Origin: a virus | Taxonomy: Duplodnaviria > Heunggongvirae > Uroviricota > Caudoviricetes | Length of the DNA stretch: 34,391 bases | Virus record (IMG/VR): IMGVR_UViG_2645727673_000011 | Coordinates: 1-34,391 of that record | Direction: 5' to 3' (one strand) | Shown here: positions 1-34,391 of the stretch, piece after piece | Layout of the letters: each line of letters opens with the position of its first letter | Numbering within the stretch: position 1 is the first letter of the stretch | The notes under the pieces: model-generated | The model's input: only the letters and a program-made list of their open reading frames with translations | Told to the model about the DNA's origin: nothing | The model's database searches: none | Position numbers and translations under genes: made by a program

Positions 1-9400: not shown

Positions 9401-10338
9401 TTTATGTTGAAATAGGTAATTTCGCCACGGGTGTAAATATCCAGTGGGATTATACCAGTATTGGTGATATTGAAGCATCGGAGGGCATGGGGGCGCTGAA
9501 ACTCTTCCTTTCGCGAGCGTTTAATCCTAACGGCAATATTCTCCCTGGCATTATTGGTGAGGCTAAAAAGTATGTCAGCGAAGAAGAACTTGAGCATCTT
9601 GACCAACTACTTAAGCGATTCTCATATAACCCGCAGACACGCTGGCAAATGAATCAGCGAAGTATGGGTTCGGTCCACGAGAAAGTGTTATCTGCCATGA
9701 ACAGTGCGATCGCAAACTCATCCGTATCTGAAGAAAAAGCTCTTGAGTGGGCCGACTCTTTTATCACGGAAGAAGTGGAAGAAGCCCGCGCTGGACAGAA
9801 TGGTGGGATAGACCTGCGCAAGGAACTTGCTGATATTTATCGCCTGACCGGCGGTAAAATTTCGACCTTATCAAAGGTGGTTCACCACCAGGGAAGGGCA
9901 TATGCAAATCTTAATGGTGTTGTTGCTGTCAATTTGAACGATGAAAATGCAAGTGCACTGTGGCACGAGCTGGGTCATCATCTTGAGTACAGTAACCCTG
10001 GTTTGTTAGAGAAAGCCCGGTCATTCCTGAAGGCCAATGTTGAAGGGGATAAGCCATCTTTCGTTAATATCGGTGGGCGTGGCAAGCCTGAATGGTGCTT
10101 CAGATCTCGATTGAGTAATATTTATATGGCGAAGGTATACCCGCCAGCCTCAGTAAGTAACACCGGGAAAATTCGGCAGAAATCACCGACTATTTCCAAA
10201 ACGTCAGCAACGGAAGTATTCTCTATGGCTCTTCAGTTGTATCATGACAAAGAGGCCGCTGCCGCATCACTGATGAATGGTGACGGATTGCTGGAACTGT
10301 TATTAGGTGTGGCAAAGGAGCTAAATAATGCGGATTAA
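6403..10338 (+). CDS. S: Tail fibre protein S: P1/Mu-like constant N-terminal part joined to a divergent C-terminal part
   Basis: ATG at 6403 (MNDVTVVTSVTYPSPESLALVADVQYHEPYL...) with AAGGA upstream; this is in frame with the longer track ORF that starts inside R. Contains the TGTPTAPTAAQGTNSTQIANTAFV motif twice and five copies of a ~40-aa fibre repeat (ATKLQTARTIGGVSFDGSANI). Ends NNAD* at 10338. Confidence 0.85.
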   Translation: MNDVTVVTSVTYPSPESLALVADVQYHEPYLSAALNRKFRGIVDPGFYAGFFPKPGGGMNLLITSVDGDKTAGAASVNIGEFYQVTIQQRKDISLALSAGKKYAIVLKGRYLLGEDSYQVNTASHIHAAEFVARTYTDSYQLGDGELLVCTVNIPAGVSAITKEMIDVSDRIDLTIGIEISDSVTSTRSDVAASSLAVKKAYDLAKSKYTAQDASTTQKGLVQLSSATNSDSETMAATPKAVKSVKELADTKAPIESPSLTGTPTAPTAAQGTNSTQIANTAFVKAAITALINGAPGTLDTLKEIAAAINNDPNFSTTINNALALKAPLASPALTGIPTAPTAAQGTNNTQIATTAYVRAAISALVGSSPEALDTLNELAAALGNDPNFATTMTNALAGKQPLDATLTALAGLATGANKLPYFTGTDTVSQTDLTSVGRDILAKTSTLAVIQYLGLREIGTSGEKIPLLSTANTWSSQQTFKGKTAFSAAATFSAGIAGAIEPEAIDGRTIDLNDLIIANTEAGSVKYYQCKTVAGGANITNKPDGVSGNFLVRVESIRKTTGSDYANMQTLINSDTKRIYVRFVVNGNWTAWSQVVVSGWGQDVSVKSLSAVALSGSLTGNASTATKLQTARTIGGVSFDGSANIDLPGVNKAGNQSTTGNAATATKLQTVRTIGGVSFDGSANIDLPGVNKAGNQSTTGNAATATKLQTARTINGVKFDGSANISIPTITSRGRVTALTDTTQGAATGLQMYEAYNNSYPTAYGNVLHMKGASAAGEGELLIGWSGTSGAHAPVFIRSRRDHTDAAWSAWAQVYTSRDSIPGVNATGNQNTTGNAATATKLQTARTIGGVSFDGTANINLPGVNVAGNQNTSGNAATATKLQTARTINGVSFDGSKNIELTPRSIGTINSTTMSFSGGAGWFKLATVTMPQASSVVYISLIGSSGYNVNSPMQAGISELVLRAGNGNPKGLTGALWRRTSVGFTNFAWVNTSGDTYDVYVEIGNFATGVNIQWDYTSIGDIEASEGMGALKLFLSRAFNPNGNILPGIIGEAKKYVSEEELEHLDQLLKRFSYNPQTRWQMNQRSMGSVHEKVLSAMNSAIANSSVSEEKALEWADSFITEEVEEARAGQNGGIDLRKELADIYRLTGGKISTLSKVVHHQGRAYANLNGVVAVNLNDENASALWHELGHHLEYSNPGLLEKARSFLKANVEGDKPSFVNIGGRGKPEWCFRSRLSNIYMAKVYPPASVSNTGKIRQKSPTISKTSATEVFSMALQLYHDKEAAAASLMNGDGLLELLLGVAKELNNAD
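7751..7776 (+). other. cix/gix/hix-like DNA-invertase crossover site at the constant/variable junction of S
   Basis: ttatccaataccttggtttaagagaa; its reverse complement TTCTCTTAAACCAAGGTATTGGATAA matches the Hin hixL site TTCTTGAAAACCAAGGTTTTTGATAA (recalled from memory) at 21 of 26 positions. It encodes the VIQYLGLRE junction. Confidence 0.5.
8281..8520 (+). repeat. Two tandem copies of a 120-bp in-frame repeat inside S (about 95% identical); a third diverged copy follows at 8521 and two more at about 8890-9120
   Basis: Direct comparison of 8281-8400 with 8401-8520 shows about 6 mismatches in 120 bp. Each unit encodes a 40-aa repeat ending TGNAATATK. Confidence 0.85.
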
Positions 10339-10642
10339 AATCGCAGCGCCATTAGGCGGAGATGCCATTATCGAATTTGATGATAATGAAGAAGTTTCCG
10401 GGCGTTTAAGCATTATCTCCGGTGACATTACCGAGGACATGATCGCTGAAGCCATAGCAGGGGCAAATCCCAATAGCTATATGGGATTCGTTAACACCCT
10501 TGATGCTCCCGCAAGTGATGTTCTCCGAACGCTGCATCTTTACGCTGGCTGGTTTGTTGATTGGCCAGCAGTAGATGGTGGCGATGATGACGACGACGAC
10601 GACGATGATTTTGGTGATCATGTAGACCAGATCGTATATTAA
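10328..10642 (+). CDS. Small highly acidic protein with a poly-Asp tract, translationally coupled to the tail-fibre gene
   Basis: ATG at 10328 lies 9 nt after AAGGAG (10313-10318) and overlaps the last codons of S. The 104-aa product has about 24 acidic residues and a run of nine Asp. Confidence 0.6.
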   Translation: MRIKIAAPLGGDAIIEFDDNEEVSGRLSIISGDITEDMIAEAIAGANPNSYMGFVNTLDAPASDVLRTLHLYAGWFVDWPAVDGGDDDDDDDDDFGDHVDQIVY

Positions 10643-10707
10643 CTCCCTGATTGTGCACAAATAATCTGTTCTGATATGTTAATTGTGTACTTAAAGTAAA
10701 CGCGTAG

Positions 10708-10746
10708 TGGCTTGCTTTAGGTTATGGAAGCAAGCCATTTCCTATT
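10708..10746. terminator. Hairpin between the convergent tail-fibre operon (+) and the 201-aa gene (-); likely bidirectional terminator
   Basis: tggcttgctt (10708-10717) pairs with aagcaagcca (10728-10737) as a 10-bp stem with a 10-nt loop, followed by tttcctatt. Confidence 0.5.
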
Positions 10747-10754
10747 AAAGTAGA

Positions 10755-11360
10755 TCAAAAAACTTTAATTTTGGCGTTTCGCTCACCACATATTGAGCAC
10801 TTTAGCCGATTTTTTAAGTCTTCCAGAGTCAATCCTGAAGCTACATATTGTTTAATGTCTCTTTGAGAGAGTATCACTGGTTCACGGAACCTATAACCGC
10901 CGCAGAGATGTATTATCATTATCTCAGAATCATTTTCTAACCAGTCATTAAGAGTGTTGTGTGGTTTAGAAAGTCGCTCAATATCCAAACGCCATTGTTG
11001 GATTTCATTACTGTCCCAGTCGAGATTTAGTTTAGCACGTTGGGCAACGAACCGATGTTTTCCTCTGTTAATACTAGGTTCGTAGTCTTTTCGTTGATCG
11101 GTAGTAAGGTCCTCTTCGTATAGAAATGAATCATCGTTTTTATGAGTGGGTTCAAAAATTACTTCAATAAAACTTGGCTCATACGCGTTAAAGCTTTTTT
11201 TTCTTATGAATATCCCTTGTGTACCACTCCCGTTTAAATCAGCACAAAAATTAACATCTATTCCTCGACGAAGTGCGAAAAAATAGCTATGTTCCCTCAT
11301 GGCCACAGCTAATTTGGCTATATCTATAAGGTTGTGTATTTTATCAGAATATGTATTCAT
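10755..11360 (-). CDS. Hypothetical protein encoded by an AT-rich, probably horizontally acquired gene
   Basis: 201 aa from the ATG at 11360 (MNTYSDKIHNL...) preceded by GGAAG; the track start at 11375 is TTG. Local GC is about 33% by hand count of 10801-10860. I recognise no domain. Confidence 0.6.
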   Translation of the reverse strand: MNTYSDKIHNLIDIAKLAVAMREHSYFFALRRGIDVNFCADLNGSGTQGIFIRKKSFNAYEPSFIEVIFEPTHKNDDSFLYEEDLTTDQRKDYEPSINRGKHRFVAQRAKLNLDWDSNEIQQWRLDIERLSKPHNTLNDWLENDSEIMIIHLCGGYRFREPVILSQRDIKQYVASGLTLEDLKNRLKCSICGERNAKIKVF

Positions 11361-11541
11361 GAGGCTTCCAAGCAAATATCATGACAAGCATAAAGTGTTA
11401 AAGTAATGTTACGCATCTTAACAAAGTGACTCTTGATTAATTTTAATTCGCCCTATCTTGCTTGTCTAACCATCATTGCATATACAGAGGGCAAAGAATT
11501 ACACTTCATGTAATTTATTTCCCTTTAATTTCGTATTATCA

Positions 11542-11568
11542 GGGTGCTCTCTGGCACCCCTTTTTATT
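11542..11568 (+). terminator. Intrinsic terminator-like hairpin with a T tract on the plus strand
   Basis: gggtgc-tctctg-gcaccc followed by cTTTTTaTT. It lies just past the stop of the 264-aa minus-strand gene and would stop plus-strand read-through. Confidence 0.5.
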
Positions 11569-11578
11569 CTAGTAAAAA

Positions 11579-12373
11579 TTAATCACTTTCCACCTCTTCC
11601 GTGGTGTTTTCTTGCAGCTCTGCCAATGCAGTACGACACAGGTTCCTAGCATTGGCTATAGCCACACTTTTGACTTCATCCGTCATCGTGCAGGTAATGT
11701 ACTGATCGAGTTCTTCAGCGCGGATGATGCTTTTGCCAATCAGAAACTGTATTTGCCAGAGCAGATCGGCATCCATCATCAGAATTTCTGCCGAGCCTTC
11801 AGGGCCAGCCGGGAAGGAAACATAAGACTGTTTGCCCATGCCGATAACTCGACAACTTGCTTCAAGAATTGCGCGCTTGAGGTCTGACTTTGTAACGGAA
11901 ACAGGTTGGTTTTCACCAGTGATTATGCCGTTGACATGGAAGTGGAAGGGCATGTAGCTTGAAATACGCTCTACTTTCCACACGCCAGCAAGCGATCCTT
12001 CATGCAGCACAATGGGGGTAACCGCGAGTTTCATCTCACCATATAACTGCTGGCAGATAGCTGGATTGCTGAATACATCCAAAGGTTCACACTCAAACAG
12101 CGGCGCAATCTGTATGAGGTCCATCATGGTCATACCAGGGGTACGAGCAGTAATGAATCTGCGCATGCCAGTATCCATTGTGCGCCAGATAGCTACACCA
12201 TGCTTTTTGCTCACTTCTTCAGTAAAGCCAAGGTGGCACATGATGGTTTTTTCGATAGCCAGATCAGAGATCGAAACCTTTTCGCCAGGTACACCATCAT
12301 TATTGATGGTCACTTCTACACTCTGGCCATTACGCAGGCGGTATTGAATGGTTTTAGTATTTTGTGCTGTCAT
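11579..12373 (-). CDS. Hypothetical protein, 264 aa, acidic C-terminus
   Basis: ATG at 12373; backbone-like GC; no recognisable motif. Sits where the darA/lyd/cin block lies in P1 as I recall it. Confidence 0.6.
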   Translation of the reverse strand: MTAQNTKTIQYRLRNGQSVEVTINNDGVPGEKVSISDLAIEKTIMCHLGFTEEVSKKHGVAIWRTMDTGMRRFITARTPGMTMMDLIQIAPLFECEPLDVFSNPAICQQLYGEMKLAVTPIVLHEGSLAGVWKVERISSYMPFHFHVNGIITGENQPVSVTKSDLKRAILEASCRVIGMGKQSYVSFPAGPEGSAEILMMDADLLWQIQFLIGKSIIRAEELDQYITCTMTDEVKSVAIANARNLCRTALAELQENTTEEVESD

Positions 12374-12387
12374 AGTCTTTTCTCTGC

Positions 12388-12570
12388 TTAAAAACTGATG
12401 TATTGCGCCTTCAGGTTGGTTAGGAATGTTTTCCCACCAGCGAAAGCAATATCTCGGGGTGTTCTATTCGTTAAAAGCGCGTGCCATTGCCAACTTTGGC
12501 GTTTGTTTGCGAGTTCGTGCTTTTGTCGGCGTCTTGACCACCGCTTTTCTTTCAGTCGTTTTTTACTCAT
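12388..12570 (-). CDS. Possible small basic protein (60 aa, Lys/Arg-rich N-terminus)
   Basis: ATG at 12570, 6 nt downstream of the ssb stop. Ribosome-binding site is weak, so this may be spurious. Confidence 0.3.
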   Translation of the reverse strand: MSKKRLKEKRWSRRRQKHELANKRQSWQWHALLTNRTPRDIAFAGGKTFLTNLKAQYISF

Positions 12571-12575
12571 AAACT

Positions 12576-13064
12576 CTAAAACGGAATATCGTCGTCAAAG
12601 TCCATTGGAGGTTCGTTATTGGCGTTGCTCTGAGGTTTACCGCCACCACTGTATTGCTGGTGGTTTTGAGGTTGGTTCGATTGCCCCCAGCCATTTGAGG
12701 ACTGTGAATCGTCACGGCGAGCGCCGATCATTTGCATGGTGCCGCCCTGGCTGACGATAATTTCCGTCGTGTAACGTTCTACACCGGCGTCATCTGTCCA
12801 CTTACGGGTTTTAAGTTTCCCTTCGATGTAGACCTGAGAACCTTTTCGTAAATACTCACTCGCAATTTCAGCAAGTTTCCCGAACAAAACGACTCTATGC
12901 CATTCTGTTTGCTCTTTCTGTTGGCCCGTTTGCTTGTCGCGCCATGATTCATTTGTTGCGATGCTTAGTCTTCCGACCGCTCCGCCATTTGGTATATACC
13001 TGATCTCCGGGTCTTGCCCCAGGGTACCAATCAGGATGACTTTGTTTACACCGCGTTGTGCCAC
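12576..13064 (-). CDS. ssb: Single-stranded DNA-binding protein
   Basis: Product is recognisably SSB ([25 protein letters not shown] ... [14 protein letters not shown]) with the acidic tail DFDDDIPF. Start is GTG at 13064, directly after an in-frame stop. Confidence 0.9.
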
Positions 13065-13083
13065 TTATCTTACCTAATAAAAT

Positions 13084-13100
13084 AAAATGATTAGAGCAAT
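13084..13100 (-). promoter_or_regulatory. Candidate P1 C1 repressor operator upstream of ssb, in the ssb/lyz divergent intergenic region
   Basis: Minus-strand sequence ATTGCTCTAATCATTTT matches the 17-bp C1 operator consensus ATTGCTCTAATAAATTT (recalled from memory) at 15 of 17 positions. Confidence 0.4.
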
Positions 13101-13232
13101 AATGTATATCTTTGAAACGTAGCTAACAAGTGATTTGCATTATCCTGTGCCTTCTAAAGGGATCGAGTCAGTCGGTATTGGCTGTGAATGGGTGTTTGTC
13201 CTGGAGCGTAAAAATTCGCTTATGAGGTCTTT

Positions 13233-13790
13233 ATGAAGGGAAAAACAGCCGCAGGAGGCGGTGCAATTTGCGCTATCGCGGTGATGATTACCATCGTAAT
13301 GGGTAATGGCAATGTGCGAACCAACCAGGCGGGGCTTGAGCTGATTGGTAACGCTGAAGGTTGCCGACGTGATCCATACATGTGCCCGGCGGGGGTATGG
13401 ACTGACGGGATCGGTAATACACACGGGGTAACGCCGGGTGTGCGAAAAACCGACCAGCAAATCGCCGCTGATTGGGAAAAGAATATCCTGATCGCTGAAC
13501 GCTGTATTAATCAGCACTTCCGGGGCAAAGACATGCCCGATAATGCCTTTAGTGCAATGACAAGCGCGGCATTCAATATGGGATGCAATAGCTTACGGAC
13601 CTACTACAGCAAAGCGCGAGGCATGCGAGTCGAAACGTCCATCCACAAGTGGGCGCAGAAAGGGGAATGGGTGAATATGTGTAACCATCTCCCTGATTTT
13701 GTGAACAGTAACGGCGTGCCCCTGCGAGGTTTAAAGATTCGCCGTGAAAAAGAACGCCAGCTTTGCCTGACGGGACTGGTCAATGAATAA
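13233..13790 (+). CDS. lyz: SAR endolysin (T4-lysozyme family), P1 Lyz-like
   Basis: 185 aa, ATG at 13233 after GAGG. Gly/Ala-rich signal-anchor N-terminus (AAGGGAICAIAVMITIVMG) followed by the catalytic region NAEGCRRDPYMCPAGVWTDGIGNT. Confidence 0.9.
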   Translation: MKGKTAAGGGAICAIAVMITIVMGNGNVRTNQAGLELIGNAEGCRRDPYMCPAGVWTDGIGNTHGVTPGVRKTDQQIAADWEKNILIAERCINQHFRGKDMPDNAFSAMTSAAFNMGCNSLRTYYSKARGMRVETSIHKWAQKGEWVNMCNHLPDFVNSNGVPLRGLKIRREKERQLCLTGLVNE

Positions 13791-14037
13791 ACTCCGGCAG
13801 CTCCGCAGACTTTCGACAATGAAGTTATCGCTGGCAGCGATAGTTTTCGACTCGATTTTCATGGCGGTATATGTGCTTAATGAAACGTGGCCACTGGAAC
13901 CGCTATTGTATGCCGGGCTTCGGCTGTGCCTGACATTTTTGAGCATGGCCGCGAGATTGATGCAGCAGAAAGAAACCGCTTCAGATTGTCCACGCCGCGC
14001 GGTGCGCAAATATATGGCACGCAGGCGAAGTCGATAA
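13783..14037 (+). CDS. Small membrane protein coupled to lyz; possible lysis accessory protein
   Basis: ATG at 13783 overlaps the 3' end of lyz by 8 nt. The 84-aa product has hydrophobic segments (LSLAAIVFDSIFMAVYVL and LLYAGLRLCLTFLSMAA) and a basic C-terminus. Confidence 0.45.
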   Translation: MNKLRQLRRLSTMKLSLAAIVFDSIFMAVYVLNETWPLEPLLYAGLRLCLTFLSMAARLMQQKETASDCPRRAVRKYMARRRSR

Positions 14038-14048
14038 TAGTTAACGAG

Positions 14049-14078
14049 AACCCCGGCACTCGCCGGGGTTATTTTTGG
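14049..14078 (+). terminator. Intrinsic terminator between the lyz operon (+) and pro (-)
   Basis: aaccccggc-actc-gccggggtt forms a 9-bp GC-rich stem and is followed by aTTTTTgg. Confidence 0.6.
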
Positions 14079-14081
14079 TGG

Positions 14082-16812
<2,731 letters not shown>

Positions 16813-16879
16813 TTAATTAGAATAATTCGCATCGTGTTTGAACGGAAATTTAACACTAGTCACTTGTTAAGGATTACCA

Positions 16880-19800
16880 ATGAACAAGCTATATATGCGG
16901 GTGTTTCGCTGTTCAAGTGTCAGCGAAATATTGAAATACATTAGGGCAATAACATCTCACCGAGCGCCGATTAAATACGGCGTGGAAAAGGTGGAAGGCA
17001 AAAGCTATGACCGACTGCGCCGGGAGGCGAATCAGAAGGCGATAGATTTGCTTAATTCGCTGGTGGACGGCGCGACACTGACAGATGAACAGCGCCAGAT
17101 CCTGGCTGGGTACACCGGTGAAGGCGGCATTGGCGGGTCCGTCTCCGAATATTACACACCAAAGCCGATCGCTGAAGGTGTCTGGGAGATCATGAAGCTC
17201 TACGGCGCGGACGTAGGTAACACTCTGGAACCATCGGCGGGAACCGGCGTTTTTAATGAGACAAAACCGGTTGGTACGGTGATGACCGCGACTGAGATCA
17301 GCAGTGTTTCCGGTCGTATAAACCAGTTGTTACACCCGGAAGACAGCGTACAGATTTCCCCGTTCGAACAGCTGGCTATAAGCACGCCTAACGATTCATT
17401 CGACCATGTTGTGGGTAACGTTCCGTTCGGCGGTCGTGATAACACACGCAACATCGATAAGCCTTACGCAGAAGAAACGGACATGGGTTCTTACTTCATG
17501 CTCCGCATGCTGGACAAGATAAAGCCAGGCGGATTCATGTGCGTGATTGTGCCGCCGTCCATTGTTTCAGGTTCAAACATGAAGCGGTTACGCCTGCGCT
17601 TATCCCGTAAAGCTGAATTTCTTGGCGCTCACCGCTTGCCTACCGGTACTTTTGACGCAAACGGGACCAGTACAGTCGTTGATGTGGTGCTGATGCGCAA
17701 ACATCCGGCGGAGATGGCTGAGAAAATCCCCCTGGTGGATGAAGGTACTCTTGAATCGGCAAATGTGCTTTGGCCAACGTTTATTTCTGGCAAGTGGTTT
17801 GAAAAGGACGGCCGCCGGTTTGTTCATGGCACTCAGGAGAAGGGATTCCAGGGGCGTATTGAGGTTCGTGCCGACGGGCAGATTGATAACCAGGCTCTTA
17901 AAGCGAAGCTGATTCATCGTTTCGAAAGTCGTATCGACTGGTCTTTGCTCGATATGGCTGAACCGTCACCGACCGCAGATGTTGTTGATGAAGGGGAAAT
18001 GCGCCTGATTAATGGCGTATGGCAAAAATATGCTGGTGGTCGCTGGATTGAAGCTGATGCCGGGAAGGAGCTGAAGATTGATGTTGCCAGTTATGGCGCG
18101 GATAGCTGGGAGGCTCTTCAGCGTAACCTGACTACCACAGAAGGTCGTCTCGGCATGACATTTACCCAGATGGCAAATGTCCGCGATAAGTACACCACAT
18201 CAATCAGCGACGATATGGTGCAGTTGGTGGACTGGATTAACAGCCAACCTGAAAAATACCGTGAACGCTTGTATCGCGGAGCGATGATTGGCCGGATGTT
18301 AATTGAATATCAGGACATGAAGGCCGCCGGGCATAGTGCTGAACAAATCGAACAGCAGCGCCTTTCTCTGGTATCCCGTTTGCAGGCAGAGATTGACCGT
18401 TTTGGTAACCCCGGTCGCGGTCCGATAGCGAAATTATCGGGGAGCGGTGCGCGCGCCTGGTTTGCTTTCCGTGGTGCAATTAAGCTGGATGGCACTATTT
18501 CTGACGAGCTGACAGGAAAGCTGGTTACGCATGATTCCAGCGCCAGTTATGACTCCACCAGCTATCAGGACACCCTGCGTTATCTCTATAGCGATCTTAC
18601 CCGCGATCCAATCCAGCTCGATGATTTCCGCCTTGCGTTTACCGGCGAACTGCCAGCCAGTGATGAAGAGTTGCTTAATTTATTGGCCAGCACCCCTGGT
18701 ATTGCGGTTTCACCGTATGGCGGGATTGTTCCGTTCGCCCGCGCCACCAGCGGCGACATTAACGAGATAGTGGCTCCAAAACAGGAATTCCTTGCCACAC
18801 TCCCCGACGGTCCAGTAAAAAACAACGTCCTTAATCAGCTGGCAGCGATCGAAGAGAAGCGCATCAAGACGCCAGCAGAGAATATCCGCTTTAAGCTCAA
18901 TAGCCGTTGGTTCGACCGCTCCGTCATTCTGGAGTTTTTGCAGGAAAACGGCTATCCGGATCTGCGCTATGTGCAGTCAGTGCAGCTGGAAGGCGACGAA
19001 ATGGTTTCTGACACCTATCACGGTGGTGATGGTCTGTTCGTCGGGCACCGATACGGTGTCGTCCAGCGCAAGGATAAAGAAACAGGCGAGATCCGCTACG
19101 AGTGGGACCGTAAATCAGGTGAAAACGCGACCGGGTTCCCGGCACAGCTGGAAAAGTATCTCAATGGTGCGCGTATCGGTGGCAAAGATAGCGCGACGGC
19201 GAACGGCTACCGCGAGCAGATGGCACTGCTTGAGGACCAGTTCAATAAGTGGATCAAGACGCACGATCGCTACGATGAGCTGGTTGCCAAATACAACGAT
19301 GTGTTCAATAGCAATATCCCGTATGAACACTCTGGCGATCCGCTTGGGTTGAAGGGATTAAGCGGTAAGCGCCAGCCATTTGATTACCAGAATAGCGAGG
19401 TGCGCCGACTGTCCGAAGATGGGCGCGGCATCCTGGGCTTTGGCACCGGGCTGGGTAAAACCACGACCGCGCTGGCGCTTGAGGCGTTCAACTATGAGAA
19501 CGGTCGCTCTACCCGTACTGCGTATGTAGTGCCTAAATCAGTGCTGGAAAATTGGTATTACGAAACAAAAGAATTCCTGAGTGAAGAGGCATTCAGTAAC
19601 TACCTGTTCGTCGGTCTTGATGTGCTGATGGATGGCGATCAGATTCGCCAGGTGCCGGTGCTCGATGAGAACGGTAAACCTGTTCTTGGTACTGATGGCA
19701 CTCCAGTTATGCGCGATGCTCTTAAGCTGGCAGATGAAGCCACTATCACGGCGCGGATGAACGCGATCCCGCACTCAAATTACCGTGCAGTCGTGTTTAC

Positions 19801-22800
19801 CAAAGAACAATACGCCCGCATTCCGCTACGTGATGACACCATAGATGAGCATGCACAGGATATGCTTTATGACTTCGTTGCCGCCGGGCGCGTAGCCAGT
19901 GCAATGGATTCCGACTCCCACCGCAAAGAGGCCGCGCGTCGCCGGGTATTGTCGGAGTATTCAGATACCGGTACCGAAAAAGCAGAGAAGTATCCGTACT
20001 TTGAGGATATGGGCTTCGACAGCGTGATTGCTGACGAAGGCCACAACTACCGCAATTGCTATAAAAATGGTCGCGAAGCGTCACAACTGGCCTATCTGCC
20101 CACCAGCGCGGTGGCGCAATCGGCGCGAGATATGGCAATTAAAAACGCGTACCTGATGAAAAAGAATGGCGGGCGCGGGCCGGTTCTCCTGACTGCAACG
20201 CCAGTCGTTAACACCCCGATCGATGCATACAACATGCTTTCTCATGTTCTGCCGAAGGAATACTGGCAGAACATGGGGATCTACGGTCCTGATGACTTCG
20301 TTAAATTCTTCGGCAAGACCAGGCTGGAAACGGTACAGAAAATCAGCGGTGAAGTTGAAGAAAAAATGGCGCTGGTGGGCTTTGAAAACCTTGATGCGCT
20401 GCGCGGTATATTCCATCGCTGGGTAACGCTTAAAACGGCGGAAGACGTTAAGGATACCGTGGAGATCCCGGAGCTGGACGAACACCAGCAGGATGCACCA
20501 CTTACTGAAGAACAACTGGCGGCGTATGAAGAATTGCGTCAGCAGGCGGAAGCGGCGGCCAAAGCCAACAATGGCGTAACGACCTCGGTCAATGAAGACG
20601 GCGTGATTGAGCACGAGAAAGCCCGTCCGATCTTCTCAATAATCAGGGATATGGACCGCGTATGTACTGACATGGACCTGTACTATCGCCGGATCACCTA
20701 TCGTTTCCTGCCGGAGTACGCCGATGCGGTGCAGCAGCTGGCGGACAGTTTGCCTAAACAAGCCACCAGCGAAGACGACGACAGTGATGATTCAATCACG
20801 CAGCAATCGCAATACTCCCTGATAGATAAGGGCGAGTTTATTCAGTTGCAGGTTCCGGAAGCGTTCGAGCAGGAAGTGAATAAGCGCCTGGCCAGGTTTG
20901 GCATTGACGAACAGACCGTAACTCACCCCGTTACGCCGAAATACGCGAAGCTGATCGCCACGCTGAAGGAGTTTTTCCCGGAAGGTAAGCAAATCATCTT
21001 CACCGATGAAAAAACGAAGCACCAGAAGCTCAAGCGCATTATCTGCAATGCTCTAAACCTTGAACCTTCAAAGGTGGGGATCCTGAATGCTCAGACGGTT
21101 GCCGAGGCAGGTAAAACCGGTAAGAAACTGAAAGCGGTTAAACCGCCGAAAGAGCTACCGGATGAACCAACAGATGCACAGATAGCGAAATACAACGAGC
21201 AAATGGCTCTGTATGACGCCTATATCGCGCAGCAAAATGAAATGTCGTTGGGCGGTCTGGAAAAGATTGCAGCCGACTTCCAGGAGGGCCGGACTCCGAT
21301 CATCATCTGCAACAAAAAGGCAGAGGTGGGTATCAACCTGCATCGAGGAACGACGGATATCCACCACCTGACGTTGCCGTGGACACCAGCCAGTATCGCA
21401 CAGCGTAACGGTCGCGGTGCCCGAGTTGGTTCCAACCGTGCAAGCGTTCGCGTTCACTACTACTGCGGCAAGGGGTCTTTCGATGAATACCGACTGAAGA
21501 CGCTGAAGCGTAAAGCAGGCTGGATCTCCGATATCCTCCGTTCAGATAAGTCAGAAATGGAGAACGCCGATGCCAATGACATGATCGAAATGCAGATGTA
21601 TACCGCGAAGGATGACGGCGAACGTCTGGCAATGATGCAGGTTCAAATGGATAAGGCGAAAGCTGCGAAACGCGCTCGCCAGAAAGAACAGGCTACTATC
21701 GACCTTCAGAACTACATCAAGGCGCAGCACGCAGCTGGCGAGGATGTGGAGGTACTTACCGCTGAATTAGAGCGAAGCAAAGCGGAACTTGAAAAGACCA
21801 CCGTCGAGGTAGCTAAATTCAAACAGGCGGCAATGGCCAAGGCAGCGGATAACGCAGACTGGAAGGCCCGCTGGGGGAGTGTCCATCACACAGACCGTAT
21901 GTTGTTAGCACAGTATCGCGCGTCGTTGAAAAGCGCCATTCAGCGCAAGGCTAATATCTCTCAGGCCATCTCCCGCTATGAGAAATTATTGAACCGTACT
22001 CAGAAGGCCGCGACGGATATCAAACGCCTGCGCCCGCTGATGGAGGATGCAATAAATAAAGGCATTCTGGATATTGATCCTGACATGGTTAACCATGCGA
22101 GTGAGTTCCTTGTTATCGGCGATCGCTCATGGCGTGTAGGCCAATACTACGATTGTGCCGGTGATATCGTTCGCATTAAGTCGCTGGACTTCGACAGCCA
22201 GCGCGCAGACGTGGAGATCATCTTCACCTTCAAAGGCACCAAATCTGGTAATTGGGATGTGAAGACGCTGGATAAACAGGTTGATGTAACTCCTGATGAA
22301 GATGCTGTTATGCAGAAAATCAGTGGTGGCGTCTCCATCGCCGGGATTAACGACATCATTTCCTGTGACGATTTCTACCGTTTCCGGCAGCGCGGCATGA
22401 TCAAAATCACTGACTCATACGGCGTTCAGACTACAGAGTCAGGCTATAGCATTGATTTTGTTGGTACCTATACGGACCCACTGAAGCATGCGGTTTACCC
22501 GGATCGCCGTGACGGCGCGCTGAAGTCGTCAATTGCAAAATGGGTGCTTGGTATGATGTCGGAAGGGAATAACCGCCAGATCCGTTCGGCAGAAACATTC
22601 CTGGTTGAATTGTTTGGCTCCAATTATGGCGATGTAATCGCGTCATACGGAGATACGCTATCCCCTGAAGTAATTCAGGAGAAAATAGCGGATGCGATCG
22701 CAAAAATGCCGGAGAAAACAAGCCAGGGGGCTACTCGTAACGGGGATTCTGAACTTGAGGTCACCAATGCCATTTTCGGTACCCATGAGTTCCGGGCGTC

Positions 22801-23647
22801 AGATTATGAGATCACCACAGCACAGTTTGGCACCATTGGCATTTACAGCAATAAAGCCGAGATCAAGCAGGCAATGGACGCAGCAAGCGCGCGCATCGCA
22901 GCAGAACGGGAAGCCAATCTGAATCATGCAGTCGCCGCACTGACTCAATCGTGGGTAACAGCAATCAGGGAGGCCGCCACCACAGGGAAAATCACACCTG
23001 CAATTGCGGATGTCGTAAACGACGGCTCTAAATTTATGGATGCCTATCAAATGGATGCGGTGCAGTTGCCATCAGCCTATGGCCAATTCAGCTATCGCAT
23101 GACCTACAACCTGGTATCAATGTTTTCCGACCTTGCCATCCTTGGGCTGGTGGATCTTAACGAGGTTACGCCGGAATTGCTCAGCATGCGCAAGAATCAT
23201 GTGGAGATATTGCAGAGAATTAACACGGTTCTTGCCGGGCGCACCGATGAAGAGAAACAGGCCGACGCTGATCGGATAAACCTGGCCCTTGGCAACATCA
23301 CGGAGGAAGAAATTGCCGCCAGAAACGAGAAACAAGAAGAGTTATCATCAATACAGGGTGATGCCACCAGCATAGCTCAGTCTCTTGGTCTGAATTATCG
23401 CGTATCCACCGCCGACCTGAAGATGATGTACGCACCAAAATTCGCCGCTGGCGAGGTATTTGGGCTTCAGGAAGCCTCAGGCATGAAAGGCGTTCTTTTC
23501 CGTGCGAAAGACGCAATCAAGGCGAAATTCGGCGCTCGCTGGCTGCCAGCGAAGGCGAAGAACAGCGATTTCCCGGGTAACTGGTGGATTATCGAGACAA
23601 AACACAACGTGGCGGACGTTCTGGCCGTCATCCAACAATACGCATAA
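16880..23647 (+). CDS. darB: DarB antirestriction protein: N-terminal N6-adenine methyltransferase-like domain plus DExH helicase domain
   Basis: 2255 aa, the length I recall for P1 DarB. Methyltransferase-like motif HVVGNVPFGG; helicase Walker A GFGTGLGKTT and motif II IADEGHNYRN. Confidence 0.9.
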   Translation: MNKLYMRVFRCSSVSEILKYIRAITSHRAPIKYGVEKVEGKSYDRLRREANQKAIDLLNSLVDGATLTDEQRQILAGYTGEGGIGGSVSEYYTPKPIAEGVWEIMKLYGADVGNTLEPSAGTGVFNETKPVGTVMTATEISSVSGRINQLLHPEDSVQISPFEQLAISTPNDSFDHVVGNVPFGGRDNTRNIDKPYAEETDMGSYFMLRMLDKIKPGGFMCVIVPPSIVSGSNMKRLRLRLSRKAEFLGAHRLPTGTFDANGTSTVVDVVLMRKHPAEMAEKIPLVDEGTLESANVLWPTFISGKWFEKDGRRFVHGTQEKGFQGRIEVRADGQIDNQALKAKLIHRFESRIDWSLLDMAEPSPTADVVDEGEMRLINGVWQKYAGGRWIEADAGKELKIDVASYGADSWEALQRNLTTTEGRLGMTFTQMANVRDKYTTSISDDMVQLVDWINSQPEKYRERLYRGAMIGRMLIEYQDMKAAGHSAEQIEQQRLSLVSRLQAEIDRFGNPGRGPIAKLSGSGARAWFAFRGAIKLDGTISDELTGKLVTHDSSASYDSTSYQDTLRYLYSDLTRDPIQLDDFRLAFTGELPASDEELLNLLASTPGIAVSPYGGIVPFARATSGDINEIVAPKQEFLATLPDGPVKNNVLNQLAAIEEKRIKTPAENIRFKLNSRWFDRSVILEFLQENGYPDLRYVQSVQLEGDEMVSDTYHGGDGLFVGHRYGVVQRKDKETGEIRYEWDRKSGENATGFPAQLEKYLNGARIGGKDSATANGYREQMALLEDQFNKWIKTHDRYDELVAKYNDVFNSNIPYEHSGDPLGLKGLSGKRQPFDYQNSEVRRLSEDGRGILGFGTGLGKTTTALALEAFNYENGRSTRTAYVVPKSVLENWYYETKEFLSEEAFSNYLFVGLDVLMDGDQIRQVPVLDENGKPVLGTDGTPVMRDALKLADEATITARMNAIPHSNYRAVVFTKEQYARIPLRDDTIDEHAQDMLYDFVAAGRVASAMDSDSHRKEAARRRVLSEYSDTGTEKAEKYPYFEDMGFDSVIADEGHNYRNCYKNGREASQLAYLPTSAVAQSARDMAIKNAYLMKKNGGRGPVLLTATPVVNTPIDAYNMLSHVLPKEYWQNMGIYGPDDFVKFFGKTRLETVQKISGEVEEKMALVGFENLDALRGIFHRWVTLKTAEDVKDTVEIPELDEHQQDAPLTEEQLAAYEELRQQAEAAAKANNGVTTSVNEDGVIEHEKARPIFSIIRDMDRVCTDMDLYYRRITYRFLPEYADAVQQLADSLPKQATSEDDDSDDSITQQSQYSLIDKGEFIQLQVPEAFEQEVNKRLARFGIDEQTVTHPVTPKYAKLIATLKEFFPEGKQIIFTDEKTKHQKLKRIICNALNLEPSKVGILNAQTVAEAGKTGKKLKAVKPPKELPDEPTDAQIAKYNEQMALYDAYIAQQNEMSLGGLEKIAADFQEGRTPIIICNKKAEVGINLHRGTTDIHHLTLPWTPASIAQRNGRGARVGSNRASVRVHYYCGKGSFDEYRLKTLKRKAGWISDILRSDKSEMENADANDMIEMQMYTAKDDGERLAMMQVQMDKAKAAKRARQKEQATIDLQNYIKAQHAAGEDVEVLTAELERSKAELEKTTVEVAKFKQAAMAKAADNADWKARWGSVHHTDRMLLAQYRASLKSAIQRKANISQAISRYEKLLNRTQKAATDIKRLRPLMEDAINKGILDIDPDMVNHASEFLVIGDRSWRVGQYYDCAGDIVRIKSLDFDSQRADVEIIFTFKGTKSGNWDVKTLDKQVDVTPDEDAVMQKISGGVSIAGINDIISCDDFYRFRQRGMIKITDSYGVQTTESGYSIDFVGTYTDPLKHAVYPDRRDGALKSSIAKWVLGMMSEGNNRQIRSAETFLVELFGSNYGDVIASYGDTLSPEVIQEKIADAIAKMPEKTSQGATRNGDSELEVTNAIFGTHEFRASDYEITTAQFGTIGIYSNKAEIKQAMDAASARIAAEREANLNHAVAALTQSWVTAIREAATTGKITPAIADVVNDGSKFMDAYQMDAVQLPSAYGQFSYRMTYNLVSMFSDLAILGLVDLNEVTPELLSMRKNHVEILQRINTVLAGRTDEEKQADADRINLALGNITEEEIAARNEKQEELSSIQGDATSIAQSLGLNYRVSTADLKMMYAPKFAAGEVFGLQEASGMKGVLFRAKDAIKAKFGARWLPAKAKNSDFPGNWWIIETKHNVADVLAVIQQYA

Positions 23648-23653
23648 CAGGAG

Positions 23654-23671
23654 CGCCCGGTTCGCCGGGCG
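23654..23671 (+). other. GC-rich hairpin between darB and ulx
   Basis: cgcccgg-ttcg-ccgggcg forms a 7-bp all-GC stem with no U tract; possible RNA stability or attenuation element. Confidence 0.3.
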
Positions 23672-23680
23672 TCGCATAAT

Positions 23681-24121
23681 ATGGCCACACTATCTGATAC
23701 AATAAAACCGAATAAAACATATCTTGAGGCGGTACTCCGTACAGCGTTGTTAGGAAAGACAGAAGACGAATACGTTGATTTCTTCCTGTCAGGGCTACGC
23801 GGGCGATTACTGAAAAATCCCCGCCTGTACCGCAGCTATGGTCCATACTGGCCGGAAATTAAAAAATTATTACTGGAGCGCGGTTATGGTAATTTCGGTC
23901 GTCTCGTTGACCGTGACGTTCGCAAAATTTACCGTTATGACCGCCCGGCGCTGACGCTCATAGCCGCGACGCTCTACAGCCAGGAGCGTTTTGATAATGG
24001 TCAGATATACTCAGCCTGGCATTTACTGCCAGTACCTGAAGAGGTTGACGACCAGGACTATGAGTTTGAGTCTTACGATTTGGAAGTTGAAGCCTTAGCA
24101 CAGGCTGGAGAGAAAACTTGA
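23681..24121 (+). CDS. ulx: Ulx-like protein of unknown function
   Basis: 146-aa ORF with ATG at 23681 immediately after darB. Named by position only. Confidence 0.55.
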   Translation: MATLSDTIKPNKTYLEAVLRTALLGKTEDEYVDFFLSGLRGRLLKNPRLYRSYGPYWPEIKKLLLERGYGNFGRLVDRDVRKIYRYDRPALTLIAATLYSQERFDNGQIYSAWHLLPVPEEVDDQDYEFESYDLEVEALAQAGEKT

Positions 24122-24366
24122 AAAAGCGATACTACACAGTAAAGCATGGGACGCTACGAGCATTACAAGAGTTTGCTGATAAGCATAACGTTGAGGTGCG
24201 CAGGGAGGGGGGAAGTAAAGCTCTGCGCATGTACCGTCCGGACGGGAAATGGCGTACGGTCGTCGATTTCAAAACTAACAGCGTTCCCCAGGGCGTCCGC
24301 GATCGGGCATTCGAAGAATGGGAGCAGATCATCATAGATAATGCATTGCTTCTCAATGCGGATTAA
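24118..24366 (+). CDS. lxc: Lxc-like small protein (in P1, a modulator of C1 repressor)
   Basis: 82-aa ORF starting at TTG 24118, overlapping the ulx stop and preceded by GGAGAG. No in-frame ATG nearby. Named by position only. Confidence 0.45.
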   Translation: MKKRYYTVKHGTLRALQEFADKHNVEVRREGGSKALRMYRPDGKWRTVVDFKTNSVPQGVRDRAFEEWEQIIIDNALLLNAD

Positions 24367-24525
24367 ACTTCCCCAAATAATGGCTGTTTGCTCGCCGAGC
24401 ATCGCTCAAAGAAACACGATTATTCAAACATATAGATAGTGATAGTGCCCTCGTATAAGTGTGACAACTTCTGGCTCTAGTGGGCTGGGGAGGCGGCGCT
24501 TTGTTGCTAAATGATCTGGTTTAAA

Positions 24526-26466
24526 ATGGATATGAAAAAAGAAACGATTTTTTCCGAAGTAGAAACGGCTAACAGCAAGCAACTGGCTGTGTTGAAAGCT
24601 AATTTCCCTCAGTGTTTTGATAAAAACGGAGCCTTCATTCAAGAAAAATTGCTTGAGATTATTAGGGCATCGGAAGTTGAACTCTCTAAAGAATCATACA
24701 GCTTGAACTGGCTGGGTAAATCTTATGCCCGTTTGTTGGCCAATCTACCACCGAAAACGTTGTTGGCAGAAGATAAAACTCATAACCAACAAGAAGAGAA
24801 CAAGAACAGTCAACACCTGTTAATCAAAGGGGATAATCTCGAAGTATTGAAGCATATGGTTAATGCTTACGCTGAAAAGGTGAAGATGATTTACATTGAC
24901 CCACCATACAATACAGGTAAGGATGGGTTCGTTTATAATGATGATCGCAAATTTACACCTGAGCAGCTTTCTGAACTAGCAGGCATCGACCTCGATGAGG
25001 CTAAACGCATATTAGAATTTACCACCAAGGGGTCAAGCAGTCATAGTGCATGGCTGACATTCATTTACCCACGCCTTTATATTGCTCGTGAATTAATGAG
25101 AGAAGACGGGACTATTTTTATTTCTATTGACCATAATGAGTTCAGTCAATTAAAACTAGTTTGCGACGAGATCTTTGGTGAGCAAAACCATGTTGGGGAT
25201 CTAGTATGGAAAAATGCAACTGATAACAACCCTTCAAATATCGCTGTAGAGCATGAATATATTATTGTTTACACAAAAAACAAAGAGCAGCTTATAAGTG
25301 AGTGGAAATCTAATATCTCCGATGTAAAAAACTTACTTGTCAACATAGGTGAAGAATTTGCATCAAAATACACTGGCAATGAACTTCAGGAAAAATATAC
25401 CCAGTGGTTTCGTGAACACAGATCTGAATTATGGCCTCTTGACCGATACAAATATATAGACAAAGACGGCATCTATACTGGTAGTCAGAGCGTCCACAAC
25501 CCCGGAAAAGAGGGTTACAGATATGATATTATACATCCAAAAACTAAGAAGCCATGCAAACAACCTCTTATGGGATATCGTTTTCCATTAGATACAATGG
25601 ATAGGCTTCTGTCTGAAGAAAAGATCATCTTCGGTGATGATGAAAACAAAATTATAGAACTAAAAGTTTATGCTAAGGATTACAAACAGAAATTAAGCTC
25701 CGTTATCCATCTTGATGGGCGTGTTGCAACGAACGAACTTAAAGAGCTGTTCCCAGAAATGACTCAACCATTCACAAATGCTAAAACTATAAAATTAGTA
25801 GAAGATTTAATATCTTTTGCATGTGATGGAGAGGGTATTGTTTTGGATTTTTTTGCTGGGTCAGGAACTACAGCGCATACAGTTTTTAATTTGAATAACA
25901 AAAATAAAACGTCGTATCAGTTTATTACAGTTCAACTAGATGAACCTACAAAAGATAAATCTGATGCCATGAAGCATGGCTATAATACAATATTTGACTT
26001 AACAAAGGAGCGTTTAATTAGGGCGTCTAAAAAAAATAGGGATCAGGGGTTTAAGGTATATCAACTAATGCCAGATTTTCGCGCTAAAGACGAATCAGAA
26101 CTTACACTGTCTAATCATACATTCTTTGATGATGTTGTCTTGACGCCTGAACAATATGACACTCTATTAACTACATGGTGCCTGTATGATGGCAGTTTGC
26201 TAACAACACCTATTGAAGATGTTGATCTTGGTGGCTACAAAGCACATTTGTGCGATGGTCGTCTGTATTTGATTGCACCTAATTTTACTAGCGAAGCATT
26301 GAAAGCGTTACTTCAAAAGGTGGATTCAGACAAAGACTTTGCTCCAAACAAAGTCGTGTTTTATGGCAGCAATTTTGAAAGCGCAAAGCAAATGGAACTC
26401 AATGAAGCACTAAAAAGTTATGCTAATAAAAAATCTATTGAGTTAGATTTGGTGGTGAGGAACTAA
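24526..26466 (+). CDS. mod: Type III restriction-modification methyltransferase (Mod), EcoP1I-like
   Basis: N6-adenine methyltransferase motifs DPPYNTG and FFAGSGTTAH. In-frame ATGs at 24511, 24526 and 24532; I chose 24526 because it gives 646 aa, the length I recall for P1 Mod. Confidence 0.85.
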   Translation: MDMKKETIFSEVETANSKQLAVLKANFPQCFDKNGAFIQEKLLEIIRASEVELSKESYSLNWLGKSYARLLANLPPKTLLAEDKTHNQQEENKNSQHLLIKGDNLEVLKHMVNAYAEKVKMIYIDPPYNTGKDGFVYNDDRKFTPEQLSELAGIDLDEAKRILEFTTKGSSSHSAWLTFIYPRLYIARELMREDGTIFISIDHNEFSQLKLVCDEIFGEQNHVGDLVWKNATDNNPSNIAVEHEYIIVYTKNKEQLISEWKSNISDVKNLLVNIGEEFASKYTGNELQEKYTQWFREHRSELWPLDRYKYIDKDGIYTGSQSVHNPGKEGYRYDIIHPKTKKPCKQPLMGYRFPLDTMDRLLSEEKIIFGDDENKIIELKVYAKDYKQKLSSVIHLDGRVATNELKELFPEMTQPFTNAKTIKLVEDLISFACDGEGIVLDFFAGSGTTAHTVFNLNNKNKTSYQFITVQLDEPTKDKSDAMKHGYNTIFDLTKERLIRASKKNRDQGFKVYQLMPDFRAKDESELTLSNHTFFDDVVLTPEQYDTLLTTWCLYDGSLLTTPIEDVDLGGYKAHLCDGRLYLIAPNFTSEALKALLQKVDSDKDFAPNKVVFYGSNFESAKQMELNEALKSYANKKSIELDLVVRN

Positions 26467-26468
26467 TC

Positions 26469-29381
26469 ATGTCAAAAGGGTTCACTCTCGAAAAGAACTT
26501 GCCGCATCAGAAAGCAGGAGTCGATGCGGTGATGAATGTTTTTGTTTCCGCAACACCTCACCTGACGGATAATGTTGCTGTTCGCCTTTTAGCTAATCCT
26601 GAACTGAAGCTGTCTGAACAACAATACTACAACAATATAAAAAATGTTCAGGCGTTCAATGGTATTGCGCACTCAAAAGATAATCACAATGCTAAAAGCA
26701 ACATCATTGATGTTTCTATGGAGACAGGTACAGGCAAGACGTACACCTATATCAAAACTATTTTTGACCTGAATAAATCATTTGGTATTAACAAGTTTAT
26801 CATCATTGTTCCGACTCTATCTATCAAGGCCGGAACCGTTAACTTTTTAAAAAGTGATGCTTTAAAAGAACACTTCCGGGATGATTACAAGCGTGAGCTG
26901 AGAACTTACGTTGTTGAAAGTCAGAAAAACGCTGGCAAAAATACAAAATCGTATATGCCTCAGGCTATACATGATTTTGTTGAAGCAAGTAACTTCAATA
27001 AAAAATATATACACGTTCTTGTTATTAACTCAGGAATGATCAACTCTAAGTCTTTAACGGATACTTACGATACTGGCTTGCTTGATAATCAGTTTAATAC
27101 TCCAGTTGACGCGCTCAGAGCTGTAAAACCATTTATCATCATTGACGAACCACATAGATTTCCTACTGGTAAAAAAACATGGGAAAACATAGAGAAATTT
27201 AACGCACAATATATTATCCGCTATGGCGCAACCTTTAGCGAAGGCTATAAGAACCTGGTTTATCGTCTTACAGCCGTGGACGCATTTAACGATGATCTCG
27301 TTAAAGGTATTGATGCATATATTGAGGATATAGTCGGCGATGGTAACGCAAACCTCAAATTCGTCAAATCTGACGGAAAGGAAGCTACATTTGAACTGAA
27401 TGAAAACAACAACAAAAAATCGTTTAAGTTAGCTAAAGGTGAATCACTGTCTAAGACGCATAGTGCGATCCATGATTTAACTCTTGATGCTTTAAACAAG
27501 AGCACAGCAGTGTTGAGTAATGGTATTGAGTTGAAGATTGGTAGCTCAATAAATCCCTATTCTTACGATCAGACACTCGCTGATAACATGATGCGTAAGG
27601 CTGTCAAAGAACACTTTAAGTTAGAAAAAGAACTTCTGACACAAAGGCCACGCATAAAGCCTCTTACTCTTTTCTTTATTGACGATATTGAAGGCTATCG
27701 TGACGGTAATGATATTTCCGGAAGCCTGAAGACCAAATTCGAAGAATACGTTCTGGCAGAAGCTAATGAACTGTTAAAAACAGAGCAAGATGCGTTTTAT
27801 AAAAACTATCTTGAAAAAACAGTCACAAATATATCTTCCGTTCATGGTGGTTATTTCTCAAAAGATAACAGTGATAAGGATGATAAAATCGAGCAGGAAA
27901 TCAACGAAATCCTTCATGACAAAGAGCTTTTGCTGTCTTTAGATAATCCCCGTCGGTTTATTTTCTCAAAATGGACGTTGCGTGAGGGGTGGGATAATCC
28001 TAATGTTTTTCAGATCTGTAAGCTCCGTTCGAGCGGTAGTACCACATCTAAGCTTCAAGAGGTAGGGCGCGGTTTGCGTCTTCCTGTGAATGAATACATG
28101 TGTCGAGTGAAAGACCGCAATTTTACCCTTAAATATTATGTTGATTTTACAGAAAAGGATTTTGTTGACTCACTTGTTAAAGAGGTCAACGAGAGTTCTT
28201 TCAAAGAAAGAGTTCCAAGTAAGTTTACTCAAGAGCTTAAGGAACAAATCATGGCTCAGTATCCTGAGCTTTCATCCAGAGCACTAATGAATGAACTTTT
28301 CAATGATGAAATCATTGATGACAATGATAATTTCAAAGATTCAGATGCCTATAGCCGCTTAAAATCCAAATATCCAGCAGCATTCCCTATAGGAGTGAAA
28401 CCTGGTAAAATCAAAAAAGCTACTGATGGAAAAAGACGCACTAAAATGCGTGTTGGTAAGTTCAGTGAGCTGAAAGAACTATGGGATTTGATCAATCAAA
28501 AAGCGGTGATTGAGTACAAAATAAACAGTGAAAGTGAATTTTTATCCATTTTCAAGTCATTCATGCTCGAAGAAACAGAACGATTTACCAAATCAGGCGT
28601 TCATACTCGCATTGATAAAATTTACATCCACAATGATATGGCAATGTCGAAAAGCATTGTCAGTGATGACGATGACTTTGCTAAGCTGAACACAATGAGC
28701 TATCGAGAGTTTCTCGATAACTTATCACAGACTATTTTTGTTAAACACGGTACTTTACATAAAGTTTTTTGTGATATAAAAGACACTATTAATATCACTG
28801 AATACCTTAATATTCAAACAATCAGAAAAATTAAATCTGGTTTTAGTAAGTATTTGTTGAACAATTCGTTTAATAAATTCAGCCTCGGATATAATTTGAT
28901 TTCGGGTTCAATTCATCCTACAAAGTTCACAAATGCTGATGGTAATCCTCTAGGCGAGGTATTATCAAGTGATCTTGGTGTATTGCAGGATAATGCAAAA
29001 GCACCATTAGATACTTATCTTTTTGAAGAAGTTTTTTATGATTCAGAGCTTGAAAGGCGTAATATAACAGATAGAGAGATCCAGTCTGTTGTTGTTTTTT
29101 CAAAGATACCGAAGAATTCTATTAAGATCCCGGTAGCTGGTGGATACACTTACTCACCCGATTTTGCTTATGTTGTAAAAACAGCGGAAGGTGATTATCT
29201 TAATTTTATCATTGAAACAAAAAACGTAGATAGTAAGGATAGTTTACGGCTTGAAGAAAAACGGAAAATTGAACATGCCCAAGCGCTTTTCAATCAAATA
29301 AGTCAGTCTGTTAAAGTTGAATTCAGAACGCAGTTTGCTAATGATGATATTTATCAGTTAATCAAGAGCGCATTACCATAA
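26469..29381 (+). CDS. res: Type III restriction endonuclease subunit (Res), EcoP1I-like
   Basis: 970 aa, ATG 2 nt after the mod stop with GAGGAA upstream. Helicase Walker A METGTGKTYTY and motif II IIIDEPH; C-terminal PD-(D/E)xK-like nuclease motif (SPDFAYVVK ... IIETKN). Confidence 0.9.
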   Translation: MSKGFTLEKNLPHQKAGVDAVMNVFVSATPHLTDNVAVRLLANPELKLSEQQYYNNIKNVQAFNGIAHSKDNHNAKSNIIDVSMETGTGKTYTYIKTIFDLNKSFGINKFIIIVPTLSIKAGTVNFLKSDALKEHFRDDYKRELRTYVVESQKNAGKNTKSYMPQAIHDFVEASNFNKKYIHVLVINSGMINSKSLTDTYDTGLLDNQFNTPVDALRAVKPFIIIDEPHRFPTGKKTWENIEKFNAQYIIRYGATFSEGYKNLVYRLTAVDAFNDDLVKGIDAYIEDIVGDGNANLKFVKSDGKEATFELNENNNKKSFKLAKGESLSKTHSAIHDLTLDALNKSTAVLSNGIELKIGSSINPYSYDQTLADNMMRKAVKEHFKLEKELLTQRPRIKPLTLFFIDDIEGYRDGNDISGSLKTKFEEYVLAEANELLKTEQDAFYKNYLEKTVTNISSVHGGYFSKDNSDKDDKIEQEINEILHDKELLLSLDNPRRFIFSKWTLREGWDNPNVFQICKLRSSGSTTSKLQEVGRGLRLPVNEYMCRVKDRNFTLKYYVDFTEKDFVDSLVKEVNESSFKERVPSKFTQELKEQIMAQYPELSSRALMNELFNDEIIDDNDNFKDSDAYSRLKSKYPAAFPIGVKPGKIKKATDGKRRTKMRVGKFSELKELWDLINQKAVIEYKINSESEFLSIFKSFMLEETERFTKSGVHTRIDKIYIHNDMAMSKSIVSDDDDFAKLNTMSYREFLDNLSQTIFVKHGTLHKVFCDIKDTINITEYLNIQTIRKIKSGFSKYLLNNSFNKFSLGYNLISGSIHPTKFTNADGNPLGEVLSSDLGVLQDNAKAPLDTYLFEEVFYDSELERRNITDREIQSVVVFSKIPKNSIKIPVAGGYTYSPDFAYVVKTAEGDYLNFIIETKNVDSKDSLRLEEKRKIEHAQALFNQISQSVKVEFRTQFANDDIYQLIKSALP

Positions 29382-29391
29382 TTCTAGTTTA

Positions 29392-29416
29392 AAAGGAGGT
29401 GAAAACCTCCTTTTTT
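29392..29416. terminator. Bidirectional intrinsic terminator between convergent res (+) and mat (-)
   Basis: aaaggaggt-gaaa-acctccttt followed by TTTTTT on the plus strand; the complement also carries a short U tract. Confidence 0.65.
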
Positions 29417-29455
29417 GACATCCTACACGACCTGAAAGAAGTGGCGTTTAGGCCG

Positions 29456-30097
29456 TTAAAAATAGTTCCCCTCTCCAGTTAAGATTCCATGAGGAACTCT
29501 TTTTTCTGCAAGTCTCTGTGTGCCCCGAATTATGTTAATGAGAGGGTTTAGTAACGATGGTTCCTGGTGTGCCTCAACTTCTCCAGCCATTGCCCTGATG
29601 TAGTCGTCGCTGGCAACGTTGTTGTATTCCGTCGCAAAGCAACATAGTAACGTCAGAACATGCTCTGTCGTTATTTCGCTCCAGTTGATGTTGAAAAATT
29701 CATCGCCTTTTTTGTCATGTTCGGAATCGAAGATGCTTTGGTGGAGGATGTATTTGCCGGATTCCTTGCGCGGTAACTTGATCGCTTTCTGGCGTTCCAA
29801 TTCCTTGTAAATCTGCATTGCTTCAATCAGTACCGGTCTGCCGTTCATGAAGGGATCACGCAACCTTACACGCTGGCCAACTCGACCGGTAATAAAGCTG
29901 TTTTCCTCTTCCACCAGCACGATAAAACCCTTTTCCTCTTTTTCTCGCAATTCGCGCAGCAGTTGGAGTTCCATATCGCGGCGGCGTTCAGGGTAGCTGG
30001 TCCGCTCAGCCATTATCAGCTCATTGTTGATCCATGCGGCAGTCATTGACGCCGGTTTGCCGACGCTCATCGAAACAACGCATATTTTCTTATCCAT
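29456..30097 (-). CDS. mat: Mat-like protein (P1 maturation control); function uncertain
   Basis: 213 aa from the ATG at 30097 (MDKKICVVSM...) with AAGGGG upstream. The longer track ORF runs through an upstream terminator hairpin. Named by position between res and ref. Confidence 0.5.
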   Translation of the reverse strand: MDKKICVVSMSVGKPASMTAAWINNELIMAERTSYPERRRDMELQLLRELREKEEKGFIVLVEEENSFITGRVGQRVRLRDPFMNGRPVLIEAMQIYKELERQKAIKLPRKESGKYILHQSIFDSEHDKKGDEFFNINWSEITTEHVLTLLCCFATEYNNVASDDYIRAMAGEVEAHQEPSLLNPLINIIRGTQRLAEKRVPHGILTGEGNYF

Positions 30098-30105
30098 AGC
30101 GCCCC

Positions 30106-30136
30106 TTATAAAAAAGAAAAGCCACCAGCGGCGGCT
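30106..30136 (-). terminator. Minus-strand terminator-like hairpin downstream of ref and just upstream of the mat start
   Basis: Minus-strand RNA agccgcc-gcu-gguggcu (7-bp stem with one G-U pair) followed by uuuucuuuuuu. Confidence 0.45.
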
Positions 30137-30286
30137 TAGCAATACAACTGAAGGTAGCGCCCGGTACTCAGACTGTGCCGTCCATGGAATATTTGAAAAG
30201 GGATCCATCCGTACCGGGCATGTGATGATTCTGACTGAAGTCACTTGTCAGTTGTCAATTATTTCAGATTAAAAATAATATATTTA

Positions 30287-30847
30287 TTAGTGCATGATGT
30301 TTGCCATCTCATAGGCGTCAGCCAGCAACTCCATCTCTGACTTGTTCAGCAAGGTGAATTCTTTCTTGCCTCCAACCACACCATCGGCATGAACAGGGAC
30401 CAGCCAGGGGTATTTTTCTCTTACTTCAGCCGGTGCTGCATGCTGGTGGTGCCATCTACAAAGTGGCAATTGCTTTTTGTGACAACCAGGCGCGGTACGA
30501 CCGGAGATATGGTGCAGAGACACCTCTTCAGATATTACTCCATGCATATAGCAGGCAATGCAGGGGAGAGCGCCAAGAGCATTGGCTATGCGCCGCTCCT
30601 CCGCCGTCGGTGTTCGTCCCTTCAAGCCACGAGATTTTATTTTTACCGCGCTTTTCCGCGTTTTGCTGGCTGGTGGGCGCTCTTTCTGTTTAGCGATACG
30701 GCGGTCGATAGTATTCCGCATTTTCTGATATTGAGATTCTCGCCAGGCCGGATCAGCCAACTTCTCCCGTTGCCGAGCGATCGCTCGTTCTCTGGCTGCC
30801 TTCTGCCACTTACGGTGCTGTTCAATTTTTTGTTCGATTGTTTTCAT
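30287..30847 (-). CDS. ref: Ref recombination enhancement function (HNH-type endonuclease)
   Basis: 186 aa from the ATG at 30847 (MKTIEQKIEQHRKWQKAARERA ... EMANIMH), which I recognise as P1 Ref. Cys/His-rich HNH region CIACYMHG ... CRWHHQH. Confidence 0.85.
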   Translation of the reverse strand: MKTIEQKIEQHRKWQKAARERAIARQREKLADPAWRESQYQKMRNTIDRRIAKQKERPPASKTRKSAVKIKSRGLKGRTPTAEERRIANALGALPCIACYMHGVISEEVSLHHISGRTAPGCHKKQLPLCRWHHQHAAPAEVREKYPWLVPVHADGVVGGKKEFTLLNKSEMELLADAYEMANIMH

Positions 30848-30955
30848 ATGGCAAAAAAAAGGCGGCCTGATGGCCGCCAATGATGTCAAGGAGTTAAGTA
30901 ATGGCAACGTCTTCGTAGTTGACAAAAACTGCGGCTCAATTATAGCAACCAATTA

Positions 30956-30993
30956 GGGGTCGTCTCAGAAAACGGAAAATAAAGCACGCTAAG
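30956..30993. repeat. 38-bp terminal inverted repeat of a Tn21-subgroup Tn3-family transposon (tnpA-proximal end)
   Basis: GGGGTCGTCTCAGAAAACGGAAAATAAAGCACGCTAAG; the tnpA stop codon lies inside it, as is usual for Tn3-family elements. Confidence 0.8.
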
Positions 30994-33955
30994 CCGGTTG
31001 CAGAGGCCGTAGCGGCCTGAACTTCCCCGCGCCGATCTTGGCGCTGCTGCGCCATAGGTAATCACCGGTCAGGTTGATGTGCTCCCAGCCGAGTGGCGAC
31101 AGGTACTGCAATAGCGAGTCATCGACGGCATGACCATTGCCGCGCAACGCATGCGCCGCACGCTCCAGGTAGACCGTGTTCCACAGCACGATGGCCGCCG
31201 TCACCAGGTTGAGGCCGCTGGCCCGGTAGCGCTGCTGCTCGAAACTGCGGTCACGGATTTCACCAAGGCGGTTGAAGAACACGGCACGGGCCAGCGCATT
31301 GCGCGCCTCGCCCTTGTTCAGCCCGGCATGCACGCGGCGGCGTAGCTCGACGCTTTGCAGCCAGTCGAGGATGAACAGCGTGCGCTCGATGCGGCCCAAC
31401 TCGCGCAGCGCGACGGCCAAGCCGTTCTGGCGCGGGTAGCTGCCGAGTTTCCTGAGCATCAGCGAGGCCGTCACCGTGCCCTGCTTGATCGAGGTGGCCA
31501 GCCGCAGGATTTCGTCCCAATGGGCGCGGACGTGCTTGATGTTGAGCGTGCCGCCGATCATCGGCTTGAGCGCGTCATAGGCGGCATCGCCCTTCGGGAT
31601 GTAGAGCTTGGTGTCGCCCAGGTCGCGGATGCGCGGCGCGAAGCGGAAGCCCAAGAGGTGCATCAGGGCGAAGACGTGATCGGTGAAGCCCGCCGTGTCG
31701 GTGTAGTGCTCCTCGATCCGCAGGTCGGATTCGTGGTACAGCAGGCCGTCGAGCACGTAGGTTGAGTCGCGCAGGCCGACATTGACCACCTTGGTGTGGA
31801 ATGGCGCGTATTGGTCGGAGATGTGGGTGTAGAAAGTCCGTCCTGGGCTGCTGCCATATTTTGGGTTGATGTGCCCCGTGCTCTTTGCCTTGCTAGCGGT
31901 TCGGAAATTCTGTCCGTCCGATGATGATGTGGTGCCATCGCCCCAGTGCCCGGCAAAGGGATGCCGAAACTGAGCGTTGACCAGTTCAGCCAACGCTGTC
32001 GAGTACGTTTCGTCGCGGGTATGCCAGGCTTGCAGCCAAGCGAGCTTCGCGTAGGTCGTGCCGGGGCAGGACTCGGCCATCTTGGTCAGGCCCAGGTTGA
32101 TCGCGTCGGCCAGGATCGTGGTCAACAACAGGTTCTTGTCCTTGGCCAGATCGCCCGATTTCAAGTGCGTGAAGTGCCGGGTGAAGCCCGTCCACTCATC
32201 GACTTCGAGCAGCAGTTCGGTGATCTTGACGTGCGGCAGGACCATGGCTGTCTGGTCTATCAGCGCCTGCGCGGTGTCGGGCACCGCCGCATCCAGCGGC
32301 GTGATCTTCAAGCCCGACTCGGTGATGATGGCATCCGGCAGGTCGTTGGCTGCCGCCATGCGGTTGACGGTGGCAAGTTGTGCTTCCAGCAGCGTCAGCC
32401 GCTCATGCAGATATTGTTCGCAGTCGGTGGCCACGGCCAGCGGCAATTCGCTGGACTGCTTGAGGCTGGTGAACTTCTCGGGCGGTACCAGGTAGTCCTC
32501 GAAGTCCTTGAACTGGCGTGAACCCTGCACCCAGATGTCGCCCGAGCGCAGGGAGTTCTTCAACTCGGACAGCGCGCACAGTTCGTAGTAGCGCCGGTCG
32601 ATGCCGGCGTCGGTCATCACCAGTTTCTGCCAGCGCGGCTTGATGAAGCCGGTCGGTGCATCGGCTGGCAGCTTGCGGGCGTTGTCGGTGTTCATGCCGC
32701 GCAGCACCTCAATGGCATCAAGCACGTTTTTGGCGGCGGGCGCGGCCCGCAGCTTGAGCACGGCAAGGAATTCCGGTGCATAGCGGCGCAGGGTGGCGTA
32801 GCTCTCGCCGATGCGATGCAGGAAATCGAAGTCATCGGGTTGCGCGAGCTTCTGCGCCTCGGTGACGCTCTCGGCAAAGGAATCCCAGGACATGACGGCC
32901 TCGATGGCGGCAAACGCATCGCGGCCTGATTGCTTGGCGTCGATCAGCGCCTGACCGATGCGCCCGTACAGACGTACCTTGGCGTTGATGGCCTTGCCTG
33001 ACGCCTGGAACTGCTGCTGATGCTTATTCTTGGCAGCGTTAAACAGCTTACCCAGGATGCGGTCGTGCAGGTCGATGATTTCGTCGGTGACGGTGGCCAT
33101 GCCCTCGGTGGCCAGCGCCACGAGAGTGGCGTAGCGCCGTTGCGGCTCGAATTTGGCCAGGTCGGCGGGTGTCATCTGGCCGCCCTCGCGGGCAATCTTG
33201 AGCAGGCGGTTCTGGTGAACCAGCCGCTCGATGCCGGTAGGCAGATCGAGTGCCTGCCATGCCTTGAGGCGTTCGATGTGTTCCAGCATATGCCGCGAAT
33301 TTGGCTTGGCCGGAGACTGGCGCAACCAAGCCAACCAGGTCGTCTTGCCGTTGTCCCGGCGCTTGAGCAGATCGTCGAGGCGGCGGCGATGCGCGTCCGC
33401 CAGTGGTTCGGCCAAGGCGTCGTAGATGCGCCGGTTAGCACGGGTGATCGCCTCGGCACTCGCCCGCTCGACGGCGTTGAGGGCGGGCAGAATGACCGAC
33501 TGCCGCCGCAGGTGCCCGATCAAGGCGCTGGCCAGCACGATGCCTTTGTCGGTTTGCATCGCCAGCTCGGTCAGCATCTGGACGGCCTGCCGGTAATGGC
33601 TCATGGTGAAGGGCCGGAAACCGAACACGGTTTGCAGCTCGCTCAGGTGCTCGCGCCGGGTCTGCTCCCGCTGGCCGTACTCGTTCCAGCTTTCGACGCC
33701 GACCTTGAGCTGGTCGGCGACCAGCTTCAACAAGGGCGGGAACGGTAGTTCATCGACGCCCAGGATGACGCCGGGAAAGCGCAGGTAACAGAGCTGCACC
33801 GCGAAGCCCAGCCGATTGGCTGGCCCGCGCCGCTGTCGGATGATCGAGAGGTCGGTATCGTTGAATGTGTAATGTCGGATCAGGTCGTCCTTGGAGTCCG
33901 GCAACGCCAGCAGGCTTTCCCGCTCGGCGGCGGACAGGATGGAACGACGTGGCAT
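30989..33955 (-). CDS. tnpA: Tn3-family transposase TnpA
   Basis: 988-aa ORF ([31 protein letters not shown]...), typical of Tn21/Tn1721-type transposases. Coordinates taken from the ORF track. Confidence 0.9.
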
Positions 33956-33957
33956 AT

Positions 33958-34391
33958 TTACTGATCCGTTCTCAAGTATTGATACAGGGTTTCGCGACTG
34001 ATTCCGAATTCACGAGCAAGCTTGGTCTTTTGCTCGCCAGCCTCGACACGTTGGCGCAGTTCGGCAATACGCTCAGACGACAGGGATTTCTTCCTGCCAC
34101 GGTAAGCCCCGCGTTGCTTGGCGAGCGCAATACCCTCGCGCTGACGCTCGCGGATCAGGGCGCGCTCGAACTCGGCGAACGCGCCCATCACCGAGAGCAT
34201 CAGGTTCGCCATCGGAGAGTCTTCGCCAGTAAAACTGAGGTGTTCCTTGACGAATTCGATATGCACGCCGCGTTGTGTCAGCGTTTGCACGATCCGGCGC
34301 AAATCATCGAGATTGCGCGCCAGGCGATCCATGCTATGCACCACCACGGTGTCGCCGGTGCGGGCGAAGCTTATCAGCGCTTCCAGTGGCA
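33958..34391 (-). CDS. tnpR: Serine recombinase/resolvase TnpR, 3' part; N-terminus lies beyond the window end
   Basis: C-terminal resolvase sequence with a helix-turn-helix ([38 protein letters not shown]). The reading frame stays open to the last base of the window. Confidence 0.85.

Follow-up and report, generated by a model that had tools for sequence, protein, structure and literature searches.

How has a phage tail fibre come to end in a sequence that resembles a zinc metallopeptidase? This question is raised by an ORF of 1311 aa, which spans from an ATG at position 6403 to a stop codon at 10336-10338 of a DNA stretch of 34,391 nt (IMG/VR record IMGVR_UViG_2645727673_000011), in the following called the window. 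Its N-terminus is that of the tail-fibre protein S of phage P1, and R (PF26881) and gp16 precede it. The original prediction had located the sequence WHELGHHLEY at nt 9961-9990 of this ORF, and this position proved to be exact. It had further been proposed that an extension of about 260 aa, beginning at 9550, follows the receptor-binding region and constitutes an intramolecular chaperone or an enzymatic tip, which would allow the fibre to dispense with a U/Tfa chaperone. The comparison with related plasmids leads to a different answer. It is highly probable that an 8.3-kb deletion joined S codon 1019 to ddrB codon 704, and that the ORF is a relic of prophage decay, not a new fibre design.

Origin of the 1311-aa ORF

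The tail-fibre part of the ORF and its upstream neighbour comprise the following features:

5957-6391, plus strand: R, a baseplate/tail-fibre-associated gene (PF26881, Phage_P1_tail_fiber_R), 100% identical to pDETEC1 and directly upstream of S
6403-9459, plus strand: tail-fibre gene S, codons 1-1019 only (proximal part and shaft, truncated), with Phage_fiber_2 repeats
8263-8568, plus strand: tandem repeat of 120 nt (40 aa) in the S shaft, detected by TRF

The Phage_fiber_2 match of the S part has an E-value of 1.7e-28 (Pfam). The copy number of the shaft repeat differs among relatives, and there is a 120-nt offset relative to pMB3362_2. Positions 2900-9460 of the window are 100% identical to the plasmid pDETEC1 (NZ_CP116167.1) and about 99% identical to pMB3362_2 (NZ_CP103706.1). 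Beyond this point S runs on in both plasmids, and in pMB3362_2 it reaches a length of 1515 aa. Positions 9461-12500 of the window are again 100% identical to pDETEC1 and pMB3362_2, but the matching sequence is located 8.3 kb farther along both plasmids.

The sequence beyond the breakpoint belongs to ddrB. From position 9460 onward, the encoded protein has 100% amino acid identity to residues 704-995 of DdrB from pMB3362_2 (WP_139507501). It also matches positions 704-995 of the 995 positions of phrog_2299, a phrog of unknown function (PHROGs, E 2.9e-171). Applying megablast to positions 9000-11500 and the phage records, the stretch 9459-11493 was aligned with P1 25421-23394 at a nucleotide identity of 97.8%; this P1 interval contains the 3' end of ddrB, followed by hxr and isaB. 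Past isaB, the window is collinear with the reversed P1 map (ssb, lyz, pro, prt, darB), and the IS1 of P1 is missing. A base-by-base comparison placed the junction at 9459/9460, where the parental sequences have only the dinucleotide TA in common. The breakpoint corresponds to residue 1059 of the intact 1515-aa S and to codon 1019 of the S gene in the window. These alignments identify the 1311-aa ORF as a chimera, which consists of the S fibre up to the breakpoint and of DdrB residues 704-995 thereafter. The foreign segment is therefore longer than had been proposed; it starts at nt 9460, not at 9550, and comprises 292 aa. The corresponding features are:

9459-9460, no strand: deletion junction with the 2-nt TA common to both parental sequences (three-way sequence comparison)
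9460-10338, plus strand: ddrB codons 704-995 and stop codon, continuing the reading frame of S (292 aa, the C-terminal 32 kDa of DdrB)
10328-10642, plus strand: hxr, 104 aa with a poly-Asp tail (P1 annotation; phrog_2292, E 1.9e-60)
10755-11360, minus strand: isaB, 201 aa (P1 annotation; collinear with P1)
16880-23647: DarB, whose gene is still present in the window

With the C-terminus of P1 DdrB, the segment has in common the HExxH motif, the high nucleotide identity given above and the arrangement of the downstream gene: hxr overlaps the stop codon of the 1311-aa ORF by 11 nt, as it overlaps that of ddrB in P1. In contrast to P1 DdrB, the N-terminal 703 residues (ddrB-ParB and linker) are exchanged for 1019 residues of S, and the ddrA-ddrB operon context is gone from the window. 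Given this gene order, hxr is the native downstream neighbour of ddrB and neither a chaperone nor an immunity gene. A polymorphic toxin system, in which the peptidase would be the toxin and the acidic 104-aa ORF the immunity protein, was considered and rejected, because this ORF is hxr, the normal ddrB neighbour in P1.

Gene content of the deleted interval

The missing content was read from the annotation of pMB3362_2 and from Pfam and PHROG scans. S has lost its last 456 codons, which encode residues 1060-1515 of the intact 1515-aa protein. According to Pfam, these residues contain a Gp34_trimer domain (residues 1090-1167) and the glycine-rich tip Gly_rich_2 (residues 1324-1512). As both domains lie past the breakpoint, S of the window lacks the distal trimerisation/receptor-binding tip, and the extension does not follow a receptor-binding region, contrary to the initial assumption. 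Also lost are the tail-fibre assembly ORF (Caudo_TAP) located directly after S in pMB3362_2, 51 codons left over from the cin recombinase gene, the genes lydC, lydA, lydB, hdf, darA and ddrA, and codons 1-703 of ddrB, including the ddrB-ParB domain (Pfam).

The missing U/Tfa chaperone gene, which had been pointed out for the region downstream of the fibre, is absent from the whole 34.4-kb window: no match was obtained by tblastn when the intact relative's Caudo_TAP ORF served as query, and PF02413 matched none of the called genes. Judged by the comparison with the parental plasmids, this gene is missing through deletion and not through replacement. The proposal of a fibre architecture that dispenses with U/Tfa is thereby contradicted, because the putative chaperone or enzymatic tip is DdrB 704-995, placed there by the 8.3-kb deletion.

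The S fibre of P1 is served by the chaperones U and U' and has a Cin-invertible C segment. The ORF of the window resembles this system in its N-terminal 1019 aa and in the upstream R gene; it differs from it by lacking the distal 456 aa, the Tfa ORF and the cin remnant. The intact sister plasmids possess a single Tfa ORF and a decayed cin, and therefore have no working inversion switch. A Cin-mediated deletion at a quasi-cix site was likewise rejected as unsupported, since the parents contain the 51-codon remnant of cin and the breakpoints share just TA.

Conservation and fold of the zincin domain

The peptidase features within the DdrB segment, whose residues are numbered from its first codon, are as follows:

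9814-10335, plus strand: zincin-like metallopeptidase (MPTase) core, residues about 119-292 of the segment
9964-9987, plus strand: HELGHHLE, the HExxH zinc-binding/catalytic motif and the nearly invariant E176 (conservation among homologues)
10090-10092, plus strand: E211, an invariant Glu 38 residues past the second His and a candidate third zinc ligand
10213-10215, plus strand: E252, an invariant Glu in a TEVFSM motif and an alternative candidate third ligand

When 1.84 billion representatives were scanned in full with HMMER, 377 relatives of the domain were obtained at E<=1e-3. Motif conservation was scored on 149 divergent aligned segments from homologues below 60% identity. Residues H169, E170 and H173 (nt 9964-9966, 9967-9969 and 9976-9978) are invariant in all 148 homologues of this set that cover the motif, and E176 is conserved in 147 of the 148. 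E252 is invariant where covered (36/36) and also in alignments A1 and A2; the E211 column is invariant in the 20-sequence alignment A2. For the third zinc ligand, presumably a Glu, there are three candidates, namely E176, E211 and E252, each of which is invariant or nearly so. With such conservation across divergent homologues, HExxH is not a chance motif.

An AF2 model was built from the 20-sequence alignment. The predicted structure has a zincin fold and, together with the conserved HExxH motif, it identifies the segment as a zincin-type metallopeptidase domain. The signature noted in the original prediction is in this respect borne out, and of the profile and structure searches proposed there, the modelled fold and the motif conservation gave support; assignment to a curated peptidase family did not succeed. 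For the C-terminal 290-292 aa, Pfam listed no family at E<=0.1 and only a sub-threshold LPD5 match, and an NCBIfam scan gave no hit. A profile search against PDB sequences produced no meaningful match to any chain, and Foldseek found nothing for the domain in the PDB. Gluzincins of the anthrax-lethal-factor-like/Pro-Pro endopeptidase type (MEROPS M34) and of the MtfA type (M90) have an identity of only 13-15%.

The zincin domain itself is already known. The GenBank record of P1 annotates DdrB (P1_gp022, YP_006491.1, 995 aa) as a "possible metallopeptidase" (Łobocka 2004), and Iyer, Burroughs, Anand, de Souza and Aravind assigned a zincin-like MPTase to the C-terminus of DdrB, which they placed in the class of polyvalent proteins (Iyer 2017, PMC5512222). 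The MPTases of polyvalent proteins form 12 divergent clades (PMC5512222). For DdrB it was predicted that the MPTase autoprocesses the protein to the polypeptide of 76 kDa (~700 aa) reported to be packaged in the head (PMC5512222). The idea of a self-processing domain, which had been put forward for the fibre, agrees with this prediction for the domain in native DdrB, and has there the status of a prediction only.

In homologues, the N-terminal partners of the peptidase are ddrB-ParB, Phage_Mu_F (MuF) or InPase domains. The partner in the ORF of the window is the S fibre and not one of these polyvalent head-protein domains, which is due to the deletion. Among the 150 representative homologues listed (of 377), fibre sequence was absent, except for the proteins of the deletion lineage and the protein P0006 described below.

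These data bear on the view that the metallopeptidase is a genuine C-terminal module of an evolved fibre, either as a self-cleaving intramolecular chaperone or as an enzymatic tip, and that U/Tfa is unnecessary for this reason. It would be in line with an in-frame fusion, with an intact and conserved catalytic motif, with the lack of a Tfa gene in the window, and with the autoproteolysis predicted for the domain in DdrB (Iyer 2017). Moreover, S and ddrB are fused in frame a second time, at a different junction (L006/P0006). However, sister plasmids that possess the complete 1515-aa S, the tip and the Tfa ORF encode a DdrB whose residues 704-995 are 100% identical to the segment. Since both flanks, too, match these intact plasmids at about 100% identity, the deletion must be very recent. 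A fibre of this kind would also have to do without the Gp34_trimer and glycine-rich tip domains, and nine other genes or remnants, head and lysis genes among them, were deleted at the same time. Finally, within the listed homologues the domain never occurs on a fibre outside the deletion lineage, and Pfam detected neither Peptidase_S74 nor another known fibre-chaperone signature. An evolved fibre is therefore considered very unlikely.

S74 domains are serine-lysine peptidases that are conserved at many fibre ends. The Peptidase_S74/endosialidase CIMCD domains and the domain of the window are alike in forming the C-terminal end of a fibre protein and in a proposed autoproteolytic release. They differ in that the latter is a zincin, has no S74 signal (Pfam) and, among the homologues listed, occurs on a fibre only in the deletion lineage.

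Reality and recurrence of the junction

The window originates from E. coli ST410 isolate Pa1s, sample SAMN03466682, which was obtained from a case of human sepsis in Italy (PMC4498120). The sequence stems from a MiSeq draft assembly (60x, 237 contigs), and the junction is present in no finished plasmid, phage or genome searched. It is crossed by 0 of the 620 PLSDB plasmid records with a match, by 0 of 631 matching records from 615 complete E. coli genomes, and by none of the 23 matching phage records in INPHARED. Likewise, a 40-nt exact junction string gave no match in IMG/VR, the GTDB representative genomes or the JGI metagenomes. These results would fit a short-read mis-join of S and ddrB in a plasmid that is in truth intact.

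Several observations make such an artefact extremely improbable. An exact-protein look-up found the 1311-aa fusion protein on four contigs, including LBBD01000045.1, which is the window, and JADAQM010000040.1. The latter is a 44-kb contig from a different assembly; in the 20,338 bases compared, junction included, it does not differ from the window at any position. The longest contig bearing the fusion has 94,279 bp. A cluster at 90% identity contains the further proteins P0159, P0160 and P0161 with the same junction peptide (WDYTS/IGDIEASEG, the slash marking the junction). P0159 is a variant of 1271 aa with one 40-aa shaft repeat fewer and is encoded on a contig of 94,159 bp; two junction-bearing members of the cluster are partial proteins from other submissions. 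All fusion carriers found are draft or automated assemblies. The two parental sides share just 2 nt, too little for an assembler to join them. The sequence data thus identify the deletion as real and as clonally inherited in a small plasmid lineage.

A contig from an unrelated read set (Logan contig L006, protein P0006) contains a different in-frame S::ddrB junction plus another deletion. Its S-to-ddrB deletion overlaps the one described here without being identical to it, so the S-to-ddrB interval has apparently been lost repeatedly. The search for S::ddrB fusions was biased, as it could recover in-frame products only.

Probable consequences for the phage-plasmid

Which events would explain these findings? 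Most probably, a P1-like phage-plasmid (Punavirus) of E. coli ST410 Pa1s underwent a single illegitimate recombination at a microhomology of 2 nt, by which about 8.3 kb between S codon 1019 and ddrB codon 704 were excised. The two reading frames would have been joined in frame by chance, which is to be expected in one of three cases, and the product is the 1311-aa chimera of the proximal/shaft part of S and the last 292 aa of DdrB.

In P1, DdrB is located inside the head and belongs to the Dar anti-restriction system; Hdf and DarA are head-size determinants that are needed to load DdrA, DdrB, DarB and Ulx (PMC9024508, PMC12810830). By analogy with P1, the deletion would have left the fibre without its trimerisation/receptor-binding end and its chaperone, and the head without the size determinants DarA and Hdf. 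DarB, although still encoded, would be orphaned because the proteins needed for its loading are lost. The lysis pair LydA/LydB would be missing, too. With the fibre tip and the chaperone, head-size and lysis genes lost, infectious particles are not expected, and the element would persist as a plasmid. Most likely, it is a defective prophage that survives in this form. An observation that speaks against a loss of infectivity is that lydD/lydE, the second holin set of P1, is kept in the window.

The fusion ORF itself is most likely a by-product without a function in the fibre. Since the late operon is silent in the lysogen, the chimeric ORF would cost nothing. If the fusion is expressed, the predicted peptidase domain might or might not release itself. 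The fusion being in frame, the persistence of the lineage in several isolates and the different in-frame junction of L006 could hint that such fusions are tolerated or selected. One may imagine that the fusion of S and the DdrB MPTase is not inert and is recurrently selected. With late expression, the trimeric shaft of the fibre would bear a zincin that is intact and probably autoproteolytic. Such chimeras might act as self-cleaving truncated fibres that poison superinfecting P1-like phages during their assembly, or provide a new enzymatic tip. We consider such a role very improbable.

Gene loss is known to turn P1-like phage-plasmids into mere plasmids (Pfeifer and Rocha 2024, PMC10879196). 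Like other defective phage-plasmids (PMC10879196), the element described here is a P1-like replicon that lacks essential late genes and is ~100% identical to apparently complete elements; unlike for those, one deletion is documented here and the rest of the plasmid is located on other contigs. Selection may have favoured the deletion: with the fibre tip, the holin/antiholin genes and the head-size determinants removed, the prophage would be disarmed, and the plasmid and its cargo would be kept free of any risk of lysis. This possibility, to which we assign a minor but appreciable likelihood, would refine the explanation by prophage decay and not replace it: the origin of the fusion would be the same, and the fusion ORF itself would be irrelevant. 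The lineage persists in several isolates on contigs of up to 94 kb, in another P1-like element an S-to-ddrB deletion that overlaps this one but differs from it is accompanied by more losses, and a Tn3-family transposon is located on the same contig; these findings, like the known route from phage-plasmid to plasmid (PMC10879196), would agree with selection. However, the persistence is equally well explained if the plasmid hitch-hiked clonally with ST410, a successful lineage.

Implications

The feature is real but ordinary, as a known peptidase domain occurs at an accidental location. The result is mainly a correction: two well-known P1 genes were joined by a deletion, and the scar gave the impression of a new type of tail fibre. 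In RefSeq the chimera bears the misleading name "pyocin knob domain-containing protein" (WP_404854525.1). The junction clearly marks a lineage of defective P1-like plasmids, to which an E. coli ST410 isolate contributes one member, and it provides an example of the decay of a P1-like phage-plasmid into a plain plasmid.

The position of the breakpoint is of additional interest. The mass of DdrB residues 1-700 is 76.3 kDa, that of the full precursor 108.7 kDa. The native cleavage site would therefore be very near the breakpoint at residue 704, which coincides with the predicted boundary of the 76-kDa processing product, and the fusion could serve as a natural cleavage-site reporter.

A second S::ddrB fusion and other deletions in DdrB

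Another in-frame S::ddrB fusion is found at positions 1948-3066 of L006, a Logan contig of 6394 bp (SRR17182953) from a P1-like element other than that of the window. The peptide at the joint of its fusion protein P0006 reads ...TPRSI|SKVVHHQ.... In window coordinates, the junctions of L006 correspond to 9123|9869 and 3745|8448. The breakpoints of its S::ddrB fusion fall outside those of the window fusion, and a second deletion took out everything from bplA up to and including the 5' portion of S. The position of isaB is occupied by a HipA-like gene. Since its flanks are 2-5% divergent from the window, the S::ddrB deletion in L006 probably arose independently of the one in the window.

P0015, a protein of 699 aa, is a DdrB variant with an in-frame internal deletion (joint ...GDLT|LEYSNPG...). 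The approximately 300 missing residues include the histidines of the HExxH motif. In P1-like plasmids, deletions appear to hit DdrB often.

RefSeq lists the chimeric protein of the window (WP_404854525.1) as "pyocin knob domain-containing protein", a name that gives no hint of its DdrB segment or of its peptidase motif.

Fibre chaperone, invertible segment and shaft repeat

The intact sister plasmids, too, contain just one small Caudo_TAP (Tfa/U-type chaperone) ORF after S, and cin is present only as a remnant. The features of the sister plasmid pMB3362_2 (L003) are:

10858-11268, small, single Caudo_TAP ORF after S, flagged by RefSeq as an N-terminally truncated pseudogene
11391-11559, frameshifted 51-codon cin remnant

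In the lineage of the window and pMB3362_2, the invertible C segment known from P1 (Sv/U versus Sv'/U') has already decayed and become locked.

The S shaft of the window contains the following repeat, whose copy number varies among close relatives:

8263-8568, 120-nt (40-aa) tandem repeat

The window has one unit less than pMB3362_2, and P0159, a 1271-aa variant of the window fusion protein, has one unit less than the window.

Neighbouring genes and mobile elements

Further features of the window are:

10328-10642, Hxr, a possible Xre-like repressor according to the P1 annotation
16880-23647, darB, 2255 aa, intact
24511-26466, mod, 651 aa, type III restriction-modification
26469-29381, res, 970 aa, type III restriction-modification
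30989-33955, minus strand, Tn3-family transposase gene

Hxr ends in an acidic C-terminal tail with a run of eight Asp residues (GGDDDDDDDDFGDH); a Pfam scan gave no HTH match at E<=1. darB is intact despite the deletion of the loading factors darA, hdf and ddrB, and is followed by the type III mod/res pair as in P1.

In P1, IS1 sits between isaB and isaA, whereas the window lacks it; here, two alignments overlap by 9 nt in a clean join at the P1 IS1 position (11485-11493). Similarly, the IS4321 copy that adjoins the Tn3-family transposase gene in pMB3362_2 is missing from the window (position 30977). The mobile-element sequence runs off the end of the window contig.

Follow-up and report, generated by a model that had tools for sequence, protein, structure and literature searches.

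The open reading frame (ORF) at positions 10,328-10,642 of the window, the 34,391-nt stretch of viral DNA that was analysed as a whole, is by sequence comparison the ortholog of phage P1 gene hxr (P1_gp021, YP_006490.1), an already catalogued gene whose small, very acidic product may well act in the phage-producing cell as a partner (inhibitor or chaperone) of the peptidase domain of DdrB. The P1 Dar system is the classic case of antirestriction proteins carried in the phage head, and two of the proteins concerned, DarA and Hdf, were the subject of a cryo-EM study in 2026 (PMC12810830). If the proposed role is correct, polyvalent-protein peptidases would gain in Hxr their first described regulatory partner, and a 20-year-old annotation of the gene product as a 'repressor' would be corrected.

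Identification of the hxr gene

Direct reading and translation of the plus strand give an ATG start and 104 amino acids followed by a stop codon (~11 kDa), and the conservation of this ORF marks it as a genuine gene rather than a chance reading frame. Nineteen phage records match it at 95-99% DNA identity, with identities of 95.6% to P1 and 98% to phage JL22, and an intact hxr is present in all 80 P1-like contigs, which were picked without regard to hxr. The protein matches PHROG 2292 along its full length (residues 1-104 against profile positions 1-105 of 105; E=1.9e-60), is 96% identical to an 848-member E. coli cluster (P0001), and is encoded directly after ddrB sequence, in keeping with the native order of the darA antirestriction operon (lydA lydB hdf darA ddrA ddrB hxr). 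The original prediction, made from the window without homology searches, had suggested, among other roles, a new kind of fibre chaperone; the small, very acidic protein itself is real, but homology identifies it as the known P1 Hxr, which had been overlooked. Both hxr and ddrB are non-essential for plating (PMC10695390).

Other features of the original prediction are borne out by the sequence. The Shine-Dalgarno motif, described as strong and ideally spaced, is found 7 nt 5' of the hxr ATG, and this upstream context is identical across 59 P1-like copies, the sole variable base lying in hxr codon 2. The start codon does overlap an upstream stop codon by 11 nt as described, but that stop codon belongs to ddrB and not to the tail-fibre gene S to which it had been assigned. 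Because of this overlap with the ddrB stop, native hxr is presumably translated by coupling with DdrB. The estimate of roughly 20 net negative charges agrees with the computed value of -21, which follows from the 20 Asp and 5 Glu residues of the protein set against one Lys and three Arg (coordinates of all features are given in Table 1).

Table 1. Positions of the promoter, gene, protein and repeat features in and around hxr in the window.
Feature	Positions	Strand	Description
P1 late promoter LPs	5908..5926	+	Upstream of R; -22 box AAGTTACTT, -10 TACAAT
5' part of tail-fibre gene S	6403..9459	+	Fused in frame to ddrB, giving a 1311-aa chimera
Deletion junction	9450..9460	+	11-bp microhomology TTATACCAGTA common to S and ddrB; the two pDETEC1 blastn alignments overlap here
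ddrB remnant	9460..10338	+	Approximately codons 703-995 (~293 codons); C-terminal zincin metallopeptidase domain
Shine-Dalgarno AAGGAG	10315..10320	+	Within the 3' end of ddrB
hxr start/ddrB stop overlap	10328..10338	+	11 nt; TAA at 10336-10338; arrangement of translational coupling
hxr CDS	10328..10642	+	P1 ortholog; last gene of the darA operon
Hxr folded core	10328..10573	+	Residues 1-82; strand-strand-strand-helix-helix-strand predicted with AlphaFold2
Acidic C-terminal tail, predicted disordered	10574..10639	+	Residues 83-104; net -12, no Lys/Arg
(GAY)9 tract	10583..10609	+	GAT GAT (GAC)5 GAT GAT; length-polymorphic trinucleotide repeat
Terminator-like element	10706..10739	+	13-bp stem-loop followed by UUUCCUAUU; between convergent hxr and isaB

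Linkage of Hxr to the DdrB peptidase domain

The comparative evidence that favours the proposed role is the conserved pairing of hxr with one particular domain. In all 31 divergent IMG/VR contigs, an acidic Hxr-family ORF of 96-109 aa lies directly 3' of a DdrB-type gene ending in a zincin domain, and its start overlaps the upstream stop in 24 of them (offset -1 to -17); the called start in the remaining seven lies 59 nt upstream, is uncertain and probably represents an extension. The intact hxr of each of the 80 close contigs begins at the conserved Shine-Dalgarno-ATG within ~30 nt of the ddrB stop, and the same arrangement is found in genomes of Serratia, Rosenbergiella, Pantoea, Chimaeribacter and Citrobacter. 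Profile-profile comparison indicates that even the most distant of these ORFs are homologous to Hxr (95% probability, E=2.9e-8), and the genes located 3' of the pair vary by lineage. The pairing is kept where the upstream protein is short (527-566 aa), as in L235, whose 527-aa upstream protein has no Pfam family listed, and in L070 (of the pair L070/L154), the one short protein tested, which has no match to the ddrB-ParB Pfam family. Co-occurrence and coupling are therefore strict with respect to the zincin peptidase domain and independent of the N-terminal architecture. Two matches in which the peptidase domain is not C-terminal have neither an acidic ORF starting at the end of the domain nor an ORF matching the Hxr profile. 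For the peptidase domain itself, a sequence search of the PDB was empty and Pfam returned only a sub-threshold LPD5 match.

The charges of the two proteins also appear to vary together. Where the spacer of the peptidase domain that separates the HEXXH motif from the STEVFS helix is 75 aa long and has a net charge of +6 to +12, the Hxr tail lacks Lys and Arg (net -9 to -12), and lineages with short, neutral spacers have Hxr tails of mixed charge, a co-variation that is confounded by phylogeny because essentially two clades are involved. Taken as a whole, the P1 peptidase domain is nearly neutral (net -1 to -3), which speaks against the proposed partnership.

One possible, though doubtful, explanation of this pairing is that Hxr assists in the assembly or targeting of Dar cargo, for example by escorting DdrB or neutralising its DNA-binding ParB-like domain until entry into the procapsid, with no part in peptidase regulation. 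Membership of the operon and coupling to ddrB would suit such a factor, as would the statement in the virion-proteome table that DdrB aids the addition of DarB to the capsid, and the acidic tail could conceivably mask a DNA-binding surface. However, short upstream proteins are paired as well, including the one with no ddrB-ParB match, and P1 DdrB is itself acidic over its first 700 residues (net -21), which would make this part a poor electrostatic partner for Hxr.

The reading preferred here is that Hxr would bind the C-terminal zincin metallopeptidase domain of DdrB inside the phage-producing cell as the cognate regulator of that domain, most likely as an inhibitor or a holding chaperone. 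Acting like an immunity protein for a toxin domain, Hxr would control the trimming of DdrB to ~76 kDa (~700 aa) that takes place before packaging (PMC5512222), would dock its acidic tail on the peptidase domain's basic insert, and would stay outside the capsid along with the cleaved-off domain. A partner or inhibitor of the HEXXH domain was among the roles suggested in the original prediction, and the comparative evidence (an Hxr-family ORF beside zincin-terminated genes) favours it, while the physical binding, and inhibition in preference to activation, are what we infer from that evidence. Adjacency of the genes would be just as compatible with a substrate, with an activator, or with a factor that assembles another Dar protein. 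The strict pairing of hxr with the peptidase domain leads to a concrete and cheaply testable hypothesis with a bearing on the agent and the timing of DdrB cleavage.

The published P1 virion proteome (27 proteins) includes DdrB, DdrA, DarA, Hdf, DarB and Ulx, and Hxr is not among the proteins detected. This absence is weak evidence, because proteins were accepted in that study from two unique peptides upwards, and Hxr gives, on inspection of its sequence, only one convenient tryptic peptide.

Fold and acidic tail of Hxr

Modelling with AlphaFold2 from five near-identical sequences gave a pLDDT of 37 and became usable with the addition of relatives of 36-48% identity recovered by an exhaustive HMMER search. 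In the model built from the resulting 26-sequence alignment, Hxr is predicted to consist of a small alpha/beta core (pLDDT 70-91 in 10-residue blocks over residues 1-80) and a disordered acidic tail of ~22 residues (pLDDT below 50 for residues 91-104). Members of the family are 95-109 aa long, share 36-48% identity and keep the core motifs (G32, G53, V65-L66-R67, W75 and W79-P80 in the family alignment), and every one of the 26 has an acidic tail of 20-25 residues with a net charge of -7 to -13. Hxr has no Pfam, NCBIfam or structural match, and a sequence-profile search of the PDB returned nothing below E=0.37. More tentatively than the partnership itself, Hxr might be proposed as the founder of a previously unrecognised family of dedicated trans-acting regulators, whether inhibitors or holding chaperones, whose target would be the zincin peptidase responsible for processing the polyvalent proteins injected from the virion, a family with no detectable fold relatives, in which the acidic tail would fill the basic insert or the active-site cleft until DdrB docks in the procapsid.

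The composition of Hxr invites comparison with DNA-mimic antirestriction or anti-defence proteins such as Ocr and ArdA, in which negative charge imitating DNA titrates type I restriction enzymes or other DNA-binding defence proteins. This role, also raised in the original prediction, is in our view improbable. A net charge of -21 in 104 aa, an acidic character kept throughout the family, and the location of hxr in the P1 defence-against-restriction operon would all be expected of a mimic. However, the promoter annotated for the operon in P1, LPdar, is a late one, so that Hxr would have to be packaged to act at infection, and it does not appear among the 27 virion proteins whereas six Dar proteins do. 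More than half of the charge resides in the disordered tail and not on a rigid surface shaped like DNA, the model matches no known DNA mimic (neither a DNA-like array of carboxylates nor similarity to solved mimics was found), and mimicry would not account for why hxr is so strictly linked to the peptidase domain.

Far less probable still is the function given in GenBank ('possible repressor; homolog of Xre'), that of an Xre-type transcriptional repressor, which might also be a substrate of the adjacent metallopeptidase as ImmR is of ImmA. Zinc peptidases are known to occur paired with Xre repressors (ImmA/ImmR, IrrE/DdrO), and in the P1 record a stretch of ~58 residues is noted as 28% identical to an Xre repressor. 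Nevertheless, none of the 26 family members matches any Pfam helix-turn-helix (HTH) family at E<=1, the HTH_3 family included; the NCBIfam and PDB profile searches described above gave no support; the confidently modelled region comprises four strands and two helices instead of the all-alpha, five-helix Xre fold; and a protein with a net charge of -21 is implausible as a DNA binder. Because no HTH and no Pfam, NCBIfam or structural match was found, the 'Xre-like repressor' label, which has been propagated to many plasmid and phage records, is unsupported and apparently wrong.

The run of nine Asp noticed in the original prediction is uninterrupted at residues 86-94, and the (GAY)9 tract encoding it lies ~5 nt from the location first given (10588-10614). 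The tract had been suspected of being prone to slippage, and its length does differ between isolates, with alleles encoding 6-10 acidic residues among the 80 contigs, always in frame, and with 2-5 copies of GAC in the alleles examined at the DNA level. Nine Asp is a rare allele, present in 1 of the 80 contigs. The length of the tail probably drifts through slippage of GAC units; a role of the tract in phase variation was rejected because the tract repeats in units of 3 nt and every one of the 80 copies, sampled without bias, is in frame.

Two resemblances of the tail were considered and set aside. The tail of the window protein terminates in the hydrophobic residues IVY, and most lineages end in IVN, which could mimic a DdrB cleavage product since P1 DdrB has IVN at 699-701, about where the 76-kDa fragment would end; however, IVN is not kept at the aligned position in other DdrBs and P1 Hxr itself ends in IVY, and the match is probably a coincidence. 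Mimicry of the acidic tail of SSB (DDDIPF) amounts to a general resemblance, with nothing further in its favour.

The chimeric gene upstream of hxr

The gene upstream of hxr, which had been read as S, a tail fibre carrying a HEXXH domain, is a deletion chimera and not a native fibre, as its two halves demonstrate in blastn comparisons. Positions 4736-9460 of the window match the S region of plasmid pDETEC1 with 100% identity, and positions 9450-11436 are 99.85% identical to the 3' end of ddrB together with hxr and isaB in the same plasmid, where the two stretches are separated by 8,289 bp. The ddrB remnant matches positions 704-995 of PHROG 2299 (E=2.1e-171) and aligns by blastn with P1 as well as pDETEC1, and the HEXXH motif (HELGH, 9964-9978) belongs to ddrB, the C-terminal domain of which has been assigned as a zincin metallopeptidase (PMC5512222). 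No record spanning the junction was found in the phage, plasmid and complete E. coli genome collections. The S'::'ddrB fusion, missed in the original prediction, arose by a microhomology-mediated deletion of 8.3 kb that took out the fibre tip, tfa, the lysis genes, hdf, darA, ddrA and the first ~702 codons of ddrB, leaving hxr behind the chimera. Because the C-terminal tip and the tfa gene are gone, the fused fibre is very probably non-functional, and the apparent 'tail fibre with a metalloprotease domain' is an artefact of the deletion, in a P1-like plasmid prophage that is decaying, and no new fibre architecture.

The sole annotated late promoter remaining upstream of hxr in this deletion derivative is LPs, which differs from P1 LPs by one mismatch in the spacer and presumably drives both hxr and the chimera in the window. 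The stem-loop of the terminator-like element has a predicted RNA folding energy of -19.6 kcal/mol (z=-2.9), and a consensus terminator scan made no call at that position.

Expression with S as a new kind of fibre chaperone or fibre-associated factor, the leading idea of the original prediction, can be given almost no weight: within the window alone hxr does stand directly behind an ORF that starts as S and downstream of LPs, but this adjacency was made by the 8,289-bp deletion, unseen in the three collections searched, and in P1, JL22, pDETEC1 and all divergent relatives hxr follows ddrB, kilobases from S and U, with lysis and dar genes in between and a separate tfa gene retained after S. The accompanying remark that the protein does not resemble the U/Tfa chaperones was correct, as Hxr has no match to their domain (Caudo_TAP).

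Comparison with known systems

P1 Hxr and its orthologs in P7, RCS47, SJ46, JL22 and P1-like plasmids are the same gene as that in the window (95-98% DNA identity); the position after ddrB, the AAGGAG-N7-ATG and the overlap of 11 nt between the start and the stop of ddrB are all shared. The window copy differs from these relatives in encoding Arg2 instead of Gln2 and in lying behind the S'::'ddrB chimera with the native promoter LPdar lost, and it has nine Asp where P1 Hxr has D-E-D5.

Ocr (T7 gp0.3) and ArdA are, like Hxr, small, strongly acidic proteins encoded by phages or plasmids in an antirestriction context, but Hxr is expressed late rather than early, is undetected in virions, carries its charge in a disordered tail and has no similarity to them in fold. 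The ImmA/ImmR and IrrE/DdrO pairs likewise place a zincin peptidase domain beside a small protein labelled 'Xre-like'; unlike ImmR and DdrO, however, Hxr has no HTH by sequence or model, and hxr is located downstream of, and coupled to, the gene of a polyvalent virion protein, whereas those pairs form part of a regulatory module.

The proposed inhibitor role resembles that of immunity proteins and cognate inhibitors (e.g., the partners of Tox-MPTase domains in polymorphic toxin systems), which are also small and acidic, are encoded directly after a C-terminal enzymatic domain with an overlap of stop and start codons, and are co-inherited with that domain whatever the N-terminus. No Imm family resembles Hxr in sequence or in fold. 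The two systems would also differ in the target of the enzyme, since the DdrB peptidase is thought to process its own polyprotein (PMC5512222), whereas toxin domains kill a rival cell.

Identity of the acidic ORF

By sequence comparison, the acidic ORF is the known phage P1 gene hxr, a real protein-coding gene already catalogued from P1 with no function assigned. At the DNA level it is 95-99% identical to 19 phage records, where the aligned segment falls under genes annotated hxr and ddrB, and its product aligns over its full length with PHROG 2292 ("unknown function"; E=1.9e-60). In P1 (NC_005856), the gene series lydB-hdf-darA-ddrA-ddrB-hxr ends in hxr (P1_gp021), which overlaps the ddrB stop exactly as in the window, and the same layout is found in phage JL22 and plasmid pDETEC1. 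The original prediction described the ORF correctly in physical terms (e.g., a strong AAGGAG, an overlap with the upstream stop, measured here as 11 nt, and nine consecutive Asp, placed here at residues 86-94), and the claimed charge of about -20 agrees with a count of 25 acidic and 4 basic residues (net -21). The GAY tract is also present, although about 5 nt to the left of the claimed 10588-10614.

Features of the hxr region and of the remainder of the window
Feature	Position	Strand	Details
Late promoter LPs	5908-5926		P1 element, intact
Chimeric ORF	6316-10338	+	1340 aa; 1311 aa if counted from the ATG of S (6403); starts as tail-fibre protein S
Shine-Dalgarno AAGGAG	10315-10320	+	7 nt before the hxr ATG
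hxr ORF	10328-10642	+	ATG start, 104 residues (direct reading and translation)
Upstream ORF stop TAA	10336-10338	+	hxr ATG 11 nt inside the upstream ORF
Asp tract GAT GAT (GAC)5 GAT GAT	10583-10609	+	Encodes Hxr residues 86-94
Stem-loop	10706-10739		13-bp perfect stem, -19.6 kcal/mol, z=-2.9
Stretch without IS1	11375-11579		
darB	16880-23647		
RecA-dependent nuclease gene	30287-30952		P1 gene ref
Tn3-family transposase and resolvase	30989-34347	-	Transposase 988 aa (DDE_Tnp_Tn3, E=1e-158); resolvase runs off the window end

Origin of the fibre context

The last ~293 residues of the upstream chimera match DdrB family PHROG 2299 (profile positions 704-995) and hold the C-terminal zincin domain with its HEXXH motif (HELGH in the window). 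Window positions 4736-9460 align with the pDETEC1 S region at 100% identity, and positions 9450-11436 align at 99.85% with the part of that plasmid holding the 3' end of ddrB, hxr and isaB; 11 bp (TTATACCAGTA, window 9450-9460) are common to both alignments, which stand 8,289 bp apart in the plasmid. Absent from the window relative to pDETEC1 are the S C-terminus, a tfa remnant, a recombinase remnant, three holin/lysis genes (lydC/A/B), hdf, darA, ddrA, and ddrB codons 1 to ~702. A junction-spanning probe found no match at a coverage of at least 80% in 50,697 phage records, 72,556 plasmids and 5,426 complete E. coli genomes. On these alignments, the in-frame fusion S'::'ddrB seems to have arisen by a microhomology-mediated deletion private to this decaying P1-like plasmid prophage, and the tail-fibre neighbourhood, originally taken as native to the ORF, is an artefact of that deletion. 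The prophage can probably no longer produce infectious particles; darB is still present, and the proteins needed for packaging DarB are gone. An independent deletion in plasmid pCAVP819_2 (NZ_JBSTNM010000003.1, locus 5001-7462) starts ~7 bp further along S than the window breakpoint and joins S to an internal part of darA, with the loss of ddrA, ddrB and hxr; together, the two deletions suggest recurrent decay of the S-dar region among P1-like plasmids. Since LPs is intact and the native promoter of the darA operon, LPdar, falls inside the deleted stretch, co-expression of hxr with the fibre gene in the window is plausible but accidental.

Several other features were observed. Within S (window ~8250-9200), a ~40-aa repeat, NQ[ST]T[ST]GNAATATKLQTARTI.GV.FDGSANI.LPGVN, occurs about five times, with about 90% DNA identity between copies. 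The stem-loop between the convergent hxr and isaB, a likely bidirectional terminator, was not called by a consensus terminator scan. P1 carries IS1 between isaB and isaA, whereas the window has none there, and the P1 alignment jumps across the IS1 coordinates. The Tn3-family insertion adjoins ref, the RecA-dependent nuclease gene of P1.

The Hxr family and its predicted fold

A word-indexed search returned only near-identical Hxr proteins; more distant relatives were found by searching 1.84 billion representatives exhaustively with HMMER, followed by profile searches. These relatives (95-109 aa, 36-48% identity) occur on contigs of ~80-97 kb from Klebsiella, Enterobacter, Citrobacter, Cronobacter, Hafnia, Salmonella and Pantoea, and all are annotated "hypothetical" without a Pfam domain. 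The family shares a conserved core (G32, G53, V65-L66-R67 and a "GW.V.WP" motif, among others) and tails of 20-25 residues with a net charge of -7 to -13, mostly ending in [IV]VN and homopolymeric only in the P1 group. Some P1-like contigs carry a tandem-duplicated Hxr after ddrB (184-187 aa, two core-plus-tail modules; comparison locus L236, 6001-6555, and proteins P0014 and P0059). Residues 699-701 of P1 DdrB (locus L001), near the expected end of the reported 76-kDa form, read IVN, as do the ends of most non-P1 Hxr tails; the aligned position of other DdrB homologs shows no conservation of the motif, and its occurrence in both proteins is probably a coincidence.

The P1 record labels Hxr a "possible repressor; homolog of Xre", from 28% identity over ~58 residues. 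None of 26 family members matched an HTH family (Pfam, E<=1), Hxr had no NCBIfam match, and a PDB sequence-profile search gave a best E of 0.37. The AlphaFold2 model (26-sequence alignment; 10-residue block pLDDT 70-91 across residues 1-80) has predicted strands at 2-6, 12-16, 28-32 and 76-77, helices at 36-43 and 62-71, and a disordered tail (pLDDT <50, residues 91-104), and as modelled is not an Xre fold. A role as a transcriptional repressor is essentially excluded, and the current annotation as an "Xre-like repressor" should be withdrawn. Foldseek comparisons of the model (best E=1.2 against PDB and 0.25 against BFVD) matched no known DNA-mimic, chaperone or inhibitor fold.

Variation of the Asp tract

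Eighty P1-like contigs were picked via the peptidase domain, a choice that carries no bias for hxr. All of them have an intact ORF, and the acidic run comprises six (10 contigs), seven (38), eight (24), nine (1) or ten (2) residues, with a variant tail in five. GAC copy number is the main difference between alleles (2-5 units in those read at the DNA level) and has changed on more than one background of flanking sequence: the tract does slip, as originally predicted. Outside it, polymorphism affects only 29 of the first 85 codons (39 distinct sequences). The nine-Asp allele is rare; the window shares it with pDETEC1 and a single IMG/VR contig. With a repeat unit of one codon, slippage changes the tail by only a residue or two; an on/off switch was rejected given this codon-sized repeat and the uniformly intact ORF.

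Pairing with the DdrB peptidase domain

In three divergent contigs, an hxr relative lies directly 3' of a ~1000-aa ddrB homolog with an overlap of 11-14 nt, and the genes further downstream vary. A second contig set was chosen by searching with the DdrB C-terminal peptidase domain itself. An acidic 96-109-aa ORF (net -9 to -19) directly follows the peptidase gene in all 31 divergent IMG/VR contigs; its start overlaps the peptidase-gene stop in 24 (offset -1 to -17) and is called 59 nt upstream in the other seven, probably reflecting an N-terminal extension. The same gene order is found in Serratia, Rosenbergiella, Pantoea, Chimaeribacter and Citrobacter genomes, and the most distant paired ORFs are Hxr homologues by profile-profile comparison (95% probability, E=2.9e-8). 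The pairing is kept with upstream proteins of only 527-566 aa (no ddrB-ParB Pfam match in the Pantoea representative; no Pfam family listed for the 527-aa Salmonella gene). In two matches, a longer protein carries the peptidase domain internally; there, no acidic ORF starts at the domain end, and the Hxr profile matched none of the ORFs of either locus. Since the pairing is kept with short upstream proteins and missing with an internal domain, Hxr tracks the peptidase domain and not the remainder of DdrB.

Likely function

The passages on DdrB in PMC5512222 give a ParB-like domain at the N-terminus and a zincin peptidase at the C-terminus (per Iyer and colleagues), report cutting to ~76 kDa (~700 aa) before packaging, with self-cleavage proposed, and mention no partner protein. 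The P1 virion proteome lists 27 proteins, each with at least two unique peptides, including DdrB, DdrA, DarA, Hdf, DarB and Ulx; at that threshold Hxr is absent from both text and supplement. Both hxr and ddrB are non-essential in a CRISPRi screen (PMC10695390), and the six Dar proteins listed in a 2026 DarA/Hdf structure paper do not include Hxr (PMC12810830).

There is about an even chance that Hxr is a producer-cell partner of the DdrB peptidase domain, either an inhibitor or a holding chaperone. Such a role, in which Hxr would control the timing of DdrB cleavage, would fit four observations: translational coupling to the 3' end of ddrB, inheritance together with the peptidase domain, late expression (in P1, LPdar is annotated as a late promoter upstream of the operon) and apparent exclusion from the virion. 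The original suggestion of a partner or inhibitor of the HEXXH domain survives on this consistent comparative pattern, from which we infer binding and the direction of the effect. Hxr tails lack Lys and Arg in lineages whose HEXXH motif and STEVFS helix are separated by a spacer of 75 aa with net charge +6 to +12, and are of mixed charge in lineages with short, neutral spacers; this pattern, from about two clades, is a weak hint of the partnership, and the peptidase domain as a whole is near-neutral.

Action in Dar cargo assembly, not through the peptidase, is an unlikely alternative. A DNA-mimic antirestriction protein, also raised originally, is more doubtful still, as the Hxr model matches no known DNA-mimic fold. 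The proposed tail-fibre chaperone is essentially excluded, having drawn on the artefactual fibre context. As a hypothesis, the partnership between Hxr and the DdrB peptidase is cheap to test and addresses a small gap in P1 Dar biology; it does not amount to a new kind of system. In its logic, Hxr would resemble an immunity protein whose gene follows that of a toxin domain.

Follow-up and report, generated by a model that had tools for sequence, protein, structure and literature searches.

Why should only 2.2 kb separate a long plus-strand open reading frame (ORF), ending at 10338, from the stop codon of ssb at 12576 in a P1-like element? The original prediction, made from the 34,391-nucleotide stretch of phage DNA that we call the window, took this interval for the place where P1 carries the genes from U to darA, with the S gene on its left. 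It described an acidic ORF and two minus-strand ORFs of 201 and 264 aa, recognised no motif in the latter two, and proposed an undescribed defence or counter-defence module. Both the length of the interval and the three ORFs are as described, and their surroundings tell a different story. In our best explanation, to which we assign a probability of about nine in ten, the ORFs are the hxr, isaB and isaA genes of P1, and an 8,289-bp deletion makes the interval look short.

The interval corresponds to the ddrB-ssb region of P1

A megablast search of the window against phage P1 gives 90% query coverage at 97.8% identity, in two pieces split by IS1. From 9459 to 25092 the window is collinear with P1 at this identity, P1's IS1 excepted: the alignment blocks comprise positions 9459-11493 and 11485-25092, and the insertion sequence in P1 is their sole interruption. 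The blocks overlap by exactly 9 bp (11485-11493). In P1 this 9-bp target borders IS1 on both sides; the window has it once, as an empty site without IS1. The corresponding P1 segment (NC_005856.1, about 21,540-24,552) has the same genes in the same order and on the same strands, including the PisaB region. In the sequenced P1 strains IS1 lies between isaB and isaA, a feature of strains rather than of the family that the window does not share. Without IS1, the ddrB-ssb interval of P1 is likewise about 2.2 kb long.

The acidic ORF is hxr (P1 gp021; 10328-10642, plus strand, 104 aa), which shares 98 of 102 residues with P1 Hxr and matches phrog_2292 over its full length (E 1.9e-60). Its product has a pI of 4.05 and a run of nine consecutive Asp residues, encoded at 10583-10609. 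As its start overlaps the stop of ddrB by 11 nt, hxr probably comes at the end of the dar transcription unit and is translationally coupled. The 201-aa ORF is isaB (gp020; 10755-11360 counted from the ATG, minus strand), identical to P1 IsaB at 199 of 201 positions and covered end to end by phrog_30162 (E 4.4e-145). The 264-aa ORF is isaA (gp017; 11579-12373, minus strand), with 256 of 264 residues in common with P1 and a full-length match to phrog_2326 (E 4.2e-149). While the P1 record gives IsaA as a 320-aa protein starting from an upstream GTG, this extension contains a stop codon in the window, and the 264-aa version is the common form in databases. The isaA gene lies downstream of ssb (12576-13064, minus strand), the right-hand anchor of the interval, and on the same strand; a C1-operator-like site at 13084-13100 agrees with P1 Ossb at 15 of 17 positions. 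Between ssb and isaA, a minus-strand ORF for a basic protein of 60 aa (ORF60, 12388-12570) may not be a gene at all.

With gene order and strands as in P1 and protein identities of 96-99%, the interval is ordinary P1 backbone, namely P1's isaA-IS1-isaB region without the IS1, and we see nothing that speaks against this identity. All three genes were part of the P1 genome record from its first annotation onwards and are known biology. The notion of an undescribed module has to be given up: P1 genes in their P1 arrangement are what the original prediction had itself named as its refutation. Neither these three proteins nor the ORF60 product matches any family of PADLOC-DB v2.0.0 at E<=1, and Pfam and NCBIfam return nothing significant for the four; the PHROG matches of Hxr, IsaB and IsaA are to families of unknown function only. 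In the literature on P1 isaA, isaB and hxr we found annotation, descriptions of a variable region and a CRISPRi non-essentiality score, but no functional study.

An in-frame deletion accounts for the missing genes

If the interval itself is that of P1, where are the genes that would normally precede it? The answer lies in the long ORF to its left (6403-10338, plus strand, 1311 aa from its ATG), which is not S over its whole length, as had been assumed, but an in-frame chimera: residues 1-1019 are an S-like tail fibre and the remainder corresponds to residues 704-995 of DdrB. This part matches phrog_2299, the DdrB family, over positions 704-995 of 995 (E 2.9e-171), comprises the last 292 codons, from 9460 onwards, and represents the C-terminal zincin metallopeptidase portion, with its HELGHH motif at 9964-9981. 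The junction falls between 9459 and 9460, reading ...GGGATTATACCAGTA up to the break and TTGGTGATATTG... after it. A TA dinucleotide at this point is common to both parental sequences and sits within an imperfect ACCAG(N0-2)TA microhomology.

The parental arrangement is preserved in the closest relative, the IncY P1-like phage-plasmid pMB3362_2 of E. coli (NZ_CP103706.1), which is 99.9% identical to the window on both sides of the junction and 100% identical across the hxr-isaB-isaA-ssb interval. It differs in having one more 120-bp fibre repeat and in carrying a further 8,289 bp with a full-length ddrB; this length was obtained by alignment, and the junction sequences were read directly. Compared with pMB3362_2, the window has lost the 3' end and tip of the fibre gene, the remnants of U and cin, a lydC-like gene, lydA, lydB, hdf, darA, ddrA and codons 1-703 of ddrB, in a deletion with one end inside the fibre gene and the other inside ddrB. 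Transposition of these genes to another place in the window was considered and rejected, as the 8,289-bp segment is absent throughout it. From the Dar operon of P1 (lydA-lydB-hdf-darA-ddrA-ddrB), hdf, darA, ddrA and full-length ddrB are therefore missing and DdrB 704-995 alone is left, while a 2025 survey reported the Dar system in all of the P1/D6-group sequences that it examined (10.1101/2025.09.12.675607).

The interval thus appears compact because the deletion fused the fibre gene to codon 704 of ddrB. The competing account, in which a recently acquired and undescribed defence or counter-defence cassette took the place of U, the C segment, cin, lydAB and the darA operon between S and ssb, would explain the short interval, the absence of the expected P1 genes from the window, and the low GC content and flanking hairpins of isaB. 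However, the ORFs in question are P1's own, in P1's order and at 96-99% identity; what is missing went with a deletion that has one end within ddrB and left the last 292 codons of this gene attached to the fibre gene; and PADLOC yields no matches. We consider this account to have next to no probability. Had it been true, a new defence module would have followed; instead, the locus is a variable region that has already been published. More generally, compactness beside a long ORF can conceal an in-frame deletion fusion and should not be taken as cargo replacement.

Could the junction itself be an artefact of assembly, a chimeric join in a plasmid that in truth has the intact arrangement of pMB3362_2? 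The 120-bp fibre repeats can confuse short-read assembly, the window has one unit fewer than pMB3362_2, and no record spanning the junction is found in PLSDB or among 5,426 complete E. coli genomes. Nor does the exact junction occur in IMG/VR and the JGI metagenomes, and the deletion consequently rests on few, possibly clonal draft assemblies. Yet the repeats do not reach the junction, at which two unique sequences with only a few bases in common meet, and the fusion stays in frame. Four public contigs from at least two samples, among them one of NCBI assembly GCA_014878395.1, encode the identical 1311-aa product with the same downstream genes, and the complete plasmid pCAVP819_2 has a comparable deletion. 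An artefact is therefore very improbable, and we take the deletion to be genuine.

As to its origin, illegitimate recombination mediated by microhomology is the probable cause of the deletion, rather than Cin. A Cin-mediated event was rejected on sequence: the breakpoints lack a cix-like 12-2-12 site with its AAACC-NN-GGTTT core, and the only cix site of the window lies at 7754-7776. A broader version of this idea, in which a site-specific or transposase-type activity works at a preferred site of the fibre gene, be it a secondary site for Cin or a target of IS1, seems unlikely to us but has observations in its favour. The deletions in the window and in pCAVP819_2 are independent and agree exactly in their left endpoint, where TA forms an overlap of 2 bp, and in NZ_CP100530.1 the end of an IS1A lies 5-6 bp from the same fibre sequence; random microhomology recombination would predict neither the shared endpoint nor the nearby IS1 end. 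Of 249 records, 232 run uninterrupted through the site, which also fits such an activity. Against it, the cix-like core is present in none of the three partner sequences, the parental type already carries cin as no more than a frameshifted remnant, and neither deletion junction retains an insertion sequence.

Whatever the mechanism, the element is probably a defective phage that persists as a plasmid, and the leftover ddrB' and hxr would now be transcribed from the late promoter of the fibre operon. P1-like phage-plasmids are known to decay into plasmids via gene loss (PMC10879196), and the P1-derived defective plasmids described there likewise retain plasmid functions but no longer those of tail and lysis. 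In the window, by contrast, the loss consists of a single clean in-frame deletion, which removed the darA operon as well. Having lost its fibre tip along with the darA operon and the main pair of holin and antiholin, the element offers a clear example of the decay of a P1-like phage-plasmid towards a plasmid.

isaB lies in a low-GC unit that varies among P1-like plasmids

Although the cassette replacement has to be abandoned, one part of it is borne out: isaB is low in GC, flanked by hairpins, and present in some P1-like plasmids but absent from others. The variable unit extends over 938 bp (10641-11578; 36.5% GC) and contains a hairpin, isaB, a promoter-like site, the IS1 target and a second hairpin. 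Its boundaries were set against alleles that are either empty or contain yjjJ in its place: homology to the alleles L012 and L015 breaks at 10640 and restarts at 11578/11579, and in the empty allele hxr and isaA are 31 bp apart. The AT-richness noted originally is real, but the GC content of isaB is 37.0% rather than about 33%, with a minimum of 35% in any 300-nt window, compared with 48.5% for the whole window.

The first hairpin (10708-10737) is a perfect 10-bp inverted repeat between the convergent hxr and isaB genes, with RNA folding energies of -18.7 kcal/mol on the plus and -14.1 kcal/mol on the minus strand. The second (11542-11569, plus strand; GGGTGCC-loop-GGCACCC) is followed by CTTTTTATTC on the plus strand, and this placement of its U-tract implies that it is directed against antisense or read-through transcripts and not against isaA. 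Both hairpins are stable; their status as a pair of terminators insulating isaB is less secure, since a simple terminator scan found three sites versus 2.7 in shuffled sequences and called only the one at 11542. A predicted sigma-70-like promoter of isaB (11440-11468, minus strand; TAGACA-17-TAAAAT, 10 of 12 matches) coincides with the predicted PisaB of the P1 record and is identical to P1 in sequence; neither the promoter nor the terminator scan showed enrichment over shuffles. As read from these features, isaB is a low-GC unit with a promoter-like site of its own and hairpins on both sides, present or absent among P1-like plasmids.

Phage morons and the defence hotspots of P2/P4-type prophages and satellites combine their own promoter, hairpins and deviant GC content with conserved flanks and exchangeable cargo. 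The isaB unit may be of this kind, with its promoter-like site, its two hairpins, its low GC content, its conserved flanks and the exchange of cargo at its locus, but it differs in having no match among the catalogued families of defence and anti-defence.

The turnover of cargo that was suspected at this locus is borne out by the plasmids in PLSDB, whose alleles include empty and yjjJ forms. IsaB is full-length in 25 records and reduced to a 36-aa relic in about 94 more, whereas IsaA occurs in 457 plasmids (at least 80% coverage) and Hxr in 502. Alternative cargo at the locus comprises a dGTPase (PADLOC, E 8.6e-87), a wHTH-HipA kinase of the HipA family and a Tad2-like protein (PF11195, E 1.6e-22), the last inserted in the ssb-isaA spacer, the region of ORF60, of other plasmids. 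The locus corresponds to the low-GC variable region of P1-like phage-plasmids described as 'RD-2' or 'region 2', that is, isaA-IS1-isaB (PMC6906374; PMC9603915). There, at the same place and with the same low GC, isaB and isaA are replaced by other ORFs, such as a phosphohydrolase. In their passages on this region, the two reports discuss the variability in connection with the mobilisation of resistance genes and do not mention that the dGTPase, Tad2-like and HipA-like cargo is of a defence or anti-defence kind.

What might IsaB do?

The AlphaFold2 model of IsaB (pLDDT 85.9, pTM 0.81) combines an alpha/beta fold with a Cys-rich (CxxC) module at the C terminus, and finds no structural match in the PDB and BFVD. 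Relatives with 47-60% identity are encoded in Serratia, Aeromonas, Novosphingobium, Ferrovibrio and Roseicella, in settings that include a prophage end and integrative conjugative elements (ICEs). The family has 31 invariant positions, many of them acidic or basic residues such as D41, E82, D88, K91, D92 and E94, and four conserved Cys, one of which is missing from the protein of P1 and the window. The genes for these relatives adjoin Septu PtuAB (E 2.9e-139 and 2.7e-86), a PLD-helicase, or a Vsr-Dcm-Eco29kI restriction-modification system. A two-gene system, in which IsaB would have a conserved partner, was rejected because the neighbours differ in every context.

From this we tentatively propose that isaB may be an accessory gene, carried as cargo and expressed from the plasmid prophage, that takes part in mobile-element conflict, either in defence or exclusion or in anti-defence, a proposal to which we give clearly less than an even chance. 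Such a putative role is plausible because the same place also holds defence (dGTPase) and anti-defence-type (Tad2-like) cargo. Somewhat better odds, a little short of even, go to the possibility that isaB has no part in conflicts and is, for instance, a small regulator that binds nucleic acids, or a selfish passenger that happens to occupy a low-GC spacer prone to recombination. In line with this, isaB is non-essential for P1, as are isaA and hxr, according to a CRISPRi score for plaque formation (PMC10695390), and many P1-like plasmids lack it. Identities of 47-60% and 31 invariant positions across mobile elements of alpha- and gammaproteobacteria speak against a mere passenger, as conservation of this strength argues for a selected activity. 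So does the repeated proximity of isaB to defence and restriction-modification genes, a circumstantial association drawn from about ten contexts, and its sharing of a locus with dGTPase, Tad2-like and HipA-like cargo.

A bolder form of the conflict proposal is doubtful at present, its probability lying slightly lower still. It would make IsaB the founder of a single-gene family for defence, exclusion or anti-defence, with a fold unlike solved structures and mobile among phage-plasmids, ICEs and prophages of alpha- and gammaproteobacteria, and the hxr-ssb interval a true hotspot of defence and anti-defence with isaB, dGTPase, Tad2-like and wHTH-HipA kinase alleles. IsaB is a tractable orphan: 201 aa long, with a confidently predicted and unmatched fold, found in mobile elements of several bacterial classes and encoded in the best-studied phage-plasmid.

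Its neighbours offer fewer clues. An exhaustive HMMER search with IsaA yielded 35 clusters only, its AlphaFold2 model is too poor for use (pLDDT 41), and a profile search against the PDB and Pfam scans of 20 relatives returned nothing. In Hxr, no Xre/HTH_3 domain was found: at E<=1, Pfam gives a chance-level match to OTU1_UBXL only (E 0.068), and NCBIfam none. The label 'homolog of Xre' that Hxr bears in P1 is based on a 28% identity quoted in the P1 record.

The genes between fibre and ssb

What does the stretch between the long fibre-region ORF (plus strand, ending at 10338) and ssb (12576-13064, minus strand) encode? Its hxr, isaB and isaA are already known P1 genes, each matching over its full length a family of unknown function. 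The acidic 104-aa ORF (10328-10642, plus strand), which overlaps the long ORF by 11 nt, is hxr (P1 gp021; 98/102 residues identical; phrog_2292), the 201-aa ORF (10755-11360 from its ATG, minus strand) is isaB (gp020; 199/201; phrog_30162), and the 264-aa ORF (11579-12373, minus strand) is isaA (gp017; 256/264; phrog_2326), the names being taken from the P1 annotation. A megablast search against phage records matched 9459-13800 to P1 in two pieces (97.8% identity); direct alignment with P1 (NC_005856.1; positions numbered within the P1 locus L001) pairs 9459-11493 with L001 14001-16028 and 11485-25092 with L001 16797-30384, the 768-bp gap between the two P1 blocks being IS1. The 9-bp IS1 target, duplicated in P1, is present once in the window, where the blocks overlap (11485-11493); this is the empty site, the arrangement before IS1 inserted between isaB and isaA of the sequenced P1.

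The original prediction had read this interval as the best candidate for an undescribed defence or counter-defence module, new cargo replacing the U-to-darA region. It holds instead conserved isa/hxr-type genes in the P1 arrangement, the very case which that prediction had set against itself; what took place was a deletion that joins the fibre gene in frame to the 3' end of ddrB. The features it had observed are for the most part correct. GC content is 35-39% over 10600-11650 versus 48.5% for the full window, and isaB is indeed low in GC, though its coding sequence has 37.0% rather than about 33%. Both predicted hairpins were found and are stable by RNA energy on the two strands (10708-10737, -18.7 and -14.1 kcal/mol; 11542-11559, -11.8 and -12.0 kcal/mol); a consensus terminator scan, whose count was not above that of shuffled sequences, called the second alone, on the plus strand. 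A promoter-like site of isaB (11468-11440, minus strand) corresponds to PisaB predicted in the P1 record.

A CRISPRi screen (PMC10695390) scored all three genes as dispensable for plaque formation by P1, and none of them turned up in the text of the paper on the P1 virion proteome. As no HTH domain was found in Hxr, its label as a homolog of Xre is unsupported. IsaA belongs to a small family (35 clusters among 1.84 billion representative proteins), has neither a domain nor a PDB match, and its structure prediction is not usable (pLDDT 41). Since isaA lies downstream of ssb, whose promoters in P1 overlap a C1 operator that the window keeps at 15/17 positions (13084-13100), it may be derepressed together with ssb. 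The 320-aa IsaA annotated in P1 starts at an upstream GTG, but in the window a stop codon closes that extension, and most database entries have the 264-aa form; the start annotated in P1 is therefore probably too far upstream. The spacer between ssb and isaA (12374-12575) is filled by a basic 60-aa ORF (12388-12570, minus strand) in a frame other than that of the extension.

An in-frame deletion fuses the tail fibre to DdrB

The long ORF had been taken for S, which does not hold to its end: from 9460 on it is DdrB, its product aligning there with the DdrB family profile (positions 704-995 of 995; E 2.9e-171). The chimeric ORF (6403-10338; 1311 aa) thus joins, in frame at 9459-9460, residues 1-1019 of a truncated tail fibre to DdrB residues 704-995, and keeps the complete C-terminal zincin metallopeptidase part, with its HELGHH motif at 9964-9981. 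The closest relative, the E. coli IncY phage-plasmid pMB3362_2 (NZ_CP103706.1), agrees with the window at 99.9% identity on either side, up to 9460 and from 9450 on, and has 8,289 bp between these flanks. This segment encodes the C-terminal 457 residues of its 1515-aa fibre protein and contains a partial tail-fibre-assembly gene; then come a recombinase remnant with a frameshift, a lydC-like ORF, lydA, lydB and hdf; and finally darA, ddrA and ddrB up to codon 703. That this DNA had moved elsewhere in the window is ruled out, as none of it is present in the remainder.

At the junction the window reads ...GGGATTATACCAGTA/TTGGTGATATTG..., the parental fibre gene ...TTATACCAGTA/ACGCC... and the parental ddrB ...GTTAACCAGGTTA/TTGGTG..., the slash marking the crossover. 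Both parental sequences have TA at this point, and an imperfect ACCAG..TA motif is common to them. The junction is spanned by no PLSDB plasmid and by 0/5,426 complete E. coli genomes, and was not found in IMG/VR or JGI metagenomes. An assembly artefact is nevertheless unlikely, because four public contigs (GCA_014878395.1 at NCBI among them) encode exactly this fusion protein, with hxr-isaB-isaA-ssb again downstream, although these contigs may be clonal.

Iyer et al. (PMC5512222) suggested that the C-terminal metallopeptidase domain of DdrB cuts its own protein, giving a fragment of about 700 aa that goes into the head. The breakpoint at 703/704 coincides with the boundary of that fragment, and the whole peptidase domain therefore stays joined to the truncated fibre. 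Most likely, the in-frame deletion makes the element a defective phage-plasmid, in agreement with a gene-loss route known for P1-like elements (PMC10879196) and in contrast to a survey of the P1/D6 group, in which every element has the Dar antirestriction system (10.1101/2025.09.12.675607).

A deletion made by Cin at cix sites was considered and rejected, as the breakpoints are not cix-like. The sole cix site of the window, of P1 type, lies inside the fibre gene (7754-7776; 23 nt identical to P1 cixR), the window has neither cin nor a partner site, and the recombinase of the parental type is already a frameshifted remnant. Three independent rearrangement ends, not cix-like, fall at most 6 bp from one fibre-gene position: the window deletion (fibre to ddrB, 9460), a deletion in pCAVP819_2 (fibre to darA, 9561 of its segment L004) with an identical left endpoint, both with a 2-bp TA overlap, and an IS1A end abutting the same fibre sequence in NZ_CP100530.1 (about 3002 of its segment L021). 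This recurrence is one point of residual interest. Tandem 120-bp (40-aa) repeats in the fibre gene (about 8256-8580) number one unit fewer than in pMB3362_2.

isaB as cargo of a turnover locus

The expectation of cargo turnover was borne out by other alleles of the locus. Alignment with other alleles delimits a variable unit of 938 bp (10641-11578) holding both hairpins, isaB, its promoter-like site and the IS1 target. An 'empty' allele leaves 31 bp between hxr and isaA; others have, in place of the unit, a wHTH-HipA-family kinase gene annotated YjjJ; and in phage vB_EcoM-673R5 a dGTPase, as two split ORFs (PADLOC E 8.6e-87 and 4.4e-34), and a small ORF stand in place of the whole isaB-isaA stretch. 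Some plasmids carry a Tad2-like gene (PF11195, E 1.6e-22) between isaA and ssb, its insertion point being the spacer at 12374-12575. Hxr occurs in 502 PLSDB records and IsaA in 474 (457 at >=80% coverage), full-length IsaB in only 25. With these alleles and counts, isaB is minority cargo of a genuine turnover locus. About 94 P1-like PLSDB plasmids matching 10643-10863 keep the first hairpin and the last 36 isaB codons alone, which suggests an ancestral isaB in these plasmids, later overwritten in part. The locus has been published as variable, as 'RD-2' (PMC6906374) and 'region 2' (PMC9603915), both noting its low GC, and dGTPase and Tad2 are reported in P1-like phage-plasmids generally (10.1101/2025.09.12.675607).

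Relatives of IsaB, 47-60% identical, occur in Serratia, Aeromonas, Novosphingobium, Ferrovibrio, Roseicella and others. The family has 31 invariant positions, including DLNGSG, LYE.DL..D..KDYEP and a C-terminal CxxC, and the AlphaFold2 model of IsaB is confident (pLDDT 85.9, pTM 0.81): it begins with two helices, followed by a sheet of five strands and further helices, and ends in a small Cys-rich module. The relatives are single genes whose neighbours differ between contexts: a prophage end in Serratia; a site immediately upstream of Septu PtuA/PtuB in Aeromonas; and, elsewhere, an adjoining PLD-helicase with a DUF1156 protein or a Vsr-Dcm-Eco29kI restriction-modification system. The homologues in alphaproteobacterial ICEs have Toprim_3, YAcAr and DUF736 genes in their vicinity, along with a module for replication and partition and, in one case, hipBA. 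One ICE (L024, 1-1688) has the IsaB region after a large AAA_34/Helicase_C_4 protein, presumably with the same domains as P1 DarB, a layout which we take to resemble an anti-defence leading region. By neighbourhood association, this fits an accessory role of IsaB in conflicts between mobile elements. What remains of interest is an orphan mobile gene sharing its hotspot with defence and anti-defence genes.

Other features of the window

The window also has an intact type III restriction-modification pair (24511-29381), consisting of Res and a Mod whose C-terminal domain is of EcoP15I type. Its mod is uninterrupted, whereas that of P1 is interrupted by IS5, and resembles P1 in part only (86.8% identity over 530 bp). 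At the right end (30287-34347), a gene for a Ref-like RecA-dependent nuclease is followed by a 988-aa Tn3-family transposase and a resolvase, which points to a transposon inserted near the ref/cre end of the P1 map.

Follow-up and report, generated by a model that had tools for sequence, protein, structure and literature searches.

The 84-codon reading frame that overlaps the 3' end of lyz is, by its sequence, the lydD gene of phage P1. With high confidence, we read it as the gene that closes the late lysis operon of P1 and its product as a two-helix inner-membrane pinholin, the partner of the SAR endolysin Lyz. Throughout the text, "the window" denotes the whole stretch of viral DNA that was analyzed, 34,391 nt in length, and the features discussed are collected in Table 1. 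The gene is already known, as it was annotated in P1 in 2004 and its product was recognized as a pinholin by experiment in 2022. The name lydD reportedly stems from the annotation of the P1 genome by Łobocka et al. in 2004. The observation made in the window is therefore confirmed, but matters little, because the gene has already been named and characterized. A preliminary description had put the frame forward as an unrecognized substitute for the holin LydA, and this proposal falls away: lydD is found, with its name and annotation, both in P1 itself and in each P1-like genome examined. The same description was exact in the limits, length and strand of the frame, and it correctly placed the start 8 nt before the lyz stop and noticed hydrophobic segments, of which hydropathy analysis resolves two.

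Table 1. Positions of the features discussed, in window coordinates or, for segments of LydD, in residues of the protein.
Feature	Position	Strand	Details
Chimeric ORF	6316..10338		1340 aa; residues 1-1048 tail fiber S, residues 1049-1340 equal to DdrB 704-995
LPlyz, late promoter of lyz-lydD	13128..13146	+	-22 and -10 boxes; position homologous to LPlyz as annotated in P1 AF234172
lyz	13233..13790	+	SAR endolysin, 185 aa; 185/185 identical to P1 Lyz; TAA at 13788-13790
lyz/lydD overlap	13783-13790		8 nt, ATGAATAA
lydD	13783..14037	+	probable pinholin gene; ATG at 13783, stop ends at 14037; 84 aa; translation MNKLRQLRRLSTMKLSLAAIVFDSIFMAVYVLNETWPLEPLLYAGLRLCLTFLSMAARLMQQKETASDCPRRAVRKYMARRRSR
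lydE reading frame	13887..14102	+	71 aa, GTG start; labeled "putative antiholin" in P1; out of frame over the 3' part of lydD
Intrinsic terminator	14049..14076	+	9-bp G+C-rich stem, then T run; between lydD and convergent pro
LydD N-terminus	residues 1-14		basic, 5 K/R
LydD TMD1 (predicted)	residues about 15-32		LSLAAIVFDSIFMAVYVL; Kyte-Doolittle 19-mer maximum 1.89; contains Asp23
LydD loop	residues 33-40		NETWPLEP; polar, acidic, charge -2
LydD TMD2 (predicted)	residues about 41-59		LLYAGLRLCLTFLSMAARL; Kyte-Doolittle maximum 1.42; contains Arg47
LydD C-terminal tail	residues 60-84		very basic, 9 K/R and 2 D/E

The protein encoded in the window is identical to P1 LydD (AAQ13988.1 / YP_006483.1) at 83 of 84 residues. 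The sole change, the conservative R83S, affects the penultimate residue (RRRSR here, RRRRR in P1), and the RRRSR allele is carried by 4 of 80 related loci, the window included. In profile searches, PHROG 21930 "holin" is matched along all 84 residues (E 4e-58), a Pfam search yields only DUF7940, whose 22.8 bits fall short of the 27-bit cut-off, and an NCBIfam search returns no match for LydD. A megablast search of positions 13100-14200 against a phage collection retrieves 19 records, all of them P1-like (P1, P7, RCS47, SJ46, JL22 and phi456 among others), with 97.5-98.5% identity and the query covered essentially in full. Many of these records annotate lydD or a holin, and the P1 reference records label the homologous ORF "lydD, LydD, putative holin." The conservation downstream of lyz in P1-like genomes, which had been proposed as a check, is borne out by the 19 phage records and by the related loci, as the 8-nt overlap between lyz and lydD is present in 80 of 80. 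A non-lytic role already established for a conserved P1 counterpart would have counted against the reading as a lysis partner, but the role known for P1 LydD is lytic (PMC9025707).

The upstream partner is readily recognized as an endolysin, and P1 Lyz, to which it is identical, is the prototype of the SAR endolysins. Lyz matches Pfam Phage_lysozyme at E 2e-22 and also PHROG 7 endolysin, and its residues 5-24 constitute a weakly hydrophobic, Gly/Ala-rich N-terminal segment with a Kyte-Doolittle mean of about 2.06. The LPlyz stretch is identical between the window and P1, and its function as a promoter is taken from the P1 annotation. At the other end, a terminator scan detects a strong intrinsic terminator, AACCCCGGC-ACTC-GCCGGGGTT followed by ATTTTT, starting 12 nt past the lydD stop. 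The stem of this terminator is kept in P1, where differences are confined to the central bases of the hairpin, and the motif is found in 73 of the 80 related loci. According to the P1 annotation, the pro gene lies downstream and is convergent with lyz-lydD. Since the terminator follows directly upon lydD, the operon consists of LPlyz, lyz, lydD and the terminator, with lydD as its second and last gene. As is expected of a pinholin gene, lydD thus adjoins the gene of a SAR endolysin, with which it shares a late promoter and a terminator.

In order to assess selection on the frame, the lyz-lydD-lydE region was compared without gaps among 80 sequences including the window, which represent 64 haplotypes and derive from IMG/VR loci encoding LydD relatives. 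Codons 1-82 of lydD display 33 synonymous, 3 non-synonymous and 0 nonsense changes, and 25 of 33 variable sites are located at codon position 3; the corresponding counts for the non-overlapping part of lyz are 74, 29 and 0. As the changes in lydD are nearly all synonymous, this pattern places lydD under strong purifying selection and shows it to be a real, selected coding gene.

LydD has the general layout of a small two-helix membrane protein. Its best 19-residue hydrophobic windows start at residue 15 and residue 41, and they are separated by a short polar loop and flanked by basic termini (Table 1). An AlphaFold2 model places helices at residues 3-32, 40-66 and 68-82. This model was built on a 5-sequence alignment and is of low confidence (mean pLDDT 65, pTM 0.35), and it is used here only as support for the helix-loop-helix layout. 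The small size, the two predicted TMDs and the charged C-terminus, which are characteristics of pinholins, are accordingly read from hydropathy and a low-confidence model. The positive-inside rule is an established guide for orienting membrane helices. In combination with the basic N- and C-termini it suggests a two-pass topology with both ends in the cytoplasm, so that LydD would adopt the N-in/C-in layout of class II holins, with a periplasmic loop.

The function of LydD has been addressed in P1 by Bednarek et al. (2022; Int J Mol Sci 23:4231, PMC9025707), who studied lydD itself and conclude that its product is a pinholin. A plasmid carrying lyz and lydD (with or without lydE) caused faster and fuller lysis than lyz alone, and co-expression of lydD with the canonical endolysin R of phage lambda led to no lysis (PMC9025707). 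Plaques were formed by P1 lydA and P1 lydA lydC mutants, but not by P1 lydA lydD, and lydD mutants lysed later, not earlier (PMC9025707). Upon loss of lydD, the morphology of lysing cells shifted from the SAR-endolysin/pinholin pattern to the canonical one (PMC9025707). LydA serves as the main holin of P1 in liquid E. coli culture, with LydC and LydD in accessory roles; there, LydD alone, in P1 lydA lydC, gave no lysis within the experiment, and the contribution of LydD therefore depends on conditions (PMC9025707). The assignment of the window protein to the pinholin class would hence be carried over from the endolysin specificity and lysis morphology of the P1 protein, from which it differs at one residue of 84.

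Taken together with the layout of the operon, these data are consistent with the following course of events. Lyz and LydD would be made together late in infection, probably with translational coupling via the ATGAATAA overlap. LydD would then build up harmlessly in the inner membrane as a two-pass protein. At a set time it would form many small pores, probably too small to let a soluble canonical endolysin pass, and the proton-motive force would collapse. Depolarization is expected to free the membrane-tethered SAR domain of Lyz, which may then refold into an active muramidase and degrade the wall.

Other readings of the frame have to be weighed against this one. The preliminary description had left the choice between a pinholin-type and a spanin-type lysis partner, and the two halves of this proposal fare differently: the pinholin is right, as experiments on P1 LydD show (PMC9025707), and the spanin is wrong. 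A spanin component, whether an i-spanin, an o-spanin or a unimolecular one, would disrupt the outer membrane after degradation of the wall by Lyz. Spanin genes are often found 3' of endolysin genes, which is the position of lydD, and the embedded, overlapping pair lydD/lydE resembles Rz/Rz1. However, merely 8 residues separate the LydD helices, which leaves no periplasm-spanning domain, and a direct reading of the LydD sequence reveals no signal-peptidase II lipobox, as its only Cys in a hydrophobic context (LRLC49) has Leu at -1. Furthermore, no selection acts on the embedded lydE frame, which carries no lipoprotein signal. With Lyz as its only partner, LydD already speeds lysis in shaken cultures, which do not require spanins (PMC9025707). 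The predicted spanins of P1 are ppfA and mlp, encoded in another operon (PMC9025707). Topology, the missing lipobox and the presence of spanin candidates elsewhere in P1 rule out a spanin identity for LydD, whose probability we consider negligible. No more credit can be given to the notion of a chance reading frame or a pseudogene devoid of a product. The small size of the frame and its failure to match any curated Pfam or NCBIfam family would fit such a notion. It is refuted, however, by the selection pattern, in which the 80 loci show 33 synonymous and 3 non-synonymous changes and keep codons 1-82 free of nonsense changes, and by the deletion phenotypes in P1 (PMC9025707). The retention of the same length and position after lyz at 75-85% identity in distant elements also speaks against it.

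A somewhat more serious, though still very improbable, proposal is that LydD mainly regulates the timing of lysis, as an antiholin, a pinholin antagonist or a modulator of LydA. In one variant, a dual start at Met1 and Met13 would give rise to a long charged form that inhibits and a short form that makes pores. The 12-14 residues ahead of TMD1 do hold 4-5 positive charges, and the addition of two positive charges is known to turn S21 68 into an antagonist (PMC9025707). Met13-Lys14 lies right where TMD1 begins and does not vary down to 75% identity, and the absence of lysis in liquid E. coli culture of P1 lydA lydC, where LydD is the sole holin, would also agree with a regulatory role (PMC9025707). 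The net phenotype of LydD is nevertheless pro-lytic, as lyz with lydD lyses faster, lydD mutants lyse later and LydD alone supports plaques (PMC9025707). The dual start is further disfavored by the sequence before the Met13 codon at 13819, GCAGACTTTCGACAATG, which shows no Shine-Dalgarno-like motif, and the conservation of Met13 weighs little given that almost the whole of LydD is invariant. In view of the highly basic N-terminus and the invariant Met13, regulation of this kind may still act on top of pore formation. The pinholin remains our preferred reading of LydD.

The lydE frame, which P1 reference records still label as "putative antiholin," is most likely not protein-coding but an annotation artefact. 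Within the 142-nt overlap of lydD and lydE, the changes amount to 23 synonymous, 1 non-synonymous and 0 nonsense when read in the lydD frame, as opposed to 1 synonymous, 22 non-synonymous and 1 nonsense in the lydE frame. Just 58 of the 80 loci keep the lydE frame open over 70 codons or more; it is interrupted by stops in Salmonella and Klebsiella relatives, and the operon terminator falls within it. The substitution pattern, the internal terminator and the loss of the frame in relatives together lead to the view that lydE is not a gene. Searches of its translation against PHROG and NCBIfam gave no match, no lipoprotein signal was found in the frame, and its removal left lysis unchanged in the work on P1 (PMC9025707). 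An antiholin partner encoded by lydE is ruled out by the substitution pattern, the internal terminator, the broken frame, the lack of a family match and the null phenotype, and this evidence could justify dropping the annotation.

Beyond the close relatives of P1, the association of lydD with an endolysin gene persists. A homologue search over 5.8 billion proteins recovers 8 clusters, all from P1-like elements of Enterobacteriaceae. Four of them contain full-length 84-aa proteins with 75-85% identity to LydD, three further clusters are near-identical over only about 70% of the LydD query and differ in length, and the remaining one (P0008) is a frameshift fusion of LydD and LydE. Met13, Asp23, Arg47 and most of both helices are invariant in LydD relatives down to 75% identity. 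In Salmonella and Klebsiella, on contigs about 90 kb long, the lydD homologue is located directly 3' of a Phage_lysozyme gene, with an overlap of 4 or 8 nt, and is followed by ProQ-like and RepL genes instead of pro. The pair is kept despite these different downstream genes, and lyz-lydD is accordingly the conserved unit.

The surroundings of the operon differ from those in P1. The preliminary description had noted the absence of the darA/lyd operon from its usual place, and this stands: in tblastn searches, P1 LydA, LydB, LydC, Hdf, DarA and DdrA find no match in the window, and P1 DdrB matches it just over residues 704-995, at 9460..10335. In place of the lyd/dar region, the sequences of tail fiber S and the 3' third of ddrB are joined in frame at 9459/9460 with a 2-nt TA overlap, which gives rise to the chimeric ORF of Table 1. 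Compared with P1, the window is devoid of distal Sv, U, U', Sv', cin, lydC, lydA, lydB, hdf, darA, ddrA and the first 703 codons of ddrB. In plasmid pYLMB49b, a normal relative, the tail-fiber ORF continues for more than 430 codons further. The 9459/9460 junction is spanned by none of the records with a match to one side or the other, which comprise 743 from plasmids, 29 from phages and 631 from complete E. coli genomes. Likewise, IMG/VR, GTDB genomes and JGI metagenomes contain no exact copy of a 30-mer that crosses the junction. The junction could stem from a true deletion, in a prophage that is defective, or from chimeric assembly. With a true deletion, the prophage would probably be defective, because it has no complete tail fiber.

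If the junction is genuine and no lydA is present elsewhere in the genome, LydD would be the only holin of the element. We think it unlikely that the window derives from such a natural P1-like element with LydD as its sole holin. Should it be true, the element would carry a minimal two-gene SAR-endolysin/pinholin cassette without LydA, LydC and the antiholin LydB, and would mirror in nature the lydA lydC mutant made in the laboratory. To judge by that mutant, a phage in the sole-holin state forms plaques but does not lyse E. coli in liquid culture (PMC9025707).

Among known systems, the closest counterparts are LydD of P1 and P7, where the same 84-aa gene is found with the same overlap with lyz, LPlyz upstream, and the terminator and convergent pro downstream. 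Apart from R83S, the difference from P1 lies outside the operon, as the window is without the holin genes lydA and lydC and the antiholin gene lydB at their normal position. LydA and LydC, the class II holins encoded in or beside the dar operon of P1, resemble LydD in their small size, two TMDs, basic C-termini and cooperation with Lyz. Their sequences are nevertheless unrelated to LydD, they belong to a different operon and, unlike LydD, they behave as canonical large-hole holins that also work with lambda R (PMC9025707). Weak similarity is confined to two families, Pfam DUF7940 (LydD residues 5-62, E 1.4e-4) and PHROG 1356, a holin family (residues 5-74, E 0.01). In both cases the match covers the two-helix core but does not reach any curated threshold, and these families may at most be distantly related to LydD.

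The prototype pinholin is S21 68 of the lambdoid phage 21, whose partner is the SAR endolysin R21. Within phage 21, S21 precedes R21. LydD has the reverse gene order, in which the endolysin is followed by the pinholin. Like LydD, S21 68 is small, has two TMDs and a basic C-terminus and is encoded beside a SAR endolysin, and both S21 68 and P1 LydD permit lysis with a SAR endolysin and none with a canonical one (PMC9025707). Apart from the sub-threshold DUF7940 match, no Pfam or NCBIfam holin family is matched by LydD at E 0.1 or better, which sets it apart from an S21-type family. Further differences concern the helices and the N-terminus. The N-terminus of LydD is long and highly basic, with 4-5 charges as opposed to 1 in S21 68; in the P1 work the N-terminal region is described as 12 aa with four positive charges (PMC9025707). 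In contrast to S21 68, TMD2 of LydD lacks a glycine zipper (PMC9025707), and LydD has an invariant Asp23 in TMD1 and an invariant Arg47 in TMD2. Given the basic N-terminus and the lack of a glycine zipper, LydD probably forms pores by a pathway that differs from that of S21, and it is unlikely that the S21 pathway, in which TMD1 leaves the membrane, applies unchanged to LydD. Because Met13, Asp23 and Arg47 are invariant and the N-terminus is highly basic, we leave room for a pathway that might involve, for example, an intramembrane Asp-Arg pair or a dual-start holin/antiholin pair, in place of the route followed by S21 68.

The open reading frame lydE, which overlaps the pinholin gene lydD, behaves unlike a protein-coding gene. 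Within the overlap, changes read in the lydE frame comprise one synonymous substitution against 22 non-synonymous ones and one nonsense change, and the operon terminator is itself located within lydE. Of the 80 IMG/VR loci that encode LydD relatives (the window included), only 58 keep the lydE frame open; it is broken in the Salmonella and Klebsiella relatives, and no family match was found for its product. A separate observation concerns P0008, an 85-aa protein from a Logan assembly, which follows LydD over residues 1-52 and then switches to the lydE frame, owing either to a frameshift in nature or to a sequencing error.

Within LydD, Asp23 and Arg47 are unchanged in relatives down to 75% identity. 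Since both residues are invariant and lie in the middle of the first and the second hydrophobic segment (TMD1 and TMD2), respectively, the alignment suggests a possible intramembrane ion pair between them. The same invariance is seen for Met13-Lys14 at the start of TMD1, which leaves open that Met13 could serve as a second start codon. Neither point was found in the consulted parts of the paper on the P1 lysis genes (Bednarek et al., 2022; PMC9025707).

Features of the window discussed here, with coordinates and strand
Feature	Position	Strand	Remark
S-DdrB chimeric ORF, 1340 aa	6316..10338	+	junction 9459/9460
lydE	13887..14102	+	"putative antiholin" in the P1 reference genome annotation
Tn3-family transposase and resolvase ORF	30989..34347	-	adjoin the ref gene

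The window also carries a chimeric ORF whose residues 1-1048 are tail-fibre protein S, joined in frame to DdrB residues 704-995, the last third of that protein, with a 2-nt microhomology (TA) at the joint. Relative to P1, approximately 9-10 kb are absent at this junction: distal Sv, U, the remainder of the invertible C segment, cin, lydC, lydA, lydB, hdf, darA, ddrA and codons 1-703 of ddrB. None of the sequences searched contains this junction, whether from phages, plasmids, E. coli genomes, IMG/VR, GTDB or JGI metagenomes. The joint represents an assembly chimera or else a unique deletion carried by a defective prophage.

P1 carries an IS1 copy between isaA and isaB (compared over P1 22626-23393). 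The window lacks it, and blastn segments show the flanks joined directly at window positions 11485..11493. In more distant P1-like contigs from Salmonella and Klebsiella (L085-L089), convergent ProQ-like and RepL genes, rather than pro and prt, come after the lyz-lydD pair; the lysis cassette thus occupies a different genomic neighbourhood there. P1 similarity of the window ends at about 30957. The transposase (988 aa) next to ref, which encodes a RecA-dependent nuclease, matches DDE_Tnp_Tn3, and the resolvase ORF, whose listed start falls just inside the window end, matches the 145-position Resolvase N-terminal model over positions 68-144 only. This Tn3-family insertion resembles those of resistance-carrying P1-like plasmids such as SJ46.

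Follow-up and report, generated by a model that had tools for sequence, protein, structure and literature searches.

An intact darB gene without its packaging partners in a P1-derived IncY-type phage-plasmid: probable stranding by a recent 8.3-kb deletion

The Dar (defence against restriction) system of phage P1, whose proteins travel in the virion and shield entering DNA from type I restriction, was reportedly described by Iida et al. in 1987 and by Piya et al. in 2017. It comprises darB and ulx together with the operon hdf-darA-ddrA-ddrB, as restated in later work (PMC12810830, PMC9024508). DarB is a virion protein whose incorporation needs both Hdf and DarA, and P1 particles made without Hdf or DarA are devoid of every other Dar protein (PMC12810830, PMC9024508); Ulx has been reported to help in the localization of DarB to the head (PMC9024508, Table 1). 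P1-like phage-plasmids also turn into plasmids through gene loss (PMC10879196). In clinical Escherichia coli, markers such as darB often lead to P1-like elements being classified as phages or regarded as anti-defence-capable. In the element described here this marker was intact, yet the system was not and the virion probably is not. The DNA analyzed, hereafter the window, was the entire 34,391-bp contig LBBD01000045.1 of the draft E. coli assembly GCA_000987535.1. It is probably a contig of a P1-derived IncY-type phage-plasmid of the pDETEC1/pMB3362_2 lineage, in which one very recent 8.3-kb deletion has stranded an intact darB.

The darB gene (16880–23647, plus strand) started with ATG and encoded an antirestriction head protein of 2255 residues with N6-adenine methyltransferase-like and SF2/DExH helicase-like parts. 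By tblastn, the protein showed 98.5% identity with P1 DarB over residues 1–2255, with 33 substitutions and no gaps. Five Pfam domains scored above the curated, family-specific cut-offs (given in parentheses): N6_Mtase with 32.4 bits (20.4), Eco57I with 31.8 (25.3), SNF2-rel_dom with 42.1 (24.9), Helicase_C with 27.7 (23.5), and ResIII with 24.0 (22.5). The motifs LEPSAGTG (residue 116), NVPF (about residue 180), GTGLGKT (about residue 857), DEGH (residue 1052), and QRNGRGAR (residue 1508) were the same as those of P1, which bore out the original prediction of a full-length darB with intact methyltransferase-like and DExH motifs. An identical protein, WP_046659821.1, is encoded by pDETEC1 and pMB3362_2. 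The predicted sigma-70 promoter PdarB (16793–16823, plus strand) matched the PdarB annotation of P1, itself a prediction, at 31 of 31 nucleotides. On the 3' side, darB was followed by ulx (23681–24121, plus strand; 146 residues, intact, 98.6% identity with P1 Ulx) and finally by lxc (24118–24366, plus strand; 82 residues, 100% identity with P1 Lxc). Divergently from darB lay the head-processing gene pro and the portal gene prt (14082–16803, minus strand), both intact, with 98.8 and 99.1% identity with those of P1, respectively. The lysis genes lyz, lydD, and lydE (13233–14099, plus strand) were retained with 93–100% identity, as was an intact hxr (10328–10642, plus strand; 94% identity with P1 Hxr), the gene located 3' of ddrB in P1. 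The genes darB, ulx, and lxc and the surrounding head genes were syntenic with, and 94–100% identical to, their P1 counterparts.

The packaging partners were sought with 30 P1 proteins as queries in a six-frame tblastn of the whole window (E ≤ 1e-3). Of these, 22 were present with 92–100% identity, together with a divergent tail-fibre protein S and a DdrB remnant of 292 residues, and positions 10000–30000 of the window aligned with P1 at 95% coverage and 96.6% identity. Hdf, DarA, DdrA, LydA, LydB, LydC, U, and U' gave no match anywhere in the window, and from DdrB residues 704–995 alone were recovered, at 9460–10335. It had been proposed that the darA-operon partners were missing from their expected locus and that homologues might be found beyond it; the first statement agreed with this search, and of the homologues hdf, darA, and ddrA were absent from the window and ddrB was represented by the remnant of residues 704–995. 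DarB and Ulx were therefore accompanied by a truncated DdrB and by no Hdf, DarA, or DdrA. The window also contained no complete tail fibre, S ending at residue 1019 compared with 1475 in pDETEC1 and U and U' being missing; no LydA holin with LydB; and no Cin invertase with an invertible C-segment, the sole match to Cin being one of 33% to a transposon resolvase at the far end of the window. Genes for replication, partition, immunity, and packaging (repA, parAB, c1, and pacAB) are located beyond this 34-kb contig.

The origin of these gaps became clear from two plasmids, pDETEC1 (NZ_CP116167.1) and pMB3362_2 (NZ_CP103706.1), whose sequences to the left and right of a single junction were 100 or 99.98% identical to the window but which kept an 8.3-kb segment with the whole lyd-hdf-darA-ddrA-ddrB block. 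pDETEC1 matched the window with 100% identity over 1–9460 and with one mismatch over 9459–31936, and 8,300 bp lying between these two blocks (positions 50476–58775 of the pDETEC1 record) were missing from the window. The match to the left parental sequence extended to 9460 and that to the right one began at 9459, so that the deletion junction (9459–9460) consisted of a dinucleotide, TA, common to both. A reading of this overlap as an 11-bp microhomology, as suggested by BLAST, was rejected because the longer overlap contained a gap. The deletion extended from inside the tail-fibre gene S to codon 703 of ddrB and, as read in pDETEC1, the lost segment carried the 3' part of S, a cin remnant, LydC, LydA, LydB, Hdf, DarA, DdrA, and residues 1–703 of DdrB; apart from the divergent S part, it was 92–99% identical to P1. 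When the window was compared with P1 alone, 10,972 bp (P1 25422–36393) seemed to have been swapped for 1,608 bp (window 7851–9458). This comparison was misleading as to an exchange because the 1,608-bp stretch is the tail-fibre variable region of the lineage itself, 100% identical to that of pDETEC1. Hence, the locus next to darB, which had been described as replaced, held nothing foreign and differed from pDETEC1 by a pure deletion. With one SNP in 22.5 kb relative to pDETEC1, this deletion is both very recent and clean.

The relatives of the window, which were typed IncY, were informative as to a second copy of the operon. In pDETEC1, hdf-darA-ddrA occurred in one place only, namely the locus deleted in the window. 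In the complete circular plasmid pCAVP819_2, darB, ulx, and lxc were intact and hdf, ddrA, and ddrB were found nowhere in the plasmid, and CP023896, also complete and circular, was without hdf and darA. The suggestion that the partners are encoded elsewhere in the same replicon is therefore unlikely, given the single copy in pDETEC1 and the circular deletion relatives that have no other. Supply of the partners in trans within the same cell, whether from another contig of the same replicon, from an integrated P1-like prophage, or from a D6-like phage-plasmid compatible with this element, would allow DarB still to be loaded. The search covered the window, which is one contig of a draft assembly; P1-like segments occur in chromosomes, a sequence identical to this DarB is on record from a contig of 4.77 Mb, and elements of the D6 group carry Dar homologues. 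However, the operon was single-copy in the parental-type plasmid exactly at the deleted locus, complete circular plasmids with analogous deletions carried no second copy, and Dar proteins provided in trans could not mend the lost C-terminus of the tail fibre or the loss of lydA and lydB. A second P1-type replicon would, moreover, be incompatible with the present one (IncY/P1 incompatibility). We consider supply in trans improbable.

Compared with the Dar system of P1, four of the six components were missing or truncated in the window: hdf, darA, and ddrA were gone, and of ddrB the final 292 codons were left as a fusion to S. From this comparison, the Dar system as defined would be unable to assemble in this element. 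The sequence of events that we propose is as follows. The deletion joined codon 1019 of S to about codon 704 of ddrB at the shared TA. Lost together were the part of the tail fibre that binds the receptor, the tail-fibre-assembly and cin genes, which were already degenerate, lydC, lydA, and lydB, hdf, darA, ddrA, and codons 1–703 of ddrB. The deletion left darB, ulx, and their promoter untouched, and these probably are still intact because there has been too little time for decay. In the absence of Hdf and DarA, none of the Dar proteins, DarB included, would enter the procapsid, the heads would be mostly small, and the tail fibre would have no distal part. The predicted phenotype of particles without Dar proteins, mostly with small heads and sensitive to type I restriction, is that of laboratory hdf and darA knockouts of P1. 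Unlike those knockouts, which are single-gene mutants of an otherwise viable phage, the window has also lost the distal part of the tail fibre, lydA, lydB, lydC, ddrA, and ddrB, and infectious particles from this element are unlikely.

Since P1 particles lacking Hdf or DarA carry no other Dar proteins, the loading of DarB would, by analogy with P1, be lost, and we infer that DarB packaging and infectivity are both lost. Loss of DarB-mediated type I antirestriction is also to be expected, in agreement with the suggestion that it is compromised, though this is largely moot because the same deletion took the C-terminus of the tail fibre and LydA and LydB, and the phage is probably defective. Most likely, the element persists as a plasmid and has ceased to be an infectious phage, and its darB, most likely stranded, would have no role in the capsid. 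The window shares with the P1-derived plasmids described by Pfeifer and Rocha in 2024 (PMC10879196) a P1 backbone without the genes for a full lytic cycle (here the tail-fibre end, lydA, lydB, lydC, hdf, and darA), the loss of tail and lysis functions, and a resistance transposon, TnAs3, which adjoins ref. Unlike those plasmids, it is at a very early stage: its backbone has undergone one 8.3-kb deletion and otherwise equals that of a relative still holding the region; pDETEC1 itself already has cin and tail-fibre-assembly genes as pseudogenes. The element thus represents ordinary phage-plasmid decay along the recognised route from phage-plasmid to plasmid.

It had also been suggested that DarB might be packaged differently. 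darB could have been retained for a capsid-free function, such as methylating DNA or acting as a helicase while the element is a plasmid, or DarB could enter the capsid by another route. In agreement with retention, darB, ulx, and lxc had stayed intact in the window lineage and likewise in each of the four sister-clone variants that were examined across darB, although the neighbouring interval was heavily deleted and three of these four had lost dar-operon genes; the catalytic motifs and the predicted promoter were likewise all preserved. However, the deletions were extremely recent, as indicated by the single SNP separating the window from pDETEC1 and by the 4 SNPs that distinguished, over 78.5 kb, the two complete sister sequences compared, and the intactness of darB is therefore uninformative on selection. 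No substitute partner gene was present in the window, and in published work DarB is a virion component whose incorporation depends on Hdf and DarA. There was no evidence for different packaging, for which the deletion, at 1 SNP in 22.5 kb, would be too recent to have allowed adaptation. Retention of darB for such a role, or another route of DarB into the capsid, is quite improbable, slightly more so than supply in trans. The question about DarB as originally posed is answered by a fresh deletion, and no alternative loading route is indicated.

The deletion created an in-frame hybrid ORF of 1311 residues (6403–10338, plus strand) that joined S residues 1–1019 (of which 1–667 were matched by tblastn at 6403–8370) to DdrB residues from about 704 to 995, with the junction at codon 1020. 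The ddrB remnant, about the last 292 codons (9461–10338, plus strand), was 98.6% identical to P1 DdrB 704–995 and kept the metallopeptidase-like motif HELGH at residue 1188 of the hybrid, which corresponds to residue 872 of P1 DdrB; the only Pfam domain in the hybrid was Phage_fiber_2. An in-frame fusion with HELGH could have arisen by accident, at a chance of 1 in 3, selection being another option. The hybrid protein, WP_404854525.1, occurred as an exact copy on four contigs, the longest of 94,279 bp, which stem from two or more independent assemblies; that in the independent assembly GCA_014878395.1 agreed with the window at 100% identity along 20.3 kb. The presence of the hybrid in a second, independent assembly indicated that the junction is no assembly artefact. 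Searches for the junction sequence in 5,426 complete E. coli genomes, among 72,556 plasmids (PLSDB), in IMG/VR, and in the GTDB representatives gave no match. That the S-ddrB junction is a misassembly of a plasmid with the full operon is extremely improbable: it would agree with the short-read-era draft source and with the lack of this junction in every complete genome and plasmid searched, but the 2 bp shared at the junction are far below what a graph-based mis-join needs, the identical hybrid was found in more than one assembly, including on a contig of 94 kb, and closed circular plasmids show deletions with matching end points.

Five near-identical sister plasmids had differing deletions in the same tail-fibre-to-isaA interval, and the two breakpoints of the window were reused among them. 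These clone members, from Canada, the USA, China, and Switzerland, provided six different clean junctions, or seven with that of the window. In six of the seven, the crossover was at TA; the overlap was 2 bp in six, being TA in five of these, and the seventh overlap, GGGGGTA, ended in TA. The context G-N-T-A-N-C surrounded TA at six of eight sites. Four sites, including both of the window, recurred with different partners, and either flank may be the one kept. To our knowledge, GNTANC is otherwise known only as a TA context non-permissive for Himar1 insertion. Instead of being a random slip, the window deletion may be one instance of a recurring process in which sequence-directed breakage and rejoining trims the tail-fibre-to-isaA interval of P1-derived plasmids, a reading that we put forward tentatively. 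The pattern, to which no known enzyme could be matched, fits ligation after a sequence-preferring double-strand break whose 2-nt stagger leaves self-complementary TA overhangs, or a relaxed recombinase with a 2-bp core. If this is true, the reuse of TA/GNTANC break points in independent plasmids would suggest that a specific DNA-cutting or recombination activity shapes decay, and the transition from phage to plasmid would become mechanistically testable.

Cin/cix recombination of the P1 C-segment, including that at quasi-cix sites, was reportedly studied by Iida and colleagues in the 1980s. The events here resembled it in having a 2-bp crossover, in adjoining the invertible tail-fibre region, and in using a given site more than once, each time with another partner. 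They differed in that the flanks of the TA core had no half-sites (…AAACC) of the 26-bp cix consensus, a true cixR-like sequence at about position 7764 of the window was not used, each of these plasmids either had cin as a pseudogene or had lost it, and every event was a deletion. The ddrB site was superficially cixR-like (AACCAGGTTATTGG compared with AACCAAGGTATTGG), and cixR-like 18-mers were present in darA and ddrB. Cin/quasi-cix recombination was nevertheless unsupported, as the cix-like sequences lay 2–22 nt away from the crossover and cin was defective. There was likewise no support for an enzyme of Type III or Type IIS that cuts at a distance: k-mers at a fixed offset were common to at most three of six sites, the same as for random TA sites. 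A scan of IMG/VR for junctions at sites A, B, and D detected none among 87 contigs holding the parental site B, and use of the hotspots is therefore not general among phage-classified contigs. A 1.3-kb deletion internal to ddrB, with a junction ambiguous relative to pDETEC1, was observed in four IMG/VR contigs.

The window corresponded to the complete contig LBBD01000045.1 (34,391 bp) of the draft assembly GCA_000987535.1. It was a segment of a P1-type phage-plasmid, reversed in orientation relative to the P1 reference, and window 10000–30000 showed 96.6% identity with P1 at 95% coverage. The E. coli plasmids pMB3362_2 (NZ_CP103706.1) and pDETEC1 (NZ_CP116167.1), both of replicon type IncQ1,IncY, gave 100% identity matches to the window. 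From window 30977 on, a TnAs3 resistance transposon adjoined ref. This Tn3-family element (30977–34391) contained the TnAs3 transposase gene (30989–33955) and a resolvase ORF (33958–34347); the c8, cre, and lox region, located 3' of ref in P1, was absent from the window, and pMB3362_2 had an additional IS4321 at the transposon/ref boundary.

The full-length darB with intact motifs described in the original prediction was found as an ORF on the plus strand at 16880–23647, encoding 2255 amino acids. In an ungapped alignment covering both proteins from end to end, its product differed from P1 DarB by 33 substitutions (98.5% identity). The N6_Mtase, Eco57I, SNF2-rel_dom, ResIII, and Helicase_C domains all scored above the curated Pfam cut-offs, and the sequences of methyltransferase motif I (LEPSAGTG), the motif IV variant (NVPF), and helicase motifs I (GTGLGKT), II (DEGH), and VI (QRNGRGAR) were those of P1. 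The predicted PdarB promoter (16793–16823) was an exact match to that of P1, and ulx (23681–24121) and lxc (24118–24366) were located 3' of darB, as in P1. The exact window DarB sequence (protein P0007) was present on 93 contigs, the longest being 4.77 Mb, which suggests that a P1-like element is chromosomally integrated or scaffolded in some genome.

When 30 P1 proteins were searched in six frames across the whole window, there was no match to Hdf, DarA, or DdrA, nor to LydA, LydB, LydC, U, or U', and DdrB was represented only by residues 704–995 at 9460–10335. The absence of the darA-operon partners from their expected locus was therefore confirmed. In P1, the gene order is hxr, ddrB, ddrA, darA, hdf, lydB, lydA, lydC, cin, the C-segment, S, and R. 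Homology with P1 ended at window 7850 and restarted at 9459, so it is understandable that a comparison with P1 alone had led to the locus being called replaced. However, the 1.6 kb between the two P1-homologous blocks was the lineage's own tail-fibre variable region and not foreign DNA; comparison with pDETEC1, a parental-type relative, revealed a deletion instead.

Window 1–9460 was 100% identical to pDETEC1, window 9459–31936 differed from it by one mismatch (one SNP in 22.5 kb), and in pDETEC1 an additional 8,300 bp separated the two matching blocks. The left match ended at 9460 and the right match began at 9459, and the common sequence was only the dinucleotide TA; the 11-bp overlap reported by BLAST was rejected, as there was a gap within it. 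Because the junction overlap was only 2 bp, a graph mis-join was ruled out. The deleted 8,300 bp (pDETEC1 record 50476–58775) comprised the last 456 codons of the tail-fibre gene (1475 aa), a partial tail-fibre-assembly pseudogene with a cin pseudogene, lydC, lydA, lydB, hdf, darA, ddrA, and ddrB codons 1–703, and these genes were 92–99% identical to those of P1 except in the divergent tail-fibre part. The window junction, which joins break points A and B, was spanned by none of 5,426 complete E. coli genomes, none of 72,556 plasmids, no contig in IMG/VR, and no GTDB representative genome. In pDETEC1 itself (locus L007 7706–8347, record 56705–57346), cin was frameshifted and truncated and the tail-fibre-assembly gene was without its N-terminus; therefore, phage decay in the lineage predates the 8.3-kb deletion.

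The junction was in frame and generated a 1311-aa hybrid ORF at 6403–10338, in which S residues 1–1019 are followed by the 292 C-terminal DdrB residues, including the HELGH metallopeptidase-like motif. The exact hybrid protein, WP_404854525.1, named "pyocin knob domain-containing protein" in RefSeq, was called on four contigs. One of these, JADAQM010000040.1 from the independent assembly GCA_014878395.1, matched the window at 100% identity throughout the compared stretch of 20.3 kb, and another was 94,279 bp long. These data show a real deletion that marks a small lineage. Because one in three random junctions would be in frame, the hybrid is probably accidental.

A second copy of the operon outside the window was considered as a source of the missing partners. 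In pDETEC1, hdf-darA-ddrA occurred at a single place, the one deleted in the window. The complete circular plasmid pCAVP819_2, which has an analogous deletion, had intact darB, ulx, and lxc and a darA fragment (residues 37–639), and no hdf, ddrA, or ddrB was found anywhere in it; the complete circular CP023896 had ddrA and ddrB and neither hdf nor darA. These two indirect lines of evidence, the single copy in pDETEC1 and the gene content of the complete circular relatives, speak against a second copy elsewhere. In PLSDB, 441 plasmids had at least 80% of darB and 458 had at least 80% of hdf-darA-ddrA, and in a 2025 survey all extracted P1-group phage-plasmids were reported to have a complete Dar set. 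The two loci together are thus the usual state, from which the window departs in a way that is already known.

According to a passage of PMC12810830 restating Piya et al. 2017, the first proteins to enter the procapsid are Hdf and DarA, P1 particles without either one are also devoid of every other Dar protein, and deletion of hdf or darA makes the proportion of heads with normal size fall from about 80% to about 15%. A passage of PMC9024508 describes DarB incorporation as aided by Ulx and DdrB. Because hdf, darA, and ddrA were lost and ddrB was truncated, homology with P1 predicts that DarB cannot be loaded into heads. The deletion that removed hdf-darA-ddrA also took the distal part of the tail fibre and the lysis genes lydA and lydB, from a parental lineage in which cin and a portion of the tail-fibre-assembly gene were already lost. 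The element is most likely a defective prophage kept as a plasmid with a resistance transposon, and it fits a described route in which P1-like phage-plasmids become plasmids through gene loss (PMC10879196). The intactness of darB is explained by the very recent deletion, as dated by the one SNP relative to pDETEC1, and is therefore no evidence of a new function. The original prediction was partly right in its interpretation. The most likely explanation is an ordinary one, in which a fresh deletion left darB stranded on a P1-derived plasmid that is decaying.

Four plasmids sequenced in Canada, the USA, China, and Switzerland had differing deletions in the gene 16-to-isaA interval: pCAVP819_2, CP023896 "unnamed3", pEC21Z078-80K (with three further records of identical length), and pL3452210II_1. 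Direct comparison indicated that the first three were one clone (4 mismatches in 78.5 kb between pCAVP819_2 and CP023896), and pL3452210II_1 was placed in the clone through common protein accessions. In pDETEC1 reverse-complement coordinates, the break points were I 7475, F 10448, A 11224, J 13979, G 14962, E 15233, C 17031, H 18029, B 19524, and D 22084. The junctions were A/B in the window, A/E and C/D in pCAVP819_2, F/C in CP023896, G/H and B/D in pEC21Z078-80K, and I/J in pL3452210II_1; junction positions were window 9459–9460, L006 9310–9311 and 11103–11109, L008 10081–10082, L013 17949–17950, and L101 (pL3452210II_1) 16270–16271. Sites A, B, C, and D were each used twice, each time with another partner, and the retained sequence could lie on either side of a site.

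Of the seven clean junctions, six crossed over at TA, five of them with a 2-bp overlap and one with GGGGGTA; TA makes up 5.6% of regional dinucleotides (P ~2e-7). The context GNTANC was found at six of the eight TA sites, compared with 8.5% of regional TA sites (P ~9e-6); partner microhomology inflates part of the site similarity, and the sample comprised only five plasmid architectures. In a post hoc search for the best palindromic motif, only 3 of 50,000 random sets gave the same count. The two window sites, AGTAAC and GTTATT, were half-sites. The placement of the deletion end points is non-random, with recurrence far beyond chance. Candidate mechanisms that fit the pattern are a 2-nt staggered, sequence-preferring break with re-ligation of self-complementary TA ends and a relaxed 2-bp-core recombinase. 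GNTANC appears in the literature only as a TA context non-permissive for Himar1 insertion (PMC5241402), which suggests an unusual local DNA structure and gives no mechanism. Type III or IIS cleavage at a distance was unsupported, since no motif was found at a fixed distance from the break points, and cix-type recombination was not supported either, given a defective cin and flanks unlike cix half-sites. Such junctions were found in none of 87 IMG/VR contigs holding parental site B. The recurrent TA/GNTANC break points merit systematic follow-up.

In pL3452210II_1 (L101 15602–16822), the entire dar operon was kept and R, S, cin, lydC, and lydA were lost. This deletion spans gene 16 to lydB, so the interval is pruned from either side and not specifically at the dar genes. 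A ddrB-internal deletion of about 1.3 kb (pDETEC1 reverse complement 17452/18757) was common to four IMG/VR contigs (L030, L050, L052, and L095), and the isaB segment was missing in 16 further IMG/VR loci (20705/21644, with a substitute of about 30 nt). These polymorphisms are recurrent near dar and did not cleanly follow the TA rule.

In the type III mod gene at 24511–26466, the central ~1 kb (25093–26097) gave no blastn alignment to P1 mod and the G+C content fell to ~36%; res was 92.5% identical to that of P1. This suggests that the target-recognition domain differs from that of P1 mod and, with it, the EcoPI-type specificity. In the P1 reference, IS5 interrupts mod and IS1 is located between isaA and isaB, whereas the window mod was without IS5 and IS1 was absent at 11485–11493. 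The P1 alignments overlapped there by 9 bp, the size of an IS1 target duplication, indicating that the window has the uninterrupted isaA/isaB state.

What the first reader, a model, noticed from the sequence alone, without database searches (positions are those of the whole stretch)
30848..30993. Tn21-type transposon inserted 108 bp upstream of ref, abutting its likely promoter
The 38-bp inverted repeat begins at 30956. Eleven bp to the left, the minus strand shows a TATAAT hexamer (30944-30939), and the position where a -35 or operator would lie is now transposon DNA. In P1, cra, cre and loxP lie beyond ref, so the insertion separates ref from that region and may change ref regulation. AATTA (30951-30955) is a candidate 5-bp target-site duplication. 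The GC jump marks foreign cargo, plausibly resistance genes, beyond the window.
Basis: partly seen in the sequence, partly recalled or inferred. Interest (0 to 1): 0.55.

Follow-up and report, generated by a model that had tools for sequence, protein, structure and literature searches.

The report
Tn21 splits the ref repressor operator
A copy of the classic resistance transposon Tn21 sits in a P1-like phage-plasmid of E. coli, inserted inside the repressor-binding site and promoter of the phage nuclease gene ref; this is an ordinary, already-sequenced kind of event whose one interesting consequence (loss of repressor control over a toxic gene) is predicted here but not measured.

Summary
A 38-bp Tn21 inverted repeat (IRtnp) lies at 30956-30993, 108 bp upstream of the ref start codon (30847, minus strand). 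tnpA and a tnpR cut by IS26 at the window's end follow. This segment is 99.97% identical to Tn21 of plasmid R100.

The window is 99.996% identical to E. coli plasmid pDETEC1. There the other Tn21 end (IRmer) lies next to c8, and the predicted 5-bp duplication (AATTA, or TAATT in P1 orientation) is present. Both junctions occur in the same three complete plasmids, and the ref-side junction also in one viral contig. That indicates a single ancestral event.

Against the annotated P1 genome, the insertion is inside the 17-bp C1 operator Oref. The ref side keeps operator bases 8-17 and the perfect P2ref -10. It loses the native -35, operator bases 1-7 and the published H-NS site. The second predicted promoter, the leader terminator hairpin and the ref coding sequence are intact.

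I infer that ref is uncoupled from C1 repression. This was not tested, and silencing of P2ref remains a rival. The c8-ref interval is a recurrent landing site for Tn3-family transposons. Novelty and interest are low to moderate.

The parts
30287..30847 (-). ref, encoding the RecA-dependent HNH nuclease (186 aa), intact
   Evidence: It is 97% identical to P1 Ref with no gaps, and H134 and H153 are present. It matches Pfam RecA_dep_nuc at 1e-50. Relatives annotate it as a Ref family protein, WP_023155281.1.
30853..30878 (-). Leader terminator-like hairpin (GGCGGCC-AUCA-GGCCGCC, 30878-30861) followed by a U8 run (30860-30853), 5 nt before the ref ATG; untouched by the insertion
   Evidence: The terminator scan finds it. 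The RNA fold of the leader gives the hairpin in the minimum-energy structure, z = -2.75. It is conserved in P1. It probably corresponds to the attenuator named in the title of Windle, Laufer and Hays 1988, which is cited in PMC4713147; I could not read that paper.
30880..30907 (-). Predicted promoter P1ref (TTGCCA-16-CATCAT), intact
   Evidence: It maps to the P1 annotation at nt 2017-2044. The promoter scan scores it 9/12.
30939..30944 (-). P2ref -10 hexamer TATAAT with TG at -15/-14 (extended -10), retained
   Evidence: It maps to the P1 annotation at nt 1980-1985, supported by the alignments. The scan reports the preceding TG.
30946..30955 (-). Remnant of the C1 operator Oref: operator nt 8-17 only (TAATTGGTTG); nt 1-7 are now beyond the transposon
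   Evidence: P1 Oref is nt 1962-1978, ATTGCTCTAATTGATTG. The empty-site relative has the whole operator. No operator match with 3 or fewer mismatches remains at this position.
30951..30955 (.). One copy of the 5-bp target-site duplication (AATTA on +, TAATT in P1 orientation)
   Evidence: The same pentamer precedes IRmer at the c8 side in pDETEC1. The c8-side junction is identical in all three complete plasmids.
30956..30993 (+). 38-bp terminal inverted repeat IRtnp of Tn21
   Evidence: It is unique in the window with 0 expected. It is identical to IRtnp of Tn21 in R100.
30963..30968 (-). -35-like hexamer CTGAGA inside the IR, 18 bp upstream of the P2ref -10 (candidate hybrid promoter; prediction only)
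   Evidence: The promoter scan scores the pair 10/12 with a TG-extended -10.
30989..33955 (-). tnpA of Tn21 (988 aa), co-directional with ref; its stop codon lies inside the IR
   Evidence: ORF list. Pfam DDE_Tnp_Tn3 at 1e-158 plus DUF4158. The protein accession, WP_001138064.1, is the same in pDETEC1 and R100.
33958..34387 (-). tnpR (serine resolvase) lacking its 5' end, truncated by IS26
   Evidence: Pfam Resolvase matches profile positions 68-144 only, plus HTH_7. The relative annotates it as 'missing N-terminus'. The IS26 boundary is read.
34388..34391 (+). First 4 nt (GGCA) of the IS26 terminal repeat; the window ends here
   Evidence: pDETEC1 continues GGCACTGTTGCAAATAG... into IS26.

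Best explanation
The feature is the tnpA-proximal end (IRtnp) of Tn21. One replicative transposition event placed it in a P1-like (IncY) phage-plasmid of E. coli, at P1 nt 1969-1973. That site is inside the 17-bp C1-repressor operator Oref, which overlaps the P2ref promoter of ref. The event duplicated TAATT. IS26 later truncated tnpR and rebuilt the interior into a multiresistance region of about 27 kb.

**Shown.** ref keeps its ORF, its leader terminator hairpin, the predicted promoter P1ref, the perfect extended -10 of P2ref and operator nt 8-17. It has lost operator nt 1-7, the native -35 and the upstream H-NS site CGATAAA. Those now lie next to c8, on the far side of the transposon.

**Inferred, not measured.** C1 can no longer occlude P2ref. 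The extended -10, aided by a -35-like CTGAGA in the IR at 18 bp and by read-through from the co-directional tnpA, probably still fires. ref would then be transcribed at a low level independently of the repressor, limited by the leader terminator. I put about 0.5 on this regulatory step. The structural part is near certain.
For: **Identity**
- The IR is unique in the window.
- Window 30956-34390 is 99.97% identical to R100 Tn21, and the IRs are identical.
- The TnpA accession is the same as in R100.
- The Pfam domains fit.

**A single transposition event**
- pDETEC1 is 99.996% identical to the window.
- It carries ...ATTGCTCTAATT|IRmer at the c8 side and IRtnp|TAATTGGTTGCTATAAT at the ref side.
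- Its mer end is 100% identical to R100 over 6024 bp.
- Both junctions occur in the same three complete plasmids out of 5,426 E. coli genomes, plus one IMG/VR contig.
- An empty-site relative with the same Ref, C8 and Cre protein accessions has the intact operator.

**Regulatory anatomy**
- The P1 annotation gives P2ref, Oref, P1ref and ref.
- My count from the sequences is that the operator's match to the consensus ATTGCTCTAATAAATTT falls from 14/17 to 8/17. Consistently, no site with 3 or fewer mismatches remains there.
- The hybrid promoter scores 10/12 with a TG-extended -10.
- The only terminator-like site between tnpA and ref is the leader hairpin.

**Literature (PMC4713147)**
- ref is C1-repressed and is induced 73-fold in lytic growth.
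- A C1 site occludes one of the ref promoters.
- H-NS binds the 5' region that contains CGATAAA.
Against: - No expression data exist for this allele.
- Ref expression is reported to be toxic and to lower lysogenisation 40-fold (PMC4713147). Yet this allele persists with an intact ref in isolates from China and the USA. That fits weak or no derepression at least as well as derepression.
- The IR-borne -35 is only 4/6 at a non-optimal 18-bp spacing.
- Losing the AT-rich upstream DNA could weaken P2ref.
- Other independent insertions in this interval have different effects on P2ref: one destroys the -10, others lie upstream of it or separate it from ref. This argues against any one regulatory outcome being selected.
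- The target duplication and the cargo are seen only in relatives, not in the window itself.
Confidence: 0.85

Rival explanations
1. The structure is the same but the outcome is opposite or neutral. Removing the native -35 and the upstream AT-rich DNA silences P2ref. ref is left on the weak predicted P1ref behind its leader terminator, so Ref is no higher, or is lower, than in a normal lysogen. The site is simply a permissive intergenic gap.
For: - The lineage is stable in three unrelated isolates with an intact ref and an intact c1, although Ref is toxic when expressed.
- The c8-ref interval carries at least six other independent junctions with varied effects on the promoter.
- Pfeifer et al. 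2022 report that resistance genes in P1-like elements sit at a few loci, and their Fig. 2 legend lists a Ref family gene among the labelled genes around resistance-gene insertions.
Against: P2ref has a perfect TATAAT with a TG extension. From general knowledge of sigma-70 promoters, this class works without a good -35. The scan rates the new hybrid at 10/12. The native -35, CTATCA, is itself poor at 3/6.
Confidence: 0.4
2. The insertion was positively selected because it rewires ref. Constitutive Ref would raise RecA-dependent recombination and SOS, for example boosting integron and IS activity. Alternatively, selection favoured removing lytic-cycle control.
For: Seven distinct junctions cluster within about 320 bp. 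Ref expression enhances SOS (PMC4713147).
Against: - The junctions do not share a regulatory outcome or an orientation. pBL12EC-2 is inverted.
- Only 3 of 698 E. coli genomes that hold this region carry this allele.
- Tn3-family elements prefer AT-rich targets, which would explain clustering in this AT-rich gap. This rests on general knowledge.
Confidence: 0.08
3. The junction is not a transposition product. It would be an assembly chimera or an IS26- or homologous-recombination joint.
For: The window ends at an IS26 boundary. The Tn21 interior is heavily rearranged by IS26.
Against: The junction falls at the exact outer base of an intact 38-bp IR. The partner IR carries a matching 5-bp direct repeat, and the two flanks rejoin into the uninterrupted P1 sequence. 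The identical junction is found in three independently sequenced complete plasmids and one metagenomic viral contig.
Confidence: 0.02

Closest known systems
Tn21 of plasmid R100/NR1 (Tn3 family, Tn21 subgroup)
   Same: The 38-bp IRtnp and IRmer are identical. The tnpA/tnpR segment is 99.97% identical. In pDETEC1 the mer end is 100% identical over 6024 bp. It makes a 5-bp AT-rich target duplication, and TnpA, MerR/T/P/A/D/E and IntI1 have the same protein accessions.
   Different: tnpR is truncated by IS26. The integron cassette is dfrA14 rather than aadA1. IS26 and IS6100 have added mph(A), blaTEM-1, sul2-strAB and an IncQ repC fragment. The target is a phage operator rather than the R100 site, whose duplication is TATTA.
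Promoter-operator region of ref in bacteriophage P1 (P2ref/Oref, P1ref, leader terminator)
   Same: The -10 of P2ref, P1ref, the hairpin plus U-run and the ref ORF are all conserved.
   Different: Oref is split and only nt 8-17 remain. The -35 of P2ref and the H-NS site CGATAAA are displaced to the other side of the roughly 27-kb insert.
Other resistance-bearing P1-like phage-plasmids with Tn3-family insertions between c8 and ref (pZ1323CEC0001-2 and SLK172, pTK3888_2, HCP17S3_I4, MH445380, pBL12EC-2)
   Same: The backbone interval is the same and the transposons are of the Tn21/Tn1721 type. Most have the tnpA end facing ref.
   Different: The insertion points differ: within c8, at P1 ~1916, inside the -10, and at P1 ~2009. 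Only the window's allele cuts through the operator between its conserved left part and the -10.
Gene activation by transposon ends: hybrid promoters, and read-through from Tn3-family tnpA (a Tn3 entry for aacC2, and Tn5393; review PMC9330008)
   Same: An element end places a -35-like hexamer at promoter spacing from a resident -10, and tnpA is co-directional with the downstream gene.
   Different: Here it is only a sequence prediction. The resident promoter was already active, so the expected change is loss of repression rather than activation of a silent gene.

Membership tests
Tn21 (Tn3 family, Tn21 subgroup) | 38-bp terminal inverted repeats of the Tn21 sequence | tested here: met
   IRtnp in the window is identical to R100 IRtnp. 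IRmer is present in pDETEC1. The window holds only one IR.
Tn21 (Tn3 family, Tn21 subgroup) | Tn3-type DDE transposase of about 988 aa ending inside the IR | tested here: met
   The ORF is 30989-33955. Pfam gives DDE_Tnp_Tn3 at 1e-158 plus DUF4158. The segment has 1 nt difference from R100 in 3435 nt.
Tn21 (Tn3 family, Tn21 subgroup) | Intact serine resolvase gene tnpR with its res site upstream of tnpA | tested here: not met
   tnpR lacks its 5' end; the Resolvase profile is matched from position 68 only. It is cut by IS26 at 34388. No res site follows in the window. The element is therefore a Tn21 derivative, not a complete Tn21.
Tn21 (Tn3 family, Tn21 subgroup) | 5-bp direct duplication of the target | tested here: met
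   TAATT flanks both IRs in pDETEC1. The same c8-side junction is present in all three complete plasmids. This cannot be tested in the window alone.
Tn21 (Tn3 family, Tn21 subgroup) | mer operon at one end and a class 1 integron inside | tested here: met
   In the relative pDETEC1, merRTPCADE-urf2 is 100% identical to R100 and intI1-dfrA14 is present. These lie outside the window.
C1-controlled promoter-operator of P1 ref | Complete 17-bp C1 operator overlapping the promoter | tested here: not met
   Only nt 8-17 remain. By my count the match to consensus is 8/17, against 14/17 for native Oref, and the site is not recovered at 3 or fewer mismatches.
C1-controlled promoter-operator of P1 ref | P2ref -10, P1ref, leader terminator hairpin and ref ORF | tested here: met
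P1-like (IncY) phage-plasmid | Synteny and high identity with the P1 backbone (mat, ref, res/mod and neighbours) | tested here: met
   The backbone is 96.6% identical to P1 over 2233 nt, as far as the P1 stretch fetched. There are 25 phage records with matches. pDETEC1 is typed IncY and carries c1, cre, terminase and phd/doc.

The most novel reading that the evidence does not exclude
Splitting Oref makes ref a constitutively expressed gene that no longer responds to C1 or H-NS. It sits on a multiresistance phage-plasmid circulating in clinical E. coli, including ST361. Carriers would then show raised SOS and RecA-dependent recombination and heightened killing by quinolones. The c8-ref hot spot would be a place where resistance acquisition repeatedly rewires a phage lytic nuclease.
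Probability: 0.15. Interest if true: 0.55.

Novelty: new member of a known kind. Interest (0 to 1): 0.3.

Why it matters
Mostly it does not matter much. This is a well-understood transposon in a well-known phage-plasmid, already present in annotated RefSeq plasmids. The region around ref also appears in published maps of where resistance genes sit in P1-like elements (PMC9600943).

The one point worth a bench test concerns ref. The insertion removes the repressor operator and the H-NS site of a gene whose product is toxic, enhances SOS and increases ciprofloxacin lethality (PMC4713147). If ref is derepressed on these multiresistance plasmids, carriage could change recombination rates and quinolone response in clinical strains.

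The allele is also a clean natural operator-deletion mutant, with an isogenic empty-site relative available for comparison.

Tried and rejected
1. **Compensatory mutation.** The single A-to-G difference next to the duplication (TAATTGGTTG against TAATTGATTG in the closest empty-site plasmid) looked like a possible post-insertion change. I rejected this. Ten uninterrupted plasmids matched through a seed that must contain the G, so it is a pre-existing polymorphism.
2. **Universal orientation bias.** The first five junctions all had IRtnp facing ref. pBL12EC-2 has the opposite orientation, so there is no universal bias.
3. **pTetA_020022 as another transposition.** Its junction has no IR. It is a deletion or recombination joint, not a clean insertion.
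4. **Wider occurrence of the junction.** The ref-side junction was not found in metagenome contigs or in species-representative genomes. There was one hit in IMG/VR.
5. **Rfam.** The scan of the whole window found nothing at gathering scores.
6. **Windle, Laufer and Hays 1988.** This paper on the ref attenuator is not held in the library. Equating the hairpin with their attenuator rests only on the paper's title and on position.
7. **Literature on these plasmids.** Searches found only a passing mention of 'a phage-plasmid' in the DETEC study. I found no description of the operator disruption.

Full report
**1. The observation**

Reading the window confirms each coordinate.
- ref is a 186-aa ORF on the minus strand, 30287-30847. 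It is 97% identical to P1 Ref with no gaps and keeps the catalytic histidines H134 and H153. It matches Pfam RecA_dep_nuc.
- The 38-bp repeat GGGGTCGTCTCAGAAAACGGAAAATAAAGCACGCTAAG lies at 30956-30993. It is the only match in the window, with none expected by chance. The IR therefore begins 108 bp upstream of the ATG.
- TATAAT lies on the minus strand at 30944-30939, 11 bp from the IR. AATTA is at 30951-30955.
- GC jumps from about 0.50 to 0.61-0.66 at about 31000.
- Beyond the IR lie tnpA (30989-33955, 988 aa; DDE_Tnp_Tn3 plus DUF4158) and a tnpR that lacks its 5' end.
- The last four bases of the window (GGCA) are the start of an IS26.

**2. What it is**

*Identity.* The transposon segment, 30956-34390, differs by one base in 3435 from Tn21 in plasmid R100 (NC_002134.1). 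The R100 IRs are identical to those seen here. The element is therefore Tn21 itself, not just a 'Tn21-type' element.

*Host replicon.* The window as a whole is a P1-like phage-plasmid. Window 28725-30956 is 96.6% identical to P1. Window 10600-34391 matches E. coli plasmid pDETEC1 (NZ_CP116167.1; IncY; ICU rectal swab, Guangzhou) with one mismatch in 23,792 bases.

*Other end and cargo.* In pDETEC1 the order is cra-cre-c8, then IRmer-merRTPCADE-urf2. An IS26-rich resistance region of about 27 kb follows, carrying strAB, mph(A), IS6100, dfrA14-intI1, blaTEM-1 and IncQ repC-sul2. Then come the truncated tnpR, tnpA, IRtnp and ref. The mer end is 100% identical to R100 Tn21 over 6024 bp.

*Target duplication.* The c8-side junction reads ...ACCATTGCTCTAATT|GGGGGCACCTCAG.... 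The ref-side junction, in P1 orientation, reads ...GAGACGACCCC|TAATTGGTTGCTATAAT....

*Empty site.* The two flanks rejoin into the uninterrupted sequence of an empty-site relative, NZ_CP023896.1. That plasmid has the same Ref, C8 and Cre protein accessions.

*Distribution.* The ref-side junction and the c8-side junction occur in the same three complete plasmids among 5,426 E. coli genomes. These are pDETEC1 (China), pMRSN914033_p2 (San Antonio) and pMB3362_2 (ST361, blood, Houston). The ref-side junction is also in one IMG/VR contig. It was not found in metagenome contigs or in species-representative genomes. One ancestral transposition event has spread modestly.

*Later changes.* IS26 rearranged the interior differently in each plasmid. 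In pMB3362_2 an IS4321 sits inside IRtnp after nt 22.

**3. What was hit**

The annotated P1 genome, read with its sequence, maps onto the window as follows.

| Feature | P1 coordinates | Window coordinates | State in the window |
|---|---|---|---|
| P2ref -35 (CTATCA) | 1957-1962 | displaced | lost to the c8 side |
| C1 operator Oref (ATTGCTCTAATTGATTG) | 1962-1978 | 30946-30955 (nt 8-17 only) | split |
| P2ref -10 (TATAAT) | 1980-1985 | 30944-30939 | intact |
| Predicted P1ref | 2017-2044 | 30907-30880 | intact |
| ref start | 2077 | 30847 | intact |

The duplicated pentamer is P1 1969-1973, so the transposon lies inside the operator. The ref side keeps operator nt 8-17. Nt 1-12, the native -35 and everything upstream now lie next to c8.

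That displaced DNA includes CGATAAA (P1 1942-1948). Ronayne et al. identify this as the H-NS site in a region bound by H-NS in vitro and in lysogens (PMC4713147).

By my count from the sequences, identity to the operator consensus ATTGCTCTAATAAATTT falls from 14/17 to 8/17. A search allowing three mismatches no longer finds a site there.

Three elements between the insertion and the ref ATG are untouched. They are P1ref, a 7-bp GC hairpin followed by U8 that ends 5 nt before the ATG, and the ref ORF.

**4. How it most likely works**

*Established.* ref is a C1-repressed lytic-cycle gene, induced 73-fold in lytic growth. A C1 site occludes one of its promoters. Ref expression induces SOS, causes filamentation and is toxic (PMC4713147).

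*Shown here.* The operator, the -35 and the H-NS site are physically separated from ref.

*Inferred.* P2ref has a perfect -10 preceded by TG. From general knowledge, such extended -10 promoters tolerate poor -35 elements, and the native -35 is itself only 3/6. The IR supplies CTGAGA at an 18-bp spacing. The scan rates this hybrid 10/12, the best promoter-like site in the region. In addition, tnpA is co-directional with ref, and the only terminator-like site between them is the leader hairpin.

I therefore favour C1-independent, probably low-level, ref transcription limited by the leader terminator. I put about 0.5 on this.

*Main rival (about 0.4).* P2ref is crippled, and the site is merely permissive.

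*How the evidence bears on the choice.* The lineage persists with intact ref and c1 in three unrelated isolates. That means any derepression must be tolerable. It does not decide between the two models.

**5. Context: a hot region**

Of 702 E. coli records that hold the c8-ref interval, 556 have it uninterrupted. Besides the window's allele I read six other junctions within about 320 bp.

| Plasmid or record | Element | Position (P1 coordinates) |
|---|---|---|
| SLK172 and three Korean chicken plasmids | Tn21 | inside c8 |
| Two Spanish infant-gut P1 isolates | Tn1721-type | 3' end of c8 |
| pTK3888_2 | another Tn3-family element | ~1916 |
| UK pig plasmid (HCP17S3_I4) | Tn21 | inside the P2ref -10; duplication AATTA |
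| pBL12EC-2 | Tn1721 | ~2009, opposite orientation |
| pTetA_020022 and relatives | no IR at the joint | ~2026 |

The outcomes for the promoter differ, and the orientation is not uniform. That fits a permissive AT-rich gap better than selection for one regulatory result.

Pfeifer et al. 2022 report that resistance genes in P1-like phage-plasmids sit at a few loci. Their Fig. 2 legend lists a Ref family gene among the labelled genes around those insertions.

**6. Comparison and novelty**

The element meets the Tn21 criteria I could test: IRs, TnpA, the target duplication, and the mer operon and integron in relatives. It fails one, because tnpR and res are not intact. It is therefore a Tn21 derivative.

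The ref control region fails the 'complete C1 operator' criterion.

Nothing here is a new kind of system. It is a specific, previously undescribed allele of a known transposon in a known hot spot, and it is present in annotated public records. Literature searches found no description of the operator disruption.

Interest is low to moderate. The one testable consequence is possible derepression of a toxic nuclease that enhances SOS and quinolone killing, on clinical multiresistance plasmids.

Noticed in passing
L007 3384-3440; L008 4170-4230; L009 4100-4140; L002 ~7155-7350; L011 6355-6392; L010 ~6363: The roughly 320-bp c8-ref interval of P1-like plasmids carries at least six further independent junctions, in addition to the window's Tn21. 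Tn21 lies inside c8 in four plasmids. A Tn1721-type element lies at the c8 3' end in two. Another Tn3-family element lies at P1 ~1916. A second Tn21 lies inside the P2ref -10 with duplication AATTA. Tn1721 lies at P1 ~2009 in the opposite orientation. One joint at P1 ~2026 has no IR.
   Followed up: partly
L012 5143 onward (pMB3362_2, NZ_CP103706.1): In the ST361 blood isolate the same Tn21 insertion has an IS4321 (IS110 family) inside IRtnp, after nt 22 of the repeat. From general knowledge, IS4321 is known to target Tn21-family IRs. The insertion should immobilise that end of the transposon.
   Followed up: partly
window 34388-34391: The window ends exactly 4 nt into an IS26 that truncates tnpR. 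This looks like a contig break at a repeat, so the window is probably the end of a short-read contig. In pMRSN914033_p2 the missing 5' part of tnpR lies elsewhere, next to another IS26 (L006 31374-31511), which suggests an IS26-mediated inversion.
   Followed up: partly
window 30848-30952 (minus strand): ref has no recognisable Shine-Dalgarno sequence. The U8 tail of the leader hairpin ends 5 nt before the ATG. The ref reading frame stays open for 35 codons upstream, to a TTG at 30952 inside the promoter; this is the 221-aa ORF. How ref is translated, and whether read-through transcripts from tnpA could be translated in this frame, is unexplained.
   Followed up: no
window 24511-29381: A low-GC block (0.33-0.39) encodes a type III restriction-modification pair, Mod (651 aa) and Res (970 aa). 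It is absent or replaced in the P1 isolate MH445380, whose alignment skips 24367-29584. PMC9603915 lists res-mod as a variable low-GC region of P1-like plasmids.
   Followed up: no
window 13084-13100 and 16934-16950 (minus strand): Two C1-operator-like sites lie elsewhere in the window, with 2 and 3 mismatches to ATTGCTCTAATAAATTT. One is near the ssb-like gene and one is upstream of the 2255-aa methylase gene. The operators at these other sites are therefore still present, which singles out the loss at ref.
   Followed up: no
L004 1962-1978 (pDETEC1, c8 side of the transposon): The c8-side copy keeps operator nt 1-12 (ATTGCTCTAATT) fused to GGGGG of IRmer. It retains the conserved left part of the C1 site and the H-NS site. 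C1 may still bind there, beside the 3' end of merR. Any effect is unknown.
   Followed up: no
whole plasmids NZ_CP116167.1 (119,948 bp), NZ_CP158355.1 (124,304 bp), NZ_CP103706.1 (109,870 bp): The resistance region raises the plasmid size well above P1's 94.8 kb. From general knowledge of P1 headful packaging with about 10-15% terminal redundancy, these genomes may no longer fit in one head with redundant ends. The lineage may now be confined to plasmid life. This was not tested.
   Followed up: no
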